Shown here one piece after another: positions 1-64,000 of a DNA stretch of 64,000 nt; position 1 is the stretch's first letter, and every line of letters starts with the position of its first letter. The DNA lies in contig CALLZY010000042.1 of assembly GCA_937858715.1 (NCBI GenBank), positions 55,271 through 119,270 of the forward strand. The letters are read 5' to 3'. The notes below the pieces were generated by a model. The model saw only the letters and a program-made list of their open reading frames with translations. It was not told the DNA's origin and did no database searches. The stretch is from an uncultured Chitinophagaceae bacterium. Its GTDB lineage: Bacteria > Bacteroidota > Bacteroidia > Chitinophagales > Chitinophagaceae. A program made the position numbers and the translations under genes.

Positions 1-1
1 A

Positions 2-730
2 CATCCTGTAGATAAGACAGACAACTACATAAAAAGATGCGTGGCTGTAGCCGGTGATTCGTTGAAGATCGTTAATGGAATCCTGTATATTAATAATGAA
101 AAGGCTTTTGTGTCACCTACATCAGCCACTTATTACTATTTCAATGCGACAAAATCATTAAGTGAATTTGACCTCAGGGATGCAGGCATATCGTTAAACC
201 AGAATGAGGATAATGCGATGGCTAACGATTTTCAGCCTGTAAGTGGTAATACATACAGGGTGAATCTTACACTTGGCGAAGTAGAAAAACTAAGAAAAAT
301 TAGTGGAGTGGAAGCTAATTCAGTTTTGCCTGAGATAGATTCTTCACGGTCGGGTCAGACTTTTCCTTATGACACAAACTACTTCCACAACACCCGTGAT
401 AACTTTGAAAGTATCTGGGTTCCTAAAAAAGGCGGAGTTATTCAGTTATCACCAAAGAATATTGCACTGTATAAAAGGTGTATTGCTTTCTACGAGGGCA
501 ATAAGTTCGAGGTTAGCAATGGTAAAGCGTATATAAACGGTAATGAAGCTACCAGCTACACCTTTAAGATGGATTATTATTGGATGATGGGTGATAACAG
601 GCATAAGTCACAGGACAGCCGCTACTGGGGTTTTGTACCTGAAGACAGAATTGTTGGCAAAGCCTGGCTCATCTGGTTCAGCTATGAGAATGGCCCCCGC
701 TGGAAACGGTTGTTCCGTATTGTAAAATAA
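2..730 (+). CDS. lepB: Signal peptidase I, 5'-truncated by the window edge
   Basis: Frame is open from base 2 (HPVDKTDNYIKRCVAVAGD, catalytic Lys box); C-terminal GDNRHKSQDSRYWGFVP box E. Confidence 0.95.
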   Translation, partial: HPVDKTDNYIKRCVAVAGDSLKIVNGILYINNEKAFVSPTSATYYYFNATKSLSEFDLRDAGISLNQNEDNAMANDFQPVSGNTYRVNLTLGEVEKLRKISGVEANSVLPEIDSSRSGQTFPYDTNYFHNTRDNFESIWVPKKGGVIQLSPKNIALYKRCIAFYEGNKFEVSNGKAYINGNEATSYTFKMDYYWMMGDNRHKSQDSRYWGFVPEDRIVGKAWLIWFSYENGPRWKRLFRIVK

Positions 731-746
731 AAAGTTGTACTTTTAT

Positions 747-773
747 ATGCCCCTGTTGACCACAGGGGCATTT
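747..773 (+). terminator. Probable intrinsic terminator after lepB
   Basis: ATGCCCCTGT-tgacc-ACAGGGGCAT stem followed by TTTGTGTCTTT. Confidence 0.6.
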
Positions 774-794
774 GTGTCTTTAACAGGATAGATT

Positions 795-1280
795 ATGAAG
801 GAAAAAAAGTTTGAATTCGCCTACAAGGTTTTTGATAATATCAGTGAGTTGAACGATGAAGATGCTTCATTGCTGGACAAGGCAAGAGAAGTTACCAAGC
901 AGGCCTATGCTCCGTATTCTAAATTTAATGTTGGTGCGGCTGCTTTATTACAAAATGGCGAACTAATTACAGGAACTAACCAGGAGAATGCCTCATACCC
1001 TGTTGGTATTTGCGCCGAAAGGGTTTTACTCGGTACTGTTGGCAATCTTTATCCCGGTGTTCCGGTTAAAACACTTGCTATCAGCTATGACAGCATTAAT
1101 GTAAAAAGCGACCATCCCATTTCACCATGTGGCATGTGCCGCCAGGCCATACACGAATATGAATTAAGGACTGAATCACCTATTCGCTTAATCCTGAGCG
1201 GTCAGGAAGGGAATGTGTTTATTATAGAAGATGCCAGCCAGTTGCTGCCTTTCGCATTCACCAGCGATGAGTTGAAATAG
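795..1280 (+). CDS. cdd: Cytidine deaminase
   Basis: AYAPYSKFNVGAA, ICAER and PCGMCRQ zinc motifs. Confidence 0.95.
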   Translation: MKEKKFEFAYKVFDNISELNDEDASLLDKAREVTKQAYAPYSKFNVGAAALLQNGELITGTNQENASYPVGICAERVLLGTVGNLYPGVPVKTLAISYDSINVKSDHPISPCGMCRQAIHEYELRTESPIRLILSGQEGNVFIIEDASQLLPFAFTSDELK

Positions 1281-1299
1281 AAAAATGAAATATCTTCTC

Positions 1300-1905
1300 T
1301 TAAAGGCGCTTGATAGTACAGCCCACTGATTTCGATTCTTTCACTGTTATATCTTTTCCGCCCAGCATTTCATCAATTGCCACTAACAGGTGTTTACGGG
1401 TAACAGCATTGGCATCTGATGGGTTATCGTCAATAGCTCCGTGGTAAACCAATTTACCATTGGCATCAAAAAGGAAACACTCCGGTGTGCGGTTGGCACC
1501 AAAAGCATCGGCCAGTTTATGGTTCTTGTCAACTAAGTACTTCCAGTGGTAACCCTGCGCATCGGCGTATTTTTTCATTTCGTCAAAAGAATCATCATCG
1601 CCTCTTTTTGCTTCGTTTGAGTTAAGCAGTGCCACACCCACACCCATACCGTTGGCATATTTGCACACTTCATAAGTGCGGGACTGGTTCTTAATTACAT
1701 AAGGACAGGTATTGCAGCTGAACATCACCAGCAATCCTTTTTCTGTTTTTACATCGCTGAGCGAAACTTCCTGGCCGGAAATGTCCTGCATCTTCACATC
1801 AGAAGAGGGGAGGGAGGCTCCCAGCGGTATCGGGTCTATAGCGGGTTTCAATGCCATAAAAATGATGGCGGCAACAGGCAGCAGGGCCAAAAGTATTTTC
1901 TTCAT
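1300..1905 (-). CDS. Exported thioredoxin-fold redoxin (AhpC/TSA-like)
   Basis: Signal peptide, CNTCPYV motif, TPECFLFD, YHGAIDD, C-terminal GCTIK. Confidence 0.85.
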   Translation of the reverse strand: MKKILLALLPVAAIIFMALKPAIDPIPLGASLPSSDVKMQDISGQEVSLSDVKTEKGLLVMFSCNTCPYVIKNQSRTYEVCKYANGMGVGVALLNSNEAKRGDDDSFDEMKKYADAQGYHWKYLVDKNHKLADAFGANRTPECFLFDANGKLVYHGAIDDNPSDANAVTRKHLLVAIDEMLGGKDITVKESKSVGCTIKRL

Positions 1906-1947
1906 GGTTTTTATTTTTGTATTTCCAAATATCGTTAATCAGGCTGA

Positions 1948-2901
1948 TTATGCGTTACCATTTGCAGAATTTTCTGCCCTTTCATCGGCAATTTTTTTCA
2001 GCGATGTGATGCTTACGTTCAGCTCAAAACCTATCAGCAGCACCAGCGAGTTGATGAAGATTAAAATCATCAGTATCAACACCGTTCCGATGGAGCCATA
2101 GAGCTGGTTGTAGTTGCCAAACCTTGTTACCCACCAGGAAAAGAGCAATGTCATCAGCAGCATCAGTACGGTGGCCAGTATGGAGCCGGGGTTTATCAGC
2201 GGCCACTTCTTATGCACAGCCGGGGCATGCCGGTAGATATACGAGATACTGGCGAAAAACAGCAGCACAATCACCAGCCACCTTGCATTGCGGATGATGG
2301 CCAGCACAGTTTCATTCTCCACGCCTAAGTATTCAAGCACGGCACCACGGGCAATTAACAAAAGAATGGAAGCGAACACCAGCACATACAATATCATGGT
2401 GATTTTAATCGCCACCCACCGCATATGCAGGCCCTTCCTTTTTTTAAAGCCAATATAGTTTTTGTCGAACGAACGCATGATGCCCATCATGGCGTTTGAA
2501 GAAAAGTACATAGACAGTGCCACACCCACTGATAATAATTCGTTTCTCGGCTTGTTGATGAAATCCTGGAGGAAGCCGATCAGGTTGGCGTTGTCCTTCT
2601 CGCCTGGTATCACATCCTTTATCAGTCCGAACAGTTCGGCCTGGAATTGTTGGGTAATCGGCAGGTAGGGGATTAAGGTAAACAGGAAGATGATAGCTGG
2701 TGGTATTGCCATTACAAAGTTGAACGAAATGGCCGAAGCCCTCTCCGTCATCCCGATGGTTTTTACCTGCTGCACAAAAAAGTTCACCACATCAAACAGC
2801 GGAATACCCCTGAAGCCCGGCAGCGATGTTTCCTTGCTCTTTTGTATCACCTGCTTTACAGGAGTAATACCAGCCAGTTTATTTCCAATCTTATTTATCA
2901 A
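1948..2901 (-). CDS. YihY/virulence factor BrkB family membrane protein
   Basis: Multiple TM segments, YNQLYGSIGTVLILM motif; exact start uncertain. Confidence 0.9.
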   Translation of the reverse strand: MINKIGNKLAGITPVKQVIQKSKETSLPGFRGIPLFDVVNFFVQQVKTIGMTERASAISFNFVMAIPPAIIFLFTLIPYLPITQQFQAELFGLIKDVIPGEKDNANLIGFLQDFINKPRNELLSVGVALSMYFSSNAMMGIMRSFDKNYIGFKKRKGLHMRWVAIKITMILYVLVFASILLLIARGAVLEYLGVENETVLAIIRNARWLVIVLLFFASISYIYRHAPAVHKKWPLINPGSILATVLMLLMTLLFSWWVTRFGNYNQLYGSIGTVLILMILIFINSLVLLIGFELNVSITSLKKIADERAENSANGNA

Positions 2902-3946
2902 GTGCAGCGTTTTTTTCTTTCTCTTTCCGTGCAGCGGTGCGGCGGTTCAGTTCCTGCTGGTACAGCTTTGCATACTTCATGTGGTCGTTGTAGTTGGTGG
3001 TAAATATGCTGCTGCCGTCAAACTGGCTGCTGGCTACAAAATAAAGGTATCCGGTTTTCGGCGCATTCAGCACCATGTCAATCGTTTCCCTGGCCGGTGT
3101 GCAAATGGGGCCGGGGGGCAGGCCCTCATGCTGGTAAGTATTAAAAGGCGATTTCGTTTCTAAGTGGGCATTCAGTATGCGGGTAAGGCCAAAATCTTTC
3201 AGTGCAAACTTAATGGTGGGGCAGGCCTGCAGTTTCATTCCTGTGTTCAGGCGGTTCAGGTAAGTGCTGGCAATATTTATCTTGTCGGCCTTTACATTGG
3301 TTTCCTCTTCCACTATCGAGGCAAGGGTAACCACCTGCAGCGGTGTCATGTTCAGGTTTTTGGCTTTGGCCTTTCTTTCTTCTGTCCAGAATTTGGTATA
3401 GGCGTTGTAAAACTGCTGCACTAATTTTTCAGGGCTGCTGTTCCATTTGTTTATGTATGTGTCGGGCAGCAGCAGGGCCATCACGGTATTGCTGTCCACG
3501 CCAAATTTTTGCAGCGAGTCGTTGTTGTTCAGGTAGTGCATCATTTGCAGCGAGTCGAAAATAAAATCGTAGCGCCTGCCGGTGCCCACTTTTCCGGCAA
3601 AGGCCTCTTTGGTTCTTTCTTTGTTCACCACCACTTTTACCTGCTCCTGGTTGCCGTTGCGCAGCATACGCACCAGGGCAAAAGCACTCATGCCATCTTT
3701 CAGTTTGTAGCGGCCCGGGCGGGGATTGCTGAAGCGCAGCAACTTGCAGGCAAGGCCATAGCCGCTGCCACTTATATAGTTGCTGTCTTTAAGCTGCCGG
3801 GTAAGGGTGGCCATGTCTGTGCCGGGGTAGATGTACAAAAAGCTGTTTTGCTTATTGTGCACTGCGGGGCGCATCACCTTAAAGGCAACAAAGCCGGCCG
3901 CAACCGCCAGCAACAGCACAGCACCAATAATTATCTTTTTTAGCAT
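2891..3946 (-). CDS. mltG: Endolytic transglycosylase MltG
   Basis: N-terminal anchor, LASIVEEET, YLNRLNTGMKLQACPT, SPFNTY..GLPPGPI, YLYFV. Confidence 0.95.
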   Translation of the reverse strand: MLKKIIIGAVLLLAVAAGFVAFKVMRPAVHNKQNSFLYIYPGTDMATLTRQLKDSNYISGSGYGLACKLLRFSNPRPGRYKLKDGMSAFALVRMLRNGNQEQVKVVVNKERTKEAFAGKVGTGRRYDFIFDSLQMMHYLNNNDSLQKFGVDSNTVMALLLPDTYINKWNSSPEKLVQQFYNAYTKFWTEERKAKAKNLNMTPLQVVTLASIVEEETNVKADKINIASTYLNRLNTGMKLQACPTIKFALKDFGLTRILNAHLETKSPFNTYQHEGLPPGPICTPARETIDMVLNAPKTGYLYFVASSQFDGSSIFTTNYNDHMKYAKLYQQELNRRTAARKEKEKNAALDK

Positions 3947-3948
3947 GG

Positions 3949-3957
3949 GGCAAAGGT
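3949..3957 (-). promoter_or_regulatory. Bacteroidota -7 promoter box immediately upstream of mltG
   Basis: Minus strand reads TACCTTTG (TAnnTTTG) 3 nt before the ATG. Confidence 0.55.
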
Positions 3958-3996
3958 AATGTTAGTTGTTGCTGCAATTTACTTGCTTATAGTTAA

Positions 3997-4686
3997 TTAT
4001 GAAGGGGTGGGGAGTATGGTTTCGGTTTTTGATTTTGCAGATGCGGGGTCGATGATGATGCGGTTGTTTTTGTAGTTGAGATAAAATTCGGGATGGGTTG
4101 ATTTGAAGAGGAGAACCAGTTTGTCCATGCGGTAGCGCAGCAGGTTGCCTGCCTGGCGGAAGAGTGTGACGAGTGCGGTTCCCTGTGCGGACCTGTTGCT
4201 TACAGCGTTGCGGGGTTCGGGTGCTGCGGATTCGTAGGCCAGGATTGCGGTCATGAACTCGTCGAGGCGGGACTGAGAGATACCATATGCTGAAAGTGCG
4301 GGCAGGTTTTCAGTGGCGGCTGCATGAATATTGCGGCAGATGGCGGGGAGCAGCAAATCCTTCTTCCGCATTAAAGTGGTGTAAGAGAAATTTACCTTAT
4401 ACCTGAGTTCCATATTGCCGGATGCAACGGCACTGGCGAAGACGGCAGCCGCAACGGTGGTGGCGGCGGTGCTTACTGTTTTTTTCTTTTGGGTTTTATC
4501 TTCGGTGACACCGAGGATAACGAGGATTTCGGCACGGGCTGCGGCCCTGATGGCATCAACCAATGAGGTGAACTCGGCAGTTGCCTGTTGAAAAGCGGGG
4601 ACGGTGGCGATGACAGCAGTGTTTGCGGCGCAGTAAGTGCTTACTGCATTGAACATACCAAGCCTTGCTTCCTGTTTTGCATTCAT
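3997..4686 (-). CDS. Conserved Bacteroidota hypothetical protein, Ala-rich and helical
   Basis: 229-aa ORF resembling a recurrent Bacteroidota family (MN.KQE...MF.AV...; MDKLV..FK..HPEFY..YK..R.IIDP); visibly more GC-rich than its neighbours. Confidence 0.75.
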   Translation of the reverse strand: MNAKQEARLGMFNAVSTYCAANTAVIATVPAFQQATAEFTSLVDAIRAAARAEILVILGVTEDKTQKKKTVSTAATTVAAAVFASAVASGNMELRYKVNFSYTTLMRKKDLLLPAICRNIHAAATENLPALSAYGISQSRLDEFMTAILAYESAAPEPRNAVSNRSAQGTALVTLFRQAGNLLRYRMDKLVLLFKSTHPEFYLNYKNNRIIIDPASAKSKTETILPTPS

Positions 4687-4723
4687 AGTTTAAGGTTTAG
4701 AGGAGAATGTTATGATTACAGAA

Positions 4724-4772
4724 CAAATTTACCAGATGACAGAGTCTTTTGCAATACCACTTAAGTGGTATT
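4724..4772 (-). promoter_or_regulatory. Promoter (-7 TAAATTTG, -33 TTGC) with a perfect 20-bp palindromic operator
   Basis: AATACCACTTAAGTGGTATT at 4753-4772; -7 box at 4724-4731; same layout at 31983-32031. Confidence 0.7.
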
Positions 4773-4830
4773 CTTATTAGCAAGTTGTTAATGTTTTAAA
4801 GACAGAGAGACATGCTTTAGAGGCATGGGC

Positions 4831-5049
4831 GTATGCTTGACAGACAAAGTTCTTTGCTTAGCAGACAGAATCGTATGCTTAGCAGGCAAAGTCGTATGCT
4901 TGATTGACAAAGTCGTATGCTTGACAGGCAAAGTCGTATGCTTGACAGACAAAGTCGTATGCTTGACAGACAAAGTCGTATGCTTGACAGATAAAGTGGT
5001 ATGCTTAACAGACAAAATGGTATGCTTAACAGACAAAGTTGTATGCTTG
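4831..5049. repeat. 21-bp tandem repeat, 10 full copies plus 1 partial (consensus GTATGCTTGACAGACAAAGTC)
   Basis: Units start at 4831, 4852, 4873, 4894, 4915, 4936, 4957, 4978, 4999, 5020, 5041; degenerate units extend back to ~4789. Confidence 0.97.
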
Positions 5050-5108
5050 GTTGTAAATGGCTTATGACAGGCTGAAAGTGAGTGTTTTGGGTGGAATGGG
5101 GTTGTTTT

Positions 5109-5224
5109 TTAACCGCAAAGGGAATACAAGGAACACTGAGGACACGGAGAAGGCACGGAGTTGCACGGAGGGTTTCTGTATTTTCTCTGTGGTTCTCTGG
5201 GTTTGCTCTGCGTGGCTCTGTGTA
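5109..5224. repeat. Long imperfect palindrome built from ~9-bp CACGGAG/CTCTGTG units
   Basis: Left arm aaccgcaaag..acactgag gacacggag..gcacggag ttgcacggag; right arm ctctgtgg ttctctgg..ctctgcgtg gctctgtg. Confidence 0.7.
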
Positions 5225-5329
5225 AGTATTTTTTGTGTTGGAAGTTGAGAGATTGGCGATTGCTATCGGCTCACAAGAAGCAATTTATTGCCGCAGGCAT
5301 GGCATTGTCCATGCCTTTATTATTTTTTT

Positions 5330-5545
5330 TTATTTACTTTTTGGCATTGCCCTCCCGATTTTCATCGGGACAGGCGCCAAGTAACAAAAAGGTCTAGGCA
5401 AACCCGAACGGCTCCGCCCGTTTTGCCGGCCAGCGCACAGTAGAGGCTTTAACTATGAGATTGTTTATTGTTGGCAAGGGGATTGCTTGAGACCCTGCTG
5501 CTTGTTATGCTGGACAACGAAAGGCGCTGTGCCCCGCCTTGAAAG
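5330..5545. repeat. Structured dispersed-type repeat with an inserted TCCCGAT-N4-ATCGGGA palindrome
   Basis: tttactttttggc..gccaagtaacaaaaa arms interrupted at 5353-5370; GC-rich stems gcgcacag..ctgtgc; boundaries approximate. Confidence 0.45.
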
Positions 5546-5696
5546 TGTTTATAGTATTGTATGGATTTAAGTACGGCGGTTCCGCCGGGAGGCGGACACG
5601 GCATAGCGCTTTGAATGGCTGAACCGTTGTTGCGGTTTTGGAAAGCTGTAAATTTGGTGACGGGTTGGTGAAGGAGTGTTAGAGGATGAATTACCA

Positions 5697-5747
5697 GCGT
5701 CCCTACAAGGCACATGGCCAGTGAAGGAGACGCCGGGCGGGAAAAAA
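5697..5747 (+). repeat. Cassette-leader element, copy 1
   Basis: GCGTCCCT-acaaggcacatggccagtga-AGGAGACGCCGGGCGGGAAAAAA, followed 3 nt later by an ATG at 5751. Confidence 0.75.
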
Positions 5748-5750
5748 CTA

Positions 5751-5939
5751 ATGAAAAAAGTAGAGGCTATTGTGTGGTCTGATTTGAAGGTTGGCGACAA
5801 ATGGGTGCCCTCTATAGATCGTATTGATGCGACATTGGATGATCGGAAAAAATATTTTGAAAATAATCGATCTCCAGGGTTAGAACCACCAAAGAAAGAG
5901 AAAGAGAGTCCAAAGAAGAACTCAAAATCTTTAAATTAA
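5751..5939 (+). other. Short ORF or gene remnant (62 aa), possibly the C-terminal tail of a captured gene
   Basis: Starts right after element copy 1; Lys/Pro-rich tail; stop 11 nt before the next gene. Confidence 0.35.
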
Positions 5940-5950
5940 ATGCAGTTAAA

Positions 5951-6619
5951 ATGAAAATTACTTTTGTATTATTAAGCCTTTTATTTTCTTCGGTTGGCCA
6001 TACTCAAAGATTTTCATTGGAGCATATTAATAAAAAAAAGTATTGCCCAGACTTTTTATATGCTGAAGTGGATTGCTTAATGAAACTAAAAACCAGAGAC
6101 AAAAAAATTGACTTAGCTACGATTGACCTTTCGGGAGAGACTACATCTGTAAGAAAAGTCAATGATAGTGTGTATAGTGTTAGACCATTGGTATTAAATT
6201 CTGAAATAACTATTACTGTTATTGACAATAATTCTTACAAAGTAATTGACTCTGTTTTGATTAGAAGCGGTGACTACCCTTTTAAGTTTGGAATTACACA
6301 GTTGAATATAAGAGATATGGCGCATTCATATAGGGACATTTTTTCTCAAATGAAAAGGCTTTATTTTTACTCTCTCAATAAGGAGTGTATGGATTATGCA
6401 AGCATATGGCAGGTTATCTCATATGAGCTTGTACTTAAAAGGGGAAGTTCATCAATACTAAGAATTAGGATGCATGGCAACGAGGTAATACCTAATAAGT
6501 TTAAGCAAAACCTGATTATGAAATTCCAGCAGGAAGATGTATTAATGGCTCAAAATATTCATTTGAAGAACTCTATTGGTGAATGTATTAGAGTTGATAG
6601 TTATGGAGTATATAAGTAG
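5951..6619 (+). CDS. Exported hypothetical protein with GldM C-terminal-like segments
   Basis: Signal peptide; FLYAEVDCLMKL and VISYELVLKRG..GNE..NKF...KFQQEDVLMAQNIHLK resemble GldM Ig-like domains (by eye). Confidence 0.7.
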   Translation: MKITFVLLSLLFSSVGHTQRFSLEHINKKKYCPDFLYAEVDCLMKLKTRDKKIDLATIDLSGETTSVRKVNDSVYSVRPLVLNSEITITVIDNNSYKVIDSVLIRSGDYPFKFGITQLNIRDMAHSYRDIFSQMKRLYFYSLNKECMDYASIWQVISYELVLKRGSSSILRIRMHGNEVIPNKFKQNLIMKFQQEDVLMAQNIHLKNSIGECIRVDSYGVYK

Positions 6620-6658
6620 AGGTATTAGCCCTTGCTGGTGTTCTGCAAAAAGCAGTAC

Positions 6659-6820
6659 GCCGCTGTCATGTCTACGGCAGATAAATTGTGTTTTTCGCAG
6701 CCGAGTGTTCGTTGAACTTTCATAGGCGATGTGTCGAATGGCTATGTGAGTTTCTCCATGCCGAGTGTCGGTTCAACGCAACTTCATAGGCGTAGTCTCG
6801 GCGTATAGCTATTTGTGATT
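6659..6820. repeat. Two or three tandem ~60-bp imperfect repeats with GCCG(AG)...(CT)CGGC hairpins
   Basis: gccgagtgt..ttcataggcg..gctat.tgtga.tt at 6700 and 6760; shorter related unit at 6659. Confidence 0.7.
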
Positions 6821-6826
6821 TGGCTG

Positions 6827-6862
6827 CCGGACTCAGGATGTAACAATACCGGTTTTTTTTAT
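6827..6862 (+). terminator. Possible terminator closing the + strand cassette
   Basis: ccgg..ccgg stem followed by a run of T. Confidence 0.4.
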
Positions 6863-6963
6863 ATCTTATTTTTTTAATTTGCGATAACCTTTGAGTAATA
6901 TTTATTATTGTTGCTAATAAACTTAAGAATAAAAGTAGGACAGGCTAAGCACACAGGAACAGT

Positions 6964-7746
6964 TTAAAAGGAGTTTTTACAAATACCTTCAGATAATAAA
7001 TACTCTCCGAAGCTTAAAAAATTCAGTTTTAGCAAATCGTCCACTTTAACATTAGTATTTTTATATTCATCGAACAATAGTTTAAGTGAATTGCAGTTCA
7101 ACTGTAAGCTGAAAACTAAGTCTTTATCAAGTGTAATCATCACTGACCTTTTTAAATCAATAATATTCCCTTTTGTGCCCTCCCCCTCACACGACATGAC
7201 AACATATTGTGGAATAAAATGACTATCGCAAACAGAGACTACGAATTGTGTTCTACTAATAATTTTATTGAACTTAAAAAGCGTATCATTTTCAATGTAA
7301 CTGATAAACAGGTTGTCTTTTGCATTTACTGTTGAAATCGCAATACCCATTAGCATTGATCCGGGATAGGGGATGCCATCAAATTTTACATCTTCTTTTG
7401 AATCGCCATTTGAACTGTACACAGCGCCAATTAACATATTTTCTTTCTTGGAGTAAAAAGATTGAAAATTTCTTGCATCAAGTTTTGAATAATACAGCTT
7501 TGTCTTAACCAGTGTCCCATTTTTATCTGAATATCTTTTTACTGCAAATTTCTCGCCTAATTGGTTATTCCATTTTTTGACACTTGTTTTTTTAATAACG
7601 CCGTTCACATCATTCGGAAATCCTAAATCAAAAACGGGCTGATTTTGTACAAACACTGAGTCTAGTAAATTAAGTGTAAATAATTTTTGACAGAAACAAT
7701 TAGCAGAAAATGTGGCTGCGACTATTAGTAGTGTTACTCTTTTCAT
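6964..7746 (-). CDS. Exported hypothetical protein (cassette cargo)
   Basis: 260-aa AT-rich ORF with a signal-peptide-like N-terminus. Confidence 0.75.
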   Translation of the reverse strand: MKRVTLLIVAATFSANCFCQKLFTLNLLDSVFVQNQPVFDLGFPNDVNGVIKKTSVKKWNNQLGEKFAVKRYSDKNGTLVKTKLYYSKLDARNFQSFYSKKENMLIGAVYSSNGDSKEDVKFDGIPYPGSMLMGIAISTVNAKDNLFISYIENDTLFKFNKIISRTQFVVSVCDSHFIPQYVVMSCEGEGTKGNIIDLKRSVMITLDKDLVFSLQLNCNSLKLLFDEYKNTNVKVDDLLKLNFLSFGEYLLSEGICKNSF

Positions 7747-7767
7747 TGTTTAAAGTTTGATTCCGAG

Positions 7768-7823
7768 TTTTTTTTCGCCCCTGCATCTTCCATGCTGCAG
7801 ACTTGTGCCAGTCAGGAACGCCG
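7768..7823 (-). repeat. Cassette-leader element, copy 2
   Basis: Minus strand CGGCGTTCCTGACTGGCACAAGTCTGCAGCATGGAAGATGCAGGGGCGAAAAAAAA, ~22 nt before the ATG at 7746. Confidence 0.85.
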
Positions 7824-7869
7824 AGTCCGCTACACACAAGGCTGGTCAATGAGACTCGGCTGGGAAGAG
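7821..7869. repeat. Extension module A, copy 1 (49 bp, identical to 8441-8489)
   Basis: CCGAGTCCGCTACACACAAGGCTGGTCAATGAGACTCGGCTGGGAAGAG; CCGAGTC/GACTCGG stem. Confidence 0.95.
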
Positions 7870-8382
7870 GGAGACACCGGGCGGAAAAATTTCATATAAT
7901 CCGCTGCCATCAAATTCAAACTCACTATTCGTTCCTGGTGCTAAAATTACTCCACATTGATGCTCTCCAAAATTTTTCTGAAACTGTTCCCAATAACCTT
8001 TATTCAATAACTCTGTTTCTCCTTCAACTAGCTTGTCATAATTAAATAGATTTATGAAGTCTATGAAAATAGATTTTTCGATAATTACTACAAGTCCAGA
8101 ATCTGTTGAAAAGTTTCGGGCATTAATATTCTCATCATTGCTCTTTTTAATATCACTCACTTTTATACTTGCCAATAAGTTTCCAGAATTAATGGATATT
8201 ATGGCAAACGGAGCTTCTGTATAAGGAAATATCTTGCTTTTGATCTCCTCTTCTATATCGTTAGCAATTGAAGTATTTGACAATTCTTCTTTTATTCTGC
8301 CAAGATATAATGCGTCAATAACGTAGTAAGACTTGCCCACCTCTATTGAAATATCTTCTCCATGTAATGAAATATTAGCCAT
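7846..8382 (-). CDS. Acidic cytoplasmic hypothetical protein (cassette cargo)
   Basis: Likely start MANISLHGED at 8382; the longer ORF start lies inside repeats; the C-terminus reads into repeat DNA. Confidence 0.7.
   Translation of the reverse strand: MANISLHGEDISIEVGKSYYVIDALYLGRIKEELSNTSIANDIEEEIKSKIFPYTEAPFAIISINSGNLLASIKVSDIKKSNDENINARNFSTDSGLVVIIEKSIFIDFINLFNYDKLVEGETELLNKGYWEQFQKNFGEHQCGVILAPGTNSEFEFDGSGLYEIFPPGVSLFPAESH
7868..7889 (+). repeat. Half copy of the cassette-leader element in inverted orientation
   Basis: GGAGACACCGGGCGGAAAAA matches the 3' half of the other copies. Confidence 0.75.
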
Positions 8383-8390
8383 CTTAAAGG

Positions 8391-8443
8391 TTTTTTCGCC
8401 CGGCGTCTCCTGTGCTTCGGACTTGTGCCAGGCAGGGACACCG
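8391..8443 (-). repeat. Cassette-leader element, copy 3
   Basis: Minus strand CGGTGTCCCTGCCTGGCACAAGTCCGAAGCACAGGAGACGCCGGGCGAAAAAA, 8 nt before the ATG. Confidence 0.9.
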
Positions 8444-8489
8444 AGTCCGCTACACACAAGGCTGGTCAATGAGACTCGGCTGGGAAGAG
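8441..8489. repeat. Extension module A, copy 2
   Basis: Identical to 7821-7869. Confidence 0.95.
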
Positions 8490-8497
8490 AAAAAAAA

Positions 8498-9214
8498 CTA
8501 CCAAAAACTTAATAAATAATATACAAATGAGCCCCTCCCAAAACTATATTCCAATGTGTTAGTATATTCCGTGATTTCCTTTTTATTCGACATTTCTTTG
8601 GTCACAGTTTTTATTCGGTTATCAGAAAGAAATATTTCTTCACTTTGCCATGGGTGAAATGTGGAGTTCTGATAATAAGTGGTATCCCAAATACTCAAAT
8701 CTCTAAGATTCGAAATTTTCATCCTAATAATATTATAGCTTTCACAATGGATGCTTTTTGGGTGATTTGTATACTTATAACACCCAACAATATCGGCATA
8801 TTCTGAATCTTTACCTGAATGGACCTTGGCCATGTGAAAGACAGTACTGTCATTCTGCAGGATAATATAGTCGATCGTTTTTCTGCCACCCTGATATTCC
8901 CTGTCGATTGAGTTTTTTTGGGCAACCCATTTTCCATTTTTCCACTTTTTGAAAGCGATGTCGTTGCTTTTATTCTTATTAATCCAGGATTTTATTGTAA
9001 TAACTGTATCAGTTTTAATAATAGTTAACAGAGGGAAAGAAATCTTTTCCTCTGGTGAAAATTTTATTCCCCGAAGTTTGAATATGTCAAAATCTTTGTA
9101 GATTACTGATGTATCTCCGTTAGAGATATTCTGAATATTAACGCTGTTTTCGTAATCCTTACAGCTAAAGAGAAATATTCCACCTGTAATTATTAAACTA
9201 AGCCAGGATTTCAT
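8498..9214 (-). CDS. Hypothetical lipoprotein (cassette cargo)
   Basis: Lipobox IFLFSC followed by KDYE; AT-rich. Confidence 0.75.
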   Translation of the reverse strand: MKSWLSLIITGGIFLFSCKDYENSVNIQNISNGDTSVIYKDFDIFKLRGIKFSPEEKISFPLLTIIKTDTVITIKSWINKNKSNDIAFKKWKNGKWVAQKNSIDREYQGGRKTIDYIILQNDSTVFHMAKVHSGKDSEYADIVGCYKYTNHPKSIHCESYNIIRMKISNLRDLSIWDTTYYQNSTFHPWQSEEIFLSDNRIKTVTKEMSNKKEITEYTNTLEYSFGRGSFVYYLLSFW

Positions 9215-9231
9215 AATTTTTTATAGAAAAA

Positions 9232-9286
9232 TTTTTTACCCCGGCGTTTCCCGTCTTTCGGACTAGTGCCAGGCAGGGGCACCGGG
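9232..9286 (-). repeat. Cassette-leader element, copy 4
   Basis: Minus strand CCCGGTGCCCCTGCCTGGCACTAGTCCGAAAGACGGGAAACGCCGGGGTAAAAAA, ~17 nt before the ATG at 9214. Confidence 0.85.
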
Positions 9287-9359
9287 TTTTATGACTTCTT
9301 ACCTGAAATGAAGTTCCTAAACTTTCTCAATCGAAGCAAGTTTGGTTTCTTGTAAGACC
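9281..9359. repeat. Extension module B, copy 1 (79 bp, near-identical to 10259-10337)
   Basis: ACCGGGTTTTATGACTTCTTACCTGAAATGAAGTTCCTAAACTTTCT...GGTTTCTTGTAAGACC. Confidence 0.95.
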
Positions 9360-9489
9360 GGGATGATAAGGCACTAAACAAAATTCTGAAAGGCAAAACA
9401 GCTTGCATTTCTGCACCCAGTAAACGACATGTTTCAACAACTATATCCAACTATTTCGAGGCAATGCCTCTATTATACATCACTAAAAT

Positions 9490-10179
9490 CTATCTGTCTA
9501 TTTTGTTTTTCAACCTTTTAACTGATTTCTCAATTTGGCTTTTTATTTGACCTTTATATCCCATTATTTTTTTTTGCAAGAAAACAAGAGTATTAGTGTT
9601 GCCAATAATTGTAAGTGCATCTGCAACCTGTAATGGATGTTTGTCAAAAATCGGCAACAACAATTCCATCGTTTTCTCCTTTTCAAAATACTTTAGTGCA
9701 GCATAAACGAGCATTTCATTTTCTTTGGGCTGTTCGTCAGCGGTTAACTTTTCTTTTAGCCATTCTGAAATATTCATAGCCCGGCCAACTGCAACTGTAT
9801 TCGCTATCGCCCACTTTAAATTCGCAGAACTTTCTTGTGATTCAAATAATCTCATTAAAACAGTTCCATCAAATGGGAATTCGGCTTTTCCTAAAGCCCT
9901 TACAAGAGTTTCTTGAGAATTATGTTTATTATCAAGTTGAATAAGCCAATTTAGAATTATATCGGTAAGCCGACTATCAACTTTATCTAATTTTAATATA
10001 TCATCAGAATCGCTAATTTTTTTATATCCCTCCTTATGTAAACTTTCAATGAAAGGCTTTTCGATATTCCTTATCTCCAAAGTCTTTTTTATGCCCTCAC
10101 TTTCTTTTATTTTCAGCATTTGCTTGTATTCGCTATTTTCTTTAAACTTGCTTAAAAACTCATCTGCTTTCATAATCAT
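9490..10179 (-). CDS. HEAT/ARM-repeat-like hypothetical protein (cassette cargo)
   Basis: Helical repeats QETLVRALGK, LKWAIANTVA, QVADALTIIGN. Confidence 0.7.
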   Translation of the reverse strand: MIMKADEFLSKFKENSEYKQMLKIKESEGIKKTLEIRNIEKPFIESLHKEGYKKISDSDDILKLDKVDSRLTDIILNWLIQLDNKHNSQETLVRALGKAEFPFDGTVLMRLFESQESSANLKWAIANTVAVGRAMNISEWLKEKLTADEQPKENEMLVYAALKYFEKEKTMELLLPIFDKHPLQVADALTIIGNTNTLVFLQKKIMGYKGQIKSQIEKSVKRLKNKIDR

Positions 10180-10208
10180 TATTTAGTCAGGTATTATTTT
10201 TTAGACAA

Positions 10209-10264
10209 TTTTTTCGTCCTGCCGTCTCCCGTGCTGCTGACTTATGCCAGGCAGGGACACCGGG
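10209..10264 (-). repeat. Cassette-leader element, copy 5
   Basis: Minus strand CCCGGTGTCCCTGCCTGGCATAAGTCAGCAGCACGGGAGACGGCAGGACGAAAAAA, ~30 nt before the ATG at 10179. Confidence 0.85.
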
Positions 10265-10337
10265 TTTTATGACTTCTTACCTGAAATGAAGTTCCTAAAC
10301 TTTCTTAAATGAAGCAAGTTGGGTTTCTTGTAAGACC
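10259..10337. repeat. Extension module B, copy 2
   Basis: Near-identical to 9281-9359. Confidence 0.95.
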
Positions 10338-10351
10338 TGACAGTCAGACCA

Positions 10352-10380
10352 AACAAAAACCCCGGCGCAGGGCCGGGGTT
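10352..10380 (-). terminator. secG terminator
   Basis: Minus strand AACCCCGGC-cctgc-GCCGGGGTT-TTTGTTT. Confidence 0.85.
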
Positions 10381-10404
10381 GGAGTATGCTGTATTGCTAT
10401 ACGA

Positions 10405-10767
10405 TTATTTAGGAGGCTGCTGTTGTGCAGGGGCTGGTGTGGCCGGTGCTGTATTAGCAGGGGTGGTGTTCAGTGTTCCCGGTGCAGGTGCTGTTTGTGT
10501 GCTGGTTGGGGCACCTTTAATATCAATTGTTTTTTCAGTTGTCCGGTTGATGAACATTACCGAGATCATGCAGAGCAGTGCTACCACGCCGCCAAAGATC
10601 CAGGTGCCTTTTTCAAGTACATCGGTGGTTTGCTTCACACCCATAAACTGATTGCTGAAACCGGCAATGTTTCCGGAGAGGCCACCGCCTTTGGGGTTCT
10701 GTACCAATACAATAAGACCAAGGACCACACAGGCAACGATAATAAGTATTACAAAAAGAAGGTTCAT
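10405..10767 (-). CDS. secG: Preprotein translocase subunit SecG
   Basis: VLVQNPKGGGLSG..QFMGV..TTDVLEKGTW. Confidence 0.95.
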   Translation of the reverse strand: MNLLFVILIIVACVVLGLIVLVQNPKGGGLSGNIAGFSNQFMGVKQTTDVLEKGTWIFGGVVALLCMISVMFINRTTEKTIDIKGAPTSTQTAPAPGTLNTTPANTAPATPAPAQQQPPK

Positions 10768-11591
10768 ATCAGTTTCTTTAATTCGTCAATTTTGGCTGCA
10801 AAATAAGTGCTTTTGGCGGGTTCAAGCAAACTTAATTTGGTATAAATGGCAATGGCCCGCTGGGGGCTGCCCTGTTTTTCCCATACTTCGGCCATAGCCT
10901 CGGTAACCACTTCCTTGTCGTCCAGCGAATGTTCGGCCAGTTCTTCCACCTTTTTCTCCGAAACAGGGGCTACCTGTTGCGTTATTTCTGCCAGCGGCTG
11001 CTTTTTCAGGGTTTTGAGCCAGTCGGTAAAGCTGCGCAACTGCTGGCCAAATTTATCCTGCGGTTTATCGTCTTCCCTGAGTTTAATGCCCTGCGAGGCA
11101 AAATAATCAACTGTATGGTAGGGTTCAAAAAGCAGTTCGTTGCCGGTGGCAGGCTGTATAGTCATGTCGGCAAGGCTGATGGCTGTTGCAGCCAGCGGAG
11201 TTTCTTCTACGGGGGCATCAGTATCGTCTGCTGAGCCGGTAATAAGTTCGGGTTCAGCAGCGGGCTGTTCAGCAGGTATTGCTTCAACCAGTGCAGCAAT
11301 TTCTTCAACCGGTGATGTTGTTTCTTTTGCCGGAGCAGTTTCGGTGGCGCTGCCTTTGCCGGTAAGCAGGTAATCGGCCCACAACGGATTGCTGAAATGC
11401 AGCAGGGTGCGGTGCAACTGCTTTTGATACAGCTCTTCGTTTCCTCCCTGTAGTTTTTTAGCCAGCAACAGTTGGGCAGGGGCAAAGTATGGATAGCTTG
11501 CAGCCAGTTGCTGCAGTTCTTCGATACTGCATTGCTCAACAGATTCTTTTTGCAAAAGGGATTGTGCCAGCTGGCTGACTTCGGAATTCAT
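10764..11591 (-). CDS. Conserved Bacteroidota hypothetical protein (TPR-like C-terminus)
   Basis: YPYFAPAQLLL N-terminus; VVTEAMAEVWEKQG...AIAIYTKLSLLEPAKSTYFA C-terminus; usual neighbour of secG. Confidence 0.85.
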   Translation of the reverse strand: MNSEVSQLAQSLLQKESVEQCSIEELQQLAASYPYFAPAQLLLAKKLQGGNEELYQKQLHRTLLHFSNPLWADYLLTGKGSATETAPAKETTSPVEEIAALVEAIPAEQPAAEPELITGSADDTDAPVEETPLAATAISLADMTIQPATGNELLFEPYHTVDYFASQGIKLREDDKPQDKFGQQLRSFTDWLKTLKKQPLAEITQQVAPVSEKKVEELAEHSLDDKEVVTEAMAEVWEKQGSPQRAIAIYTKLSLLEPAKSTYFAAKIDELKKLI

Positions 11592-11611
11592 GGCGGCAAT
11601 TTACGCTTAGC

Positions 11612-12136
11612 TTACCAGTTTGAGAAAAGTTGGTTGAAAATTTCATCAGTCATCGTCCGGATCATTTCATCCTTGAGCGAACTTTCGGCCTGCTGCAGGG
11701 TTTGGTTTCCCTTAAAGTCAAAACCTTTTGAAACATCATGTTCGCTCACCTTATCGGCCTTACGGTCATTTAAAACAATATGAATGCCTACTGTAATTCT
11801 GTTGTTGGCGGCCTGCTGCCCGGAAATAGCCGATGTGCTGAGCGAATAATCCCTTATCTCGCAACTCAGTTCCCAGTCGGCATTGTCGTTATTGGTCTGC
11901 GACATTTTTGTTTGGGAAAGAAATTTCTGGCGCAGCTTTTCTGTTAATGCCGGGGCCAGTTGCGGGTTGATGTATTGCGCCCGGTTTTCAACCAGGTTGA
12001 TTTTAATTGTCTTGATAGAATCGGGAACAGAGGCATCACTGAATTTATAAATGCCGCAACCTGTGTTGGAAGCAACAGTTATAAATACTGCGATGGCAGC
12101 AGCCAGAACGAAAGCTATGCGGGTTAAATTTTTCAT
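11612..12136 (-). CDS. LptE-family lipoprotein
   Basis: Lipobox-like NTGC-GIYKFS; usual position after the sigma-54 activator in Bacteroidota. Confidence 0.75.
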   Translation of the reverse strand: MKNLTRIAFVLAAAIAVFITVASNTGCGIYKFSDASVPDSIKTIKINLVENRAQYINPQLAPALTEKLRQKFLSQTKMSQTNNDNADWELSCEIRDYSLSTSAISGQQAANNRITVGIHIVLNDRKADKVSEHDVSKGFDFKGNQTLQQAESSLKDEMIRTMTDEIFNQLFSNW

Positions 12137-13389
12137 TATTCTTCTATGTCGTATTCTTTCAGTTTGCGGTACAGGGTTCTTTCGCTGATGCCCAGGTCGA
12201 GAGCGGCATCTTTTCTTTTACCCTTGTGTTTTTTCAGCGCCTTAATGATCAGTTCTTTTTCCTTATCAATAATGTTCAGGCTTTCGTCCACTTCTACATG
12301 CTCCTGTATGTCGCTCATGCCGATGGTAACAGGCACAGCAGGCTGTGTAATGGTATTGCCCGCCTGGTTTTGCAATACCGGCTGCTGCATCATTACGGGT
12401 TGCAGCATATCGGTTTGTTTCAGTTCGTTGATAAAGGCCGGGTTTTGCTGCGCCAGTGCCGGGTTCTGCACCACATCCAAAAACATCCGCTTCAGTTCTG
12501 TTACATCTTTCTTCATATCAAAGAAAAGTTTGTAAAGGATTTCTCTTTCGTTGGCAAATTCATGGCTGCTCACATTGTTGGAGGCCAGCACAGGCAACCT
12601 GTTGTTGGAATAAGGCTGCAAAAACTTGCTCAGCACTTTGGCCGTTATCAGTTTGTCTTGTGAAAGAACTGAGATTTGCTCTGCAATATTCTTCAATTCC
12701 CGCACATTTCCGGGCCAGGGGTAGTTTATTAACAGTTGTTTCGCTTCGTCATCAAGCTGCACAGAAGCAGTTTTGTATTTGTTGGCAAAGTCAGCCGCAA
12801 ATTTCCTGAACAGCAGGTGAATGTCTTCGGGCCTGTCGTGCAGGGCAGGCACCCGGATAGGAACGGTGCTGAGGCGGTAATAAAGGTCTTCCCTGAACTT
12901 ACCGGATTGTACCTGCTGCAACAGGTCTTTATTAGTGGCGGCGATCACCCGCACATCAGTTTTCTGTGTTTTGGAAGAACCCACACGGATGAACTCACCG
13001 GTTTCAAGCACACGGAGCAATCTTGCCTGTGTGCCGAGGGGCAGTTCGCCTATTTCATCAAGAAAGATGGTGCCGCCGTTTACTGTTTCAAAATAACCTT
13101 TGCGGGCATCTACAGCACCGGTAAAGGAGCCTTTCTCGTGGCCGAACAATTCTGAATCGATAGTGCCTTCGGGTATTGCACCGCAGTTAACAGCAATGAA
13201 GGGGTTATGTTTCCGGGCAGAAAGGGAATGAATGATCTGCGAGAAAACTTCTTTACCCACACCGCTTTCACCATTAATTAAAACAGTAAGGTCGGTATTG
13301 GAAACCTGTGACGCCACCTGCAACGCATAGTTGAGGGCAGGGGAGTTACCAATAATGCCAAAACGGTTTTTTATACTTTGAATGTCCAT
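12136..13389 (-). CDS. Sigma-54-dependent Fis-family activator (AAA+ and HTH, no receiver domain)
   Basis: GESGVGKE, ELFGHEKGSFTGA, FLDEIGE, FREDLYYRL, WPGNVREL, LGISERTLYRKL. Confidence 0.93.
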   Translation of the reverse strand: MDIQSIKNRFGIIGNSPALNYALQVASQVSNTDLTVLINGESGVGKEVFSQIIHSLSARKHNPFIAVNCGAIPEGTIDSELFGHEKGSFTGAVDARKGYFETVNGGTIFLDEIGELPLGTQARLLRVLETGEFIRVGSSKTQKTDVRVIAATNKDLLQQVQSGKFREDLYYRLSTVPIRVPALHDRPEDIHLLFRKFAADFANKYKTASVQLDDEAKQLLINYPWPGNVRELKNIAEQISVLSQDKLITAKVLSKFLQPYSNNRLPVLASNNVSSHEFANEREILYKLFFDMKKDVTELKRMFLDVVQNPALAQQNPAFINELKQTDMLQPVMMQQPVLQNQAGNTITQPAVPVTIGMSDIQEHVEVDESLNIIDKEKELIIKALKKHKGKRKDAALDLGISERTLYRKLKEYDIEE

Positions 13390-13400
13390 CTTTATTTTTT

Positions 13401-13435
13401 TAATTATTAATTAATAATTACTAATTAATAATTTC
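13401..13435. repeat. Solo heptamer tract (5 x TAATTAN) overlapping the miaB stop
   Basis: taattat taattaa taattac taattaa taatttc. Confidence 0.6.
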
Positions 13436-14962
13436 TCCGATTAAGGTCGCCTGAGTACAATCGTCCACTCTCACATTTACATAGTCGCCTTTCTTTAATT
13501 CATAATTTCTTTTGGGAAACACCACCACCTTATTCTGCGAGTTTCTGCCCATCCAGTGTTCTTCGCTGCGCTTGCTGGTGTTTTCAATCAGTACCTTACA
13601 GGTTTTACCCAGGTCTTTCTGATTGCTCTCCAGCGACAGGCGGTTTTGCATATCCACAATTTCCTGCAGCCTTCTTTTCTTTACCTCAGTGGGCACATCA
13701 TCCTTATATCTCCTTTCAGCCAGTGTGCCGGGGCGTTCGCTGTAGAAGAACATATAGCTCATATCGTATTTGCTGTATTCCATAACACTCAGCGTATCCT
13801 GGTGGTCCTGTTCTTCTTCGGTACAGAAACCGGCAATAACATCTGAAGAAATACCGCAGTCGGGCATAATTTCCCGGATGCGGTCAACCCGGGCCATATA
13901 CCATTCACGGGTATAGGTTCTGTTCATCAGTTGCAACACTCTTGTAGAACCGCTTTGCACCGGCAGGTGAATGTATTTGCAGATATTTTCATGCTTCGCC
14001 ATGGTATGCAGCACATCATCCGTTATATCTTTTGGGTGAGAGGTAGAGAAGCGAACCCGCAGGTCGGGTGAAATAAGGGCCACCATTTCGAGAAGACGGG
14101 CAAAAGTAACTGCCTCCCTGCCCTCCAAAGGAGGGTTCTGAGAGCCTGATAAATCTGCAGCCGTTTTATCTATCGGAAACTTATTGCTTTCGGGTTCTGA
14201 AGCCCCTCCTGCGGAGGGATTTGGGGAGGCCTGATAATAATAGCTGTCCACATTCTGTCCCAGCAGTGTTACTTCCCGGTAGCCTTTTTCAAATACATCC
14301 CTGCATTCTGCTACAATACTTGCTGCATCGCGGCTTCTTTCACGGCCACGGGTAAAAGGTACCACACAGAAAGAACACATATTGTTGCATCCCCTCATAA
14401 TGCTGACAAAGGCACTTACACCATTTGAGTCTAACCGCACCGGTGAAATATCGGCATAGGTTTCTTCACGGCTCAGCAGTACGTTCACAGCCTTTTGACC
14501 TCCTTCGGCCTCGGCCACCAGTTCGGGAAGGGCACGGTAGGCATCCGGGCCTACAACGATGTCAACCAGCTTTTCTTCTTCCAGGAACTGCGACTTCAGT
14601 CTCTCGGCCATACATCCCAGCACACCCACCAGCATTCCTTTTTTCTTTGCCTTCAGCTTTTTGAATTCGGTGAGTCTTTTGCGGACAGTCTGCTCGGCTT
14701 TTTCCCTGATTGAGCAGGTGTTTACAAAAATCAGGTCGGCTTCTTCAATATTGCGGGTAGCGCCAAATCCTTCCTTATTAAGAATGGACGCCACGATTTC
14801 GCTGTCGGCAAAATTCATTGCACAGCCATAACTTTCTATAAAAAAACGCTTTTTATATTCGTTGGGGTCGTTCTGAAATGGGGCATAGGCTTCCCCTTGC
14901 CGGGATTCATCATGCTGGTCCCTGTTGCTCAGGGGAAACTTATCTGTCACTGTATCAATCAT
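13421..14962 (-). CDS. miaB: tRNA-2-methylthio-N6-dimethylallyladenosine synthase MiaB
   Basis: [33 protein letters not shown] radical SAM motif, C-terminal TRAM domain. Confidence 0.97.
14112..14230. repeat. Palindromic REP-like element inserted in frame in miaB
   Basis: GCCTCCC...GGGAGGC termini; internal hairpins CCCTCC-aaa-GGAGGG (14121-14135) and CCCTCC-tgc-GGAGGG (14204-14218). Confidence 0.8.
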
Positions 14963-15139
14963 AAATCAATTTTGAGGGGCGAAAGCAGTTTGCAAATATA
15001 AAGCTAAGTGCGGATTTTGTGACAGTATGGCAGTTCCGGAATTGGAAATAACCGCCCATCATAATAAAAGGGATTTTATGGAATGGCGTCTAAATAGTTA
15101 GTTTCTTGACGGTTATCTTTACAACATAAACGGTTTACA

Positions 15140-17539
15140 TTGATTAAGTACAGGTTATTGGTATTTCTGCTGTTTTTGGTTCCGGTCTTTTCTTATGGCC
15201 AGGGTGTATTGTCTGGTAATGTTACCGACGAGAAGAAAAAGCCGTTGGAAGGAGTGACTGTTGAACTGATACCATTTGTGCAACAGGATAAAAAAACAAC
15301 GCAAACAGACAAGGAAGGGGAGTTTGGCTTAAACGATATTCCTTATGGTTATTATAAGCTGAAGCTGAGCTATGTGGGATTACAATCGCTGGATATAGAC
15401 AGCATCAATTTCAGGAAAGAAAGGGCCGACTTTAACCTGCCCGATTTGGTATTGAAAGCCAAAACCAATGATACGCTGGGCGAAGTGATAGTGTATGCAG
15501 AAAAGCCGCTGATACAGTCAAAAGAAGGCAATATCACTTTCAACGCTTCTGAATCCGCACTGGCCGCAGGAAGTAATGCCAGTGATTTGCTGACCAATGT
15601 GCCGCTGGTATCGAAAGACCCCGGTGGAAAGATTACAGTAAGAGGAAAAGAGCCGAAGATATTGATAGATGACAAGCCAGTAGTGCTGAACATGCAGCAG
15701 TTGCAGGACTTGCTTGAATCAATGCCCGGCAGTTCGATTGAAAAAATAGAAGTGATGACCAACCCGCCACCGCAATATGCCAATGAACAGGGCGGAGTAA
15801 TCAATATTGTTACCCGGAAAGGGAAAGTGGGCAAAAGCGGCAGGATAAACATATCTGCCGGAACAAGAGGTGAAACAGCTATCAGCGGTAACTATACCTA
15901 CCGTAAACAGGGATTTGCCCTGCACCTGATGGGCGGGCTTGGCTACAGCCGGCTGGAAGGCGAAGGCTACTCAACCCGGAATAATATCTATACTGATTCG
16001 TCAAACTACTTTAATACCACCAACAATTACCTGAACAAAGGCTGGCGGCCCAACTTCAGGGTGAATATGGATTACGATTTCAACAAGTACAGTTCGCTGA
16101 ATTTTGTGGTGCAGTATAATCAAAGCAAATATGATAACGTAAGTACCACTGAATATAAAAACATAAACCGTTTTGATGAAATTTACCGGCTCAGCCAGCG
16201 AACAATAACCAGTTCGGGCAACAGTTATACACCTTCAGCCTCGCTTTCATTTTTACACAGGGGAAAGAAACCCGGAGAGTCGTTTAAGATTATCACCAGC
16301 TCAAGTATATCGCCAGCTAAGTCGGACAGGGATTTCTACCAGCAGTATTTCAATCCTGATTATACACCCAAAGGAATTGATTCTACCCAGAAGCAGCTAA
16401 ATGATAACCGCAACAGTGCTCATAACGTTACAGTTGATTATAACCATCCGCTGAACGAGAAGAAAACATTTATGTCTGTTGGCGGATATTATAACCGGAG
16501 CAACAGCAGTGTAAATACAGATGCCAGCTACCTGAAAAAACCGGAAGGAGAGATGGTGTATTCGCCGCAGCTAAGCCGGGAATTTGATTTTCATCAGACT
16601 ATTGTAAACTTCAGGGCTTCCATCCGGCAGGTGATAAAAGAGAACTTCAGTGTAACAGTTGGTTCATCGGCAGAGCAAACGGCAATCTGGTTTGAGCTGT
16701 ATGACCAAAACCGTGATGTGAAGAATAACTACTGGACGTGGCTGCCTTTTGCAAATATTAACCGCAACTGGAAAGATAAACTGAACCTGACATTGGCTTA
16801 CCGCCGCAGCATAAGCAGGCCGGGCATCAACCACCTGAACCCGACGATTGACTTTGGCGACCCATATAATATCCGCTTTGGTAATGAAAACCTGGTGGCG
16901 GCCACTGCACACAACTTTGATTTTATATTGGGAAGAACCAAGACCACTTATTTTGTAAATCTTGGTCTTGGTTACAATATTGTTGAAGACGTTTTTGGAC
17001 AAGTGAGAACATTGCTTGCTGATGGCAAAACACAAATTACCTGGGAAAACATCAGCGGCAGAAAAGAGTACGAAGTAAGTGCCTGGGGTGGATTAACGAT
17101 TAGTAAAAAGCTGAGGTCGAATATGAGTGCCAGCTACAACTACAATGAGTATAGCAGTTTTGACAAAACGGTGAACCGCTATCGTAATGGTGGTTCTTTT
17201 ACATCAAATGCAAGTGCTGTTTATACTCCAAATGACCGGATGAGTTTTACAGGGAGTTTTAATTTCAACCGTTTTGCTAACCCACAGGGATATGCCCGCT
17301 GGAACTGGAGTATGAATCTGGGTATTCAACGCAGATTTTTCCAAAAGAGACTTTCTGTTACGCTGAATGTGATAGATCCTTTTTCTCAGAAGAATACTAA
17401 TTATACTTATGGCTCAAACTTTGTGCTGTACAGTTATAATAATGCAAGGACAAAGAACTACAGGATAAACCTGGGCTACAACTTTACAAAAACTCCCAAA
17501 AAGAAACCGTCAATAGTTCTGCCTAAAACCAATAAATAG
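15140..17539 (+). CDS. TonB-dependent receptor / outer-membrane beta-barrel family protein
   Basis: Carboxypeptidase-regulatory-like N-terminus, plug IEKIEVMTNPPPQYANEQGGVINIV, C-terminal YNF. Confidence 0.9.
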   Translation: MIKYRLLVFLLFLVPVFSYGQGVLSGNVTDEKKKPLEGVTVELIPFVQQDKKTTQTDKEGEFGLNDIPYGYYKLKLSYVGLQSLDIDSINFRKERADFNLPDLVLKAKTNDTLGEVIVYAEKPLIQSKEGNITFNASESALAAGSNASDLLTNVPLVSKDPGGKITVRGKEPKILIDDKPVVLNMQQLQDLLESMPGSSIEKIEVMTNPPPQYANEQGGVINIVTRKGKVGKSGRINISAGTRGETAISGNYTYRKQGFALHLMGGLGYSRLEGEGYSTRNNIYTDSSNYFNTTNNYLNKGWRPNFRVNMDYDFNKYSSLNFVVQYNQSKYDNVSTTEYKNINRFDEIYRLSQRTITSSGNSYTPSASLSFLHRGKKPGESFKIITSSSISPAKSDRDFYQQYFNPDYTPKGIDSTQKQLNDNRNSAHNVTVDYNHPLNEKKTFMSVGGYYNRSNSSVNTDASYLKKPEGEMVYSPQLSREFDFHQTIVNFRASIRQVIKENFSVTVGSSAEQTAIWFELYDQNRDVKNNYWTWLPFANINRNWKDKLNLTLAYRRSISRPGINHLNPTIDFGDPYNIRFGNENLVAATAHNFDFILGRTKTTYFVNLGLGYNIVEDVFGQVRTLLADGKTQITWENISGRKEYEVSAWGGLTISKKLRSNMSASYNYNEYSSFDKTVNRYRNGGSFTSNASAVYTPNDRMSFTGSFNFNRFANPQGYARWNWSMNLGIQRRFFQKRLSVTLNVIDPFSQKNTNYTYGSNFVLYSYNNARTKNYRINLGYNFTKTPKKKPSIVLPKTNK

Positions 17540-17596
17540 ATTTTTAAAACCGGGTATCATTTTCTGTTTTAACTTGTGTGTCAAATTAAACAGGAG

Positions 17597-18925
17597 ATGA
17601 AACGAATCTGCGCTTTACTTGCCGGTGCGATAATATCTGCACAACTCTTTGCACAAACATATACACCAACAGAAGATAACCTTGCCAGCCGCAAGCAGTT
17701 TCAGGATGATAAATTCGGGATGTTTATACACTGGGGTGCATCCAGTGTGCTGGGGCATGGTGAGTGGGTGATGAACAACAGGAATATACAGGTGAATGAT
17801 TACCGGCGTTTAATCAACGTATTTAATCCGCAAAATTTTGATGCAGCCAAATGGGTGGCTGCCGCCAAATCAGCCGGAATGAAATACATTACGTTCATTA
17901 CCCGTCATCATGATGGCTTCAGCAACTGGGATACCAAACAATCGGACTGGAAGATAACCAACACACCATACGGAAAAGATGTATTGAAGATGCTGGCTGA
18001 AGAATGCCATAAGCAGGGAATAAAACTGTTCTGCTATTACTCGCTGCTTGATTGGTACCGCGGCGATTACCAGTATGAAACCGGGAGAACCGGAAAAGGA
18101 ACAGGCCGCACAGAAAAAAGTAACTGGGAAAGCTATATCAGTTTTATGAAAGCACAGTTAACAGAAATCCTTACTAATTATGGTGAAATTTCAGGCATTT
18201 GGTTCGACGGGCATTGGGATCAGTTGGATAACGATAATGACAAAGCACTCAAGTCAAAAGTGAACTGGCACTATGATGAAATTTACCAGCTTATTCATAA
18301 ACTACAGCCAAAATGTTTAATCAGCAATAATCATCACCTTACGCCATTGCCCGGTGAAGATTACCAGGCATTTGAAAAAGATTTGCCCGGCCACAACACT
18401 ACAGGATTCGGAGGAGCTTCTGTATCTGAGCTCCCGATGGAAACCTGCGAAACAATGAATGACAGCTGGGGTTATAATATTACAGACAGGCGGTACAAAT
18501 CGGTGAAGAACCTGGTGCAATACTTAGTGAAAGCGGCAGGTTATAATGCCAACTTTCTGCTGAATGTGGGCCCTATGGCTGATGGAACCATACAGCCGGA
18601 GTTTACAGATACGTTGGCTGCATTAGGAAAATGGATGGCGAAAAATGGCGAAACGGTTTATGGCACAAGAGGAAATGTTGTTCCGCCAAAGGACTGGGGT
18701 GTGGTTACATTGAAGGAGAAAACTGCTTACCTGCATATACTCGACAAACCAGAGCAACCCGGTTTTCTGTTTATCCCTGAACTGAAAGAAAAAATCAACA
18801 AGGCAAAATTGTTTGCTACCGGAAAAGAAGTAAAATTTAAGCAACAGCCCGAAGGCACTTTCGTTTATCTTGATGGAATAATATTAGATGAAACAGATAC
18901 AATTATCCAGGTAGATTTGAAATAA
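17597..18925 (+). CDS. Alpha-L-fucosidase (GH29)
   Basis: KFGMFIHWG, TRHHDGF, WFDGHW, ETCETMNDSWGY, NFLLNVGP; signal peptide. Confidence 0.92.
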   Translation: MKRICALLAGAIISAQLFAQTYTPTEDNLASRKQFQDDKFGMFIHWGASSVLGHGEWVMNNRNIQVNDYRRLINVFNPQNFDAAKWVAAAKSAGMKYITFITRHHDGFSNWDTKQSDWKITNTPYGKDVLKMLAEECHKQGIKLFCYYSLLDWYRGDYQYETGRTGKGTGRTEKSNWESYISFMKAQLTEILTNYGEISGIWFDGHWDQLDNDNDKALKSKVNWHYDEIYQLIHKLQPKCLISNNHHLTPLPGEDYQAFEKDLPGHNTTGFGGASVSELPMETCETMNDSWGYNITDRRYKSVKNLVQYLVKAAGYNANFLLNVGPMADGTIQPEFTDTLAALGKWMAKNGETVYGTRGNVVPPKDWGVVTLKEKTAYLHILDKPEQPGFLFIPELKEKINKAKLFATGKEVKFKQQPEGTFVYLDGIILDETDTIIQVDLK

Positions 18926-18932
18926 GGAGAAG

Positions 18933-19005
18933 AGCGGAAGACGGGACTCGAACCCGCTACCTACAGCTTGGGAAGCTGTCGCTCTACCAGGTGAGCTACT
19001 TCCGC
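18933..19005 (-). tRNA. tRNA-Gly(CCC); CCA not encoded
   Basis: GCGGAAG/CTTCCGC acceptor stem, ACAGC-TTCCCAA-GCTGT anticodon arm, GGTTCGAGTCC T arm, U73. Confidence 0.97.
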
Positions 19006-19019
19006 TTGTTTTGTAAAGT

Positions 19020-19538
19020 TTAATCAGCAGCCTGTGAAAAAGAAATCCTTTTTGCCAGCCAGCTTTCTTTTAATGGAATTATCCAGTTGCTTTCCAATTC
19101 AGCCCTGGTTGCCACCAGGTTGTTGAAGTAAAGTGTATCGCTGTTAATAAAACCATTGTCAGCAGCATATTGTACCTGCTGCATTGGCAATAGTTGTATT
19201 TTATCCTTTACAATAAAAGCTAAACTGGTACGGTCAAACATATTTACACCAAAGCGTTGTTCAATTTCTTTAATCATCCGTACAGAGGTATCGGTGCTGC
19301 AGCCTCCAACAGTAGTTGCAGTTTCATCAGCGATTAGGACAATAAACTGGCCAAAAAACAGATGTGCTTCACCTTTTACTGCAGCGCCGTGGCTGGTCCA
19401 TTTGCTGATGAAATCTTTCAGCAGGTCTTCAATTTCAAGGGCTTCACCCATTGAAAAAAGCCGGTTGCACTGGTACACCCACACTTTGGAGCCGGGATGA
19501 AAATTACCGTCAAGAAGGTATTTGAATTCAAGGTTCAT
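19020..19538 (-). CDS. Conserved Bacteroidota hypothetical protein
   Basis: SKVWVYQCNR, WTSHGA, GGCSTD, FDRTSLAF motifs. Confidence 0.8.
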   Translation of the reverse strand: MNLEFKYLLDGNFHPGSKVWVYQCNRLFSMGEALEIEDLLKDFISKWTSHGAAVKGEAHLFFGQFIVLIADETATTVGGCSTDTSVRMIKEIEQRFGVNMFDRTSLAFIVKDKIQLLPMQQVQYAADNGFINSDTLYFNNLVATRAELESNWIIPLKESWLAKRISFSQAAD

Positions 19539-19568
19539 GCCGCTAATTTACAACCAAATATTGTCCTG

Positions 19569-19949
19569 ATGCAAGAAACTAAAGCAACTACTGAAGATGT
19601 GATAGCCCGTTGGGTGTATTTGCCTGAGGAATGGCGGCAATTCAGGCTTTGGCAGGCAAGAAAAAAAGGCTGGCTTTCAGGTATGTTATGCAAGCTGAAG
19701 AGTTACCGAAATAAAGAAATGGCAGTTGTAACCATCGGGCCATCAGAAGTAATGATAAATAATGAACGGTTATCTATTTCGGTTACAGGCAGGCAAAAAA
19801 GACGGGTGGATATCCGTGATGCCGGCAAGATGAACATATTATGTATATGTAATGACGATACATCAAATCATGGGCATTCAATACAGGTGCCTGTACCCAA
19901 AGGGAAACTGCGGGAGGCGGTGGAGGTGTTAAGAAGGTTAGAGACCTGA
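19569..19949 (+). CDS. Hypothetical protein
   Basis: ORF; start moved to MQETK to avoid overlap with the divergent gene. Confidence 0.5.
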   Translation: MQETKATTEDVIARWVYLPEEWRQFRLWQARKKGWLSGMLCKLKSYRNKEMAVVTIGPSEVMINNERLSISVTGRQKRRVDIRDAGKMNILCICNDDTSNHGHSIQVPVPKGKLREAVEVLRRLET

Positions 19950-20177
19950 TTTTTCGCCCCTTTGTTTATCAATGTAATCTCCCCAGGTAAACCATAAACT
20001 AATCAATAACCCTGTTGTGATATTTCGCAGTGTTGTTGATGTGCTGAACTCAGTTTCAGCATCGAACAGATAAAAAAGAAAGTTGACAAAAATACTAACC
20101 CCGGCAAAAGTTAAAAACCATTTGCCAAATAATTTCCAATTGAACGTTTTCCAGAAACCTTTTTTTATTTTGTCCAT
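19938..20177 (-). CDS. Small two-TM hypothetical protein
   Basis: Two hydrophobic segments; follows the CCG-domain gene. Confidence 0.5.
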   Translation of the reverse strand: MDKIKKGFWKTFNWKLFGKWFLTFAGVSIFVNFLFYLFDAETEFSTSTTLRNITTGLLISLWFTWGDYIDKQRGEKSGL

Positions 20178-20178
20178 A

Positions 20179-20964
20179 TCAGTTGCTTTCAATTGCCTGG
20201 GCAATTAATTCAGCAATATCCAGCACTTGTACACTTTCTTCTTTTTCGGCCAGTTTTACACCGTCAGTCATCATCGTATTGCAAAAAGGGCAGGCAGATG
20301 CAATTACTTCAGCACCGGTGCCTATAGCTTCATTGCTGCGTTCAATATTAATGCGGGTAGTGCCTTTCTCTTCTTCTTTAAACATTTGTGCGCCACCGGC
20401 ACCGCAACACATGCCATTGCTGCGGCAGCGTTTCATTTCCACCAGTTCGGCCTTCAAAGCTTCCAGTACTTTGCGGGGCGCATCGTAAATATCATTTGCC
20501 CGGCCTAAATAGCAACTGTCGTGGTAGGTTATCTTTTTGTTCTTCAGGTCAGAGTCCTCTTTCAGCCTGATCTTTCCATCGTCAAGCAGTTGCTGTAGCA
20601 AAGTGGTGTGATGGATAACTTCGTAAGTTCCGCCGAGGGCCGGGTATTCATTCTTCAGCGTATTATAGCAATGAGGGCAGGCCGTAACAATTTTCTTTAT
20701 TCCATAATTATTCAATACCTGGATGTTCTGGTAAGCCATCATCTGAAAAGCAAATTCATTGCCGGCACGGCGAACCGGGTCACCGGTACACATTTCCTCT
20801 TTGCCAAGGATGGCATAATTAATTCCGGCCTTATCAAGTATCAGTGCAAATGCTTTGGTTATTTTTTGTGCCCTCTGGTCAAAACTGCCGGCGCAGCCCA
20901 CCCAAAAAAGGATATCAGGGCTTTCGCCATTGGCAAACATTTCAGCAACCGTACGAACCTGCAT
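20179..20964 (-). CDS. CCG-domain Fe-S protein (GlpC/HdrD C-terminal-like)
   Basis: WVGCAGS, CTGDP, TACPHC, YHDSCYLGR, CCGAGG, ASACPFC. Confidence 0.9.
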   Translation of the reverse strand: MQVRTVAEMFANGESPDILFWVGCAGSFDQRAQKITKAFALILDKAGINYAILGKEEMCTGDPVRRAGNEFAFQMMAYQNIQVLNNYGIKKIVTACPHCYNTLKNEYPALGGTYEVIHHTTLLQQLLDDGKIRLKEDSDLKNKKITYHDSCYLGRANDIYDAPRKVLEALKAELVEMKRCRSNGMCCGAGGAQMFKEEEKGTTRINIERSNEAIGTGAEVIASACPFCNTMMTDGVKLAEKEESVQVLDIAELIAQAIESN

Positions 20965-21055
20965 GAAGTATAATTTCCTTCAAAGCTAAAAGAAAAAGGC
21001 ATTTGATACACATAACAGAAATTCTTTCCTTTATTTTGCCGGGAAGTAAAAACGG

Positions 21056-22093
21056 ATGAAGAAATTTTTTCAAAAAATAACTAACTGGGAACTCTGGAAT
21101 TTTTATGTACTGTATTTTCCAATCAGTCCGTACTGGTTCTGGAACTGCCTGAAGAGCGGTTCTTTCTGGTATTTCAGTTCATCCAATCCGACCATTACTT
21201 TCGGTGGTTTTGAAGGCGAGGGCAAGAAAGAAATGTATGAGCAATTGCCGCCGCACCTGGTGCCTAAGACAATTTACATCATGCATGACCTGCCTTTTGA
21301 AGAGGTTCTTAAAAAAGTACAGGAGGCGGGGTTCTCGTATCCTTTCATTGCTAAACCTGATGTAGGGATGAAAGGGATTTTGTTCCGCAAAATAGAAGAT
21401 GAGGCTCACCTGCGAAAATATCATGAGCATATCCCGGTTGAATACATTATCCAGGATTTGATTGAATTGCCTGTTGAGGTAAGTGTGTTTTATTACCGAT
21501 ATCCCTGGGAGCAAAAAGGAGTGGTGAGCGGATTTATTCATAAAGAACTGTTGCAGGTAAAAGGCGACGGAACTTCAACCTTAAAACAATTGGTAGAGGC
21601 TCACCCGAGGGCCAAGTTCAGGATGGAGGAGATGCAGCACCGGCATAGCCACAGGTTTGACAGGGTGATACCGGAAGGTGATATTTTTTATCTTTCATAT
21701 GCAGGCAATCATAACCGGGGGGCACACTTTACCAATCTGCATAATGAGATTGATGAAGGTATGCACAAAGTTTTTGATGAACTGAGCCATTACACCGATA
21801 AATTCTTTTACGGCAGGTACGATATTAAGACTACTTCGATAGAAGATTTAAAGCAGGGAAAGAACTTTCAGATTATTGAATTTAACGGTTGTGGTGCTGA
21901 GCCTAATCATATCTACGATTGCGGGATGAGCATCTGGCAGGCCTATAAAGTCTTGTTGCACCACTGGAAAGTACTATACAAAATCAGCCGCTATAACCAT
22001 AAAAACGGCACTCCTTACTGGTCGTTTAAGCGGGGCCTGAGGTTTTTGAAAGATGCCCGTGCCCATTTCAAAATGCTTGAAAAGTTTGATTAA
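21056..22093 (+). CDS. ATP-grasp-like protein
   Basis: FIAKPDVGMKG, YIIQD, GDG.STL, GRYDIK, IIEFNG. Confidence 0.75.
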   Translation: MKKFFQKITNWELWNFYVLYFPISPYWFWNCLKSGSFWYFSSSNPTITFGGFEGEGKKEMYEQLPPHLVPKTIYIMHDLPFEEVLKKVQEAGFSYPFIAKPDVGMKGILFRKIEDEAHLRKYHEHIPVEYIIQDLIELPVEVSVFYYRYPWEQKGVVSGFIHKELLQVKGDGTSTLKQLVEAHPRAKFRMEEMQHRHSHRFDRVIPEGDIFYLSYAGNHNRGAHFTNLHNEIDEGMHKVFDELSHYTDKFFYGRYDIKTTSIEDLKQGKNFQIIEFNGCGAEPNHIYDCGMSIWQAYKVLLHHWKVLYKISRYNHKNGTPYWSFKRGLRFLKDARAHFKMLEKFD

Positions 22094-22172
22094 GTATTAA
22101 TGATTTATAGCTTATAGACAAAGCCGCAGGGCTCAGCTTCCCATATCGCTTTACTCGTTGTATATTCGCTGT

Positions 22173-22925
22173 ATGCAAAAACTGGTAAAGATATTTTTTA
22201 TTGGAATGCTCATCAGCTTTCTCGGTTCTCTGCCATTGGGAACGCTGAATATCGCCGCCATGCAGATATCTATCTCAGATGGTGTTAATGCAGCTTTGCT
22301 TTTCTCAGTGGGTTCTTTGCTGGCCGAAATTATTTATGTACGCCTCTCACTTGTGGCGATGGACTGGATTCGTAAACAGGAAAGAATATTCAAAATACTT
22401 GAATGGATTACACTTCTTGTGGTGCTGGCACTTGCAGCAGCCAGTTTTTATTCTGCAATGCATCCGTCCGAAGAGAAGAATGTAATTCTGAGCAGTACAT
22501 TACCTAAGTTCATTTTAGGATTTACCATGAGTGCTGTTAACCCGGTTCAGATACCGTTCTGGTTTGGCTGGAGTACTGTTTTGTTTACAAAAAAAGTTCT
22601 TTTGCCGAAACGTTCTCATTATAATACTTATATAATCGGAATTGGCATCGGAACTTATATTGGAAATCTTGTTTTTATCTATGGTGGCCGGGCAATTGCG
22701 GATAAGATTCAAAACAATCAGCATGTCCTGAACTGGATTATTGGCGGAATATTTGCAATAACGGCCCTGATCCAGGTCTGGAAAATGGTTAAGAAAAAAG
22801 ATGCTGTTCACAAAATTGAACACCCGGAAGAAGTGGCAGAGAAATTTGCTGTTCAAATGGAAAAATTTGAAGAGAAGATGACTAAAGGGAATGGAAATAA
22901 ACATCAGAATAATAAAGAAAATTAA
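22173..22925 (+). CDS. LysE-family transporter
   Basis: SFLGSLPLGTLN, SAVNPVQIPFW; multiple TM segments. Confidence 0.85.
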   Translation: MQKLVKIFFIGMLISFLGSLPLGTLNIAAMQISISDGVNAALLFSVGSLLAEIIYVRLSLVAMDWIRKQERIFKILEWITLLVVLALAAASFYSAMHPSEEKNVILSSTLPKFILGFTMSAVNPVQIPFWFGWSTVLFTKKVLLPKRSHYNTYIIGIGIGTYIGNLVFIYGGRAIADKIQNNQHVLNWIIGGIFAITALIQVWKMVKKKDAVHKIEHPEEVAEKFAVQMEKFEEKMTKGNGNKHQNNKEN

Positions 22926-22935
22926 ATAACAAACT

Positions 22936-23427
22936 ATGGCAATAAAAGACTTACTTATTCCCGAATGGGAAAACGAAATCAAGATAACCCGGCGGATGCT
23001 GGAACGGGTACCTTTTGAGGAAGGAGACTGGAAGCCTCACGAAAAATCATTTACGCTTGGCCGGCTGTCCACCCATGTGGCAGAGATACCAGGCTGGTTA
23101 ACCATGACACTTACAACCAATGAACTGGATTTCGCCGCAGGCGGAAAGCCAAACAAACCAGCAACCAAAGAAGAATTGATTCAGTTGTTTGAAACAGAAG
23201 CTGCAAAAGCTACTGCCTTATTACTGGAGGCAACTGATGAGAATTTTCAAAGCAACTGGACATTGAGAAATGGGGAAACAATCTATTTTACACTTCCAAA
23301 AACAGCTGTTGTCAGGAACTGGGTTTTAAATCATATTGTCCACCACAGAGCACAACTTTCTGTTTATTTACGTTTACTGGATGTACCTGTTCCGGGTGTG
23401 TATGGCCCCAGTGCTGATGAGTTTTAG
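22936..23427 (+). CDS. DinB-family protein
   Basis: WKPHEKS, LSTHVAE, NHIVHHRAQLSVYLR. Confidence 0.9.
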   Translation: MAIKDLLIPEWENEIKITRRMLERVPFEEGDWKPHEKSFTLGRLSTHVAEIPGWLTMTLTTNELDFAAGGKPNKPATKEELIQLFETEAAKATALLLEATDENFQSNWTLRNGETIYFTLPKTAVVRNWVLNHIVHHRAQLSVYLRLLDVPVPGVYGPSADEF

Positions 23428-23960
23428 GGATTAAAACGGTAACCGGCAGAAAGGGAAGGGATGATTCTTCCTCCGTTGTCTTCATCAAGTGAATGATAAT
23501 CGTTACTGAATTTAATAGTGCGGCCGTACCCCACGGAAGGTGCAACGAAATATCTGTCTGCAAATAGAAAATGATAGCCAGCTTCGGCCCAAGGGGTAAT
23601 GAAGAGGCTGTTGTTTTTTGTTTGTCCTTCAAAGTTTTCTAATGAAAACAATATTCTTGCCCCTGCAAAAGGGCTGTTGCCATAGACTTTGTCAGTAAAA
23701 GAATAACGGTAGCCGAAATAAAGGCCCAATCCCCTTGATACAGAATAAGATTTGGATGAAGCCAGCTGATAGGTAATGCCGGCCGAGAAACTGCTTTTAC
23801 CGTTGTTAAACGATTCGCCACGGGCAGCTACTTTGGTGTGGTTATAGCCTTTTCCAAAAGAACGGATGTATTCAGCGCCAACCTCCATGGGATTTTGTGC
23901 ATATTCATGCAAAGAAGTAGTTATAAATGCAAAAAGGAACAGAGATTTTTTTTTCATCAT
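23424..23960 (-). CDS. Small outer-membrane beta-barrel protein
   Basis: Signal peptide, alternating aromatic strands, terminal AGYRF. Confidence 0.7.
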   Translation of the reverse strand: MMKKKSLFLFAFITTSLHEYAQNPMEVGAEYIRSFGKGYNHTKVAARGESFNNGKSSFSAGITYQLASSKSYSVSRGLGLYFGYRYSFTDKVYGNSPFAGARILFSLENFEGQTKNNSLFITPWAEAGYHFLFADRYFVAPSVGYGRTIKFSNDYHSLDEDNGGRIIPSLSAGYRFNP

Positions 23961-24152
23961 TTATTAACGGAATAACTAAAAGAATATTTTCCTTAAGTCT
24001 TAATCAACAATGAACTATTTACAGCCAGTTGCTGTGTAAGCATGAAGGTTCATTATTATCGCCAACGAATCAGCAAAGCCTATTTTTTGTTATTAGGGAC
24101 AGTTTATAGTTTGAAACGGGAAATGACTCAATTTCATAATATAGTGATTCTT

Positions 24153-25478
24153 TTAGGCATTTACCTCAGATATCCACTTATCCCTTTCGTCAGGGCTGAA
24201 TTGCCATGGGGCAAAGTTGTTCTCCACATTGCTGAACATGGCTGTCCATTCCTGCGGTGAATTGCTTTCCTCCATTACCAGGTAACGGCGTAGTTGTAAA
24301 ATAATATCGAGTGGGTTTATGCTTACCGGGCATTCCTGTACACAGGCGTTACAGGTGGTGCAGGCCCGAAGTTCTTCAACAGAAATGTAATCATGTATCA
24401 ATGATCTTCCGTCCTCTTTGATTTCTTTATGCCGGTTGATATTTCTTCCCACTTCCTCAAGCCTGTCACGGGTCATCATCATTATTTTCCGTGGTGAAAG
24501 TTGTTTTCCTGTCTGATTAGCCGGACAGGCAGCAGTGCAACGACCACATTCTGTACAACTGTAGGCATCCATGAGGTTTTTCCAGCTTAGGTCGGTTACA
24601 TCTTTCGCTCCAAATTTTTGGGGTGGTGCCTGCTCGCCGGTTGGAGCCAGTTCAGGCTGCATGGCATATAATACTTCATTCTGTACCGATGGCATGTTCT
24701 CCATTTCACCCATTGGCTTCAGGCTGGCGTAATACGCATTGGGAAAAGCCAGTACAATATGCAGGTGCTTGGAGTAAGGCAGGTAGTTAAGAAATGCGAA
24801 GATACCGGCGATATGCAGCCACCAGCATAGCCTTTCAACAGTAATCAAAAAGCTATCGCTGTAGCCACTCATCAGCGGATGCAGGTATTGCGATATGATG
24901 AAATTGCCGGTTGGGTTAGCCGCATAATGCTCTGAACCCCGCATTTGAAGAAGCGTATCAGCGGCATTCATTTTCAGAAACAGCGACATCAGAATGATTT
25001 CAGTAATAAGGATAAAATTGGCATCGCTGCGGGGCCAGCCGTTAAGGTCGCTGCTTTTGAAACGAGGCAGGCGGATAATATTTCTTCTTACTAAAAAGAT
25101 GATACAGGTTATAAGTACAAGCAGTGCCAGTACTTCAAATACGTTAATCAGGAAAATATAGAAGTTTCCAAGCGGTGCTGCAAAGAGGCGGTGTTTTCCG
25201 GTAATGCCGTCAAGTATAATTTCAAGCACTTCAATGTTAATGATGATAAATCCGCCATACACTACAAAATGCAGTAATGCCACAAGCGGATTACGGAACA
25301 TTTTTTTTTGACCAAGGGCCAGCAACAGCACATTCTTCCAACGCCGGCTTTTGTTGTCATTAATGATTTCGTTGCGGCCAATATGGATGTTGCGGCCAAT
25401 TTCCTTTACTTTTTTTGTAAAAAGAAAAATAGCTGTGGCACTGAGAAGTACAAAAAGAATTTGCTGAACAATTAGCAT
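24153..25478 (-). CDS. Membrane-bound 4Fe-4S dicluster oxidoreductase subunit
   Basis: TM region, YSKHLH, CTECGRCTAACP and CTTCNACVQECP. Confidence 0.9.
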   Translation of the reverse strand: MLIVQQILFVLLSATAIFLFTKKVKEIGRNIHIGRNEIINDNKSRRWKNVLLLALGQKKMFRNPLVALLHFVVYGGFIIINIEVLEIILDGITGKHRLFAAPLGNFYIFLINVFEVLALLVLITCIIFLVRRNIIRLPRFKSSDLNGWPRSDANFILITEIILMSLFLKMNAADTLLQMRGSEHYAANPTGNFIISQYLHPLMSGYSDSFLITVERLCWWLHIAGIFAFLNYLPYSKHLHIVLAFPNAYYASLKPMGEMENMPSVQNEVLYAMQPELAPTGEQAPPQKFGAKDVTDLSWKNLMDAYSCTECGRCTAACPANQTGKQLSPRKIMMMTRDRLEEVGRNINRHKEIKEDGRSLIHDYISVEELRACTTCNACVQECPVSINPLDIILQLRRYLVMEESNSPQEWTAMFSNVENNFAPWQFSPDERDKWISEVNA

Positions 25479-25531
25479 AGCAGTTTTTTACACTGCTAAT
25501 TTACGGGATTGGTTTCGAGTACCAATGTTTG

Positions 25532-26596
25532 TCAGAAGTGAATTGCATTCAACCTGAATTTTCCGTTTGAGAATTCAAGCGACGGTGCCGGAAACTTAAA
25601 AGCGCTGAGCACTGTAAAAAGAAACCTGAGTCCTTTTTTGTTGGTTTTTATTTTTGTAAGATCAATATCAGGAGCAAGATACCATTGCCGGTAGCGCTTA
25701 ATATCTCTCCTGTCGAATATGATGTTACCGTTTTCATCTTTGGCAATATTTTCTTCACCGCCAAACATTCCTTCAGCGCCGTAGCCAATGGATATACAAA
25801 GCCAATCAGGTAAATTGCTCTTCGGAAGAAAAGATTTTATGCTGGCACTGGCCCAATACGTTTGACCATTATAGTCTTTGATGAAACGTTCAGGTGAACT
25901 CTTTCCAAATAATACATCGCTGCGCCGGTTAAGCGAGGCATCACTATATGATTTTCGGTGGAATGACCATTTTGGCCGGATGCGCTGCTCATTCCAGGCA
26001 AGCTCCTGTGCGATGTAAGTGCCACTTCCCAGAATGTTAGCCCCGAAGTCGGCCCAGCTCCAGCCCCAGTCGGCACTATGACCATCGAGAAACTCTATGA
26101 CAGTTTGATATACAGCACCACTTAAACCGCCTATCCAGATATATTTTTTTCTGTCTATTCCGGTCCATTTCCAAAGTTCCGTGCTTGCCCTGCTCTCTAT
26201 GTAGGCACCGTAAAAATGTCCAACCTTGTCAACCTGTAACCATTCTTTTGAATCGTTGAAGGAATGAAATTTTGACTTTGGAAAATCTTTGTACCATGCT
26301 TGTGACAGTCCGTAAAGAATACCGCTGTAACCAACCACATTGGCTCCGCCTACCAGCCAGGTACGTTTTTTAATTTGAAGCGGTGTAAGTGATTGTTTGA
26401 TAATAAAGGGAGAATCTATAGCAACTATGGGACTGCCGGTTATTGAAATTACGGTTGAATCGGAATGAGTACTGTCGCTTTGTGCTGAAGAAACTACAGA
26501 AGACGATAAGAAAACTATCAGTATGCCCAGCAGCGAACGGGACGATGAACGGAGCGACGCAAGGAACGATGATAGTAGCAATACAGTTGACCTCAT
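25532..26596 (-). CDS. DUF2279/YfiM-like protein
   Basis: DKVGHF, DFGANILG, KDYNGQTYW, SIGYGA. Confidence 0.8.
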   Translation of the reverse strand: MRSTVLLLSSFLASLRSSSRSLLGILIVFLSSSVVSSAQSDSTHSDSTVISITGSPIVAIDSPFIIKQSLTPLQIKKRTWLVGGANVVGYSGILYGLSQAWYKDFPKSKFHSFNDSKEWLQVDKVGHFYGAYIESRASTELWKWTGIDRKKYIWIGGLSGAVYQTVIEFLDGHSADWGWSWADFGANILGSGTYIAQELAWNEQRIRPKWSFHRKSYSDASLNRRSDVLFGKSSPERFIKDYNGQTYWASASIKSFLPKSNLPDWLCISIGYGAEGMFGGEENIAKDENGNIIFDRRDIKRYRQWYLAPDIDLTKIKTNKKGLRFLFTVLSAFKFPAPSLEFSNGKFRLNAIHF

Positions 26597-26677
26597 AAAG
26601 CAAAAATCTGTATTTCCTGACGATTATCAGTTGATAAAAACGAAAATTCGATAACTTTCCGCTCTAAAATTTACAAT

Positions 26678-28399
26678 ATGAACGAAGCGATTGTTGCAAA
26701 AGTAAATGCTTGGCTTGAAGGTAATTTTGACGCTGCTGTAAAGGAGGAAATAAAAAGGATGCAGGCTGAAAACCCTGCAGAACTGGCAGATGCTTTTTAT
26801 CAGAACCTGGAGTTTGGAACCGGCGGGCTCCGCGGATTGATGGGAGTGGGTACGAACCGCATGAATAAATATACGGTTGGAATGGCCACTCAGGGTTATG
26901 CTAATTATCTTAAACAGTGTTTTCCTGAAGGTGTAAGTGTTGCAATAGCACATGACAGCCGCAACAACAGCCACTTTTTTGCAGAAACAACTGCGAATGT
27001 ATTTGCTGCCAATGGTATAAAAGTGTATCTGTTTGAGGCCCTGCGTCCCACGCCTGAATTATCGTTTGCCATCCGGCAGTTAAAATGCCAGGGTGGCGTC
27101 GTTTGTACTGCTTCTCACAACCCGAAGGAGTACAATGGTTACAAGGCTTACTGGGATGATGGCTCGCAATTAGTGCCTCCGCATGATAAGAATGTAATTA
27201 AAGAGGTGGATAAAATTGCATCAGTGGATGATGTAAAATGGAGTGGTGGTGAAGCGAACATTGTGCTCATTGGAAAGGAAATGGATGAGTTATATATGAG
27301 CATGGTGAAGGGACTGAGCGTATATCCTGAAGTGATTGAAAAGCACAAAGACCTGAAGATTGTTTATACACCAATACATGGAACAGGAATTGTTTTGGTG
27401 CCAGAGGTGCTGGAAAGATTCGGTTTCAAAAATGTTCACATTGTGAAGGAACAAAGTTTACCAGATGGAAATTTTCCAACAGTTGTATATCCCAACCCGG
27501 AGGAAAGTGAAGCGATGAGCCTTGGTTTAAAACTGGCTGAGGAACTGGATGCAGATATTCTTTGCGGTACAGACCCCGATGCAGACCGCATCGCCATTGG
27601 AGTAAAGGACAGCCACGGAAAATGGGTGCTGATGAACGGTAACCAAACTGCTGTACTGGCTTTTAATTATATAACTGAAGCGAGAAAGGCAAAAGGGATT
27701 AATAAGCCAAACGATATGGTGGTGACCACGATTGTAACCACACCTATGATTGATAATATGGCCAAGGGAAATGATGTTGCCTGCTATAGGGTGCTTACCG
27801 GTTTTAAATGGATATCTGAACAAATAAGAGAGAAGGAAGGAGCAGAAAACTATATCGTTGGAGGTGAAGAAAGTTTTGGCCTGATGATTGGCGACCAGAT
27901 AAGGGATAAAGACGGCATCAGTGCGGTCGCACTGCTTTGCGAGATGGCTGCCTATGAGAAGGAGAAAGGCCGCAGCCTGTACGAAAAAATGATTGACCTG
28001 TATGTGCAATATGGATTTTATAAAGAGAAACTGATTTCTATTACCAAAAAAGGCATGGATGGCCAGCAGCAGATAGCTGCCATGATGGAAGGCTACCGCA
28101 ACAATCCGCCAAAAACAATCAATGGTTCGCCGGTAGTGAAACTGCTGGATTATGAATTGAGAAAAGGAACAAATCCGCAAACAGGTGAGGAGTGGGCCAT
28201 TGACCTGCCCAAATCGAATGTGCTGCAGTTTATTCTTGAAGATGGCACCAGCATTTCGGCCAGGCCAAGTGGTACCGAGCCTAAGATTAAGTTCTATTTC
28301 AGCGTAAATGACAAACTGAACAGTGCTGCTGAATATGATAAGGTTGGTGCACAGTTAGAAGAGAAGGTGAAGGCGGTGATTGCGGATATGAAGTTGTGA
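26678..28399 (+). CDS. pgm: Phosphoglucomutase/phosphomannomutase
   Basis: FGTGGLRG, TASHNP, DPDADR, GEES, RPSGTEPKIKFY. Confidence 0.93.
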   Translation: MNEAIVAKVNAWLEGNFDAAVKEEIKRMQAENPAELADAFYQNLEFGTGGLRGLMGVGTNRMNKYTVGMATQGYANYLKQCFPEGVSVAIAHDSRNNSHFFAETTANVFAANGIKVYLFEALRPTPELSFAIRQLKCQGGVVCTASHNPKEYNGYKAYWDDGSQLVPPHDKNVIKEVDKIASVDDVKWSGGEANIVLIGKEMDELYMSMVKGLSVYPEVIEKHKDLKIVYTPIHGTGIVLVPEVLERFGFKNVHIVKEQSLPDGNFPTVVYPNPEESEAMSLGLKLAEELDADILCGTDPDADRIAIGVKDSHGKWVLMNGNQTAVLAFNYITEARKAKGINKPNDMVVTTIVTTPMIDNMAKGNDVACYRVLTGFKWISEQIREKEGAENYIVGGEESFGLMIGDQIRDKDGISAVALLCEMAAYEKEKGRSLYEKMIDLYVQYGFYKEKLISITKKGMDGQQQIAAMMEGYRNNPPKTINGSPVVKLLDYELRKGTNPQTGEEWAIDLPKSNVLQFILEDGTSISARPSGTEPKIKFYFSVNDKLNSAAEYDKVGAQLEEKVKAVIADMKL

Positions 28400-28422
28400 T
28401 CATTCAATTAAATTGTTTTAAG

Positions 28423-28453
28423 AAAAGCAGTATAATCCTATGCTGCTTTTTTA
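28423..28453 (+). terminator. Terminator after pgm
   Basis: AAAAGCAG..CTGCTTTTTT. Confidence 0.6.
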
Positions 28454-28465
28454 TTTTTGCAGCGA

Positions 28466-29119
28466 ATGAGACCCACCGACGATTCATACCGCCACAAAGG
28501 ACTTAGAAAGAAGTTAGTTGATACTGTTCGCAGTAAAGGGATTACCGATGAAGCAGTTTTGGCTGCAATAGATAAGATTCCCCGTCACTTTTTTCTGGAT
28601 TCTGCATTTGATGAAGTGGCATATGAGGACAGGGCTTTCCCAATTGGCGAAGGACAAACTATTTCCCAGCCTTATACAGTAGCTTATCAAACACAATTGC
28701 TGGAAATTAAAAAGTTTGACAAAGTGCTGGAGATCGGCACGGGCAGTGCTTACCAGGCCGTGGTGCTTGCCGAACTGGGCGCACAGGTTTATACAATCGA
28801 ACGGCAGAAAAAACTTTTTGAAGCCAACAAGCAGTTTATGCTGCTAAAAAAATATCCTTCTGTGAAATTCTTTTACGGTGATGGCTTTGAAGGACTTCCT
28901 ACTTATGGTCCTTTTAATAAAGTGATCATTACTGCAGCAGCACCTGAAATTCCGGCCAAACTGATTGAGCAGCTAAAACCCGGAGGAATGATGGTTATAC
29001 CATTAGGCGCAGGAGATGTTCAGCAAATGCTCAGGATTACCAAATTGGAAAACGGTGCTCTGAAAGAAGAAGTTTTTGACCGCTTTTCATTTGTACCTAT
29101 GCTGGAAGGGAAAAAATAA
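28466..29119 (+). CDS. pcm: Protein-L-isoaspartate O-methyltransferase
   Basis: GQTISQPY, VLEIGTGSAYQA, GPFNKVIITAAA. Confidence 0.95.
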   Translation: MRPTDDSYRHKGLRKKLVDTVRSKGITDEAVLAAIDKIPRHFFLDSAFDEVAYEDRAFPIGEGQTISQPYTVAYQTQLLEIKKFDKVLEIGTGSAYQAVVLAELGAQVYTIERQKKLFEANKQFMLLKKYPSVKFFYGDGFEGLPTYGPFNKVIITAAAPEIPAKLIEQLKPGGMMVIPLGAGDVQQMLRITKLENGALKEEVFDRFSFVPMLEGKK

Positions 29120-29158
29120 GAGTTCCCCATAAATACTATTAAGAGGAGTGTAACTCAC

Positions 29159-29833
29159 TCAGGGTTTGGCACCATTTAGCATTTCCCATAAATCATGAGG
29201 TTTGATTTGAAAAAAGCCATTAAAGAAAAATGCCAGACCAACTGTCAGTAAAATGAAACCTAAAACCATCAGCAACTGTATGCCGGATGTTTTCTGAATG
29301 GGTTGCTTCGCTTTAATATCACAAACTTCACCGGGACAATACTGGGCTTTGTCTTTATAAATCCATTTATACATAATGCAACCCAGACAAATGCCAAAAA
29401 CAGATTCAAAAAAAAGAAAGAGTAAGCATATCAGGCAAATGATTCCTGTAATGATGCTGTAGGTATTCATTATTACCATTAAAAGAAACATAATGGCTGA
29501 TAAAATGACTCCGATTATCCAGGCTACTTTTTTTTGCGCAGCTCCAACATATTCCGGGTTTTGCCTGCTTACGATAAGCCTGCCAATAACCAGGGTAGGG
29601 GAATACCTGGGACTGACAAAGACCCTTATCACAAAATCTGTGAAAAATAATGTTATTACATATTTGATCGGCACAAAATTTTCTCTGAACACAATGAACA
29701 TTAATGATAAGAAAGTGGCGAAGAACAGGATACCTGCTGCCGCCCTGATTTCCCTCTCATTTAATACTGGTATGAAATAGCCGGGTACAGTTTCTCCAAA
29801 CCGGGTTGATTGGTTTCCTTTAGCTGTGGACAT
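29159..29833 (-). CDS. DUF4395 membrane protein
   Basis: NEREIRAAAG, FESVFGICLGC. Confidence 0.85.
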   Translation of the reverse strand: MSTAKGNQSTRFGETVPGYFIPVLNEREIRAAAGILFFATFLSLMFIVFRENFVPIKYVITLFFTDFVIRVFVSPRYSPTLVIGRLIVSRQNPEYVGAAQKKVAWIIGVILSAIMFLLMVIMNTYSIITGIICLICLLFLFFESVFGICLGCIMYKWIYKDKAQYCPGEVCDIKAKQPIQKTSGIQLLMVLGFILLTVGLAFFFNGFFQIKPHDLWEMLNGAKP

Positions 29834-29918
29834 AAAAAGAAATTCAGTGTATTTGAATACTTATTTACGGCTTCAAATTAAGACTAATTTGACCGAAGAA
29901 AGTTATTTGCAGAGGTTT

Positions 29919-30869
29919 CTACACGAACTGTTCTAATAGCTCAATTCTCTTTTCAATTGGCGGATGAGTGGCAAACAGGTTATCCCAGGAACCGGATTTT
30001 CTTGCCGAAACCTGCGGGTTATCAATGAACAATTGCGCCACATCACGGCTTTCCACTGCTTCAATGTATGGGTCGTCTTTTATTTTGCGTAAGGCATTTG
30101 CCAGTGCGTATGGCTTTTTGGTCATATCCGCACCGCCTGCATCTGCCAGGTATTCTCTCTTTCTGCTGATACCAAACCGAAGGAGAATGGAAATAAAATA
30201 AGCAATAGCTGTTACAACAATTGCAACAAGAATAATAGCACCTGAACCTTTTGAATCTTTGCTTCTTTTACCTGAACCAACAAACCGAAGGCTGCGAAAG
30301 GCCATCTCGGCAAGAAAAGCGAATATGCCTACAAATATGATGGATACAATCAGCAACCTGACATCCCTGTTCTTAATGTGGGTGAGTTCATGGGCTATTA
30401 CACCTTCCAGTTCATCATCATCTAAGCGTTCAATTATTCCTTTTGAAAGCGAAATGGAATAACTTCTCTCTCCAATACCGCTGGCAAATGCGTTCAGCGA
30501 ATCATCTTCAATGATGTATAGCCTGGGCATCTTCATACCCTGCGATATGCAGAGGTTTTCTAACAGGTTATACACCCTTTTGTTTTCTTTTCTGTCCAAC
30601 GACTTACTGTTGGTGGCCATTCGGATAAATGCAGCATGGCCGCCCCAGGCAATCAGAAACCATCCGCCGGTTACAAGAAGTACGAACGGAAGGGCCTGTA
30701 GAAAAAGTTCATTTGGATCCTGACCCTGTTCCGTTACAAAAAAAAGAAAAGCATAAACCATCCCAAGTAATACAGCAGGAAATAATACCAGCAGTATTAC
30801 TGAATTAAGGTTATTCTTCCGGATTTGCCGGTCTATGCCTGTGTATTGCATAATGTAGGTGGTGGGCAA
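29919..30869 (-). CDS. htpX: M48 metalloprotease HtpX
   Basis: NAFASG, AHELTH, REYLADA, FATHPP. Confidence 0.9.
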   Translation of the reverse strand: MPTTYIMQYTGIDRQIRKNNLNSVILLVLFPAVLLGMVYAFLFFVTEQGQDPNELFLQALPFVLLVTGGWFLIAWGGHAAFIRMATNSKSLDRKENKRVYNLLENLCISQGMKMPRLYIIEDDSLNAFASGIGERSYSISLSKGIIERLDDDELEGVIAHELTHIKNRDVRLLIVSIIFVGIFAFLAEMAFRSLRFVGSGKRSKDSKGSGAIILVAIVVTAIAYFISILLRFGISRKREYLADAGGADMTKKPYALANALRKIKDDPYIEAVESRDVAQLFIDNPQVSARKSGSWDNLFATHPPIEKRIELLEQFV

Positions 30870-30886
30870 ATTTCAGACTCAACAAT

Positions 30887-30921
30887 AATCTGCAATCTGC
30901 AACCCAAAATCTAAAATTGGA
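30887..30921. repeat. Solo heptamer tract overlapping the lemA stop
   Basis: aatctgc aatctgc aacccaa aatctaa aattgga. Confidence 0.6.
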
Positions 30922-31471
30922 TTTTCGGAGGTTCTTCCATTTGTTTCCTTGTGTCAGTACCAAGGTCAAACATGATTTCTCTGTTAAATCCAAAATTCTT
31001 TGCAATCAGGTTACCAGGGAACGATTCCACTGCATTATTGTATTCAGTGGTGGCACCGTTAAAGAACCTTCTGGCAGCAGCCAGTTTGTTTTCTATATCA
31101 CTGAGTTCTTCCTGTAGCTGAAGGAAGTTTTGATTGGCCTTTAAATCTGGGTATGCTTCCACCTGCACTTTCAGTCCTGCAAGGGCACTGCTAAGTTGCT
31201 GTTCGGCAGCTATTTTACCATCAATAGTGGTGGCACTCATTGCGGCCGACCGTGCCTCTGTAATTTTTGTCAGCAATTCTTTTTCATGCGAAGCATAACC
31301 TTTTACTGTTTCCACTAATTGTGGCACAAGGTCATGCCGCTGGCGAAGCTGAACATCAATATCGGCAAAAGCATTTTGCCTTCTGTTGCGCAGGCGTACA
31401 AGGCCGTTGTAAAGACTGATTACCCAAATTACAAGCAGTACGATAACCCCAATAATTATTACTACAGGCAT
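30911..31471 (-). CDS. lemA: LemA family protein
   Basis: YNGLV, QRHDLVPQLV, YPDLKANQNF, RRFFN. Confidence 0.95.
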   Translation of the reverse strand: MPVVIIIGVIVLLVIWVISLYNGLVRLRNRRQNAFADIDVQLRQRHDLVPQLVETVKGYASHEKELLTKITEARSAAMSATTIDGKIAAEQQLSSALAGLKVQVEAYPDLKANQNFLQLQEELSDIENKLAAARRFFNGATTEYNNAVESFPGNLIAKNFGFNREIMFDLGTDTRKQMEEPPKIQF

Positions 31472-31499
31472 ATTTTAAAATTTAGATATTGAAGTTATA

Positions 31500-31523
31500 A
31501 AAAAACCGGCATTGTGCCGGTTG
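31500..31523 (-). terminator. Terminator between the lipoprotein gene and lemA
   Basis: Minus strand ACCGGCA-caa-TGCCGGT-TTTTT. Confidence 0.7.
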
Positions 31524-31545
31524 TAAAATTGCTTTTGTCAGGAAA

Positions 31546-31953
31546 TCAGTTTTTTCTGTCCATATACCATGTTCCGCTTCCGGTAGGTGTGGCATTCGGT
31601 CCCCAGGTGCCGTTAGTCATTTTGCCATTGTTGCTCCAGTCTGCTTTAATTGAAAAAGTACTTCCGCCCGGAGTTGAATATGTATAAGTAGCAGAAAATA
31701 CATTACCGGTTAAGGTCCAAGTACCTGTTGCTTTGGATGAAGAGGTAATGTTGTCGCCATCGGCAATTGTGAGTTTTCCTCCCGATTCAATTACCATCGA
31801 GTAACCGGAATTGGGTGTGGCACTGGCGGTTCCGTATTTCCCAACCCAGAGGCCTTCGATCGGGTAAACAGGAACAGGACATTCATCTTTCTTGCAGGAA
31901 ATAAACGGCAATAATGCGAACAGCGCTACAAACGCTAAAGTTAACTTTTTCAT
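31546..31953 (-). CDS. Small hypothetical lipoprotein, beta-rich
   Basis: MKKLTLAF..FISC-KKDE lipobox. Confidence 0.8.
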   Translation of the reverse strand: MKKLTLAFVALFALLPFISCKKDECPVPVYPIEGLWVGKYGTASATPNSGYSMVIESGGKLTIADGDNITSSSKATGTWTLTGNVFSATYTYSTPGGSTFSIKADWSNNGKMTNGTWGPNATPTGSGTWYMDRKN

Positions 31954-31982
31954 TGATTTTTGTTTATGGTTAAAATAAGTGC

Positions 31983-32031
31983 CAAAAGTAAAAGACTGAA
32001 TGATAGCAGGCAATACCACTTTTGTGGTATT
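31983..32031 (-). promoter_or_regulatory. Promoter (-7 TACTTTTG, -33 TTGC) with palindromic operator AATACCAC-TTTT-GTGGTATT
   Basis: Operator at 32012-32031; same arms and spacing as 4724-4772. Confidence 0.7.
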
Positions 32032-32086
32032 TTTTCATTTGTTATACAAATAAATGATTGTATTTTCCGCTTTTAATAAGATTGCT

Positions 32087-34552
32087 ATGCGAATAGTTCC
32101 TTTTTTAGTTTCTGCTGTTGCCACTGCCGGCCTTGTATATGCTTTAAACAGACCATTGGGGTCATTACCGATGGCCGCAGGAAAATTTCTAAGTCCGCAA
32201 TATGGCTTTTGGCAGAATGCCGAACCGGCTTCAAAAAGTTTTGATGAAGAACTCAGCTTCTCCGGATTGAAAGGTAAAGCTGAAGTATATTTTGATGACA
32301 GGCTGGTGCCTCATGTTTTTGCAGAAAATGATGAAGACCTTTATTTTATCCAGGGATACCTGCATGCAAAATTCAGGTTGTTCCAGATGGATTTACAAAC
32401 AAGGGCTGCTGCTGGCCGTGCCAGTGAATTTGCCGGAGCTAAGGCAATAAATTTTGATAAAGAACAGCGCAGGCTGGGAATGGTGTTTGCTGCAGAGAAT
32501 GCCTTGAAGGAAATCGAAAAAGACCCTGTCTCGAAAGCAGCATTTGATGCATATACAAGCGGCATAAATGCTTATATAGGTTCGTTAAGAGAAGCAGATA
32601 TACCCATTGAATACAAACTGATGAATGTGAAGCCGGAAAAATGGAGCAACCTGCGTTCTGCATTGCTTTTGAAAATGATGGCTAAAATGCTTTCGTCAGG
32701 CACAGAGCATGATTTGGCCTATACAAATGCAAAAGCAGTGTTTATGCCAGAAGAACTGAACAAACTCTATCCACAGGTACCTGATTCGTTATTACCAATT
32801 GTTCCCAAAGGAACTGTGTTTGAGAAACCAGCGATAATACCTGTTCAGCCGGCTTCTGCCGACTCTTTATACTTCGGAAAAAAAGATACTGTTTCAGTAA
32901 AAGAAATATCGAGGCCTAATGAAAATAATGGCAGCAATAACTGGGTGGTGTCCGGAAGTAAAACGCAAAGCGGAGCCCCAATTCTTTGTAATGATCCGCA
33001 TCTCGAAATGTCCTTGCCTTCGATTTGGTATGAGATACAACTGCAAACGCCGGTCAGCAATGCTTATGGTGTGTCAATACCGGGGGCACCTTTTATCATC
33101 ATTGGTTTTAACGACAGCATTGCCTGGGGTGTTACCAATTCGCAGCGGGATGTAAAGGATTATTATGAAATAAGATTTAAAGACAAGACCAGAAAAGAAT
33201 ACTGGTTTAACAATCAGTGGACAGCAGCAAGGTTGCAGGTGGAAGAGATAAAAGTTAAAGGAGGTGCCGTTGTTTTCGATACTGTGGCTTACACCGTTTA
33301 CGGACCGGTGATGTATGACGAAAGCTTCCAGGGAACGGACAGTTCGGGCAGGGGAAGAAATCTTGCACTCCGCTGGACAGCCCACGACCCGAGCAATGAA
33401 GGGTTTACATTTTACAAACTAAACAGGGCAAAGAACTATGATGATTATGTAAATGCAATCGCCACATTCCAATGCCCCGGGCAAAATTTTGTTTTTGCTT
33501 CTAAAAACGGAGATATTGCCCTGTGGCAGCAGGGAAAATTTCCGGCAAGATGGAAAGGGCAGGGGTTGTATGTAATGCCGGGTGAAGACAGCAGTTATAT
33601 GTGGCAGGGTTTTATTCCTCAACCTGAAAACCCACATGCCAAAAATCCGGAACGGGGTTATTTGCAAAGCGGAAACCAGCGGCCTGCAGATTCAGCCTAT
33701 CCGTACTTTATTCCGGGAACATACCTGACAGCAAGGGCTATTACTATTGATAACAAACTGGCTGCAATGACCAGCATCACACCGGCTGACATGATGAAAC
33801 TGCAAAACGATTACTTTAATACGACGGCGGAAGATGTAAGGCCTTTGTTGATGAGGTACGTTCAAATGGATGAACTCAATGCAACAGACAAGAAATATCT
33901 TGATCTTATTAAGAAATGGGATCTTAATGCTTCAGCAGATTCAAAAGAACAAACAATCTATAATCATTGGTGGGGAATGGTAACTTATGGTATCTGGTAT
34001 TATTATGCCAACGGGCTTGATTCGTTAACCAGGGCAAAAATGGTAAAACCAACTGATCAAACAATACTGGAGATGATTATTAAAGATTCCTCTTGTCTTA
34101 ATGTGAAACTAAAAGGCAAGACGGTTAAATGGAACATTGTTACTTCGAGCTTAAAAGTTACTTCTGGTTTTTTTGAATTGAGGTTAAAAAAGGGAAACGG
34201 ACTTGAATGGTATAAGACTAATCACCCTGCCATCTATCATATTGCAGACGCTTCGAGAAACAGCCTGCTGCCTTTTGCGAGAACCAAACTTCATATCGGC
34301 GGAAACAATGACATCATCAATGCTGTAAAGGGCAGCCATGGCCCAAGCTGGCGGATGATTGTGCACATGACAACACCGACCGAGGCTTATGCAGTTTATC
34401 CTGGTGGACAAAGCGGTAATCCAGGCAGTAAGTTCTACGACAGTTTTGTAGATAAATGGGTCGAAGGCCAATATAACAAGCTTTGGTTTATGCGTGAAGG
34501 AGACAAAACAGATAAGAATGTGAAATGGGTAATGAAATTTAAAAAGGGATAA
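32087..34552 (+). CDS. Penicillin acylase (Ntn hydrolase, S45) family protein
   Basis: GSNNWVVSG..NDPHL, GQSGNPGSKFYD. Confidence 0.93.
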   Translation: MRIVPFLVSAVATAGLVYALNRPLGSLPMAAGKFLSPQYGFWQNAEPASKSFDEELSFSGLKGKAEVYFDDRLVPHVFAENDEDLYFIQGYLHAKFRLFQMDLQTRAAAGRASEFAGAKAINFDKEQRRLGMVFAAENALKEIEKDPVSKAAFDAYTSGINAYIGSLREADIPIEYKLMNVKPEKWSNLRSALLLKMMAKMLSSGTEHDLAYTNAKAVFMPEELNKLYPQVPDSLLPIVPKGTVFEKPAIIPVQPASADSLYFGKKDTVSVKEISRPNENNGSNNWVVSGSKTQSGAPILCNDPHLEMSLPSIWYEIQLQTPVSNAYGVSIPGAPFIIIGFNDSIAWGVTNSQRDVKDYYEIRFKDKTRKEYWFNNQWTAARLQVEEIKVKGGAVVFDTVAYTVYGPVMYDESFQGTDSSGRGRNLALRWTAHDPSNEGFTFYKLNRAKNYDDYVNAIATFQCPGQNFVFASKNGDIALWQQGKFPARWKGQGLYVMPGEDSSYMWQGFIPQPENPHAKNPERGYLQSGNQRPADSAYPYFIPGTYLTARAITIDNKLAAMTSITPADMMKLQNDYFNTTAEDVRPLLMRYVQMDELNATDKKYLDLIKKWDLNASADSKEQTIYNHWWGMVTYGIWYYYANGLDSLTRAKMVKPTDQTILEMIIKDSSCLNVKLKGKTVKWNIVTSSLKVTSGFFELRLKKGNGLEWYKTNHPAIYHIADASRNSLLPFARTKLHIGGNNDIINAVKGSHGPSWRMIVHMTTPTEAYAVYPGGQSGNPGSKFYDSFVDKWVEGQYNKLWFMREGDKTDKNVKWVMKFKKG

Positions 34553-34583
34553 TGAATTGCAGTTAACCAAAAAATAATTTGAA

Positions 34584-34940
34584 ATGAAATTTATTACAGC
34601 AACTATATTAACAGTTTTATTAGCCTTTATTGCAGGGATTCTGTCTTTTTCTCCCTGGTGGGGTTTTGCTATCACATCTTTCCTTGTTGCTATTCTTGTT
34701 CATCAAAAAGGGTGGAAGGCATTTCTTTCCGGTTTCCTGGGACTGTTTCTGTTGTGGGCCGGACTTGCCTGGTGGATTGATATGCAGAATAACAGCCTCC
34801 TGTCTTCAAAAATAGCTGCCATACTTCCGCTGGGCGGAAATAGTGTGCTGCTCATATTGGTTACCGGGTTCGTTGGCGGTTTGGTTTCCGGGTTGGCGGC
34901 TATCACCGGCAGCTATTTACGGGTAAGTTCCCATAAATGA
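34584..34940 (+). CDS. Hypothetical membrane protein
   Basis: About four TM segments. Confidence 0.75.
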   Translation: MKFITATILTVLLAFIAGILSFSPWWGFAITSFLVAILVHQKGWKAFLSGFLGLFLLWAGLAWWIDMQNNSLLSSKIAAILPLGGNSVLLILVTGFVGGLVSGLAAITGSYLRVSSHK

Positions 34941-35053
34941 GTGATAAATGCCCAACATGTATCTTTGTGCCGCTTTAGAATTTTGCCTGACCTGCAATCA
35001 GGGTTCTTAGCAGTCCTTTGTGAAAAGGGACACAGAAACAAAAATTCAACAAC

Positions 35054-36094
35054 ATGGCACAACTGCACAACCGCATTTCCCGGAGGGAACTGAAAGAACG
35101 TATTCAAAACGACCCGACACCACGGACCACCATTTCTTTTTACTGTTATTTTAGAATTGCCGAACCTGTTTCTTTCAGGAATGAATTGTACAGGGATTTA
35201 AATGAACTTGGAGTTCTTGGGCGTATTTACCTGGCTACAGAAGGTATTAATGCTCAGATCAGCGTTCCTGCTGAAAATACTGAATCTCTTCGTTCGTATT
35301 TATATTCTTATCCCGAATTAAATAACCTCCGCCTGAACATTGCGGTGGAGGATGATGGAAAATCTTTTTATGTACTGGATGTGAAAGTACGGAACAAGAT
35401 TGTGGCAGATGGTATCAATGATTCATCATTTGATATGGCCAACAAGGGCAGGTATGTAAATGCCCGGCAGTTTAATGAGCTTACTTCTGACCCCGAAACA
35501 GTGATAATTGACATGAGGAATCACTACGAATTTGAAGTGGGACATTTTGAGAACGCCATTGAAATACCGAGTGATACTTTCAGGGAGCAATTACCGATGG
35601 CAGCAGAAATGATGGCTGCTGATAAAGAAAAGAACATAATAATGTATTGTACTGGCGGCATCCGTTGCGAAAAGGCATCTGCATACATGCTGCACAAAGG
35701 ATTCAAAAATGTCTTTCACCTGGAAGGCGGTATTATTAATTATGTAAACCATGTGAAGAAAGACAGGCTGGAGAATAAATTTCATGGTAAGAATTTTGTG
35801 TTTGATCAGCGTTTGGGAGAAAGGGTAACCGATGAAATTATTGCTCACTGCCACCAATGCGGCAAACCTGCAGATACCCATGTAAATTGTGTAAACGATG
35901 CCTGTCACCTGTTGTTTATCCAATGCGATGGTTGCCGGGAAAAGATGAAACAAACCTGTAGCCAGGAGTGTTATGACTTTATTCATCTGCCGGAAGAAGA
36001 TCAGAAGAAGTTGCGAAGCGGCGTTGACAAGGGCAGGAATATATTTAATAAGTCAAAACAAAAACTTCAGCAAAAAACAGGATGCGGCGGGTAA
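35054..36094 (+). CDS. trhO: Rhodanese-related tRNA U34 hydroxylase TrhO
   Basis: [42 protein letters not shown]. Confidence 0.92.
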
Positions 36095-36096
36095 CA

Positions 36097-37239
36097 TTAT
36101 TTGGTCTTTATCCACTTAATGCAAACAGGTTTTCCCACTTTTATTCTGTTTTGAGTATCTGTCAATAGCCCTGTTTTTTTATCAACGCTGAAAACAACAA
36201 TTTCATCGCTGTTTTGATTGGCCACAAGCAGGAATTTACCCGTTGGGTCAAAATTAAAATTACGGGGAGCTTCGCCGCCGGAATATTCATGCCCCACCAG
36301 GCTAATCATTCCTGTTTTGGCATCAATTGAGAATATGGCGATGGAATTGGAACCGGCCCGGTTACTCGCATACAAGAATTTGCCATCTGGTGAAACATGT
36401 ATATCTGCCGAACCGGCCTTTCCTTTATAAGTAACAGGAAGGGAAGAATGCGATTGTATTTCCTGTAAATCGGCATTGCCAAAGTCTTTGAAAACAGAAA
36501 TTGAGCCGGAGAGTTCATTAAGTAAGTAAACATATTTGCCGCTTGGATAAAAATCAAGATGTCTTGGGCCGCTTCCGGCACTTACAGATGTATATTTAAG
36601 TTTGGAAGGGAAGAGCTTTCCATTTTTATTATTCTGATGATACGTCATTATCTTATCAGTGCCCAAATCTGTAACATAAAAATAGCTGCTGTTTTTCTTT
36701 GGAAAGATACCATGCACATGTGGCGATTTCTGTCTTGTTGAATCAGGCCCTGAACCTTCATGCTGAATAACCTGGATGACCTTTCCCAGTTTTCCACTCT
36801 TTGCAACAGGCAAGACTGAAAGGTTTCCGCTGCTGTAATTGCCTGCATAAATCCATTTGTTCGACTTGTCTTTTGTTATATAACAGGGATGATTGCCTTC
36901 TGAAGATTGTGAATTGATATAAGTCAGGAGACCGGTTTTCTTATTAAAAATGAAAGAGGAAACTTTTCCTCCTTTGCCGGTTGAGTCGGCATTTTCATTT
37001 ACCGCAAATACATATTTCTCATTACTGGAAACGGTAAGAAAAGAAGGATTGGGGGTTTTAACATGGCTTATCTCTTCGGCGCTTCCATCGCCGGAGCTGA
37101 ATTTATAAACATAAATACCCTCACTCTTTGGAGAATCGTATGTTCCCACAAGCAAATAATATGATTGTGCATTTGCTTTGGCAAGGAGTAACAGAAAGAA
37201 TACGATGAAAGCGTCTTTTCTGAAAGTATGCTTTAACAT
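36097..37239 (-). CDS. Exported lactonase (6-phosphogluconolactonase-like beta-propeller)
   Basis: LVGTY, NPSFL, GSGPRH, LYASNR, PRNFNF. Confidence 0.88.
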   Translation of the reverse strand: MLKHTFRKDAFIVFFLLLLAKANAQSYYLLVGTYDSPKSEGIYVYKFSSGDGSAEEISHVKTPNPSFLTVSSNEKYVFAVNENADSTGKGGKVSSFIFNKKTGLLTYINSQSSEGNHPCYITKDKSNKWIYAGNYSSGNLSVLPVAKSGKLGKVIQVIQHEGSGPDSTRQKSPHVHGIFPKKNSSYFYVTDLGTDKIMTYHQNNKNGKLFPSKLKYTSVSAGSGPRHLDFYPSGKYVYLLNELSGSISVFKDFGNADLQEIQSHSSLPVTYKGKAGSADIHVSPDGKFLYASNRAGSNSIAIFSIDAKTGMISLVGHEYSGGEAPRNFNFDPTGKFLLVANQNSDEIVVFSVDKKTGLLTDTQNRIKVGKPVCIKWIKTK

Positions 37240-37363
37240 GAGCTTAAAGTTGTTTTAACAAAACGATATAAAAATAATCAAGCTTTGGCACAATCTTCTG
37301 AATAGTATATGCAGAACAAAATTATTAACCAGTCCGCCGCAGGCGAACATAAAACGAAAAACT

Positions 37364-37786
37364 ATGAAACGGATATTTACACTTTCAGCCCTGGCAATCA
37401 CACTTACTGTTTTCCTGGCAAGTTGTATTAAAAGCGATACCTATTATGGTTATGACGACAGCTACTGGCTTACTAAAGAAAGGGGAGAAGTGGTGTACAG
37501 CGACAGCTATTGCAACTACTATGTTATTGAAACATACAACGGATATACTATTGTGAGAAGTTATGGCGGATACAAACCTTATGAAGGCAGCATTGTTTAC
37601 GGAAACTTCAGCAATTTGGGTACAAGGGATATGTATAACCGCTCATCAGGTGTGGTGTTTACGGGTACTGTTACCGACTACTGGCTTAGCTATACAGAAG
37701 CGCAGGATGCCCTGGATTATTACTGTCCTTTGTATGGAGGGAAAGGAGCCAAAAGAGAATTTAAGAAGTCAACCATTACTCAATAG
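37364..37786 (+). CDS. Hypothetical lipoprotein
   Basis: Lipobox LASC; Tyr-rich. Confidence 0.75.
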   Translation: MKRIFTLSALAITLTVFLASCIKSDTYYGYDDSYWLTKERGEVVYSDSYCNYYVIETYNGYTIVRSYGGYKPYEGSIVYGNFSNLGTRDMYNRSSGVVFTGTVTDYWLSYTEAQDALDYYCPLYGGKGAKREFKKSTITQ

Positions 37787-37804
37787 CCTGTGATAATTTA
37801 AAGC

Positions 37805-37838
37805 AAACTGCCTGTCGCTCAGACAGGCAGTTTTTTTA
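37805..37838. terminator. Bidirectional terminator
   Basis: AAACTGCCTGTC-gctca-GACAGGCAGTTT-TTTT between convergent genes. Confidence 0.85.
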
Positions 37839-38748
37839 TAGTTTCTGTAATTCGTTTATAAGTTTCTTCTTCAGTTAAAGGTTCGGGTACGAACTTCTGC
37901 CCAATCACTTTTTCATACAGTTCTATGTAGCGTTGCGAAATCGTTTGCACCCATTCATCAGTCATTTCAGGAACAGTCTGGCCTTCTTTTCCCATAAAAT
38001 TGTTGGCAATCAGCCATTCCCTTACAAATTCTTTGCTGAGTTGTTTTTGTCTTTCTCCGGCTTTCTGCCTTTCATCAAAACCATCAGCATAAAAATACCT
38101 TGAGGAATCAGGTGTATGTATTTCATCCATCAGCACAATTTCCCCGTTCAGGGTACCAAATTCATACTTGGTATCAACCAAAATGAGGCCTTGTTTGGCG
38201 GCAATTTTCTTTCCTCTTGCAAATAACTGCAAGGCATAATGGCTTAGTTTTTCCCACTCATCTGCAGTAGCCAGTCCGGATTTTATGATTTCCTCCGGCG
38301 AAATATCTTCATCGTGACCTTCGGCTGCCTTTGTGCTGGGAGTAATGATTGGAGAAGGGAAATAATCGTTTTCTTTCATTCCATCCGGCATATTGGCTCC
38401 GCAAAGGGTTCTTTTTCCTGAAGAATAAGTTCGCCAGGCATGCCCTGTCAGATTCCCTCTTACCACCATTTCAATTTTGAAGGGAATGCATCTTTTACCT
38501 GTAGAAACATTTGGAGCAGGCACCTCAAGCAGCCAGTTTGGGCAGATATCTGCCGTTTTTTGCAGCATATAAGCAGCAATCTGGTTCAAAACCTGACCTT
38601 TAAAGGGTATTGGCCGGGGTAAAATGACATCAAAAGCAGAAATCCGGTCAGAAGCCACCATTACCAGCCAATCATGACCGATAGAATAAACATCTCTGAC
38701 TTTACCTCTGTAAAAGGCCGTTTGATGCGGAAAAGTAAAAGGAGCCAT
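37819..38748 (-). CDS. purC: SAICAR synthase
   Basis: GKVRDVY, SDRISAFD, DTKYEFG, DEIHTPDSSR. Confidence 0.96.
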   Translation of the reverse strand: MAPFTFPHQTAFYRGKVRDVYSIGHDWLVMVASDRISAFDVILPRPIPFKGQVLNQIAAYMLQKTADICPNWLLEVPAPNVSTGKRCIPFKIEMVVRGNLTGHAWRTYSSGKRTLCGANMPDGMKENDYFPSPIITPSTKAAEGHDEDISPEEIIKSGLATADEWEKLSHYALQLFARGKKIAAKQGLILVDTKYEFGTLNGEIVLMDEIHTPDSSRYFYADGFDERQKAGERQKQLSKEFVREWLIANNFMGKEGQTVPEMTDEWVQTISQRYIELYEKVIGQKFVPEPLTEEETYKRITETIKKLPV

Positions 38749-38919
38749 AAACCGAAAGTAACATGCCCCGATGCAGCAGCCAATGAGTTCAGGTTTAAGA
38801 TTTCAACAATTTATCCCTGCCCTTTCACCAGCCGGGCTTACCCCTTAAAAATTAAATTTTTAGATAAACCCGACAATGCTTATTTTTCCACCAAATTCCA
38901 AAACTAAAATCTCCATATT

Positions 38920-41883
38920 ATGAGAAAAAGTTACCGCTATTTAACTGCCGGGCTTATAGCAGTGTTGTTTACTATATCCGCTTATGCTCAGTCAGTTACT
39001 GTTTCCGGTACTGTCCGTAACGAATCGACGAAAGAAATTGTACCCGCAGTTACTGTGGCGTTAAAAGAAAATGCCAACCAGGGCACATACACCGATCAGA
39101 ATGGTGTATTCTCATTAAAAGTACCTAAACTTCCAACCGTTTTAGTTGTATCATCAATCGGTTTTGAATCACAGGAAATCACTGTGACCAGTGCAACTCA
39201 GGTAATTGAAGTTAGTTTGAAGATCAACAGTTCATTCGGCCAGGAAGTTGTTGTGGCAGCTACCCGCAGCCCGCAGCGTTTGCTGGAGTCTCCCGTAACC
39301 GTTGAAAGACTCAGTGCAGCTAACATTAAATCGTTGGCGGCCCCAACTATTTACGAGTCAATCGGAAACCTGAAAGGTGTGGATGTACACACTGCCAGTC
39401 TTACCTTCCGTACTGTAACTACCCGTGGTTTTGTATCCAGCGGAAACACCCGTCTTAATCAATTGGTAGATGGAATGGATAACCAGGCTCCGGGCTTAAA
39501 CTTTGCGGTAAGCACAATCGTTGGTCTCACAGACCTTGATGTGGATAACATCGAAATCTTATCCGGAGCTTCTTCAGCCTTATATGGTTCAGGTGGTATG
39601 AACGGTACAGTACTTATTAACAGCAAGAGTCCGTTCAAATATCAGGGATTGAGCTACAATGTGAAACAAGGTATCATGCATGTGGACAGCAGACAAAGAA
39701 GGGCTGCCCCTTATAATAATATCTCGATGAGATGGGCGAAAGTAATCAACAACAAGCTTGCTTTCCGCCTTTCCGGAGAATTGATACGTGGTAATGACTG
39801 GGAAGCTGAAGACTACCGCAACAAACAACAAATTGGCATCCTGAGTAAAGTGGTTGGTGGCAACCGCCAGAATGATCCCAACTATAACGGTGTAAACGTT
39901 TATGGTGATGAAACAAGCGTAAACCTAAACCAACTGGCTGCAGTGCTGGCAGGTGGCATTAACAGCACAGTATTGGCGCAAACCAGTGGTGCATTGAACC
40001 TTCAGAACCAAGCTAACGCTTATTACGCTTCAATCGGTAACCCGCTGTATCCTACAACAGCTCAGAATACTGCATTCATTTCCGCTTTGCCAGCTGCTGT
40101 TCAGCAAACAGCCGGATTCTGGCTGCCATTCTATCTTGGTTTGAGCCGCAACTATTTTGGTACGCAAACTAATGTTACCAGGACTGGTTATAATGAAGAT
40201 CAACTGGTTGACTACAATACGATCAACGCCAAATTGAATGTGGGTGTGCATTACAAACTGACTGAAAAAATTGAAGCTTCTTTCAATACATATTTTGGAA
40301 CCGGTACAACCGTTTATACCGGTGCTAACCGTTATTCACTCCGTGGCTTCAAAATGGCACAGCACAAGGCTGAATTAAAGTCTAAGAACTGGATGGTAAG
40401 GGGTTATACAATTCAGGAGAATGCCGGCGATTCATACATCGGTGATGCTCTTGGCACTTTCATTAACGAAGCATGGAAACCAAGCGTAAATAATGCTAAC
40501 CTGTCTGGTTCATGGTTCCCTCAGTATATTTATGCTTTTTCTGAAGGCAGAAGACAATCTGCCGGTTCTCTCAGTGATATCCAGTTGCATCTTGCTGCCC
40601 GTGGCACTGCAGATGCCGGACGCTTCCTTCCTGGTAGTGCTGCCTTTAATAATGCTGCTGCAATCATCAAGAAAACACCGGTTAGTAAACCCGGCGGTGC
40701 TTTATTCCTCGATAAATCCGACCTGTATGTTGCGGAAGGACAGCTGAACCTGTCTGAAGTTGCCCATTTCTCTGATGTTGTTGATCTGCTTGTTGGTGCA
40801 AGCTGGAAGCAATGGGTAATGAACTCTCAGGGAACACTGTTTGCTGATACTAATGGAAACATCCGTGTTAACGAACACAGTGGATACATTCAGTTGAAAA
40901 AGAAATTGTTCAATGATGTTCTTACAATGACAGCATCCGGACGTTTTGACAAACAAACGAACTTTAAAGGAAAATTCACTCCAAGGGTAACTGCTGTATT
41001 CAAGGTTGCCAATGAGAGTAACATCAGGCTTTCTTACCAAACAGCTTATCGTTTCCCCACTAACCAAAACCAGTATATCAGTCTGCAACTGGGTGGAGGA
41101 AGCAGCTACCTTATCGGTTGTTTGCCTGAGTTCCAGAGCTATTATAAATTAAGCACTACCAAACCAGGTTACACAGCCGCAAGTATCCTTGCTTACAGGG
41201 CCGGTGCTACTTCTGATTCCAGCCGTTTAGTAAGGGCAGTTTATAAAGAAGTGAAGCCTGAAACAATGAATTCTTATGAGATTGGTTACAAAGGCGTGGT
41301 AGCTAAGAAACTTCTTGTGGATGCTTATGTTTATTACAGCCGTTACAAAGACTTCCTGTTAAGCGAAGCTGTTGGTCAGTCGCAAAGTGAAGCATTAGGC
41401 AAACTTGGCCTGTATTCTCCATTCAGCACAAACAATCTTTCTTATGTGCAGAATTCAAGCCAGACTGTTAAGTCAATTGGCTGGGGTATCGGTCTTGAAT
41501 ATAAAGCTTTCAAGAATTATGTGTTCTACGGTAACGTATTCTCAGATGAGCTGAGAGATGTTCCTGCAGGCACAGTTACTTTCTTCAATGCTCCTAAATA
41601 CCGCTTCAACATCGGTTTAAGAAATGAAAGCGTATTTAAAGGTATTGGCTTCAACGTAGTGGCCAAGTGGCAGGATAACAACTACTATGAGGGCACATTT
41701 GTTTCCGGTACACTTCCTTACTTCACATGGGTTGATGCGCAGATTACCTATCACCCGATTGGTACAAAAGCTACCTTCCGCATTGGAGGAACAAATCTGG
41801 GTAATAATTATTACCGTACAGGTTATGGCAGTCCGGCTGTTGGCGGTCTCTACTACATCAGCTACGGCTACAATCTATTCTAA
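38920..41883 (+). CDS. TonB-dependent receptor
   Basis: N-terminal carboxypeptidase-regulatory-like domain, plug GASSALYG, C-terminal YGYNLF. Confidence 0.92.
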   Translation: MRKSYRYLTAGLIAVLFTISAYAQSVTVSGTVRNESTKEIVPAVTVALKENANQGTYTDQNGVFSLKVPKLPTVLVVSSIGFESQEITVTSATQVIEVSLKINSSFGQEVVVAATRSPQRLLESPVTVERLSAANIKSLAAPTIYESIGNLKGVDVHTASLTFRTVTTRGFVSSGNTRLNQLVDGMDNQAPGLNFAVSTIVGLTDLDVDNIEILSGASSALYGSGGMNGTVLINSKSPFKYQGLSYNVKQGIMHVDSRQRRAAPYNNISMRWAKVINNKLAFRLSGELIRGNDWEAEDYRNKQQIGILSKVVGGNRQNDPNYNGVNVYGDETSVNLNQLAAVLAGGINSTVLAQTSGALNLQNQANAYYASIGNPLYPTTAQNTAFISALPAAVQQTAGFWLPFYLGLSRNYFGTQTNVTRTGYNEDQLVDYNTINAKLNVGVHYKLTEKIEASFNTYFGTGTTVYTGANRYSLRGFKMAQHKAELKSKNWMVRGYTIQENAGDSYIGDALGTFINEAWKPSVNNANLSGSWFPQYIYAFSEGRRQSAGSLSDIQLHLAARGTADAGRFLPGSAAFNNAAAIIKKTPVSKPGGALFLDKSDLYVAEGQLNLSEVAHFSDVVDLLVGASWKQWVMNSQGTLFADTNGNIRVNEHSGYIQLKKKLFNDVLTMTASGRFDKQTNFKGKFTPRVTAVFKVANESNIRLSYQTAYRFPTNQNQYISLQLGGGSSYLIGCLPEFQSYYKLSTTKPGYTAASILAYRAGATSDSSRLVRAVYKEVKPETMNSYEIGYKGVVAKKLLVDAYVYYSRYKDFLLSEAVGQSQSEALGKLGLYSPFSTNNLSYVQNSSQTVKSIGWGIGLEYKAFKNYVFYGNVFSDELRDVPAGTVTFFNAPKYRFNIGLRNESVFKGIGFNVVAKWQDNNYYEGTFVSGTLPYFTWVDAQITYHPIGTKATFRIGGTNLGNNYYRTGYGSPAVGGLYYISYGYNLF

Positions 41884-41914
41884 GGAGAAATTATAAATTG
41901 GGTTATAAGTAAAT

Positions 41915-41946
41915 AGCCCCCTGCTGTTGCGGGGGGCTTGTTTTTT
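41915..41946. terminator. Terminator between convergent genes
   Basis: AGCCCCC..GGGGGGCT-TGTTTTTT. Confidence 0.75.
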
Positions 41947-41979
41947 CCCTATCGGAAATAAAAAAGTGTTTAACTGGTT

Positions 41980-43470
41980 TTATTCGGCCCTTGTAACTTT
42001 TACAACATTGGTATGAAGATGAAGGTGAACAGGTGTGCTTCCTGTACTTACCACTACATCACCTTTTTTGATGTACCCTTTCTCTTTTAAAATATCAATT
42101 TGGTCGGCGAAAATGTCGTCAAGACTTTCTTCTTCTTCATAATAGAAAGCCCTTACGCCCCAGCTAAGGCTTAACTGGTTCAGCAGGCTTTTCTCTTTTG
42201 TAAAGATGAACAAATGCGATTTTGGCCTGAAACTGCTCAGCATAAAACCGGTATAGCCGCTTTGCGTCATTCCAATAATGGCATCTGCTCCCACATCCTC
42301 GGCCAGTTTGCAGGCATTATAACAAATAGCATCACTTAAGAGTGATGGTGAGTGGGGCTGGGGCTTCAGCATTTCCTGACGGTTATAATCATATGCCTTC
42401 TCCTCAATCTCTACTATAATCTTTGTCATTGTCTCCACCACCAGCTTTGGATATTTTCCGGTAGCTGTTTCACCGCTCAGCATTACGGCATCGGCTCCTT
42501 CCAGTACTGCATTGGCAACATCAGTTATTTCGCTTCGGTTGGGTTTTGTCCGGTCAATCATACTTTCCATCATCTGCGTAGCCACAATTACAGGCTTTGC
42601 CCGGTGGATGCATTTTTTGATGATATCTTTTTGAATCAACGGAACCTCTTCAACTGGTAGCTCTACACCTAGGTCGCCACGGGCCACCATGATGGCATCG
42701 CTTTCTACAATTATGTCACGAAGATTCTTTAACGCTTCGGGCATTTCAATTTTTGCAATCACTTTTGCTTTGCTGCCGCCTTCTTTAATTCTTTTCTTCA
42801 GGTCTTTGATATCAACCGGTTTCCTTACAAATGATAAGGCAATCCAGTCAACCTTTTGAGTAAGTATAAAATTCAGGTCAGCAAGGTCTTTCTCGGTAAG
42901 TGCCGGTAGCGAAATTTTCGTATCTGGCAGGTTTACCCCTTTCTTCGGGAGTAAAATGCCTCCCAGCAGTACCTCAACCTTAACATCATTTTCAGGGGTT
43001 ATTTCCCTTACAATTACTTCCATTTTCCCGTCATCGAGCAGGATTTTTTCGCCAACCTTAACATCCTGGTGAAGATTAGGGTAGGAAACAAAAATCTTTT
43101 CCTTGGTGCCCACCAGTTTTTTGTTAGTGAAAGTAAGGATATCTCCTTCATCGATCTGAAGCGACCCGTCTTTCAGTTCGCCAACCCTTAGTTTTGGGCC
43201 CTGCAGGTCTGCAAGTATAGAAATGTTGTAAGGCTCAGAACTGTTGATCTGCTTGATACGCTCAATAATCTTTTTCTTGTCTTCATGTGAACCATGAGAA
43301 AAGTTAAGCCTGAAAACATTTACACCGGCCTTTACCAGGTCCAGCAGTTGTTCATAGCTGTCGCAGGCAGGCCCGACTGTAGCAACAATCTTTGTTCTTT
43401 TCAGTGGCCTGATCCTGCCGTCAGGATAAATAACCGAACTGGCAGGTTGTTGTTTATTGATAGTACTCAT
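41980..43470 (-). CDS. pyk: Pyruvate kinase
   Basis: RTKIVATVGPA, RLNFSHG, DLQGPKLR, MVARGDLGVE, DAVMLSGETA. Confidence 0.97.
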   Translation of the reverse strand: MSTINKQQPASSVIYPDGRIRPLKRTKIVATVGPACDSYEQLLDLVKAGVNVFRLNFSHGSHEDKKKIIERIKQINSSEPYNISILADLQGPKLRVGELKDGSLQIDEGDILTFTNKKLVGTKEKIFVSYPNLHQDVKVGEKILLDDGKMEVIVREITPENDVKVEVLLGGILLPKKGVNLPDTKISLPALTEKDLADLNFILTQKVDWIALSFVRKPVDIKDLKKRIKEGGSKAKVIAKIEMPEALKNLRDIIVESDAIMVARGDLGVELPVEEVPLIQKDIIKKCIHRAKPVIVATQMMESMIDRTKPNRSEITDVANAVLEGADAVMLSGETATGKYPKLVVETMTKIIVEIEEKAYDYNRQEMLKPQPHSPSLLSDAICYNACKLAEDVGADAIIGMTQSGYTGFMLSSFRPKSHLFIFTKEKSLLNQLSLSWGVRAFYYEEEESLDDIFADQIDILKEKGYIKKGDVVVSTGSTPVHLHLHTNVVKVTRAE

Positions 43471-43517
43471 CTGTTGATTTGTGTTTCCTCCCAGGGGAGA
43501 AATTTGCGGACGATTAA

Positions 43518-44738
43518 TTAATCCCAGTTCAAAATCTTTTTAAACTGGTATTCTTCAGGATCCCTCAGAAATTTCCTGGCTTCATCCATATCTTCAGGAC
43601 AGAGATATTGCAAACTGTCTTCGAACACCATTTTAGCTTTCTGGCTGTTCATCGACACCATCCTTGTTTTAACTTTTCCGTTAGCATCTTCCACATCTTT
43701 CAGGAATAATGGATATATGTCACCGGACGGATCGGAAGTTACCACACATCCTGAAAGGCCTTGGTCAAACAATTTTTTAACGCCGATACCTAAGAAACTG
43801 CAATACATCAGATCGTAAGCAGTGGGTGCAATGCAACGAAGCTCATAACCCATTTCAACCGGACGGCTCTTGATATTAATTCCAAGCTGCTTCAGCTTAA
43901 TCTGCAAAAGCATATTATAAATGTGTGCCTTACTCACAGTACCCAGTTCAGGGTGGCCATGTTCGTCATATGTAAACTGGATACCGGAAGATTCAATGTC
44001 CTCATCGCTCATAAAGTGGAACACACCCTCACTTACGATGGCACATCCATAGGGAATACCCAAAACCCTTCTTTTAATAATTGAAGAGATGATCAGTTTG
44101 GTGATTTTATCAAGTGATACTTTTGTTTTGTTAAACATCTCCGGGATAATAATCATCGGGTAGTGACAGGCGGCACCGATACCAAAGGCAAGGTGACCTG
44201 CCTCACGGCCCATTGCCGAAACTACAAACCAGTTGGCTGAAGTACGGGCATCTTCATAAATCGTTCTTCCTATGCGTACACCTTCCTGCTTGGCACTTTG
44301 GTAACCAAATGTGGGCTGTCCTTCCGGAAGTGGTAAGTCGTTATCAATTGTTTTTGGAACGTGGATATTCTGAATCGGGATTTTTCTTTCAACCAGAAAC
44401 TTGGATATCCTGTTAGCTGTGGAGGCAGTATCATCTCCGCCAATGGTAACCAGCAGCTTTACATTGTTCTTTATAAAAAAGTCAGGCTTAAACTCAAGAT
44501 CAGCAGGTTTGTAACGGCTCATTCTTATGGCAGAACCACCCATACTGAAAAACAAGTCGGCCATTTCAAAATCTATATCAATGGTAGCAGGGTTTTCTGT
44601 GAAGAGATTTTTGTAGCCATCATGCAGGCCAATTACTTTATAACCATCTCTTAAAAAAACTTTGGCAACAGAACTGATTACTGTATTTATTCCGGGTGCG
44701 GGACCACCACCAGCCAGAATGAGGACATTTCCTTTCAT
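43518..44738 (-). CDS. 6-phosphofructokinase, predicted PPi-dependent
   Basis: GGGPAPG, GGDD (Asp) and PKTIDND (Lys), the PPi-type specificity residues. Confidence 0.85.
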   Translation of the reverse strand: MKGNVLILAGGGPAPGINTVISSVAKVFLRDGYKVIGLHDGYKNLFTENPATIDIDFEMADLFFSMGGSAIRMSRYKPADLEFKPDFFIKNNVKLLVTIGGDDTASTANRISKFLVERKIPIQNIHVPKTIDNDLPLPEGQPTFGYQSAKQEGVRIGRTIYEDARTSANWFVVSAMGREAGHLAFGIGAACHYPMIIIPEMFNKTKVSLDKITKLIISSIIKRRVLGIPYGCAIVSEGVFHFMSDEDIESSGIQFTYDEHGHPELGTVSKAHIYNMLLQIKLKQLGINIKSRPVEMGYELRCIAPTAYDLMYCSFLGIGVKKLFDQGLSGCVVTSDPSGDIYPLFLKDVEDANGKVKTRMVSMNSQKAKMVFEDSLQYLCPEDMDEARKFLRDPEEYQFKKILNWD

Positions 44739-44973
44739 AAAAGCTTGATATTTATATTAATGAATTGCGCAAAACTAACCAATTTGAATAAAATATCTCA
44801 TCCAAATACTGAAATGGCCGTAAGCTGAAACTCAGGCAGATATAATATATTAAGTAAGAATAAATTAACAAATACATGTTTTGGCCTGATTAATTGTAAT
44901 GCACTACTTTTGCGGCCTGAAACGATTTGCTCAGCCATTAGAAAAAATTTTTGTGTAACTAAATGAAAGCAAA

Positions 44974-45954
44974 ATGGCAAAAAAAGTAACTAAGATTGGT
45001 GTGCTTACATCTGGTGGAGATGCACCCGGAATGAATGCGGCTATCAGGGCAGTTGTAAGAACAGCTCTGTATCATGAAGTGGAAGTGTACGGAATCCTGC
45101 GTGGATACAGCGGAATGGTGGAGAATGATATGGTAAAAATGGACAGCAAGAGTGTTTCCAAAATAATTCAGTTAGGTGGTACAATTTTGAAGACGGCAAG
45201 GTGTAAAGAATTTTATGAGCCGGAAGGAAGGGCCAAAGCTTATGACAACCTGAAAAAACATGGAATTGACGGATTAGTGGTAATTGGTGGTGATGGCAGC
45301 TTCAAAGGTGCGCAACAGTTCAGCAATGAATTTGATATTCCCTGTATTGGTTTACCGGGTACTATTGACAAAGATATTGCGGGTACTGACTTCACGATTG
45401 GTTTTGATACAGCTGTAAATACAGCTGTGGAGGCGATTGATAAAATCAGGGATACGATGGAAGCCCACAACAGGCTTTTTGTGGTGGAAGTTATGGGTCG
45501 TGATGCCGGGTATATTGCATTGCACAGCGGCATGGCCACAGGTGCAGAAAACATTCTGATACCGGAAAGGAAAGCAAACCTGCCGGAACTGATCCAGTCG
45601 CTAACACAGGCAGAAAAAAATAAGAAATACGTAAACCTGATTGTGGTTACTGAAGGTGATGAATATGGCGGAGCAGATGGTATTTCCAATTACCTGAAGT
45701 TAAGCTTACCCGGTGCTGATATTCGTACTGCCATCCTTGGTCACATACAGAGAGGTGGCAGCCCCACTGCCAACGACAGGATTATTGCCAGCCGCATGGG
45801 CTATCATGCTGTGCAGTGCCTGCTCGAAGGACGCTACAATGTAATGGTTGGTATTGTTAATGATGAGATGCGCTATACACCGCTTGATAAAGCTGTTAAA
45901 GCCAAACAGTCAATCAATGATGAGTGGCTGCAGATAGTGGAAGCACTCCATTAA
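44974..45954 (+). CDS. pfkA: ATP-dependent 6-phosphofructokinase
   Basis: TSGGDAPGMNA, GGDGS, PGTIDKD, EVMGR, LGHIQRGG. Confidence 0.96.
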   Translation: MAKKVTKIGVLTSGGDAPGMNAAIRAVVRTALYHEVEVYGILRGYSGMVENDMVKMDSKSVSKIIQLGGTILKTARCKEFYEPEGRAKAYDNLKKHGIDGLVVIGGDGSFKGAQQFSNEFDIPCIGLPGTIDKDIAGTDFTIGFDTAVNTAVEAIDKIRDTMEAHNRLFVVEVMGRDAGYIALHSGMATGAENILIPERKANLPELIQSLTQAEKNKKYVNLIVVTEGDEYGGADGISNYLKLSLPGADIRTAILGHIQRGGSPTANDRIIASRMGYHAVQCLLEGRYNVMVGIVNDEMRYTPLDKAVKAKQSINDEWLQIVEALH

Positions 45955-46000
45955 AGTCATTCTGTGATGCTGGTTTCAGCATCCATTCATATAAGAAACT

Positions 46001-46026
46001 GCCCTCTTGTACAGGGGGCTTTTTTT
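46001..46026 (+). terminator. pfkA terminator
   Basis: GCCCTCT-tgta-CAGGGGGC-TTTTTTT. Confidence 0.75.
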
Positions 46027-46071
46027 ATGTCCCTTTATCACATACTTTTATGTGAATCAATTTTTATAAAA

Positions 46072-48216
46072 ATGAAAAAGTTATTTTTTCTTTCAATGAT
46101 GATAGCACCTCTCTCCATGCTTGCTCAGCTCAGTTATCCGGCAACAAAAAAAACGGATTCTGCAACCAACTATCACGGTACAATTCTGGCAGACCCTTAC
46201 CGCTGGCTCGAGAATGATTACAGTGATGAAACAAAACAATGGGTGGCAGAGCAGAATAAAGTAACATTCGGTTATCTGGATAAGATTTCTTACCGGGCTG
46301 GCTGGTTGAAACGAATGGAAGAAATCAATAACTACCCCAAATATTCATCTCCTTCAAAAAAGAATGAATATTTCTATTTTTCAAAAAATGACGGCCTGCA
46401 AAATCAAAGTATTATTTACAGGCAAAAAGGCCTTGCCGGTAAACCGGAACTGGTGTTAGACCCCAATAAGTTTTCTGCTGATGGTACAACAGGGCTTGGC
46501 GCATTTGCACTATCCAAAGATGGCAGGTATGCTGTAGTGGGAAAAACAAAAGGTGGCAGCGACTGGCGCACCTTTTATGTAATGGATATGAAATCACTTA
46601 CATACTTGCCTGACTCAATCGAGTGGGTTAAAGTCTCAGGCGCCTCATGGCAGGGTGATGGTTTCTTTTACAGCCGTTATCCCACTCCTGAAAAGGGGAA
46701 AGAACTTTCTACAAAAAATGAAAACCATCAGGTCTATTATCATAAAGTGGGTACTGCACAGGATAAAGACATACTGGTATATGAAGATAAAGCAAACCCG
46801 CAGCGTTTTCATGGTGTATTTACTGATGAGAATGAACGCTATGTTTTTCTGAACATCAGCGACAGGGGAAAAGCTAAAGATGGTAATGCTTTGTGGTATT
46901 ACGACAGCAAGTCATCCGACAAGAAGTTTAAGCCCATCGTGGCTGAAGCAGATAAATACGACTACAACTTTATTGATGAATTTAACGGACGGTTTTTGCT
47001 GCTGACAAATGATGGTGCCCAGAACAACAGGCTTATCTCGGTTGACCCAAACAACCCGCAACCGGCAAACTGGAAAACAGTGATTGCAGAAAAACCTGAG
47101 AACATTTCATCTGTATCAGCCGCCGGGGGAAAAATTTTTGTAACCTATATGAAAGACGTTACCAGCCGTGTGTATGTATATGACTACAATGGTAAATTAG
47201 AAAGAGAAGTGAAATTGCCTGCATTGGGAACAGCTGGCGGCTTTGGCGGAGAGAAGGATGATAAATTTGTGTTCTATACATTCACTTCCATCACTTTTCC
47301 TCCTACCATTTACAGGTATGATATTGCCACCGGCAAGAGTACTGTTTTCAGAAGACCGGAAGTAAAATTCACTCCCGAAGATTATATCACAGAACAGGTA
47401 TTCTATCCCAGCAAAGACGGAACAAAAATTCCCATGTTCATTACTTATAAAAAAGGTGTGCTGAAGAATGGCAAAAACCCAACCATGCTGTATGGCTATG
47501 GCGGGTTTAATATCAGCAGCACCCCTTCATTCTCTCCAACCCGTATCACCTGGCTGGAGCAGGGTGGCATCTTCTGCATTGCCAACCTGCGGGGCGGCAG
47601 TGAGTATGGGGAAAAATGGCATGAAGCCGGGATGAGGTTTAAAAAGCAAAATGTATTTGATGACTTTATTGCTGCGGGAGAATTTCTGATAGCAAAGAAA
47701 TATACTTCATCAGAATACCTTGCTGTGCAGGGTGGCTCAAATGGAGGAACCCTTGTTGGTGCTGTCATTAACCAGCGTCCTGAATTGTTTAAAGTAGCCA
47801 TCCCGCAGGTGGGTGTTATGGATATGCTGCGCTTCCACAAGTTTACAATCGGCTGGAACTGGATTGCCGAATACGGCAGCAGCGATAACGCAGATGATTT
47901 TAAGAACCTGCTTGCATACTCACCTATGCACAATATAAAGCCGGGACTGAATTATCCTGCCACATTGGTAACCACAGCAGACCATGACGACAGGGTGGTG
48001 CCGGCACACTCATTTAAATATGCTGCTACATTGCAGGAGCATTATAAAGGAACTAATCCGGTAATGATCCGCATAGATGTAAACTCAGGCCACGGTGCCA
48101 GCAACCTGAAGAAAGGACTGGAGACGGCCGCCGATATTTATTCATTTACTTTTTACAATATGGGGCTGACACCAAAATTCAAAGAAGCAAAGCCCGCCCC
48201 CAAAAAAGGATTTTAG
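46072..48216 (+). CDS. Prolyl oligopeptidase (S9A), exported
   Basis: DPYRWLE, GGSNGG, ADHDDRV, GHG; signal peptide. Confidence 0.95.
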   Translation: MKKLFFLSMMIAPLSMLAQLSYPATKKTDSATNYHGTILADPYRWLENDYSDETKQWVAEQNKVTFGYLDKISYRAGWLKRMEEINNYPKYSSPSKKNEYFYFSKNDGLQNQSIIYRQKGLAGKPELVLDPNKFSADGTTGLGAFALSKDGRYAVVGKTKGGSDWRTFYVMDMKSLTYLPDSIEWVKVSGASWQGDGFFYSRYPTPEKGKELSTKNENHQVYYHKVGTAQDKDILVYEDKANPQRFHGVFTDENERYVFLNISDRGKAKDGNALWYYDSKSSDKKFKPIVAEADKYDYNFIDEFNGRFLLLTNDGAQNNRLISVDPNNPQPANWKTVIAEKPENISSVSAAGGKIFVTYMKDVTSRVYVYDYNGKLEREVKLPALGTAGGFGGEKDDKFVFYTFTSITFPPTIYRYDIATGKSTVFRRPEVKFTPEDYITEQVFYPSKDGTKIPMFITYKKGVLKNGKNPTMLYGYGGFNISSTPSFSPTRITWLEQGGIFCIANLRGGSEYGEKWHEAGMRFKKQNVFDDFIAAGEFLIAKKYTSSEYLAVQGGSNGGTLVGAVINQRPELFKVAIPQVGVMDMLRFHKFTIGWNWIAEYGSSDNADDFKNLLAYSPMHNIKPGLNYPATLVTTADHDDRVVPAHSFKYAATLQEHYKGTNPVMIRIDVNSGHGASNLKKGLETAADIYSFTFYNMGLTPKFKEAKPAPKKGF

Positions 48217-48227
48217 TTTGTTAATTT

Positions 48228-48253
48228 AGCCCTGCAAAAGCAGGGCTTTTTTT
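48228..48253 (+). terminator. Terminator
   Basis: AGCCCTGC-aaaa-GCAGGGCT-TTTTT. Confidence 0.75.
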
Positions 48254-49150
48254 ATGAAAGTATTAATCACCGGTGCAAATGGTTTTGTTGGTTATTATGT
48301 AACGAAACTTTTACTCGAAAAGGGTTATCAGGTAATAGCCACGGGCAGAGGTGATTGCAGGCTGCCATTTAGTAAAGAACATCTTTTCTCTTATTATCAG
48401 ATGGATTTTACAGATGCAGTTTCTGTTAAACAGGTGTTTGAAAAAACAGAACCTGATGCCGTTATCCATTCCGGGGCTGTCAGCAAGCCTGATGAATGTG
48501 AGTTAAACAAAGAAAAGGCCTGGAATATAAATGTGCAGGGCACTATCAACCTGCTGCGGGAAGCAGAAAATCTGAAATCATTTTTCTTATTTGTTTCTAC
48601 CGATTTTGTTTTTGATGGTGAAAAAGGCATGTACAGGGAAGAAGATATTCCGTTGCCTGTGAATTACTATGGCGAAACAAAACTGGCAGCTGAAAAAAAA
48701 GTGCTGGCTTATCCATATTTCTGGTCAATAGTAAGGACGGTGCTGGTATATGGCAAACCATTAACAGGAAGGGACAACCTGCTGACGATTGTAAAAAACA
48801 AATTGGAGAAAGGAGAGGAATATTCTGTTGTTAACGACCAGGTAAGAACTCCAACCTATGTCGTGGATCTGGCGCAAGGAATATTCTCAGTGATTGAGAA
48901 AAAAGCCGAAGGCATATTTCATATTTCGGGAGAAGATGTAACAACGCCTTATGAAATGGCCTGTAAAACTGCTGTATTGCTTGGGCTTAATGTGGGCCTG
49001 ATAAAAGAAGTAACTGCTTCCAGTTTTTCACAACCAGCTATGCGGCCACCCAAAACCGGGTTTAATATACAAAAGGCAAAGTCGGTGTTAGGTTATCATC
49101 CTGTATCTTTTGATGAAGGTCTGAGAAAAACTTTTTCTGAGAAGGATTAA
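48254..49150 (+). CDS. RmlD-like SDR (dTDP-4-dehydrorhamnose reductase family)
   Basis: TGANGFVG, STDFVFDG, YYGETK. Confidence 0.88.
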   Translation: MKVLITGANGFVGYYVTKLLLEKGYQVIATGRGDCRLPFSKEHLFSYYQMDFTDAVSVKQVFEKTEPDAVIHSGAVSKPDECELNKEKAWNINVQGTINLLREAENLKSFFLFVSTDFVFDGEKGMYREEDIPLPVNYYGETKLAAEKKVLAYPYFWSIVRTVLVYGKPLTGRDNLLTIVKNKLEKGEEYSVVNDQVRTPTYVVDLAQGIFSVIEKKAEGIFHISGEDVTTPYEMACKTAVLLGLNVGLIKEVTASSFSQPAMRPPKTGFNIQKAKSVLGYHPVSFDEGLRKTFSEKD

Positions 49151-49746
49151 TGCCCGTCACCAAATTTTTTCTCACCGGCTCTTATGGCTACTGCTAAATT
49201 GTTTTCTGCAGGCGGAACCGGGCAGTTATACACACCGCTTACATAAGCACAATAAGGATTATAGGCTTTGTTGAAGTCAATGGTATAAGTTCCGTTTTCC
49301 AGGTCCTGGATAGTCAGGTCAATATATCTGCCGTTTTCATAGCTTTCTTCACCGCTGGTCAGGTCGGTAAAAGGAATAAAGAGACTTTCAGCATATTCTT
49401 TTATGGCCATCAGCTTCTGCGACTGGTAAACATACAATTTGACAGCAGTATCATTTACATTAAAGTGAAGGATTGCATAAACCCTATGCACCTTTTTCAC
49501 CTTACCCGATGTTTCCATGGAAAACCAGGGAGCTTCATAAATGCGTTCAACACGGGCATTAATCCTGTACTTTTCACTGGCAGGGAAAAATTGCATTTTT
49601 TCTTTATCATTTCCCTTTACCACTTCATGCTCCTGCACATATTTAGCCTGGTATTCTGTGATATGGCGGATATAGGCGCTGTCCTGCGTATAGGATGTTT
49701 GTGCAACGAAGAGAATAAAAAGAGTTATAAATACTTTTTGCATCAT
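49147..49746 (-). CDS. DUF1684 protein
   Basis: FTDLTSGEESY..GRY, DFNKAYNPYCAY..CP.PP..N. Confidence 0.9.
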   Translation of the reverse strand: MMQKVFITLFILFVAQTSYTQDSAYIRHITEYQAKYVQEHEVVKGNDKEKMQFFPASEKYRINARVERIYEAPWFSMETSGKVKKVHRVYAILHFNVNDTAVKLYVYQSQKLMAIKEYAESLFIPFTDLTSGEESYENGRYIDLTIQDLENGTYTIDFNKAYNPYCAYVSGVYNCPVPPAENNLAVAIRAGEKKFGDGH

Positions 49747-49831
49747 AGTATGATTATTGATTGTTCTCAGGGATAGCCATTTTTTAACAGTATCGGTTTG
49801 TATTTAAGTAATTCATAGAGCCTGAGTTCTT

Positions 49832-49864
49832 AAAAAAGCCTTCCGTTTGAAGGGAAGGCTTTTT
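49832..49864 (-). terminator. Terminator
   Basis: AAAAAAGCCTTCC..GGAAGGCTTTTT. Confidence 0.8.
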
Positions 49865-49869
49865 AGTTT

Positions 49870-51213
49870 TTATTTCACCTGTAAATTGTGCTTCGCTACA
49901 AATTCATTTATCACACCGCTCAAATCCGGTTCACCAATTTCCTGTAAATCGTAATAAACCCTCACTGAAGGTTTGTCGATTTTTATAATCCTGTTCAGGT
50001 CAATAGGTGTGCCAATAACCACTGCATCGCATGGGGTGTTGCTGATAGTTGTCTCCAGGTCTTTCAGTTGTTGTTCTCCGTATCCCATTGCAGGCAGCAG
50101 TGTGCCGATGTTTGGATAAATACGGAATGTTTCACTGAGCTTGCCAGTTGTGTACGGCCGTGGGTCAACAAATCCGGCGGCACCATATTTCTGCGCAGCA
50201 ACAATACCGGCACCAAGCTTCATTTCACCATGTGTAAGTGTAGGGCCATCCTCAACCACAAGTACATTCTTCCCTTTAATTATGGATGGGTCATCAACCT
50301 TAACGGGAGAAGCACCATCAATAACAACTGCTTTTGGATTTACCTTGGCAATATTATTTCTTACTATCTGAATCGCTTCCGGTGCAGAGGTATCTATCTT
50401 GTTTATCACTACCACATCGGCCATACGCAGTGTGGTTTCGCCGGGATAGTAGGACAGTTCATGACCTGCACGGTGAGGGTCTGTTACAGTAATCATTAAA
50501 TCCGGCTGGTAGAACGGGAAATCGTTATTACCACCGTCCCAAACAACCACATCACATCCGTTCGGGTCTTTTTCTGCGGCACGCAAAATCGCTTCGTAAT
50601 CAACGCCGGCATAAATCACATTGCCCCTTACCACATGTGGTTCATATTCCTCCATTTCTTCAATGGTGCATTTGTGTTTGGCCAGGTCTTCAACTGTGGC
50701 AAAGCGCTGCACTTTTTGTTCGGCCAGGTCGCCATAAGGCATCGGGTGACGGACGGCAACAACCTTTAATCCTTTTGCCATCAGCAGTTCCACAACTTTT
50801 CTTGAGGTCTGGCTTTTGCCGCAGCCTGTCCTTACAGCGCCTATGGCGATAACAGGTTTGGTGCTTTTTATTTGTGTGTCTTTGGCACCCAGCAAAACAA
50901 AATTGGCACCGGCCGCATTAACCCTTGAAGCCAGGCTCATAATTGTGGTATAGGTCACATCGCTGTAAGAAAATACACAGTCATCAACTTTCAGGTCTTT
51001 GATCAATTTTTCGAGGTCTGATTCCACATGGATGGGAATTCCTTTTGCATATAAATCACCGGCCAGTTCTTTGGGATATTCCCTTCCGGCAATGTCAGGT
51101 ATTTGTGCAGCAGTAAATGCCACTACATTATAGTTTTCGTTGTTCCTGAAATAAGTGTTGAAATTGTGAAAGTCTCTTCCGGCAGCGCCGATAATTATTA
51201 CGTTTCTTTTCAT
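49870..51213 (-). CDS. Cyclic 2,3-diphosphoglycerate synthetase-like P-loop NTPase
   Basis: IIGAAGRDFHNFN, RTGCGKSQT, RHPMPYG, WDGGNND, VEDGPTLTHG. Confidence 0.8.
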   Translation of the reverse strand: MKRNVIIIGAAGRDFHNFNTYFRNNENYNVVAFTAAQIPDIAGREYPKELAGDLYAKGIPIHVESDLEKLIKDLKVDDCVFSYSDVTYTTIMSLASRVNAAGANFVLLGAKDTQIKSTKPVIAIGAVRTGCGKSQTSRKVVELLMAKGLKVVAVRHPMPYGDLAEQKVQRFATVEDLAKHKCTIEEMEEYEPHVVRGNVIYAGVDYEAILRAAEKDPNGCDVVVWDGGNNDFPFYQPDLMITVTDPHRAGHELSYYPGETTLRMADVVVINKIDTSAPEAIQIVRNNIAKVNPKAVVIDGASPVKVDDPSIIKGKNVLVVEDGPTLTHGEMKLGAGIVAAQKYGAAGFVDPRPYTTGKLSETFRIYPNIGTLLPAMGYGEQQLKDLETTISNTPCDAVVIGTPIDLNRIIKIDKPSVRVYYDLQEIGEPDLSGVINEFVAKHNLQVK

Positions 51214-51521
51214 ACATCAATCGTTTAAAATGGTTGGGATATTTTCTTTTTTTATTTGGGTAAACAGTATTTCAGCAATTGAAACTGCTTTCTTTTCATA
51301 TACTATTGTATCATGTGGAGGTACAGACTGTATTTAGCCTGGCAGATAGAAGTTAGCAGGCAGGGAAAGTTCAGCAAAACTGAAAATGCGATAATATTTT
51401 TTTCCGCAATTTTTCATACAGAAGCGGGGCAAAGTTAGGTATTTAACACTTCACAAATATTAAGTTGTGGTGAATTACAGGTTTCTGACGGGTTTTTGGT
51501 GACTATTCAACCCTTCAGGGG

Positions 51522-52448
51522 TCAGTGTAAAGTTTTTGCAGTTTGCCCGATCAGGCTGCCATTATGGTAAAGCTGCAAAGAATAGGTGCCTTTTTGGAAC
51601 TCATCAGGTGTAAGGGAGAAGAAAAGCCGCTTTATTTCCCCTTTTGCGTATTCAAATTTGATTTTCCGGGTGTATATTTTTTTTTCACCATTCTTTGTTT
51701 GCAGGGCAGAGGAAGACTCCCAGGCATCTGTTTTCAATACATAACCATCAGGCTGGGTGATGATGACAAATACTTCGGCATCATTGTAATCGCTGATATT
51801 ATTTAGTACGGTGAAAGAGATAATAAACTTGCTGACTTTATTGGTGTTGGTGGTTTCCTGTTCCTTGTCATTTTTTACGGCTACGGGTGATAATTTAATT
51901 TCCGACGACATAAAAGTGGATGCAAGGCTGACTTTCTCAGACAACATTTTATTTTCTCTCGTCAGTTGCTGCATGCCGCCTTCCAGGTCTTTTACCTGCA
52001 GGTTTACCTTGTCCAGCACAGCACTGATCTGCTGTTTCTCTTCTTCAATGCTGCTGTTCTTGCTTTGCAGGTCCAGTACAAGGGTTTGCAGCTCGGCGGT
52101 TTTTCTTCTCGCCAGTTCCAGGTCTTCTTTCTTGGCATCTGTCTTTTTCAGTATCGCAGCAATCTCACTCCGAAGCCGGTAAATTTCTTTTAGCTTTTCA
52201 TTCAGTTCTCCTTTAAGCAGCCCTTCTGTATTGATTGAAGAATCCAGTTTTGCATCCAATGAATTAATGGTAAGCGAATATATCCTGTGCAGCGAATCTT
52301 CCACACCCTGCGCAACGGCCAAAGAGTCTTTTATGAATATTTCTTTCCGCTGGCTGGAATAATAGGCCTTATCGTACAGGTGATACACCCATGTGCCCAC
52401 AAGTGCGGCAGACAGGAGTATCATAAGTATGAGTTTTGAATCTTTCAA
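51522..52448 (-). CDS. Membrane-anchored coiled-coil protein, paralog of 53755-54741
   Basis: N-terminal TM, long coiled coil, C-terminal beta domain. Confidence 0.8.
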   Translation of the reverse strand: MKDSKLILMILLSAALVGTWVYHLYDKAYYSSQRKEIFIKDSLAVAQGVEDSLHRIYSLTINSLDAKLDSSINTEGLLKGELNEKLKEIYRLRSEIAAILKKTDAKKEDLELARRKTAELQTLVLDLQSKNSSIEEEKQQISAVLDKVNLQVKDLEGGMQQLTRENKMLSEKVSLASTFMSSEIKLSPVAVKNDKEQETTNTNKVSKFIISFTVLNNISDYNDAEVFVIITQPDGYVLKTDAWESSSALQTKNGEKKIYTRKIKFEYAKGEIKRLFFSLTPDEFQKGTYSLQLYHNGSLIGQTAKTLH

Positions 52449-52463
52449 AAGTGTGTTCTGAAA

Positions 52464-53612
52464 TTATTTGTCTATGTACTGATCCACATAGGCCGATACC
52501 CAGCCAACCTGGCCGTTCTTCACTAAGTAAAAGTGTTTTGTTTCAAATGCTGATTCAAACTGCCGCATTATTTTTATCATCAGCCCGGTGCCTGCCAGCA
52601 GCGCTTTATGGTCAAATACTTTCAGCACACGGTTTATCTCTGCGGTTGCAGCATCCTTCTCGGCTTTCCTGTTGATGGCTCCTGTAAGAAATGTGGCATT
52701 AAAGACGTCAAAATTCCTGTAGAGCTTCTCACTGAATTTTTTTACTTCATCAAAACTTACTGATACAATGGGGTTGTCAATCAGTTCAGGGTGGGTGAGG
52801 GTGGCCACAGCCCAGGCAATACCGCCGCTCACAGCAATGTTATCGCTCAGCGGATAGGCCCCGCTGGTATTTACTGCGTAAACTATATCTGTGTTTTCAG
52901 CACCGGCCAGCACTCTTGCCAGTTGTTTGTAATAATTGGGCAGTGAGTTATCAGCTTCGCAGCGTTTCTCTGTCAGGTTGGCAACACTTTTTGTGCCCCA
53001 GTCTAATTGAAACAGGTGGAATGTTTCTGTATCGTTACCAGGAAAAAAACCTCCCTTTGTATTGCCACTGCCGATATCAAAAAGAAAAGTGCTGAACCGG
53101 CGGTTTTCAGGAATAATGCCCAGGTGAGACAGTTTCGCCTCTTTCATTACATCCACGACTTCTACCTGGCGGGAAGGTTCGTTAATTCTCAATCTGAAGG
53201 AATCAGTAAGGTTATTGATTTGGCCGTACTTGTTGTCTTTTTCTGCCTGCATCTTTACACCGCTGCTTACAACAGTAAAGATGTTCTTCGCAGGAATCTG
53301 GTAGCCTGAAAGGGCTGTTTGATACAGGGAGGTTAACCCGTTGAGTGTCGCAGAAAATGTGGCCGGTGTAAAACTGATAAAGTCAGTATTCACCGATGTG
53401 TCCTTCAGTATGTAAAAAGCTCCGCTGCTTTTGGCATTATTGCCAATTTCTATCACACTCATTTTTACTCCTTTTGAGCCCACTTCAATTCCTGCGCAAA
53501 TCCTGGAGTTAGCATACCGGGGCCTGATGTTTGTTTGCGAATTCACCAAAAGGGAAGGTGCAAAAACCATCCACACCGGAAAGATCAGCCGGAGCATTTT
53601 TTTGTTTGTCAT
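52464..53612 (-). CDS. Exported ASKHA-fold (Ppx/GppA-like) protein
   Basis: GIEVGSKGVK (phosphate-1), DIGSGNT (phosphate-2), SGG; hydrophobic N-terminus. Confidence 0.65.
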   Translation of the reverse strand: MTNKKMLRLIFPVWMVFAPSLLVNSQTNIRPRYANSRICAGIEVGSKGVKMSVIEIGNNAKSSGAFYILKDTSVNTDFISFTPATFSATLNGLTSLYQTALSGYQIPAKNIFTVVSSGVKMQAEKDNKYGQINNLTDSFRLRINEPSRQVEVVDVMKEAKLSHLGIIPENRRFSTFLFDIGSGNTKGGFFPGNDTETFHLFQLDWGTKSVANLTEKRCEADNSLPNYYKQLARVLAGAENTDIVYAVNTSGAYPLSDNIAVSGGIAWAVATLTHPELIDNPIVSVSFDEVKKFSEKLYRNFDVFNATFLTGAINRKAEKDAATAEINRVLKVFDHKALLAGTGLMIKIMRQFESAFETKHFYLVKNGQVGWVSAYVDQYIDK

Positions 53613-53703
53613 ATTCTGATAATTACTTAGGTAAAAATACCGTAATAGTGCCGGTTATTTACGCACCGGCGTTCAGCGGGTTTTTTTTGTTAATAACATG
53701 GGT

Positions 53704-53737
53704 AAAAAAAATGCCCCGTATCCGGAGCATTTCTTTT
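53704..53737 (-). terminator. Terminator
   Basis: Minus strand AATGCTCCG-gata-CGGGGCATT-TTTTT. Confidence 0.75.
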
Positions 53738-53754
53738 TAAAAAAGAAAATATCA

Positions 53755-54741
53755 TCATCCGAAGATTCCGCCTTTTTTCAGGCTTCTCAGGCCTTCACCG
53801 ATTTTAAATCCGTTGTGATAGATTTCAATTCTGTAATCACCTGTATTGAAGTCTGTTTGTTTAATCGGAAACTGCACAGATTGCTTTTTACCCTGCTCAT
53901 AATTCACCGGAATTTTAGCAGTAAATGGCCTGTCGCCATCAGCTCTGGTGCTGAGGGTGCCGCCTCCTTCTGATATAGCCTTGCCATCCGGACCTGTTAC
54001 AATCAGGTACATATCGGCAGGGCCTGATTTGGCAATACGGTTTTCAATATCGAAGGATACAACCAGTTTATCCACCCTTTTGGCAGTGGTGGTTGTTTTC
54101 TCTTTGCCGCTCTTTCTTTCATTTACCGGTACAATCTGAATATTGGAAGCACTGAATGTAGAGGCCACATCCACTGTTTTTTCCAGTTCCTGCTTTTCTG
54201 AGGTTCTTGTTGCCAGGTTGGTTTCAAGGTCAGACTTTTCCTGCTTTAATGTGGTATTGGCGGCTGTCAGTTCCTGGTTTTCACCGGTAAGCCTGGCCAC
54301 TTCTGTTTCAAGAGTGGTGATTTTGTCGTTCAACTCCGCAATCATTGTTCTTGCCTTAGTAAGCTCGGCCTGCGAAGCATTCTTGTCATTCAGTATTTTC
54401 CTGATCTCTGCTTTCTTTGCTTCTATATCTTTCAGGTATTTGGCCTGTAATTCTGCGTTTTCGCCACTCAGTGTGTTATTGGCGCCTGTTAAGGAATCCA
54501 GGCGGGTAAGTGCATTGTCATAGTCCTGGCGCAGGTCAGCTATTTCCGTACTTTGTGTGGTGATAGTTGATTGCTGGCTTTCAATTTTATCGCCTGCTTT
54601 GTTCTTGTCGTACAGGAAGTATCCCCATGATCCTAATACTACTGCAGCCAGTGCGCCAATGATGAGATTCTTGCTTTTATTGTTTTTTGATGGCTCAGTT
54701 TGCGGCGTATTGGTAGCCGAGGGATAATTTGTGTCGGTCAT
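53755..54741 (-). CDS. Membrane-anchored coiled-coil protein
   Basis: TM helix, heptad-rich stalk, C-terminal domain ASTF..SNI..TGPDG..IYHNG. Confidence 0.85.
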   Translation of the reverse strand: MTDTNYPSATNTPQTEPSKNNKSKNLIIGALAAVVLGSWGYFLYDKNKAGDKIESQQSTITTQSTEIADLRQDYDNALTRLDSLTGANNTLSGENAELQAKYLKDIEAKKAEIRKILNDKNASQAELTKARTMIAELNDKITTLETEVARLTGENQELTAANTTLKQEKSDLETNLATRTSEKQELEKTVDVASTFSASNIQIVPVNERKSGKEKTTTTAKRVDKLVVSFDIENRIAKSGPADMYLIVTGPDGKAISEGGGTLSTRADGDRPFTAKIPVNYEQGKKQSVQFPIKQTDFNTGDYRIEIYHNGFKIGEGLRSLKKGGIFG

Positions 54742-54937
54742 TTTATTATGTTTTAAAATTTGAAATGCAAGTTACGCCTGTTGTACAGAAAACAATTCCC
54801 TCTTTTCAGGGATGTTTCTGAAGTTTTGTTAAAAAATCAGGCCTGTGCATCCTTTTCCTAAAACCGTGCCAGTTTCTCACAGGGTATTCCCGGTGCTGCC
54901 AAAAGATTAAAATATAAACCATGTATCTTAGCCGATT

Positions 54938-55936
54938 ATGAGCATCGAAAAGATTATCACAGACTGGAAAAAAGGTGCTTTCAAACCTGTTTACTGGCTT
55001 GAAGGGGAGGAAGAATATTTCATAGATAAGGCGGTTGATTATGCGGAGCACCATATTCTCAATGAGAGTGAGTCATCTTTTAATCTCAGCATTTTTTATG
55101 GTAAGGATGCAAACTGGGCCGATGTGGTGAATGCCTGCCGCCGTTATCCCATGTTTGCCGAAAGACAGGTCGTTATCCTGAAAGAAGCACAGCAGATGAA
55201 GGACGTGGAAAAACTCGAACCATACGTAGAGAATCCTTCACCCAGTACTGTTTTCGTAGTGTCGTATAAAGATAAAAAACTGGATGCCCGTAAGAAGTTT
55301 GCCAAAACGGTGAAGGAAAAAGGCGTACTGATTACGACAAAGAAAATGTATGACCGGGAACTGCCCGAGTGGACAAAGGATATGGTGCAGTCTAAAGGGC
55401 TAACCATTACCCCTAAGGGCCTGGCACTGCTGGTTGATCATATCGGCAACGATCTTACCCGTATTGAAAACGAGATTGACAAGATCTCGGTGAACCTCGG
55501 TAAACGAACCGGCATCACCGAAGATGATATTGAGAATTTTATCGGTGTCAGCAAGGAGTTCAACATATTCGAACTGCAGTCGGCCATGGCAGCAAAAGAC
55601 CTTGCCAAAAGCATCCGCATCATTCAGTATTTTGAAGCCAATCCCAAGTCGGCACCTGTTCAGTTAGTGCTGCCTTCCTTATATAGTTTTTTCAGTAAAG
55701 TGTTTATGGTGTTTGGTGCAGGCACCAATGATGAAAAAACAATTGCCACTGCCATTGGGGTGGCACCGTATTTTGTGAAAGACTATATACAGGCTGCCCG
55801 GCTGTATTCATACCAGGGTGCAGAAAAAGCATTGCTGCTGCTGCACCAGTATAACCTCAGAAGTATTGGTATTGGTAACGTAAATACCGAAGATGGTTCT
55901 TTAATGAAAGAACTGGCAGTAAAAATGATGAGCTGA
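54938..55936 (+). CDS. holA: DNA polymerase III delta subunit
   Basis: PVYWLEGEEEYFID, RYPMFAERQVV, GVSKEFNIFEL. Confidence 0.93.
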   Translation: MSIEKIITDWKKGAFKPVYWLEGEEEYFIDKAVDYAEHHILNESESSFNLSIFYGKDANWADVVNACRRYPMFAERQVVILKEAQQMKDVEKLEPYVENPSPSTVFVVSYKDKKLDARKKFAKTVKEKGVLITTKKMYDRELPEWTKDMVQSKGLTITPKGLALLVDHIGNDLTRIENEIDKISVNLGKRTGITEDDIENFIGVSKEFNIFELQSAMAAKDLAKSIRIIQYFEANPKSAPVQLVLPSLYSFFSKVFMVFGAGTNDEKTIATAIGVAPYFVKDYIQAARLYSYQGAEKALLLLHQYNLRSIGIGNVNTEDGSLMKELAVKMMS

Positions 55937-55965
55937 TTTACTGCCAGTCCGGTAGTAAATATTTC

Positions 55966-56487
55966 TTAGTCTTTTACAAACAGAGCCTTTAGCTCTGTAG
56001 CATCATCCGGCTTCAGTTTTCCGCCGAGGATCAGCCTTAGCTGCCTGCGGCGCAGTGCACCTTCGTACAATCTTTTTTCTTCTTCTGTTTCAGGAACCAG
56101 TTGCGGTACAGGTCTTGGTTTGCGGTTGGGGTCAAGCGCCACAAATGTGTAATAAGCTTCGTTGCTTTTGTACTTATACTGGTGGGTGAGGTCTTCACCC
56201 CACACTTTCATGTGTATTTCCATGGAGGAGGTGAAAGCCCTGGTTACCTTAGCTTCGATATGCACCACATTACCCAGTTTTATCGGGTTTTCAAATGAAA
56301 TATTATCTACCGATGCCGTCACCACCGGCGCATTGCAGTGTTTCTGTGCCGACAGGGCGGCAGCAATATCCATCCAGTACATCAGGCGGCCACCCATCAG
56401 GTTCTCATACAGGTTGGTATCGTTGGGTAATACGAGTTCAGTCATTACGGTAAGACTCTCATGCGATTTCTTTGTTTCCATACTCAA
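55966..56487 (-). CDS. Acyl-CoA thioesterase (hotdog fold)
   Basis: PNDTNLYENLMGG, VTASVD. Confidence 0.92.
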   Translation of the reverse strand: MSMETKKSHESLTVMTELVLPNDTNLYENLMGGRLMYWMDIAAALSAQKHCNAPVVTASVDNISFENPIKLGNVVHIEAKVTRAFTSSMEIHMKVWGEDLTHQYKYKSNEAYYTFVALDPNRKPRPVPQLVPETEEEKRLYEGALRRRQLRLILGGKLKPDDATELKALFVKD

Positions 56488-56540
56488 CTTTTGGCAAAGA
56501 TAGGTGGGAGGGAACGGATGATTTTCCGATATGTGAAATT

Positions 56541-56565
56541 AAAAAGGCATCCGGAGATGCCTCTT
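56541..56565 (-). terminator. Terminator
   Basis: AGGCATC-cgga-GATGCCT with an adjacent A run. Confidence 0.65.
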
Positions 56566-56585
56566 ATGCGGATAGTATTGGTTCA

Positions 56586-58106
56586 CTAAATCTTGAAACC
56601 AAGTGTGAGCAAAACGTTTCCGTTTGTTTCTTTCAGGTTGGCAAATGTATTGGACAAAGGTGCTGAAACCCTGTAAGGGAAATTGACATCCTTATTGATG
56701 CGGTGCACATAGGTCAGGTCAATGAAAATACCTTTATGCCTGTAACCAAGACCGCCGCTCAGGTTCATGCGGCTGGCTTTCAGATCAGCATTGTCTTTAT
56801 ACGGGTTGCCATAATAAGCAAATCCCAGCCGGGCCATAATGGTGTTGAATTTAAGTTCACCTCCTAACCTGAAATTAAAGGCACCTTTGTAGAGAACATC
56901 AATGGCCTCATTAAAGGGCTGGTAGTACTCTTTGCTGCCGGAGGTTTCCTCATCGTAAGAGGCAAACTTCATCCACTTATAATTGACATACTCTATATCG
57001 GCAGTTATAAACCCTTTCTGTTTGGTTACATCTTCCACTTCACGGAAAACATAAGAACCGCTCAGGATGATTTTGGTGGGGGAATAATTGGTATAACGGC
57101 TTTGTATTTCCCGGTCGCTGGTAAATTCAGAAGATGCCACGCTGTCGTACGAATTTGAAAACAGGTTCTCCACATCGGCAGCCATGCCCGAATTATACCG
57201 TTCTCTTACCATCATCATGTCAGGCGAATGAATGGCGAGGCCAAACCGCAGGTAATCCTGCGGCCTGTATATCAAACCAGCCCTCAGGTTAAGACCGGCA
57301 CCACGAAGACTGAAGTTTTCACGGAAAGCCATAAAGGAAAACTCGTTGATGTCACCAGTGGCATCCGACTCACGATAATAGGTGTTCCTGTCTAATTTTA
57401 CAATGGGTATGCCTAAGCTGGCCCCCAGCAAAAATTTCTTATTCAGTTCATGACCCATGCCCAGTGTGATTTCGGTAATGCCGCCGCTTATCTCGCTGTA
57501 ATGCTCCTGGTTCAGCATGGAAGTACCTTCAGACCGGGCAATTACCTGGCCGGCTGCTGTATCAACAAGATAGGTGTACAATGCCATCTTGGTGGGCAGC
57601 GAAATATTATCGCTGTTCAGTGCCTGATCAATGGTCAAATGCGAAGCGGCAAATTCATCAGCTAATGGTGTTGCAAAGCTGGACATATTGTTTTGACCAG
57701 TGTATGAAACCCGTTGGTTGAAGTTTGCTGTTTTGGTGACAGTGATGGCAAAACTGTTTTTAGCCTTGTAGCCAAAACCGCCAAACACCCAGCCCGAAGT
57801 GCCGATCAAAGTGCTGCCGTCATTCTTGCCGCTGTAATTTGTGCCGCGGAAATTATTCTTTTCTTTCCCAAACTGGAAGCCCGGTGTTAATACAAAGTCA
57901 GATGTTTTGAAGAAGGCAAGTCCTGCCGGGTTTACAATATTGGCAGTGGCATCTCCGCCCAGCGACCCCATGGCACCGCCGATTGCCTGGTTACGGGCCG
58001 TACCGGCCTGTGTTCTCCACGACAATCGTAAAGCCTCTTCCGGAACCTGGGCATAAATAGCTTGTACTGCCAGCAGCAGTGAGGGTATTATCAAAACTTT
58101 TTTCAT
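56586..58106 (-). CDS. FadL/OmpP1-like outer-membrane protein
   Basis: GTARNQAIGGAMGSLGGD..NPAGL, C-terminal LGFKI. Confidence 0.85.
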   Translation of the reverse strand: MKKVLIIPSLLLAVQAIYAQVPEEALRLSWRTQAGTARNQAIGGAMGSLGGDATANIVNPAGLAFFKTSDFVLTPGFQFGKEKNNFRGTNYSGKNDGSTLIGTSGWVFGGFGYKAKNSFAITVTKTANFNQRVSYTGQNNMSSFATPLADEFAASHLTIDQALNSDNISLPTKMALYTYLVDTAAGQVIARSEGTSMLNQEHYSEISGGITEITLGMGHELNKKFLLGASLGIPIVKLDRNTYYRESDATGDINEFSFMAFRENFSLRGAGLNLRAGLIYRPQDYLRFGLAIHSPDMMMVRERYNSGMAADVENLFSNSYDSVASSEFTSDREIQSRYTNYSPTKIILSGSYVFREVEDVTKQKGFITADIEYVNYKWMKFASYDEETSGSKEYYQPFNEAIDVLYKGAFNFRLGGELKFNTIMARLGFAYYGNPYKDNADLKASRMNLSGGLGYRHKGIFIDLTYVHRINKDVNFPYRVSAPLSNTFANLKETNGNVLLTLGFKI

Positions 58107-58262
58107 GTGTCTGTTTTATTGTTATCCGCCCTGGCGGATGGTGTTTTGCCACATGCTATACTCTGTTACTGCAATGGGTTAGTGTGAGCATGGGCATTTC
58201 ATTGGAAAGAATTTGTAACGGAAAGCAGGTGATTTCCGCACCTGCTTCCGGTATAGAACAGT

Positions 58263-59054
58263 TTAGTTTCTTACAGGCCTGCTTACGCCACCGCCACCTG
58301 ATGAAGACGAAGAAGAAGATGATGATGATGACGAAGATGATGACGAGGAAGAAGACGGTGTATAGGAAGAAGAACTGCTGCTGCTGTTCGATGGCGAATA
58401 AGTTCTTGTATTGCCACCGGAATTATTGCTGCTGCCGTTTACAATCGTTCTGATTGTGTTGCTTAATCCTTTGCCTCCTCCCTGGTTGTTGTTATAGTTG
58501 TTATTGTAGTTGCTGTTGTTATAAGTTGGCCTGGTACTGCCAACAGTGCCCATGCTATTCTTATAATTGCCGTTGTTATTATTGTTGTTATAACTGTTGT
58601 TGTTATAAGTGCCCAGGTTAAATGTTCTTGGTTTGTTAACCTGCGTTACTGCCTGGTTTTTGGGGTTATTGTAGTAGAAATGATACGGGTTGTAACTGTA
58701 GTGTGAATGATAGCCGTAGTAGGGGTTATAATAATAATTCCAGGAATTGTAAGGATTGTAATATGAGCCCCAGTAATAGTTGTAACCTGATCCCCATCTT
58801 TCATAATAATACCAGTCGTTCAGATCGTTCCACTGGTAACGGTTACGGACTTTCATACGCAGGTAGCGGTCGTCGTAATATTCGTCATCGTACCTGTACT
58901 GGCGGTCATCTTCTTTTTCCACTCTTACATATTCATCCCGCTGTGGCAGGGGAGAATAATATACATCATCGGGTGTTTGCCCGGTTTTGTATGCGGTTGT
59001 ACAACTGCTAAGTGCAGCCACAGTTAATGCGAGCAGCAATAGTTGCGGTTTCAT
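58263..59054 (-). CDS. Low-complexity lipoprotein (Tyr/Asn/Ser-rich)
   Basis: Lipobox LSSC, TPDDVYYS, poly-Ser tail. Confidence 0.85.
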   Translation of the reverse strand: MKPQLLLLALTVAALSSCTTAYKTGQTPDDVYYSPLPQRDEYVRVEKEDDRQYRYDDEYYDDRYLRMKVRNRYQWNDLNDWYYYERWGSGYNYYWGSYYNPYNSWNYYYNPYYGYHSHYSYNPYHFYYNNPKNQAVTQVNKPRTFNLGTYNNNSYNNNNNNGNYKNSMGTVGSTRPTYNNSNYNNNYNNNQGGGKGLSNTIRTIVNGSSNNSGGNTRTYSPSNSSSSSSSYTPSSSSSSSSSSSSSSSSSSSGGGGVSRPVRN

Positions 59055-59208
59055 GGCGGAGTGTTTTATCTTGTTAAGCATGAAGTTACTACATTTGTGC
59101 CACTTTGTGTATGACACCGTTATGTATATAATTGTACATCAAAGATTTGACCAATTCATGAAATATTGTCTTCCGGACTGTTAAATTAGTTCTAAGGTTT
59201 CCGGGTGA

Positions 59209-59243
59209 GGTTGCTGGTTGCAAGTACCTGGTTGCTGGTTGGG
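59209..59243. repeat. Left heptamer array (GGTTGCT) flanking the four-helix-bundle gene
   Basis: ggttgct ggttgca agtacct ggttgct ggttggg. Confidence 0.8.
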
Positions 59244-59288
59244 TGAACTAATTTTTGAGAATCTTATACATTGCCAAGAAGTAAAAGA

Positions 59289-59666
59289 ATGAGTTATAAA
59301 AACCTTGAAATATGGAAATTGGCAGATGATGCAGTTTCGGAAGTCCACGAGATGACCTTGTCCGAACTGCCCAAATTTGAGATGTATGAAGAGGGTTCCC
59401 AAATCAGGAGGTCGGTAAAGGCAGTAAAGTCGAACATTGTAGAGGGATATGGCCGTAAAAGATATAAGGCTGAATTTGTAAGGTTCCTGGTGTATGCCTT
59501 AAGTTCCAATGATGAAACCATAGATCACCTGGAAACACTGTATAAAACAAAGTCGCTGAAAAACGAAGAATTATATAACGGTATTCACAATAAACTCGGG
59601 ATATTAGGTAAAAAAATTAATCTTTTCATACGTGGTGTTGATAATGCTGACTGGGAGAAAAAATAA
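59289..59666 (+). CDS. Four-helix-bundle protein (23S rRNA IVS protein / bAvd-like)
   Basis: [40 protein letters not shown]. Confidence 0.92.
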
Positions 59667-59683
59667 GTAATACTTTATCTGAA

Positions 59684-59721
59684 GTAACCAGTAACCAGCA
59701 ACCAGCAACAAGAAACAAGAA
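59684..59721. repeat. Right heptamer array (GYAACCA), inverted relative to the left array
   Basis: gtaacca gtaacca gcaacca gcaacaa gaaacaa. Confidence 0.8.
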
Positions 59722-59724
59722 AAT

Positions 59725-61203
59725 ATGAGCAAAGAAATAACTCCAAGAGCAACAGATTATTCGCAGTGGTATAATGATTTGGTATTAAAAGGCGAACTGG
59801 CCGATTATTCCGCTGTTCGTGGCTGCATGGTCATCAAGCCGTACGGTTTTGCCCTGTGGGAAAATATGCGGGATGCATTAGACAAAATGTTTAAAGATAC
59901 AGGGCATGTAAATGCCTATTTCCCGCTGTTTGTACCCAAGAGCCTTTTTGAGGCGGAAGAAAAGAATGCAGAAGGATTTGCCAAAGAATGTGCCATCGTC
60001 ACACACTACCGCCTGAAGAACGACCCTTCGCAAAAAGGAAAGCTGATGGTGGACCCAGAGGCCAAATTGGAAGAAGAATTAGTTATCCGTCCAACCAGTG
60101 AGGCCATTATCTGGAATACTTATAAAAACTGGATACAGTCGTACCGGGATTTGCCCATCCTCGTTAACCAGTGGGCCAATGTGGTGCGCTGGGAAATGCG
60201 TACCCGCCTGTTCCTCCGCACCGCTGAGTTCTTATGGCAGGAAGGTCACACCGCCCATGCCACCCAAGAAGAGGCTGTGGAAGAAACCGTGAAGATGCTG
60301 GATGTGTATGCCGACTTTGCAGAAAACTGGATGGCGGTGCCGGTAATCAAAGGGGTGAAATCAGAGAACGAACGCTTTGCCGGTGCGGTGGATACTTATT
60401 GTATCGAAGCGCTGATGCAGGATGGAAAAGCGCTGCAGGCCGGTACTTCACACTTCCTCGGGCAAAACTTTGCAAAAGCATTTGATGTGAAGTTCAGCGA
60501 TAAGGAAAACAAATTAGAATATGTGTGGGCTACCAGCTGGGGTGTAAGCACAAGGCTGATTGGAGCATTGGTAATGGCACACAGTGATGACCAGGGACTG
60601 ATACTGCCGCCACGGATTGCGCCGTTGCAGGTGGTGATTGTCCCAATCTATAAAGGAGAAGAACAGAAGGCTGTTATTTCAGCTAAAGTAAATGAGATTG
60701 TAAAAGAACTGAAGGAAATGGGCATCCGGGTGAAATATGATGACAGTGATAACTCCCGCCCCGGCTGGAAGTTTGCCGAGTATGAGATGAAAGGTGTGCC
60801 GGTCAGGCTGGCCATCGGCGCAAGAGACCTTGCGAACAATGTGGTGGAAGTGGCCCGCCGTGATACGAAGGAGAAATCTTCTGTATCGCTGGATGGCATC
60901 GCCGCTTATGTGAAGAACCTGCTGGATGATGTGCAGCAAAGCATGTTCAACAAGGCCAAACTGTTCAGGGATGAGAACATAAGAAAGGCCGATACCTGGG
61001 ATGAGTTTGTAAAACTGCTTGATGAAAAGGGCGGTTTTGTGTCTGCCCACTGGGATGGTACTGGTGAAACGGAAGAAGAAATTAAGGAAAAAACAAAAGC
61101 TACCATACGCTGCATACCGCTCAATAACCCCGGGGAGGAAGGAACATGTATTCTTTCCGGCAAGCCATCCGCACAAAGGGTGCTGTTTGCAAGGGCCTAT
61201 TGA
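59725..61203 (+). CDS. proS: Prolyl-tRNA synthetase (archaeal/eukaryote-like type, as in Bacteroidota)
   Basis: [43 protein letters not shown]-terminus. Confidence 0.97.
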
Positions 61204-61249
61204 TGATGGCTGTTAATGTTTAAAGAAGGCGGTACCAAAATAACTTTTT

Positions 61250-61352
61250 TACCGCCAAGGTCGCAGGGTATCGCAGAGGCAGCAAAGAGATTCATATTGA
61301 CAAAAAAATCTTTGCATTCTTTGCGGTTCTGTTCTGCGAACTCAGCGGTTAA
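61250..61352. repeat. Long imperfect palindrome of the CGCAAAG/CGCAGAG type
   Basis: accgc..tcgcag..gcaaaga / tctttgc..ctgcga..gcggt. Confidence 0.7.
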
Positions 61353-61516
61353 TCATTTTTTGCTTTTGTGACAGCCTCTCTTATGTTTTTATCTCACTAC
61401 TTTTTTGCTGCTATCCCAACAGGCAGATTGTTCTTTTCATTCCGGCAGCGGAGCTTCAGGTTTTCTTGAATTTCTTTCAGGTTACTTCATATCATAGTGG
61501 CTAAAAAGAAACTGAA

Positions 61517-62419
61517 TTAATGGCTTCTTCTTTCCCTGTATTCATTAGGAGCAATACCCATTATCTTAGTGAACAACCTTGAAAAATAATACTGGTCTTC
61601 AATTCCCAGCTCCAGGGAAATCTCTTTGATCCGGAGATTAGTGAATAATAAGTATTGACAGGCTTTCTGCACTTTCAGATGGTTGAAATACTCAATAGGA
61701 GAGAACCCCGTTTTCTTCTTGAACAGGAAAGAAAAATGGGAGGGTGATAAATTTACTTCACCTGATATTTCACCCAGGGTCAGCACTTTACTGATGTTAT
61801 TACTCAGGTAATCAATAACAATGTCACAGGTGTCTTTGTTTCTCTGACCGCTCAACGTGTCGTACTTACCGTTATAAAGAAAGGTGGTGAGAAAGTGCCA
61901 CATACACATATTTGCGTACATCAGGTTGTCGTTACTGTAACCTCTTTCTAACTGTCCATATATCTCGTCAAATAATTCAATACTTTTTTCATTATGCTGA
62001 ATAAATCCCTTCAGTCTTGTTTGTTTTTCTATGAGGGACACAAGTTGTGCCGAAGCAGTTCCTTTAAAGTGCACCCAATAAATAGTCCATGGGTTTTTAT
62101 CATTAGCTTCATAAATATGCGGTGTTTTTGCCGGGATAACTATAAAATCTCCGGCTTCAATGGCATATTCTGTTTTTTTGAGGAGAACCCTTCCCTGTCC
62201 TTCATAACAGTAGATCAGAATATGCTGATCAGCGCCATGCGGTCTCTCCCGGTAATGAAATTTCGCTTTCGGATAATAGCCAATATCTGTTACATACAAA
62301 TTGCCTGTCACCTCATTTTTAGCACACTTTGCGTTTACTATTTGCCTTGGGATGACAATTGCTTTTTGTCCCTGGAAACCTTCTCTTTTTTTAGTTATTT
62401 CTTCTGTCATATTCGGCAA
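61517..62419 (-). CDS. AraC-family transcriptional regulator
   Basis: Cupin domain (TDIGYYP, YWVHF) plus double HTH (SPSHFS..FK, DQYYFSRLF). Confidence 0.95.
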   Translation of the reverse strand: MPNMTEEITKKREGFQGQKAIVIPRQIVNAKCAKNEVTGNLYVTDIGYYPKAKFHYRERPHGADQHILIYCYEGQGRVLLKKTEYAIEAGDFIVIPAKTPHIYEANDKNPWTIYWVHFKGTASAQLVSLIEKQTRLKGFIQHNEKSIELFDEIYGQLERGYSNDNLMYANMCMWHFLTTFLYNGKYDTLSGQRNKDTCDIVIDYLSNNISKVLTLGEISGEVNLSPSHFSFLFKKKTGFSPIEYFNHLKVQKACQYLLFTNLRIKEISLELGIEDQYYFSRLFTKIMGIAPNEYRERRSH

Positions 62420-62518
62420 AAGTAAGAATCGTGAAAAAATCCATCAAATCCGGGGTTTATTCCATTTATTATTTTTTCTGAATATTATTACTTTGACTTT
62501 ACAAAATTCAAATGCTTT

Positions 62519-64000
62519 ATGGATTATGATGTTAAAGCATGGGTGCAGGATGTAGTGATTCCTACCTATCCGGTTGGCAGCCCGGAGAAAAATCCCATGT
62601 TTCTGGAAAAGCGGGTTTACCAGGGGAGCAGTGGTGTGGTATATCCTCATGCTGTTATTGAAAAAATTTCAGATGATAAAACCGATAAAATTTACAAAGG
62701 CGTTTTTTTAGAGAATCAATATATCAGGGTTATGATTCTTCCAGAGCTTGGCGGAAGGATACAGATGGCTTTTGACAAGATAAAACAGCGGCATTTTGTT
62801 TATTATAACCAGGTCATCAAACCTGCACTTGTAGGCTTAACCGGGCCCTGGATTTCCGGCGGCATCGAATTTAACTGGCCACAACATCATCGCCCCTCCA
62901 CATTTGACCAGGTGGATTATACGATAGTTGAAAATGAAGACGGAAGCAAAACCGTATGGGTAAATGAAGTGGAACGGATGTTCCGTACCAAAGGAATGGC
63001 AGGTTTTACGCTTTACCCCGGCAAGGCTTATATCGAAATCAAAGGAAAGCTGTATAACCGTACGCCCTTCCCGCAAACTTTCCTGTGGTGGGCCAATCCT
63101 GCTGTGAAAGTCAACGATGACTATCAGTCCGTTTTCCCGCCTGATGTACACGCCGTTTTTGACCATGGAAAAAGAGATGTGTCAACGTTTCCAATTGCAA
63201 AAGGTGTTTATTATAAGGTGGACTATTCTCCCGGCACTGATATCTCCCGTTACAAAAATATTCCGGTGCCCACCTCATACATGGCGGTAAGTTCCAGGTA
63301 TAATTTTATTGGCGGATACGAGCATGATACAAAAGGGGGGCTGCTTCATATTGCAGATCATCATATTTCGCCTGGCAAGAAACAGTGGACCTGGGGATAC
63401 GGAGAATTTGGCCAGGCGTGGGACAGAAACCTTACCGACGAAGACGGGCCTTATATCGAACTGATGACAGGTGTTTATACTGACAATCAACCCGATTTTT
63501 CATGGCTGCAGCCTTATGAGGAAAAAACATTTGTTCAGTACTTCATGCCTTACCAGGAAGTTGGGGTGGTGAAAAATGCCACAAAGGAAGCTATTGTTAA
63601 TATTGCCTTTGAAGAGGGACAGGTTGCGATAAAGCTTTATGTCACTTCTGCATTTGAACGACTGAGCATCACACTGCATCACCAGGACAAAATTCTGTTC
63701 AGCGATGAAACAGCACTATCTCCTGCCACCCCTTATTTAAAAAACATCCGGTTAAGTGAGCCTGTTCATCCTGAAGATGTCCGGTTAACGGTAACCGACC
63801 TTGTACAAGGTAAAATACTGGTCACCTATCAGCAGGAGGAAATAACAGGGCAGGTAATTCCATCCCCTGCAAACGCCGCCAGGCGGCCTGCAGATACTGA
63901 GAATAATGAGCAGTTGTATTTAACAGGGCTTCACCTGGAGCAATACCGTCATGCAACCTATGTGGCTGCCGATTATTACGAAGAAGCCCTGCGCCGGGAT
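62519..64000 (+). CDS. DUF5107-domain protein, 3'-truncated by the window edge (absent from the ORF track)
   Basis: MDYDVKAWVQDVVIPTYPVG..NPMFLEKRVYQGSSG.VYP, LPELGGRI, GGIEFNWPQHHRP. Confidence 0.9.
   Translation, partial: MDYDVKAWVQDVVIPTYPVGSPEKNPMFLEKRVYQGSSGVVYPHAVIEKISDDKTDKIYKGVFLENQYIRVMILPELGGRIQMAFDKIKQRHFVYYNQVIKPALVGLTGPWISGGIEFNWPQHHRPSTFDQVDYTIVENEDGSKTVWVNEVERMFRTKGMAGFTLYPGKAYIEIKGKLYNRTPFPQTFLWWANPAVKVNDDYQSVFPPDVHAVFDHGKRDVSTFPIAKGVYYKVDYSPGTDISRYKNIPVPTSYMAVSSRYNFIGGYEHDTKGGLLHIADHHISPGKKQWTWGYGEFGQAWDRNLTDEDGPYIELMTGVYTDNQPDFSWLQPYEEKTFVQYFMPYQEVGVVKNATKEAIVNIAFEEGQVAIKLYVTSAFERLSITLHHQDKILFSDETALSPATPYLKNIRLSEPVHPEDVRLTVTDLVQGKILVTYQQEEITGQVIPSPANAARRPADTENNEQLYLTGLHLEQYRHATYVAADYYEEALRRD

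What the first reader, a model, noticed from the sequence alone, without database searches (positions are those of the whole stretch)
4724..4772. Same operator and promoter geometry upstream of two genes 27 kb apart (site 1)
The perfect palindrome AATACCAC-TTAA-GTGGTATT lies immediately upstream of a TTGC -33 box and 19 nt spacer to a TAAATTTG -7 box for the 229-aa gene. An equivalent site at 31983-32031 has the same arms and identical spacing (20 nt between equivalent bases). The chance recurrence of 16 arm bases plus spacing seems unlikely. Inference: an activator site, perhaps of a dimeric LuxR/NarL-type response regulator, which puts this accessory gene in a host regulon.
Basis: partly seen in the sequence, partly recalled or inferred. 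Interest (0 to 1): 0.62.

Follow-up and report, generated by a model that had tools for sequence, protein, structure and literature searches.

The report
Response-regulator box on Chitinophagaceae promoters
The repeated 20-bp palindrome is a real, family-wide protein-binding box placed at a fixed distance from promoters. It most likely lets a NarL-type two-component regulator switch on a small set of genes and two undescribed small RNAs, so it is a solid but fairly ordinary regulon prediction.

Summary
AATACCAC-N4-GTGGTATT lies at window 4753-4772 and 32012-32031. On the minus strand each copy runs into a TTGC and sits 22 nt before a TAnnTTTG -7 box and a start codon.

It is far beyond chance. 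The 4.4-Mb genome holds 4 perfect copies where 0.02 are expected, and all four have the -7 box at exactly 22 nt.

The same box lies just after the stop codon of an orphan NarL/FixJ-type response regulator (RR) gene. I found it there in 20 of 22 fetched Chitinophagaceae orthologue loci and in 25 genomes of a separate 200-genome family sample. There it drives a conserved non-coding transcript of about 80-150 nt that ends in a terminator. The arms never vary, the four central bases vary, and the rare arm changes are not compensatory, so this is a DNA site and not a hairpin.

The box reads as a NarL-style 7-2-7 site (TACCACT-TA-AGTGGTA). Its predicted centre is about -43.5, where NarL activates napF and yeaR.

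Best reading (about 0.6): a dimer of that RR binds the box and activates these promoters. The window's 229-aa helical protein and 135-aa lipoprotein are regulon members. The scan has noted similar NarL-type operator regulons in other genomes.

The parts
4753..4772 (.). Box copy 1: a perfect 20-bp palindrome (8-bp arms, central TTAA). It reads as a 7-2-7 site, TACCACT-TA-AGTGGTA.
   Evidence: 7-2-7 comparison
4751..4754 (-). TTGC -33-like element; it overlaps the last two bases of the palindrome.
   Evidence: read directly
4724..4731 (-). -7 box TAAATTTG, 22 nt downstream of the 18-mer. The predicted transcription start is near 4719 on the minus strand.
   Evidence: the -7 box spans -12 to -5 in PMC9723704; the start itself is not mapped
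3997..4686 (-). Regulated gene 1: a 229-aa all-helical protein of a rare family. It has no Pfam match above the curated cut-off and no fold match in the PDB.
32012..32031 (.). Box copy 2: same arms, central TTTT.
32010..32013 (-). TTGC -33-like element of copy 2.
31983..31990 (-). -7 box TACTTTTG, 22 nt downstream of the 18-mer. The predicted start is near 31978 on the minus strand.
31546..31953 (-). Regulated gene 2: a 135-aa lipoprotein-like protein (signal peptide followed by Cys); no family assignment.
32054..34552 (+). Divergent penicillin-amidase-family gene. The box lies 22 nt before its first ATG, or 55 nt before the ATG at 32087 that opens a signal-peptide-like start. No -7 box stands in the activating register on this strand, so any effect on this gene is unknown.
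4830..5049 (.). 21-bp minisatellite (10.5 copies), 58 nt upstream of box copy 1. It is probably not part of the operator.

Best explanation
The palindrome is the DNA-binding site of a dimeric NarL/FixJ-family response regulator (RR). The most likely candidate is the orphan RR encoded on contig C5 of this genome (214 aa, REC plus GerE-type helix-turn-helix). Its gene is followed directly by the best-conserved copy of the box.

The box sits at a fixed position on Bacteroidota sigma-A promoters. The 18-mer ends 22 nt before the TAnnTTTG -7 box, which predicts that it spans about -52 to -35 with its centre at about -43.5. From there the phosphorylated dimer would contact RNA polymerase and activate transcription, in the class-II manner that NarL uses at napF and yeaR.

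In this genome the strict regulon comprises:
- the two window genes (a 229-aa helical protein and a 135-aa lipoprotein);
- two paralogues of the 229-aa gene (C45, C265);
- a 29-aa small ORF (C252);
- two small non-coding RNAs: sRNA1 directly downstream of the RR gene, and sRNA2 on C128, where the box lies one helical turn further upstream.

Shown here: the site, its over-representation, its fixed register, its conservation pattern, its linkage to the RR gene, and its 7-2-7 form. Inferred: that this RR binds it, that binding activates, and where transcription starts.
For: Statistics in this genome:
- Four perfect sites against 0.02 expected, with a reversed control of 0.
- All four have the -7 box at offset 22.
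- The relaxed core ATACC-N8-GGTAT occurs 28 times, against 1-5 for five control palindromes. Of its oriented hits, 18 have a -7 box at offset 21-22 and at most 2 at any other offset; the controls have none.
- The downstream genes are mostly unrelated to each other, so the sites did not spread by gene duplication.

Conservation:
- In 20 of 22 Chitinophagaceae RR-orthologue loci (64-74% identity, plus the genome's own locus) the box lies 15-80 nt after the RR stop codon.
- The arms are invariant and the central 4 nt vary.
- The four deviating copies change one arm only.
- The box-to-(-7) spacing is 22 nt in 19 of 20 copies, and TTG at -33 is present in only 9 of 20.

Family sample of 200 genomes:
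- 65 perfect sites in 44 genomes, against 3 control hits.
- RR orthologues in 67 genomes, plus 2 divergent ones at 54% identity that also carry the adjacent box.
- The box lies within about 120 nt of the RR stop codon in 25 genomes.
- Perfect sites not adjacent to the RR gene number 31 in 69 RR-positive genomes and 9 in 131 RR-negative genomes.
- Of 20 non-adjacent sites taken from 8 other genomes, 12 have a -7 box at offset 21-23 or 32-33, where about 2 are expected.

Genus sample of 41 genomes: 12 have both RR and motif, 2 have the RR only, 1 has the motif only and 26 have neither.

Architecture:
- TACCACT-TA-AGTGGTA differs from the engineered NarL 7-2-7 site TACCCCT-AA-AGGGGTA at one position per heptamer.
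- NarL 7-2-7 sites at napF and yeaR lie at -40 to -49 and -38 to -47 (PMC4549865).
- The -7 box spans -12 to -5 in a flavobacterial transcription-start map (PMC9723704).
- The RR aligns end to end with VraR, NarL and DevR, and the aligned receiver motif around the acceptor Asp (VLMD) matches VraR's LILMD. By my own reading of the sequence, the other receiver residues (DD pair, Thr, Lys) are present too.
Against:
- The genome encodes about 22 GerE-domain proteins, any of which might read a TACC-type 7-2-7 site.
- RR-sRNA adjacency may partly reflect frozen synteny, because the convergent M1 peptidase gene is conserved at the locus too.
- 9 of 131 RR-negative genomes still hold one perfect site.
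- 34 RR-positive genomes in the family sample lack a perfect site, though 1-mismatch sites were not counted.
- One genus member (G016) keeps the RR but has lost the adjacent module and has no perfect site.
- Position 5 of the heptamer (A) does not fit the E. coli NarL consensus as I recall it.
- In the window's own promoters the box overlaps a good TTG, which would also suit repression by occlusion.
- No cognate kinase is encoded next to the RR; its upstream neighbour looks like the 16S rRNA methyltransferase rsmG, judged from its sequence only, with no family search.
Confidence: 0.6

Rival explanations
1. The box is a real operator and defines the same regulon, but a different transcription factor reads it. 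This could be another of the roughly 20 GerE-type regulators or a regulator of another family. Under this reading the neighbouring RR gene is only a syntenic bystander of the sRNA1 gene.
For: The genome holds 22 GerE-domain hits. A second NarL-type RR on C225, in an operon with a Reg_prop/Y_Y_Y/HisKA_3 kinase, lies near related ATAC-N10-GTAT palindromes. Nine RR-negative genomes carry one perfect site each, and G016 has the RR without any site. The whole rsmG-like/RR/sRNA1/M1-peptidase block is syntenic, so adjacency is weaker evidence than it looks.
Against: Adjacency survives down to 54% RR identity. Non-adjacent sites are about 6.5 times more frequent per genome in RR-positive genomes. The 7-2-7 TACC form fits the NarL family specifically. 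Apart from the C225 RR, which lies near a related ATACCC-type palindrome, no other GerE-domain gene in this genome has such a site within 3 kb.
Confidence: 0.2
2. The box is a repressor operator. The bound dimer covers the -33 region and keeps sigma-A off the promoter until a signal releases it.
For: In the window's two promoters, and in 9 of 20 RR-linked ones, the box overlaps a TTG at -33. NarL also represses at some promoters, for example through the frdA 7-2-7 site (PMC4549865).
Against: 11 of 20 RR-linked promoters have no TTG to occlude. The spacing is rigid to within 1 nt, and a second class sits 10-11 nt further upstream, at 32-33 nt, on the same helix face. That pattern is typical of activators; repressor operators usually tolerate variable positions over the core promoter or the start site. 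No box overlaps a -7 box or a predicted start.
Confidence: 0.12
3. The palindrome acts as a nucleic-acid structure (a terminator or RNA hairpin of the upstream gene), or it is a small dispersed repeat, and is not a protein-binding site.
For: It can form an 8-bp stem with a 4-nt loop. An A-tract precedes it, so on the opposite strand it is followed by a T-run. At the RR locus it lies just after a stop codon.
Against: In the RR gene's direction no T-run follows it. The stem has only 3 G-C pairs. The arm sequences are invariant across genera rather than covarying, and the four deviant copies break pairing without compensation. No similarity extends into the flanks. The fixed 22-nt register to the -7 box has no explanation under this reading.
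Confidence: 0.03

Closest known systems
NarL/NarP 7-2-7 sites of Escherichia coli at class-II-like positions (napF, yeaR)
   Same: Both are inverted heptamers separated by 2 bp that start with TACC. They are read by a REC plus GerE-type response regulator dimer. The centre lies about 42-45 bp upstream of the transcription start, overlapping the -35/-33 region (PMC4549865).
   Different: The heptamer is TACCAC(T), not TACCCCT or the TACYYMT consensus. The host is Bacteroidota, with a sigma-A -33/-7 promoter. The RR is an orphan with no adjacent kinase and scores far below the NarL equivalog cut-off (134 against 250 bits). There is no link to nitrate respiration genes. The targets are unknown secreted or helical proteins and small RNAs.
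GacA/UvrY-type response regulators and the upstream activating sequence of rsmX/Y/Z and csrB/C small-RNA genes
   Same: A NarL-family RR whose best-conserved target is a small non-coding RNA gene preceded by a palindromic box.
   Different: The box sequence differs (TGTAAG-N6-CTTACA, recalled from memory) and so does its position (further upstream in Gac systems). sRNA1 shows no obvious array of repeated GGA motifs by eye. Here the sRNA gene is physically adjacent to the RR gene, and protein-coding genes belong to the regulon as well.
lux box / LuxR at the luxI promoter of Vibrio fischeri
   Same: A 20-bp palindrome overlapping the -35 region, centred near -42.5 (recalled from memory), read by a GerE-type HTH dimer acting as a class-II-type activator.
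   Different: LuxR has an autoinducer-binding N-terminal domain. The protein here has a phospho-receiver domain. The box sequences are unrelated.

Membership tests
NarL/FixJ-family response-regulator binding site (7-2-7 type) | Two inverted heptamers separated by 2 bp | tested here: met
   TACCACT-TA-AGTGGTA (site 1) and TACCACT-TT-TGTGGTA (site 2), compared with TACCCCT-AA-AGGGGTA in PMC4549865.
NarL/FixJ-family response-regulator binding site (7-2-7 type) | Heptamer matches the E. coli NarL consensus TACYYMT (consensus recalled from memory) | tested here: inconclusive
   Six of seven positions fit; position 5 is A rather than a pyrimidine. The relaxed ATACCC...GGGTAT class in this genome fits better. 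A non-enterobacterial paralogue need not share the consensus.
NarL/FixJ-family response-regulator binding site (7-2-7 type) | A REC plus GerE-HTH regulator is encoded in the genome and genetically linked to the site | tested here: met
   The RR is at L007:9934-10578 (minus). The box follows its stop codon in 20 of 22 fetched orthologue loci, and in 25 genomes of a separate 200-genome family sample.
NarL/FixJ-family response-regulator binding site (7-2-7 type) | Direct, phosphorylation-dependent binding of the regulator to the site | not testable with these tools
   Needs EMSA, footprinting or DAP-seq.
Class-II-type activator site | Site centred about -41 to -45, at fixed helical phase relative to the core promoter | tested here: inconclusive
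   The register to the -7 box is fixed at 22 nt (21 in a few copies; 32-33 in a second class). The centre of -43.5 follows only if the -7 box spans -12 to -5 as in PMC9723704. Transcription starts here are not mapped (tool unavailable).
Bacteroidota sigma-A promoter | TAnnTTTG -7 box, with a TTG near -33 | tested here: met
   TAAATTTG and TACTTTTG, with TTG 20 nt upstream, followed by ATG 29-37 nt after the box.
GacA-Rsm / UvrY-Csr system | TGTAAG-N6-CTTACA box, and an sRNA made of repeated GGA motifs that sequesters CsrA/RsmA | tested here: not met
   The box sequence differs. sRNA1's conserved cores are CCATTAACCTTAAACC and GGGCCTTGATCAAA, with no GGA array visible. The presence of CsrA was not examined.
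Intrinsic terminator | G+C-rich stem followed by a T-run in the direction of transcription, with the stem conserved by covariation | tested here: not met
   No T-run follows in the RR gene's direction. There are only 3 G-C pairs. The arms are invariant and the changes seen are non-compensatory.
Rfam RNA families (for the linked small RNAs) | Match to a curated covariance model | tested here: not met
   Nothing reached any family's gathering score at E<=1 over 14 loci; the only hit was a chance-level Thr_leader match (26 against 55 bits).

The most novel reading that the evidence does not exclude
The orphan NarL-type regulator and its adjacent small RNA form a Chitinophagaceae counterpart of the Gac/Rsm circuit. 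The RR would switch on sRNA1 and sRNA2, whose conserved C/A-rich core (CCATTAACCTTAAACC) mimics the TTAACC/TAAACC leader shared by the regulon's mRNAs. The sRNAs would then titrate an unknown RNA-binding factor, or the ribosome, which also acts on those leaders. That would add a post-transcriptional layer in a phylum that lacks Shine-Dalgarno-led initiation and mostly lacks Hfq and CsrA.
Probability: 0.12. Interest if true: 0.7.

Novelty: new member of a known kind. Interest (0 to 1): 0.42.

Why it matters
Almost nothing is known about transcription factors, regulons or small RNAs in Chitinophagaceae, which are abundant in soil, freshwater and activated sludge.

This finding gives a concrete, testable regulatory module. 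It consists of one orphan NarL-type regulator, a sharply defined 7-2-7 box with a fixed promoter register, two undescribed small RNAs, and a handful of secreted or helical proteins of unknown function.

The module is found in at least 39 of 151 sampled genera of the family, and some of its relatives carry named species labels (Terrimonas) and may be culturable. It also provides a clear example of class-II-like activator geometry on the unusual -33/-7 promoters of Bacteroidota.

As a type of discovery it is ordinary: a regulon predicted from a shared operator.

Tried and rejected
2. Rfam search of 14 loci: nothing reached any family's gathering score.
3. RNAalifold on the sRNA1 alignment gave no consensus structure, because MAFFT misaligned the variable terminators. 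The terminators were instead found locus by locus, in 25 of 26 loci. The box1/box2 pairing in the single-sequence fold is not conserved, and I dropped it.
4. sRNA target search by 11-mer complementarity: only chance-level hits; abandoned.
5. Function of the 229-aa protein. Pfam and NCBIfam gave nothing above their cut-offs. The AlphaFold model (pLDDT 83) is an elongated helical bundle, and no PDB fold match reached E<=0.001. Function remains unknown.
6. Idea that the 21-bp minisatellite upstream of site 1 is an array of RR half-sites, since its unit contains ATACGAC. I rejected this as the main reading. The same minisatellite occurs at C140, C187 and the end of C24, and the C140 and C187 arrays have no palindrome nearby. 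Most units there read AAACGAC.
7. Site conservation upstream of distant homologues (45-47% identity) of the 229-aa gene: absent (L106-L109). Only the 60% orthologue L105 keeps it.
8. Literature searches for a described Chitinophagaceae or Flavobacterium NarL-type box or sRNA found nothing relevant.

Full report
**1. The observation**

- Copy 1: AATACCACTTAAGTGGTATT at 4753-4772.
- Copy 2: AATACCACTTTTGTGGTATT at 32012-32031.

On the minus strand each copy runs into TTGC. Each is followed, 22 nt after the 18-mer core, by a Bacteroidota-type -7 box: TAAATTTG at 4724-4731 and TACTTTTG at 31983-31990. An ATG follows 37 and 29 nt after the box. These ATGs open a 229-aa ORF (3997-4686) and a 135-aa lipoprotein-like ORF (31546-31953). 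The intervening 20 nt share only 6 of 20 bases, so the resemblance is limited to the box and its register and is not a duplication.

**2. More than chance**

The window lies on contig C42 of a 4.42-Mb, 282-contig assembly.
- Base composition predicts 0.02 perfect ATACCAC-N4-GTGGTAT sites. The genome has four (C5:89819, C42:60024, C42:87283, C45:874), and the reversed-pattern control has none.
- All four have a TAnnTTTG box at exactly 22 nt. A 1-mismatch copy (C265:4561) and a 2-mismatch copy (C252:5761) have it at 21 and 22 nt.
- Among all hits with up to 3 mismatches, a -7-like box occurs 13 times at offset 22, against about 3.5 at other offsets.
- The relaxed core ATACC-N8-GGTAT occurs 28 times, against 1-5 for five control palindromes. 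Eighteen of its oriented hits have the box at 21-22 nt, and no other offset exceeds 2.
- The downstream genes are mostly unrelated to each other. The exceptions are the 229-aa gene and its paralogue on C265 (49% identity), plus a distant one on C45.

**3. What sits at the other copies**

The C5 copy has no ORF behind it. It lies about 95 nt after the stop codon of a 214-aa response regulator with a receiver domain and a GerE/LuxR-type HTH.
- The RR's best NCBIfam hits are MadR and NarL, far below their equivalog cut-offs.
- It aligns end to end with VraR, NarL and DevR structures, and the aligned receiver motif around the acceptor Asp matches VraR's. By my own reading, the other receiver residues are present too.
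- After the -7 box comes about 115 nt of non-coding sequence ending in a strong hairpin plus T-run. A convergent M1 peptidase gene follows.
- The RR's upstream neighbour looks like rsmG (judged from its sequence only), so the RR has no adjacent kinase.

**4. Conservation**

The closest RR orthologues in public genomes (64-74% identity) are Chitinophagaceae MAGs, Terrimonas ferruginea and Terrimonas sp. R1.
- In 20 of 22 of these loci the box (0-2 mismatches) lies 15-80 nt after the RR stop codon.
- Aligned, the copies show an A-tract, invariant arms and a variable central tetranucleotide.
- The spacing to a TAnnTTTG-like box is 22 nt in 19 of 20 copies.
- TTG at -33 is present in only 9 of 20.
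- The four deviating copies change one arm without compensation.

This is the signature of a sequence-specific dimeric DNA-binding protein, not of a hairpin.

Behind the promoter, 25 of 26 loci have a terminator 81-148 nt downstream whose stem sequence differs from genome to genome. Two internal cores are conserved: CCATTAACCTTAAACC and GGGCCTTGATCAAA. No ORF is conserved and Rfam has no match. I call this transcript sRNA1.

A second conserved terminator-ended RNA, sRNA2, has the core ATAGCTACTAATCAGAGCCTTAACC. It carries the box 32-33 nt before its -7 box, one helical turn further upstream. I found it in several relatives and, with a 2-mismatch box, at C128 of this genome.

The C252 copy drives a 29-aa small ORF followed by a terminator.

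**5. Phyletic pattern**

Genus-plus-order sample of 41 genomes: 12 have both an RR orthologue (at least 71% identity) and a perfect box.
- Two have the RR only. One of them carries a 1-mismatch box plus sRNA1; the other has lost the module.
- One incomplete genome has a box only.
- 26 have neither, including all 16 genomes from other families.

Sample of 200 genomes from 151 genera of the family:
- 65 perfect boxes in 44 genomes, against 3 control hits.
- RR orthologues in 67 genomes. Two further genomes have a 54%-identical RR that also has the box right after its stop codon.
- A perfect box lies within about 120 nt of the RR stop codon in 25 genomes.
- Boxes elsewhere in the genome number 31 in 69 RR-positive genomes and 9 in 131 RR-negative genomes.

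Of 20 such non-adjacent boxes fetched from eight other genomes, 12 have a -7 box at 21-23 or 32-33 nt, where about 2 are expected. Most precede ORFs with signal-peptide-like starts, or sRNA2. One of them precedes a likely orthologue of a gene that in this genome carries a relaxed box (ATACCC...). The relaxed class may therefore belong to the same regulon.

These counts are confounded by relatedness and by the conserved synteny of the RR/sRNA1/peptidase block. I treat them as support, not proof.

**6. Mechanism**

The 16-bp core reads TACCACT-TA-AGTGGTA. This is a 7-2-7 inverted repeat, the preferred arrangement for NarL. It differs from the engineered NarL site TACCCCT-AA-AGGGGTA at one position per heptamer (PMC4549865).

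In a flavobacterial transcription-start map the sigma-A -7 box spans -12 to -5 (PMC9723704). Applied here, the 18-mer spans -52 to -35 and is centred at -43.5. NarL 7-2-7 sites that activate napF and yeaR lie at -40 to -49 and -38 to -47.

Four features fit activation by contact with RNA polymerase better than repression:
- the fixed register;
- the second class displaced by one helical turn;
- the frequent absence of a -33 element;
- the upstream position, clear of the -7 box and the start.

I therefore propose that the phosphorylated C5-type RR binds as a dimer and activates these promoters (confidence about 0.6). Other possibilities are that a different regulator reads the box (0.2), that the box is a repressor operator (0.12), or that it is structural or a chance feature (0.03). 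A second NarL-type RR on C225 is co-transcribed with a Reg_prop/Y_Y_Y/HisKA_3 kinase and lies near related ATAC-N10-GTAT palindromes. It may own part of the relaxed class.

**7. The window's two target genes**

The 229-aa protein belongs to a rare family: 14 clusters among 5.8 billion proteins. Some members carry a C-terminal CarboxypepD_reg domain. The AlphaFold model (pLDDT 83) is an elongated all-helical bundle with no significant PDB match.

A 60%-identical orthologue from another metagenome keeps the perfect box, the register and the upstream 21-bp repeats (L105). More distant homologues do not keep them.

The lipoprotein has no family. The signal the regulon responds to, and its physiological role, remain unknown. 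The wider set is rich in secreted proteins: WG and MORN repeats, a DUF4344 putative metallopeptidase, and DUF5650 repeats.

**8. Comparison and novelty**

In how it would work, this resembles NarL at class-II-like promoters, and in circuit logic it resembles GacA driving Rsm sRNAs. It is not a member of the NarL, GacA or LuxR equivalogs. The protein scores are far below their cut-offs, the box sequences differ, and the N-terminal domain is a receiver, not an autoinducer-binding domain.

Literature searches found no description of this box, this regulator or these sRNAs. Earlier notes of this scan describe comparable NarL-type operator regulons in other genomes, so the kind of finding is not new to the scan.

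I rate it a new member of a known kind, of moderate interest.

Noticed in passing
G000 contig C5, locus L007:9671-9860 (minus); outside the window: sRNA1: a non-coding transcript of about 115 nt directly downstream of the orphan NarL-type RR gene. It has the box, a -7 box, conserved cores CCATTAACCTTAAACC and GGGCCTTGATCAAA, and a terminator. It is conserved in 25 of 26 examined Chitinophagaceae loci and has no Rfam family.
   Followed up: partly
G000 contig C128, about 9573-9745 (+); outside the window: sRNA2: a second terminator-ended small RNA (core ATAGCTACTAATCAGAGCCTTAACC). A 2-mismatch box lies 32 nt before its -7 box, and the stop codon of the upstream gene falls inside the box spacer. 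The same arrangement, with perfect boxes, occurs in relatives (L011, L017, L018, L021, L161, L167).
   Followed up: partly
G000 contig C252, locus L006:5615-5778 (minus): A 2-mismatch box at the standard 22-nt register drives a 29-aa small ORF (MKLLSGSLRNF...) followed by a terminator. It could be a small protein or a dual-function RNA.
   Followed up: no
window 4830-5049; also G000 C140:5322-5552, C187:55-97 and the end of C24 (about 25600-25703): A 21-bp minisatellite (10.5 copies in the window) is a dispersed family. It recurs upstream of members of the 229-aa gene family: the window, the orthologue L105, and a truncated paralogue at the end of C24. The C140 and C187 copies have no box nearby. 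One contig ends inside it (C24) and another begins about 55 bp from it (C187), so it probably breaks the assembly.
   Followed up: partly
5' leaders of box-bearing genes, e.g. window 4687-4719 and 31954-31978 (minus); sRNA1: TTAACC or TAAACC motifs occur in the short leaders of 5 of 6 strict-regulon mRNAs and in sRNA1. By contrast, only about 5% of crude gene starts genome-wide have them. In other genomes only about a third of box-bearing leaders show the motif. Unexplained.
   Followed up: partly
Genus loci L010, L013, L023, L118 and others, between the RR stop codon and the box: A tandem direct repeat TTTTTGC(G/A)GG-TTTTTGC(G/A)GG with a 10-bp period is conserved right after the RR stop codon, roughly 20-35 nt upstream of the box. 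It could be phased T-tracts (bent DNA or a UP-like element) or another binding site.
   Followed up: no
G000 contig C225:7620-16284: A second NarL-type RR (C225:9473-10096, minus) is co-transcribed with a Reg_prop/Y_Y_Y/HisKA_3 sensor kinase, behind the palindrome ATACGACGAACTGCGTAT. It lies 1.2 kb from a bidirectional ATACCCGGAACAGGGTAT site. A relaxed box class (ATACC-N8-GGTAT, 18 oriented hits in register at about 17 sites) precedes many secreted proteins of unknown function.
   Followed up: partly
window 32054-32120 (+): The penicillin-amidase-family ORF has two candidate starts. The ATG at 32087 opens a signal-peptide-like sequence (MRIVPFLVSAV...), whereas the ATG at 32054 lies only 22 nt from the box. 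The true start is probably 32087.
   Followed up: no

Follow-up and report, generated by a model that had tools for sequence, protein, structure and literature searches.

The hairpin element and its copies

The locus raises the question of why one short hairpin is repeated ahead of unrelated AT-rich genes between mltG and secG, and whether it marks a gene-capture array whose recombinase acts in trans, as an earlier note on the same sequence had proposed. The window, meaning the whole 64,000-nt stretch of DNA that was analysed, contains five copies of a bulged hairpin of approximately 57 nt, designated T1, and ten more were located elsewhere in the genome for a total of fifteen. The copies in the window lie at 5694-5748 (+ strand, copy 1, variant T1-A), 7768-7826 (copy 2), 8391-8447 (copy 3), 9232-9288 (copy 4) and 10209-10267 (copy 5), the last four on the - strand. 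All five, as originally described, were recovered by nhmmer against the 4.4-Mb genome (E = 4e-9 to 6e-16, copy 1 at 4e-9) and by covariance model (copy 1 with 60 bits for CM R1), and each has an A run ahead of a co-oriented ATG at distances of approximately 3, 21, 9, 17 and 30 nt for copies 1 to 5, within the 3-30 nt first reported.

The stem pairs CCCGGCGTC-CC with GG-A-GACGCCGGG, the A being bulged, and 85-87% of positions were paired compared to 34-52% in slid controls. These counts support the stem with its unpaired A as initially drawn, and some double changes occur, such as C-G replaced by U-A directly beside the bulge. Single-sequence folding energy was weakly better than that of shuffles (z -0.35 to -2.2). 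The long loop (23 nt) is better conserved than the stem, which fits DNA recognition by a protein. T1 had no match in Rfam and does not carry the 5' GTAG tag known from characterised REPs, and a regular expression written for the general design of the hairpin revealed no enrichment in the genome.

Rhs-related genes of the low-GC island

The tails of copies 1 and 5 point into a low-GC island (5750-10200, 31-35% GC versus 47-50% on either side and 41.7% genome-wide), part of a strain- or species-specific insertion (3950-10340) between mltG (2891-3946) and the secG terminator that also includes a 229-aa ORF, a 21-nt VNTR and repeat clutter. The comparison of the mltG-secG interval suggested in the earlier note gave an empty site in every congener checked: approximately 6.3 kb (window ~3950-10340) was missing from all of them, mltG and secG were adjacent in nine of the nine relatives fetched, and the gap from the sigma54 activator to mltG was 8.2 kb here versus 1.8-2.2 kb in congeners.

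Several genes of the island are related to Rhs modules on a different contig, C282, whose Rhs_assc_core modules score over the family cut-off. Behind copy 1 is a 62-aa ORF (5751-5939, +), a remnant of an Rhs-CT toxin C-terminus that shares 81% identity with residues 290-351 of the C282 Rhs-core protein (351 aa), with homology from the first codon on, 3-4 nt past the T1 tail. It is followed by cB222 (5951-6619, +), a 222-aa lipoprotein-like orphan immunity paralogue with 72% nucleotide identity to C282:12840-13508, the gene immediately 3' of an Rhs-CT module. The 238-aa lipoprotein gene cE (cE238; 8498-9214, -) is likewise an orphan immunity paralogue, with 82% nucleotide identity to C282:10749-11465 immediately 3' of a 402-aa Rhs-CT module, and the homology spans the ORF, 8 nt upstream and a 3' hairpin of T2/T3 type. 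Downstream of the 229-aa orphan gene cF (9490-10179, -; an ORF with an identical protein in 16 metagenomic contigs) is a truncated Rhs-CT module leader (9381-9463, -), 85-87% identical to the intergenic leader conserved in three Rhs modules of the metagenomic strain L046. The 178-aa orphan gene cD (7846-8382, -) takes its final codons and stop from a repeat in this genome, while in the variant strains it ends at a stop of its own, and an Rhs-module leader comes next. Neither cF nor cC, a 260-aa exported orphan gene predicted as an ORF at 6964-7746 (-), had a match in Pfam, NCBIfam or PADLOC.

T1 units stand at the positions of lost toxin modules, and the toxin and leader remnants show that these genes derive in situ from an Rhs array. 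The island is on balance best read as an Rhs orphan toxin/immunity array, now decayed, that was inserted into the mltG-secG interval. The proposal of a gene-capture array is retained insofar as strain-variable, orphan immunity-type genes are separated by one hairpin of the single-stranded DNA type; its free gene cassettes are replaced by the residue of an Rhs array in which T1 units took the place of toxin modules.

A RAYT-like transposase gene linked to T1

The attC cores said to be missing from the element are indeed absent, no IntI or XerD gene was found either, and the 133-kb contig has no recombinase, in agreement with the description of a recombinase-less array. An HUH/RAYT enzyme, one of the candidates named at the time, is physically linked to T1: a RAYT-like HUH transposase gene on another contig of the genome (C44:1643-2233), intact in a sister assembly, has T1 starting at its stop codon. 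The C44 gene matched NCBIfam REP_Tyr_transpos with E = 4.5e-17 over 7-146 of 146 and its C166 paralogue with 1e-20, their scores of 62 and 74 bits being below the equivalog cut-off of 80; the C44 enzyme scores as a RAYT and not as IS200 (E = 0.065). PNHVH, the HUH motif, and YIHNNP, the Y motif, were invariant across 11 orthologues and the sole PDB match of the profile was E. coli TnpA_REP (4ER8). In the 99.9%-identical MAG contig L062 the order is RAYT, T1, 299-aa gene, 280-aa gene, T1' and 155-aa gene, all in one orientation with a GC content of 33-38%. The RAYT stop region GTCATAAA is retained in seven T1 copies.

Bulged hairpins of the form GTC..[A]GAC were located 3' of orthologous RAYT genes in 28 of 60 congeners and 24 of 151 genomes of the order, with an A-rich tail and with stems that are lineage-specific, complementary and covarying. 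Low-GC arrays headed by RAYT occurred in G071, G007 and G018, while most RAYT orthologues in the order had no adjoining low-GC orphan genes. A RAYT-like gene or T1-like hairpin was found less than 3 kb from Rhs cores in seven genomes (G018, G070, G016, G004, G007, G061 and G064), approximately ten-fold above a rough expectation. The first reading is supported in part, and the trans-acting enzyme is probably RAYT rather than an integron or XerD recombinase.

The island contains further repeats. A T2 hairpin (CCGAGTCCGCTACAC...GAGACTCGGCTGGGAAGAG; 7818-7869, +) is head-to-head with T1 copy 2 and 96-98% identical to a hairpin overlapping the C166 RAYT gene at its 3' end, and another (8436-8497, +) is fused head-to-head with copy 3, its A tail abutting the cE stop codon. 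T3 hairpins (GCCGAGTGTC...GTAGTCTCGGC; 6687-6834, +) gave BLAST matches to C166:3559-3632 and C34, the C166 type being upstream of the second RAYT gene, and an inverted half-T1 consisting of the 3' arm and A tail lies at 7868-7889 (+). The 88-nt module flankA (5609-5696, +) is always joined to the T1-A variant, the same 74-88 nt being found ahead of T1-A copies on C266 and C98, and homology to the strain variant L046 stops at its edge (5608). All three flankA copies include TAAATTTG, which is like the Bacteroidetes -7 consensus. A derivation of flankA from a RAYT 3' end is unconvincing. The 71-nt module modB (9289-9359, -) is shared by T1 copies 4 and 5 and also occurs at C266:1687-1757; its last ~17 nt (AGGTAAGAAGTCATAAA) match the final codons and stop of the RAYT gene in the alignment to the C44 3' end. 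The second modB copy in the window (10267-10337, -) is located at the island edge beside the secG terminator, and the closest congener (G044) still has a decayed counterpart at its empty site.

Strain junctions, placement of T1 and competing explanations

Whether paralogous loci or strains are compared, homology breaks off at the T1 A-tail or only a few nt away from it. Three metagenomic strains (L046, L045 and L048) carry 5,814 extra bp encoding three Rhs-CT/immunity pairs at 7887|7888, in the A tail of the half-T1; the indel ends exactly at the T1 tail with no direct repeat at its ends, and this deletion is the only clean strain difference. Between C219 and L038 homology also picks up again at a T1 tail, one T1 in L038 corresponding to T1-HNH-T1 in C219, and strain contig L041 has T1 units with other genes at a site where G000 has none. 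Three independent junctions were 0-9 nt from a T1 tail.

We lean towards the explanation that T1 is a low-copy REP-type hairpin, the putative single-stranded recognition and cleavage site of the C44 RAYT-like Y1 HUH transposase, punctuating a decayed Rhs array. RAYT would act in trans on T1 in single-stranded DNA, cut 3' of the hairpin foot at a distance of a few nt and join that end to other DNA, in a manner resembling the right end of IS200/IS605 elements. The outcome would be RAYT-T1 insertions beside immunity genes and adjacent deletions or replacements removing toxin modules, with intact immunity ORFs left directly behind the A-rich tail, kept by selection, and the tail and hairpin becoming their 5' leader. 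A putative RAYT site standing at the positions of lost toxins would thus mark where warfare cassettes are cut and rejoined. The copy number of fifteen, far under that of classical REP families, speaks against the RAYT reading, as do the missing GTAG tag, the lack of enrichment of the hairpin design, the RAYT scores under the equivalog cut-off, the many RAYT orthologues away from low-GC orphan genes, the weak orientation and GC statistics given below and the unconvincing derivation of flankA, and the deletions ending at the hairpin could equally be due to replication slippage or stalling at secondary structure, for which no transposase is needed.

This last point bears on an explanation that we regard as unlikely yet deserving of weight, in which T1, T2 and T3, as selfish or relic REP/REPtron sequences, simply pile up in dispensable, horizontally acquired low-GC DNA, the island was rearranged by ordinary illegitimate or homologous recombination and the T1-tail coincidence is hairpin-induced replication error or chance. 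The copies are few and dispersed in both orientations relative to genes: in this genome 8 of 15 were within 60 nt of a co-oriented start, among congeners 12 of 23 independent copies with a neighbouring gene were within 81 nt of one, and the remainder face the 3' ends of convergent genes. The expectation that hits would consistently precede orphan ORFs did not hold, since about half do, close to the random placement relative to genes that had been named as the mark of an ordinary REP. Orientation to gene starts (approximately 11 of 15 here and 15 of 23 in congeners) was not significantly different from 50%, and the copies are not independent of one another; 4 of 9 REP loci in the genome were near a very low-GC kilobase versus a 16% background, which is weakly significant. 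Many T1-like copies in G071 directly follow the stops of housekeeping-size genes. REPs have been found mostly in extragenic space and downstream of genes (PMC3733652), and the location of most RAYT orthologues of the order away from orphan genes also suits passive accumulation. It accounts poorly for the three independent junctions, for the 5.8-kb indel without terminal repeats, for RAYT genes or pseudogenes that head or sit inside toxin/immunity arrays in several species with diverged hairpins, and for the excess of RAYT-like genes and T1-like hairpins near Rhs cores.

A true cassette system as first proposed, in which T1 has the role of attC in an integron- or rAID-like gene-capture platform and a trans-acting enzyme cuts out the units between successive T1 sites as circles and inserts them at other T1 copies, appears doubtful enough to be set well behind passive accumulation. 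It would be consistent with the four co-oriented genes separated by four direct-oriented T1 copies, the C219 and L041 variants, and the RAYT-headed arrays, which resemble the rAID-1 layout in having an enzyme gene at the 5' end, low-GC genes that share one direction, and spacers that repeat. However, no cassette was ever found reordered or with two different T1 contexts, homology of cE to its paralogue covers the ORF and a T2/T3-type 3' hairpin rather than a T1-to-T1 unit, approximately half of the T1 copies are not followed by a gene, and the in-place descent from an Rhs array and the absence of IntI, XerD and attC cores also argue against it. It is very improbable that T1 is mainly a 5'-UTR hairpin with an A-rich translation start region, and for T1-A a promoter within flankA, which keeps orphan immunity genes expressed after loss of the upstream toxin gene, a role compatible with the other readings. 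The A tail ahead of the ATG in five of five window copies and about half of the others, the putative -7 element of flankA, and the location of T1 between RAYT and the next co-oriented gene, where it would be transcribed, favour such a leader, while the Rfam result, the weak folding z-scores, the loop conserved above the stem and the many copies facing gene 3' ends do not.

Comparison with known systems

No paper linking RAYT/REP to toxin arrays was found in the literature. The element had not been recognised as a named family, whereas T1 is of a known kind, the REP-type hairpins of Bacteroidetes TnpA_REP, of which subclasses 2.6/2.4 have been described (Quentin et al. 2018, PMC6006769). Shared with REP/REPtron systems are a single-domain enzyme of the HUH-Y type that carries NH[LIV]H and YIH[QN]NP motifs and 'atypical secondary structures' that flank its gene with copies elsewhere in the genome (PMC6006769), as well as one to two gene copies per genome and a bulged hairpin whose stems co-evolve with the enzyme lineage. 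T1 differs in having approximately 15 copies rather than hundreds, no GTAG tag and a long conserved loop, and its copies cluster in toxin/immunity islands, many of them retaining final RAYT codons.

Rhs orphan arrays of E. coli, Salmonella and Serratia (PMC3150448, PMC3967940) similarly consist of tandem modules, each combining a conserved leader plus Rhs core with a variable CT toxin and a small immunity gene, and show toxin remnants, low GC and strain variability, but here there is no full-length rhs upstream, the array is between mltG and secG, and RAYT-derived hairpin units stand in place of several toxin modules, leaving the immunity genes on their own. Bacteroidales rAID-1 arrays (Ross et al., bioRxiv 10.1101/471110) have co-directional low-GC orphan immunity genes, repetitive intergenic sequences and a DNA-processing enzyme gene at the 5' end, as here where the array head is intact (L062, G071); their defining XerD-like tyrosine recombinase is absent here, the enzyme being an HUH Y1 transposase and the repeats its hairpins, and the immunity genes are tied to Rhs modules. 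Integron arrays and CALINs have in common with the island a folded single-stranded site with an extrahelical base between promoterless-looking genes and no adjacent recombinase, but T1 has no R/L core sites and belongs to the hairpin family of an HUH enzyme, there is no IntI, and cassettes are not bounded as ORF plus site. Although the enzyme scores as a RAYT, multiple identical IS copies are lacking and the left-end partner differs, the right ends of IS200/IS605 elements (IS608, ISDra2) also have a subterminal bulged hairpin 3' of tnpA, with the flanking-DNA junction 3' of the hairpin foot at a distance that is short and fixed.

Copies and predicted structure of T1

T1, a bulged hairpin of about 57 nt with an A-rich tail, was located by nhmmer at 5694-5748 on the plus strand (copy 1) and at 7768-7826, 8391-8447, 9232-9288 and 10209-10267 on the minus strand (copies 2 to 5). 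The five copies were those described in the earlier note and were recovered from the 4.4-Mb assembly at E = 4e-9 to 6e-16 with a five-copy profile. Every copy in the window ends in an A run, with a co-oriented ATG 3-30 nt further on. GC content was 31-35% in the region 5750-10200 relative to 47-50% in the flanks and a genome mean of 41.7%. In the 282-contig assembly, which is fragmented and in which ORFs were called mechanically, T1 occurred 15 times on 6 contigs (five copies in the window, which is C42:55271-119270, three each on C266 and C219, two on C153, and single copies on C98 and at the end of C44), all of them intergenic or overlapping ORF ends. A second hairpin family, T2, was present in about 8 copies. 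A generic GTC..GAGAC hairpin expression matched 40 times compared to 92 times in the reversed genome and was thus not enriched, which argues against a large hidden REP population and, with the low copy number of T1 and T2, against T1 being a classical high-copy REP family. An exact-pattern scan of the genome contigs gave zero matches, as did Rfam covariance models at E <= 1 within 4000-12000.

The proposed stem, CCCGGCGTC-CC / GG-A-GACGCCGGG with a single bulged A, paired at 84.9% in 17 sequences while pairing with the partner columns slid was 37-48%. The values were 86.8% and 34-52% in a second set of 27 copies, most of them from a different species, which were aligned to the model and so are biased towards it. 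Compensatory changes had been claimed from the window copies and were borne out at the bulge-adjacent pair, which was C-G in 7 and U-A in 18 sequences. Single sequences folded marginally better than shuffles, an inner 3-bp helix was tried and found no support, and the 23-nt loop was more conserved than the stem. Two other identities were rejected. The loop (TGGCAC...AGCA) resembles a sigma-54 -24/-12 promoter, but its GG and GC are 14 nt apart, where the promoter has 12, and the spacing changes from copy to copy. An intrinsic terminator fits neither strand, as A's come after T1 on the gene-sense strand and T's come before it on the opposite one.

Association of T1 with a RAYT gene

The T1 copy on C44 starts where a 196-aa ORF (C44:1643-2233) has its stop codon, and the same arrangement was found on L062, a MAG contig with 99.9% identity to C44; a HUH or RAYT enzyme had been among the partners suggested beforehand. 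The ORF matched the NCBIfam model REP_Tyr_transpos (NF047646) over its full length (E = 4.5e-17, 62 bits, short of the 80-bit equivalog cut-off), and the IS200 family model NF033573 at E = 0.065. A paralogue on C166 with 56% identity matched NF047646 at E = 1e-20, also below the equivalog cut-off, and has a hairpin of a third family, T3, upstream of its 5' end and T2 overlapping its 3' end. A hairpin of another kind lies 5' of the C44 gene. These two RAYT genes (TnpA_REP-type Y1 HUH transposases) were the intact ones in this genome, which also contained fragments, and orthologues of the C44 gene were found in 28 of 60 congeners and 24 of 151 genomes of the order. The HUH motif PNH[VIL]H and the motif with the catalytic tyrosine, Y[IM]H[ND]NP, were invariant in 11 aligned orthologues, and both were aligned in the sole PDB match of the RAYT profile, E. 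coli TnpA_REP (4ER8, E = 0.024).

Almost every intact orthologue had at its 3' end a hairpin built like T1, N-GTC-C(C)...loop...(G)G-[A]-GAC-N', with GGGAAG or a tail rich in A behind it. The outer stem of this hairpin varied between lineages with its complementarity kept. Seven T1 copies retained the last RAYT codons and stop (…GGTAAGAAGTCATAAA) immediately 5' of the hairpin. The position of T1 at the RAYT stop codon, the similar hairpins of the orthologues and the retained stop region together indicate that T1 is the cognate hairpin of a RAYT. On L062 the intact RAYT gene heads the series RAYT-T1-299aa-280aa-T1'-155aa, all co-oriented and at 33-38% GC. Another species (G071) has RAYT-REP-92aa-REP-146aa at 29-32% GC, and in the congener G018 the order is Rhs-type toxin, immunity gene, RAYT pseudogene, T1-like hairpin and a 221-aa gene. 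The tyrosine recombinase family PF00589 matched nine times genome-wide, with none on the T1 contigs (the window contig C42, C266, C153, C219, C98 and C44) and none within +/-10 kb in a 111-kb variant contig. A tyrosine recombinase was therefore rejected as the partner of T1, there being no such gene on any T1 contig.

Origin of the island genes

Searches of the six cargo proteins against Pfam, NCBIfam and PADLOC gave zero matches, and their origin was traced through a second locus of the same genome. C282 carries tandem modules encoding proteins that start MAMPGRNFSSEKYRYGFNGKEKD… and match the Rhs-associated core TIGR03696 at 50-52 bits (cut-off 32.5), each followed by a small low-GC gene. 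The gene at 5951-6619 had 72% nucleotide identity to a gene downstream of one such module and the gene cE (8498-9214) had 82% to another. Behind T1 copy 1, a 62-aa ORF was 81% identical from its first codon to the last 62 residues of a 351-aa Rhs-CT protein. Downstream of the gene at 9490-10179, the stretch 9381-9463 matched the central part of the conserved Rhs-CT module leader at 85-87% identity and is cut off by T1 copy 4 and modB, a 71-nt module joined to it. The C282 paralogy, the toxin remnant and the leader remnant indicate that the island is a decayed Rhs orphan toxin/immunity array, and the T1 units occupy the expected positions of the toxin modules in it. We consider it very probable that T1 is a RAYT hairpin and that the island is an Rhs-derived immunity island, taken jointly. 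Genes of immunity type were also seen at other REP loci, with DUF1963 and a weak Imm44 match.

The C282 locus (9400-18300) is itself an Rhs orphan array and comprises at least 5 Rhs-core modules. Behind its 238-aa immunity gene lies a T3-like hairpin (GCCGAGTATC...GCAGTCTCGGTG), so that REP-type hairpins also occur inside an intact Rhs array. No Rhs core was found in the window region, where secG and no full-length rhs gene lies upstream of the array.

Comparison across species and strains

The gap between the sigma54 activator gene and mltG was 1.8-2.2 kb in every measurable congener and 8.2 kb in the present genome, and mltG and secG were adjacent in all nine fetched relatives by tblastn. 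Consequently, about 6.3 kb (~3950-10340) is lineage-specific, and empty sites exist at the mltG-secG interval, whose comparison across strains the earlier note had proposed. Next to secG, the closest congener (MltG 78% identical) has a decayed stretch that resembles modB and the 5' half of T1, which suggests that the site was once occupied and emptied afterwards. This remnant in the 'empty' site is AT-enriched (L021, 3330-3480, from G044:C3), and no modB or T1 remnant was seen in the secG-mltG sites of more distant congeners.

Look-ups of exact proteins, together with a single pattern scan of metagenomes, retrieved the same locus from many assemblies. One form was identical to the window (e.g. 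L044, 100% over 10.6 kb). A second form (L046, L045, L048 and L052) had 5,814 extra bp between cD (7846-8382) and cC (6964-7746), with genes for three Rhs-CT toxins (335-359 aa), each paired with an immunity gene (167-273 aa); the three modules in L046 start MPGRNFSSEKYRYGFNGKEKD... In the window the junction is at 7887|7888, inside the A tail of an inverted half-T1, and there is no repeat common to both ends of the indel. The longer form has a stop codon of cD's own with an Rhs leader behind it, while in the window cD reads into the repeat, which indicates that the window carries the deletion derivative.

Strains also differed at other T1 loci. At the gyrB locus on C219, the T1-HNH gene-T1 unit of this genome corresponds to a single T1 in one strain, and another T1 with an SH3 gene was present or absent between strains. 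At a locus on C140, a related strain had two T1 copies and other genes, with none in the present genome. The region next to gyrB (C219:10780-15880; L038, L040 and L042) is a second variable island bounded by T1, in which strains differ by units ending at T1 and which contains a DNA methyltransferase, an HNH protein, an SH3 lipoprotein and a small two-gene pair.

Position of T1 relative to genes and Rhs cores

BLAST searches of T1 against 40 relatives gave almost no matches, and a covariance model was therefore needed to find T1-like hairpins. This search, which had been proposed from the window copies, identified such hairpins in 17 of 60 congeners at 1-17 copies each. Among 23 independent congener copies with a neighbouring gene, 15 pointed to a co-oriented gene, 12 were at most 81 nt from it (about nine of these genes having a GC content of 0.34 or lower), and the remainder faced the 3' ends of convergent ordinary genes. 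In the present genome, 8 of the 15 T1 copies were within 60 nt of a start. The expectation that T1 consistently precedes orphan ORFs was not upheld: the placement here and in congeners amounts to a tendency that is statistically indistinguishable from random orientation.

Among the matches listed, G018, G070, G016 and G004 had a RAYT-like gene no more than 3 kb from an Rhs core, and G007 (twice), G061 and G064 (twice) a T1-like hairpin. The expectation for each set, among the Rhs matches listed, was roughly below 0.5, and these association statistics are rough and the lineages are related. Very-low-GC surroundings were found at 4 of 9 REP loci of this genome against a 16% background, which was only weakly significant.

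Likeness to known systems

The T1 system shares with REP/RAYT systems a RAYT-type Y1 HUH enzyme, a hairpin flanking its gene and extragenic copies, but differs in copy number, usually above 100 per genome compared with 15 T1 and about 8 T2 here and 1-17 T1-like copies in congeners. The GTAG/GTGG guide tetranucleotide found 5' at the foot of classical REP hairpins is also different: T1 has no GTAG and has CGTC inside its stem, while T2 and T3 carry GTAG/CTAC adjoining a stem arm rather than at the outer foot. Bacteroidetes TnpA_REP subclasses with the RAYT motifs seen here have been described by Quentin et al. 2018 (PMC6006769). Subclass 2.6/2.4 of Bacteroidetes has NH[LIV]H, WQ and YIH[QN]NP / YIxNNP, a length of about 180-195 aa and atypical flanking structures (PMC6006769); the present RAYTs have NHVH/NHIH, YIHNNP and 196-208 aa, with WK/WE in place of WQ. 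T1 is a new family within the REP-type hairpins of Bacteroidetes RAYTs, one that departs from classical REPs in copy number and GTAG. IS200-type TnpA of IS200/IS605 elements occurs in several near-identical copies with LE/RE hairpins, in contrast to the two divergent paralogues here.

The attC cores of integrons and CALINs (RYYYAAC...GTTRRRY) were absent from the T1 consensus, as already remarked in the earlier note, and no PF00589 gene was found on any T1-bearing contig; the locus is not an integron. The layout resembles rAID-1, with four co-oriented genes at 31-35% GC separated by T1 (the definition being at least two co-directional genes at GC of 41% or lower with repeats between them), although the defining 5' XerD-like tyrosine recombinase is absent. 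Rhs orphan arrays have modules of Rhs core, CT toxin and immunity gene, as in L046 and C282, whereas the window has remnants only, and they differ from the present locus in having a full-length rhs gene upstream of the modules. No description of RAYT/REP units inside or heading toxin/immunity arrays was found in the searched literature.

Possible role of the RAYT

Orphan immunity arrays (AID, rAID, Rhs and CDI orphans) protect bacteria from the toxins of their neighbours. To our knowledge, how such arrays come to be assembled and trimmed is understood only for the XerD-linked ones of Bacteroidales, and we know of no established cellular function for RAYTs, which are widespread, vertically inherited 'domesticated' transposases. 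Both questions meet at this locus. On balance we favour the explanation that the RAYT acts in trans on T1, cutting and joining within a decayed Rhs array. The enzyme would recognize T1 folded in single-stranded DNA and cut 3' of the hairpin foot at a short and constant distance, as IS200/IS605 TnpA reportedly does at right ends in work on IS608. The cut end could then be joined elsewhere, giving RAYT-T1 insertions beside immunity genes as well as adjacent deletions in which toxins are lost, and selection would retain intact immunity ORFs, which would then lie behind an A-rich leader. Junctions were close to T1 tails, at 3-4 nt between copy 1 and the toxin remnant, 0 nt at the 5.8-kb indel and within 9 nt between copy 4 and cE.

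An active part of the RAYT in rearranging the island is, taken by itself, tentative and rather less certain than the explanation as a whole. The hairpins may instead be passive REP clutter at which hairpin-induced deletions occurred; the near-random orientation of T1 speaks for this reading and the junctions at its tails speak against it. We regard it as unlikely, and under it the locus would still be a clear example of an Rhs orphan array decaying to an immunity-only island. A true cassette system moving genes from T1 to T1 has units such as T1-HNH gene-T1 on its side and the toxin and leader remnants against it, and is improbable. A purely RNA-level role as a leader, which is compatible with the other readings, would suit the A run before the ATG; set beside the convergent 3' ends faced by other copies, it appears very improbable. 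It is doubtful, and speculative, that RAYT/REP systems are active remodellers of polymorphic-toxin loci, cutting and rejoining at the hairpin tail, stripping toxins and assembling or reshuffling orphan immunity genes behind their own hairpins. Such a role, if true, would be a single-stranded DNA counterpart of integrons and XerD-linked rAID arrays and would give RAYTs their missing cellular role. The RAYT hairpins at sites of toxin loss and the strain indel ending at a hairpin tail make this idea testable.

Companion modules and dispersed repeats

Two T2 hairpins (7818-7869 and 8436-8497) are joined head-to-head to T1 copies 2 and 3, and the inverted half-T1 at 7868-7889 follows the first of them. 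T3-type hairpins were located at 6687-6834. The module modB is common to T1 copies 4 and 5, and about its last 17 nt are clearly from the RAYT stop region. T1 copy 1 (variant T1-A) is joined to an 88-nt module, flankA (5609-5696), which was considered as a decayed RAYT 3' end and rejected since the alignment, at 60-66% identity with gaps, was unconvincing. All three copies of flankA (the others at C266:169-244 and C98:21928-22001) contain GCTGTAAATTTGG at about 70 nt upstream from the tail of T1-A. This sequence fits TAnnTTTG, the -7 promoter box of Bacteroidetes, and may drive the gene behind T1-A.

The space to the left of flankA, at 5100-5608, is filled by two families of dispersed repeats (5110-5232 and 5313-5630), both of which recur on 2-8 further contigs. 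A 229-aa ORF adjoining mltG (3997-4686) belongs to the lineage-specific insertion and is missing in the closest congener, with family matches below threshold only. Between this strain-specific ORF and the repeats lies a 21-nt tandem repeat (4770-5090) of about 10-15 units, open on both strands, whose unit number differs between L043 and L044 and which has related arrays on C140 and C187. Directly after the T1 tail behind the intact RAYT gene (L062:1087-1170) is a dispersed repeat of about 80 nt (TTATTATTTTGTTGGTTTTGAGAGGATAAG...), which was found on at least 9 contigs including C119, C216, C140, C153 (4121-4195), C223, C127, C217 and, outside the window, C42 (25521-25590).

Follow-up and report, generated by a model that had tools for sequence, protein, structure and literature searches.

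Introduction

In the REPtrons (PMC2817692, PMC3116915, PMC3733652), an HUH-Y1 gene of the single-copy type is placed between inverted hairpins, and the same hairpins are dispersed extragenically, preferentially in a head-to-head arrangement, with a sequence that co-varies with the lineage. It has already been described that REPs can be located near ORF ends or run across them, in some cases contributing the stop codon (PMC3733652). All of these properties are shared by the locus reported here. For the Bacteroidetes, passages in Quentin 2018 (PMC6006769) and Bertels 2017 (PMC5581495) equate subclass 2.6 of TnpA_Y1 with the Bacteroidetes-restricted RAYT group 5, and attribute to it the HuH motif NH[LIV]H, the Y motif YIH[QN]NP and atypical flanking secondary structures. 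The passages of Quentin 2018 on subclass 2.6 (PMC6006769) give no consensus for these structures. The locus described below, in which a gene ends inside REP repeats, is a well-documented example of known REP behaviour and does not constitute a new kind of system.

Results

Layout of the repeats

The window analysed here is a stretch of 64,000 nt from contig C42, and two types of hairpin, designated core and module A, surround a 178-aa orphan gene located at 7846–8382 on the minus strand. Core copy 2 (7768–7825, minus strand; nhmmer E=5e-14) is a bulged hairpin with the 5' arm ..CGGCGTTCC and the 3' arm GGAAGATGC.., and its A-run (7768–7775) stops 21 nt short of the ATG of the downstream neighbour, a 260-aa signal-peptide gene (6964–7746, minus strand). 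Module A (7819–7869, plus strand) has the 5' arm CGCCGA/GTCC, the 3' arm GAGAC/TCGGCT and the tail GGGAAGAG, and its head and that of core copy 2 share about 5 nt, which generates a head-to-head doublet. Directly behind module A is the "half-site" (7870–7889, plus strand), an extra core-type 3' arm with an A-run (GGAGACACCGGGCGGAAAAA), of which the last two A's (7888–7889) double as part of the I165 codon of the 178-aa gene. On the other side of the gene, the A-run of core copy 3 (8391–8445, minus strand) ends 8 nt before its ATG. A second copy of module A follows (8441–8497, plus strand; tail GGGAAGAG and A-run), which is without the half-site and lies 1 nt from the stop of the upstream neighbour, a 238-aa lipoprotein-like gene (8498–9214, minus strand). 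Both neighbours are low in GC and without a family match.

A preliminary description of this DNA had reported that module A is identical at the two sites, and the comparison agreed with it. The 39-nt hairpins at 7821–7859 and 8441–8479 had 0 mismatches, with 0 such pairs expected from shuffles, and the full 49 nt matched at 49/49 positions (second copy, 8441–8489). The gene lies, as had also been proposed, between direct repeats (7771–7869 and 8391–8489) of 99 nt with 87% identity, 620 bp apart; a deletion or duplication variant of the 620-bp unit turned up in no contig. The inverted half element at 7870–7889 proved to be real: its pattern, with up to 3 mismatches, matched 3 times in the 64-kb window against 0.02 expected, and core copies 1 and 3 accounted for the remaining two matches, each with its 3' arm. 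The claimed pairing with the left end of core copy 2 was reproduced (71%), but the half-site pairs better with the 3' arm of core copy 3 (8391–8410; 90% over 20 nt), and the gene body is therefore bracketed exactly by a 20-nt inverted repeat.

RAYT genes and their hairpins

Two RAYT ORFs in the genome, C166:2898–3524 and C44:1643–2233, matched NF047646 with E=1e-20 and 5e-17 over positions 3–146 and 7–146, respectively, of its 146 positions; the scores of 74 (C166) and 62 bits (C44) do not reach the 80 bits that NCBIfam sets as its curated cut-off, and the matches of these proteins to Pfam Y1_Tnp are sub-threshold. The HuH motifs are NHIH in C166 and NHVH in C44, and the Y motifs are YMHDNP and YIHNNP, respectively. 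Close homologs of both proteins carry the JGI name RayT. A third copy, on C226, is broken.

The last residues of the intact C166 RAYT, ESATHKAGQ followed by the stop, are encoded by module A, and the plus strand of the window reads the same residues and stop at 7823–7852, antisense to the 178-aa gene. The C166 RAYT has a left-end hairpin upstream and module A across its stop codon, both of the same type and mutually inverted. Two tandem left-end hairpins of this RAYT-A type (GCCGAGTGTC...GTAGTCTCGGC) are present in the window at 6687–6840 on the plus strand, in the same orientation as module A, and the upstream region of the C166 RAYT matched C42:62029–62104, i.e., window 6759–6834, in a BLAST search. 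On C44, a core hairpin comes directly after the RAYT stop, and the contig ends there. By these sequence matches, module A was identified as the right-end REP hairpin of the C166 RAYT paralog, here a left-over RAYT 3' end, and the core as a second REP subfamily of the same architecture, the hairpin following the C44 RAYT. Both are thereby assigned to the REP population of the RAYT (TnpA_REP, HUH-Y1) transposases of this genome.

The earlier view of module A as an "extension module" of a cassette-array element was thus replaced by that of a REP hairpin from a RAYT 3' end. The "half-site" stood as an inverted element, but its nature is a different one, an extra 3' arm travelling with the module A hairpin; duplicated 3' arms were also found behind RAYT hairpins in loci L037 and L045. 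In the loop of module A, the sequence TCAATGA (7846–7852), read directly from both strands, provides two stops: the plus-strand TGA (7850–7852) stops the RAYT remnant, and the minus-strand TGA (7846–7848) stops the 178-aa gene.

Architecture and copy number of the REPs

Module A and the core, including core copy 2, fit a family-wide REP architecture, CG-N4-GTCC..GAGAC-N4'-CG-GGGAA. In about 20 genera of the Chitinophagaceae, the hairpins around the RAYTs differ in stem sequence but keep the complementarity. The RAYT loci of about 20 other genera carry 1–7 hairpins on both strands, with at least 7 different stem 4-mers. When the RAYT loci of other genera were re-tested without a pairing requirement, 5 or more of the 6 flank positions were complementary in 54 of the 70 candidates, as compared with 17 of 384 in shuffles, indicating covariation of the stem. 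The GTAG/CGTC at the stem foot is absent, and conserved GTCC and GAGAC occur inside the stem instead; GTAG (as CTAC, on the opposite strand) was found in the loop of the A-type and several relatives, and CGTC arises only if N4 ends with C.

Core-type copies number about 15 and A-type copies about 7, distributed over 10 contigs, which gives about 20 REPs in a 4.4-Mb draft (282 contigs, 98.95% complete) in which repeats may be under-assembled. The genome has three head-to-head core/A doublets, and their flanks are unrelated. Nine of the approximately 14 core copies end 3–60 nt before a co-oriented ATG, and the A-type copies and several core copies face gene 3' ends or have the opposite orientation.

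A strict hairpin regular expression performed no better than chance over 8.8 Mb (11 matches, against 14–16 in shuffles), and this pattern is diagnostic only in RAYT neighbourhoods. An exact-pattern scan for module A across the collection of genome contigs gave no match. The Rfam scan of 4500–11500 found no family at E<=1, and single-sequence RNA folds of the units were not clearly above those of shuffles (z -0.7 to -2.7). Scans for sigma-70 promoters and intrinsic terminators stayed at the background level, and on the gene strand the REPs do not serve as terminators. A sigma-54 site, for which TGGCAC..GCA in the core loop was considered, was rejected by eye, as the GG-GC spacing is one base short.

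The replaced end of the 178-aa gene

The minus-strand ORF, starting from the ATG at 8382, was described as having no stop before the junction, and indeed it ends with EIFPPGVSLFPAESH and a stop at 7846. Residues 1–165 (7888–8382) are native, and residues 166–178 (7849–7887) and the TGA stop are REP DNA, so that position 7888 is the last base before the repeat-encoded codons. The ATG at 8382 is the true start because all homologs begin with M-x-N-[ILMV]-S; longer gene calls of 203–207 aa use a TTG that lies within the upstream repeat.

Twenty-five homologs end 0–7 residues past a conserved GSGLY(E/K)I strand. Capture without a stop codon of its own, or truncation at the repeat, as suggested from the sequence earlier, was supported by an alignment with homologs of 161–178 aa, in which 19 of 20 had such short ends and none of the 19 had an FPPGVS-like tail. 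The exception was the allele P0002, which is 96% identical and shares the junction. Of the closest relatives free of this repeat, L001 (76% aa identity) ends with ...LYEITDIQLH, and a metagenome allele, L057 (98.7% nt identity), keeps the native end ...LYKIGNIAD, in each case before the stop. The DNA homology to L057 and to L001 breaks at 7887/7888, the repeat edge, and the genome of the window itself matches the native protein over residues 1–165 only. These comparisons support the view that the native last five codons and the stop were probably replaced by the REP doublet, and that the gene now ends 13 codons into the repeat. In principle, L057 could have arisen by recombination and need not represent the ancestor; even so, the distant homologs speak for a native-type end as the ancestral state. 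A 9-nt match (TCATTGACC) between the native end of L001 and module A was judged to be due to chance, and it cannot yield the observed junction.

In the AF2 model of the 178-aa protein (overall pLDDT 87), the last strand comprises residues 161–165, and residues 172–178 have a pLDDT below 50. The ORF is intact, and all of the invariant residues of the family are kept. A fold search of the protein against the PDB gave nothing at E<=0.001.

Toxin neighbours and the island

From the homolog alignment and the toxin neighbours, the 178-aa gene is a putative orphan immunity gene for Rhs toxins of the DUF2380/SitA6 type. A homolog is located 21 nt after an Rhs protein of at least 1580 aa ending in DUF2380 in L075, 15 nt behind a DUF2380 ORF in L076, and 41 nt behind a DUF2380/TIGR02269 ORF in L001. 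In L074, the homolog is found in an orphan array behind a 3108-aa Rhs protein. In the window, the 178-aa gene is within a 6.4-kb insertion between secG and yceG; the array has four co-oriented genes of 31–35% GC with REPs in every gap. The Pfam search with all of the island proteins gave no match.

The junction in other strains

Independent contigs of other samples (L004, L005, L006 and L007) carry the same junction, and an assembly artefact was thereby excluded. L004 is 2.5% diverged, its frame is open, and the minus-strand stop is TAA instead of TGA; module B replaces module A upstream. The 7 synonymous and 7 non-synonymous differences from L004 are weak evidence of constraint. In the window, the order is the 178-aa gene, half-site-A, and core copy 2 with the 260-aa gene. 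In L007 the 178-aa gene and half-site-A are followed by another sequence, X, and in L058 half-site-A lies between a gene Y and the same X; module A with the half-site thus adjoins a different gene there. The L057 allele has the upstream repeat, the native 3' end and an Rhs neighbour. Recombination between REP copies may still be reshuffling the flanks among strains.

Discussion

We consider it very probable that the segment 7768–7889 is a head-to-head REP doublet, REPIN/BIME-like, with an extra 3' arm, which truncates the gene at codon 165. Translation would pass through the half-site and reach the loop of module A, where the TGA would end it after 13 added codons. The added tail is predicted to be unstructured, and since its first residue directly follows the last conserved strand, the protein has most probably stayed functional. 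The junction would represent a rearrangement at a REP terminus and not a clean insertion. Simple insertion was rejected, as no displaced native tail lies on the far side of the doublet and the downstream Rhs fragment of L057 is not adjacent in the window; given the missing tail, truncation by rearrangement is the better fit. For the enzyme and the order of events behind the junction, which we infer, RAYT-mediated joining and recombination between REP copies may be the candidate routes.

The same arrangement could be interpreted as an integron-like or rAID-like array, in which the core is a recombinase site, the gene is a stop-less cassette and module A is a cassette spacer. The genes are short, co-oriented, low in GC and orphan, each behind the same bulged hairpin, and rAID-1 is defined by such genes together with repetitive intergenic motifs (PMC12247911; 10.1101/471110); the exact 20-nt inverted-repeat bracket and the reassortment of flanks at the repeats among strains also suit a cassette array. 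Several observations, however, make it very unlikely. In the search for integron IntI/attI, the nine tyrosine-recombinase (PF00589) matches in the genome were all on other contigs, none of them repeat-bearing, and the array sits between secG and the yceG-side genes; the ORF and Pfam survey of 1–12000 found no XerD-family recombinase of the rAID-1 kind at the array head. The hairpin has no attC-like R''/R' boxes (RYYYAAC ... GTTRRRY), as GTTRRRY is missing from both hairpin ends, which read GGGAA/A-run, and ..ATAAAAC is confined to B-type copies. In many genera, RAYT genes have these hairpins on their flanks where there is no gene array, and module A is demonstrably a RAYT gene end. The coexistence of the upstream repeat with a native 3' end and an Rhs neighbour in L057 indicates that the gene is independent of a two-sided cassette boundary.

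The position of nine of the approximately 14 core copies shortly before a co-oriented ATG, together with the covarying stem, would be in line with a cis-regulatory leader RNA, in which the hairpin and the A-run act in the mRNA on translation or stability and the 3' overlap is a by-product of packing. The initiation regions of Bacteroidota are A-rich, which is a further point for this idea. We regard it as highly improbable nonetheless, because the Rfam scan and the folds described above gave no signal, the A-type and several core copies are reversed or face 3' ends, single-stranded DNA hairpins that an HUH enzyme recognises would be expected to covary just as well, and the hairpins flank RAYT genes. 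An assembly chimera at the repeat, or a decaying pseudogene, might be suspected from a draft of 282 contigs that often break at repeats (C44, C266) and from the weak constraint against L004. This appears extremely unlikely in view of the junction in four independent contigs, the frame kept in L004 with TGA changed to TAA, and the intact ORF with its invariant residues and a model of pLDDT 87.

The core REPs 8–26 nt upstream of start codons are not explained by a purely selfish-repeat reading. It is conceivable, though unlikely, that the REP 3' arms (GGAGAC-N6-..A-run) are borders of mobile orphan-immunity cassettes, cut and joined by a RAYT-type HUH enzyme in place of a tyrosine recombinase. 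Such an enzyme would join single-stranded DNA at the arms and capture immunity genes from Rhs toxin loci, sometimes clipping gene ends as here, and the genes would then be shuffled into arrays. The exact 20-nt inverted arms, the REPs before starts and the flanks reassorting among near-identical strains are compatible with this process, which, if true, would be an HUH-based counterpart of integrons and rAID.

With truncation by a REP doublet as the preferred reading, the locus provides an unusually clean before/after pair, in which the doublet would rewrite a gene end without killing the gene. It also gives a sequence and structure consensus for hairpins of what may be the Bacteroidota subclass of RAYTs, until now described only loosely as "atypical", and with it the recognition of hairpins by RAYTs in this group can be put to the test. 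For annotation, gene callers extend the 178-aa ORF into repeats at both ends, the family of 161–172 aa may be annotated as the DUF2380 toxin partner, and the orphan-gene "array" would be better described as a REP-riddled island of immunity genes, not as a recombinase-less integron.

Compared with the REPtrons, the hairpins of this genome have a large loop (16–50 nt) with a conserved GCACAAG-like motif and a bulged A in the stem (GTCC / GGAGAC), and no GTAG foot. Their number is about 20, whereas classical REPs typically exceed 100 and are in the hundreds per genome. The doublet is a heterodimer of two subfamilies from two RAYT paralogs, with the extra 3' arm behind the hairpin. By the motifs, C44 fits subclass 2.6 (NHVH / YIHNNP) and C166 nearly does (YMHDNP), and the hairpins are atypical; subclass 2.4 (YIxNNP) may be an alternative placement of these RAYTs. 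The hairpin consensus and its covariation are contributions of the present analysis. Rickettsia palindromic elements and other in-frame or ORF-end MITEs (PMC3733652) share with this case a repeat that is translated in the host protein as a tolerated appendage and leaves that protein undestroyed, but here the repeat replaces the C-terminal end and gives the stop, whereas the Rickettsia elements are inserted in frame inside the protein. With the rAID-1 arrays of the Bacteroidales (Ross 2019, 10.1101/471110; PMC12247911), the locus shares an acquired island of short, co-oriented, low-GC orphan genes of the immunity type, including the defining combination of at least 2 co-oriented short genes, a GC content below 41% and repetitive intergenic motifs; in contrast to rAID-1, the host, going by the names of homologs, belongs to the Chitinophagaceae, and the intergenic repeats are RAYT-associated REPs.

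Repeat layout around the 178-aa gene

The minus-strand gene at 7846-8382 (178 aa) lies between repeats arranged as the preliminary description had claimed. The identical hairpin CCGAGTC...GACTCGG was found as a 39-nt sequence at 7821-7859 and 8441-8479, exactly twice in the window with 0 expected by chance, and hairpin plus tail matched in 49 of 49 positions between the two copies of this 49-bp module, designated module A (7819-7869, plus strand; second copy 8441-8497). Module A and the adjoining second hairpin element, designated core (copy 2, 7768-7825; copy 3, 8391-8445; both minus strand), form direct repeats of 99 nt at 7771-7869 and 8391-8489, which are 87% identical and spaced by 620 bp. 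The inverted half element, or half-site, proved to be a 20-mer (7870-7889) that is an inverted copy of the core 3' arm, with three pattern matches in 64 kb against 0.02 expected. As had been noted, no stop precedes the junction: the ORF from the ATG at 8382 reads through 7870-7889 to the stop at 7846 and ends in ...EIFPPGVSLFPAESH. The half-site pairs at 90% over 20 nt with the core copy 3 arm (3' arm, 8391-8410), versus 71% with copy 2; a 20-nt inverted repeat therefore encloses the gene body exactly. The junction recurs in contigs L004-L007, which derive from other samples, and is genuine, not an assembly artefact. A public 203-aa gene call (P0001) and a mechanical ORF of 207 aa (TTG start) both start inside the upstream REP (8383-8469, minus strand). 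Since homologs place the true start at ATG 8382, annotation over-extends the gene into the repeats at both ends.

Native and fused alleles

From a collection of 5.8 billion proteins, 26 relatives of the 178-aa protein were obtained and 20 were aligned (161-178 aa). Nineteen of the 20 end 0-7 residues past a conserved ...GSGLY(E/K)I strand, and an FPPGVS-like tail was found in none of these 19; the sole exception, P0002, is a 96%-identical allele sharing the junction. The closest repeat-free relative (L001, 76% aa identity) terminates in ...LYEITDIQLH, and its DNA homology to the window is restricted to 7888-8386, breaking directly after GAAATT. A pattern scan for module A across metagenome contigs provided L057, which is 98.7% identical to the window across 7888-9383, with the upstream doublet and the neighbouring 238-aa gene (8498-9214, minus strand) in common. 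Its gene encodes 170 aa ending in ...LYKIGNIAD; in place of repeats, an orphan Rhs core fragment (TIGR03696, 57.7 bits) comes next. The breakpoint against L057 is the same base as against L001, and the AA at 7888-7889 is common to the repeat A-run and codon I165. The window's own genome (G000) has a single copy of the gene, matching the native protein solely over residues 1-165. The homolog ends, the two breakpoints and this restricted match show that the window allele is the derived state, in which the native five codons and stop were exchanged for repeat DNA providing 13 codons and TGA. The earlier suggestion that the gene was captured without its own stop or truncated at the site is supported by the homolog ends and the native allele of L057. 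In L004, an allele diverged by 2.5%, the fusion is still open, with the stop changed from TGA to TAA and with 7 synonymous and 7 non-synonymous changes. In an AlphaFold2 model from the alignment (pLDDT 87), the last strand spans residues 161-165 and residues 172-178 are below pLDDT 50, so the added tail is modelled as a floppy appendage beyond the last conserved element.

Identity of the repeats

RAYT (REP-associated tyrosine transposase) homologs were sought in 80 genera of the family and found in 38 of 81 genomes. Their flanks followed one common plan: CG-N4-GTCC(C), a loop of 10-50 nt in which GCACAAG is frequent, (G)GAGAC-N4'-CG, and GGGAA. The stems covaried: when GTCC..GAGAC pairs were counted without bias across 97 kb of RAYT loci, 54 of 70 had at least 5/6 complementary flank positions, versus 17 of 384 in shuffles, with at least seven different N4 stems. 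Module A (CGCCGA/GTCC...GAGAC/TCGGCT/GGGAAGAG) and core (CCGGC/GTCCC...GGGAGAC/GCCGG/GGCGAAAAAA) both match, and are classified as two REP subfamilies by this pattern. Since both fit the RAYT hairpin plan, 7768-7889 is a head-to-head REP doublet of core copy 2 (minus strand) and an A-type REP (plus strand). Module A and the half-site are real features, but the shared plan and a RAYT gene end on contig C166 re-identify the supposed "extension module" as part of a RAYT-associated doublet. The doublet heads overlap in GGAACGCCGAG, a stretch also within the RAYT gene end as GGACGCCGAG. Further doublet copies, with unrelated flanks, are at 8391-8497 and C266:918-1024 (another contig of G000). The half-site is an additional 3' arm behind module A; it travels with module A, and contig L058 carries both next to another gene, of 206 aa, with its own stop intact at a distance of 28 nt. 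RAYT hairpins of two other genera (L037, L045) are likewise followed by doubled 3' arms. The core loop, e.g. 8424-8438 (minus strand), contains TGGCAC-N4-CCGCA (CTGCA in copy 2), which resembles a sigma-54 -24/-12 promoter except that its spacing is short by one base; a RAYT recognition motif is more likely, and related loops in other genera have GCACAAG.

About 15 core copies on six contigs of the genome were detected with nhmmer, and module A had BLAST matches on five further contigs. On C166, an intact ORF of 208 aa ends in module A, which codes its last residues (ESATHKAGQ) on the strand corresponding to the window plus strand, antisense to the 178-aa gene. This ORF and its paralog on contig C44 (56% identical) match the REP-associated tyrosine transposase profile NCBIfam NF047646 along its full length, with scores under the 80-bit cut-off (E=1e-20, 74 bits, and E=5e-17, 62 bits, respectively). 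Both contain the HuH and Tyr motifs, and their close relatives are Chitinophagaceae proteins carrying the JGI name RayT. A core copy lies directly 3' of the C44 gene, and an inverted hairpin of the same type lies upstream of the C166 gene.

A tandem pair of this upstream-type hairpin occupies 6687-6840 of the window. These left-end hairpins and the right end formed by module A and the half-site (7819-7889) have the same orientation about 1 kb apart, and a 260-aa gene (6964-7746, minus strand) and core copy 2 occupy the place expected for the RAYT gene body; the whole looks like a RAYT element with a replaced transposase. The last ~10 residues of the C166 ORF are encoded within its own right-end hairpin (C166:2898-2931), and many homologs of 195-197 aa stop before the hairpin. 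At C166:2237-2931 (L009), a 158-aa gene of 30% GC lies between two convergent A-type REPs, 31 nt downstream of the intact RAYT. Small low-GC genes 3' of RAYT right ends were also found in L031, L041 and L044, and are absent in most other genera. Module B (9286-9359 and 10263-10337) agrees with the end of the second RAYT gene (3' end, C44:2218-2233; ...GKRS versus ...GKKS before the stop) in its last ~20 nt and not in its remainder; it is probably a diverged RAYT-end remnant, like module A. Two further core-type REPs (C219:12444-12491 and C219:15589-15657) end 0-13 nt from stop codons; the genes concerned, a methylase-like ORF of 543 aa and another ORF of 221 aa, are convergent. REPs close against ORF ends are common in G000.

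Origin of the junction

The flanks of the unit of module A and half-site assort independently among near-identical strains. The unit joins the 178-aa gene to core copy 2 and the 260-aa gene in the window, the 178-aa gene to a flank X in L007, and another gene, geneY, to X in L058; in L004, the upstream flank is B-type in place of module A. The L007 segment (L007:987-1455), from a metagenome contig 99.9% identical to the window, leaves the homology in core copy 2 at about 7808 and enters sequence absent from the assembly, and its X flank is also beside the unit in L058 (oriented, 1-82). This is a structural difference between strains, placed exactly at the doublet, and the flank assortment fits recombination between REP copies. 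A clean insertion was rejected: the native tail expected beyond the doublet is absent there, with the 260-aa gene instead, and the Rhs fragment at that place in L057. Because this tail is missing, the junction would have required an insertion and a deletion as a minimum, or else the fusion of two loci at a REP terminus. Putative RAYT-catalysed cleavage and joining at the end of the A-run is an alternative.

The main alternative for the repeats themselves, and the frame adopted for the surrounding array in the preliminary description, is an integron-like or rAID-like cassette system. Defining features of rAID-1 arrays are a XerD-like recombinase, co-oriented short genes of low GC and repetitive sequence between the genes (PMC12247911; 10.1101/471110). 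However, the recombinase of rAID-1 is missing here, with no tyrosine recombinase on any repeat-bearing contig; attC boxes are lacking in the hairpin, RAYT genes of genera without the array have the same hairpins at their flanks, and module A is itself part of a RAYT gene. A leader-RNA role of the core hairpins is suggested by nine of about 14 copies ending 3-60 nt before start codons, a placement that the selfish-repeat reading leaves unexplained, but a search of Rfam gave no match, the folds are unremarkable and some copies are oriented toward gene 3' ends.

Predicted immunity gene and genomic island

Homologs of the 178-aa protein follow toxin domains directly: 21 nt after an Rhs protein of at least 1580 aa with a DUF2380 end (L075), 15 nt 3' of a DUF2380 ORF (L076) and 41 nt 3' of a DUF2380/TIGR02269 ORF (L001). 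In Fulvivirga (L074), a homolog lies within an orphan array behind a 3108-aa Rhs protein. Because of this proximity, the family is predicted to be an immunity protein of DUF2380/SitA6-type toxins. No DUF2380 domain was found in G000, nor in the control genomes, and the window copy is probably an orphan. A fold search found no PDB relative. The GC content of the gene's stretch is 31-35% versus about 47%. The secG and yceG genes are immediate neighbours in all 13 congeneric genomes examined, and 3947-10404 is therefore a 6.4-kb insertion specific to G000; it comprises the low-GC gene array with its REPs, as well as a 229-aa gene, a 21-bp VNTR and "module C". On contig C282 of this genome, Rhs-type segments recur, the 238-aa gene has a paralog (82% nt identity to L057), and a tyrosine recombinase lies close to the contig start; this contig may be the source Rhs/immunity locus of the island genes.

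Comparison with known systems

The case is of interest chiefly for its clean pair of native and fused alleles and for the consensus, with covarying stems, of Bacteroidota RAYT hairpins. Many REPs are known near or overlapping coding regions, GTAG REPs often supply the stop codon, and head-to-head dimers are the favoured REP arrangement (Di Nocera et al., PMC3733652). TnpA_Y1 subclass 2.6 (RAYT group 5) is described by Quentin et al. as specific to Bacteroidetes; the proteins and hairpins found here fit its description, which makes the subclass a candidate assignment.
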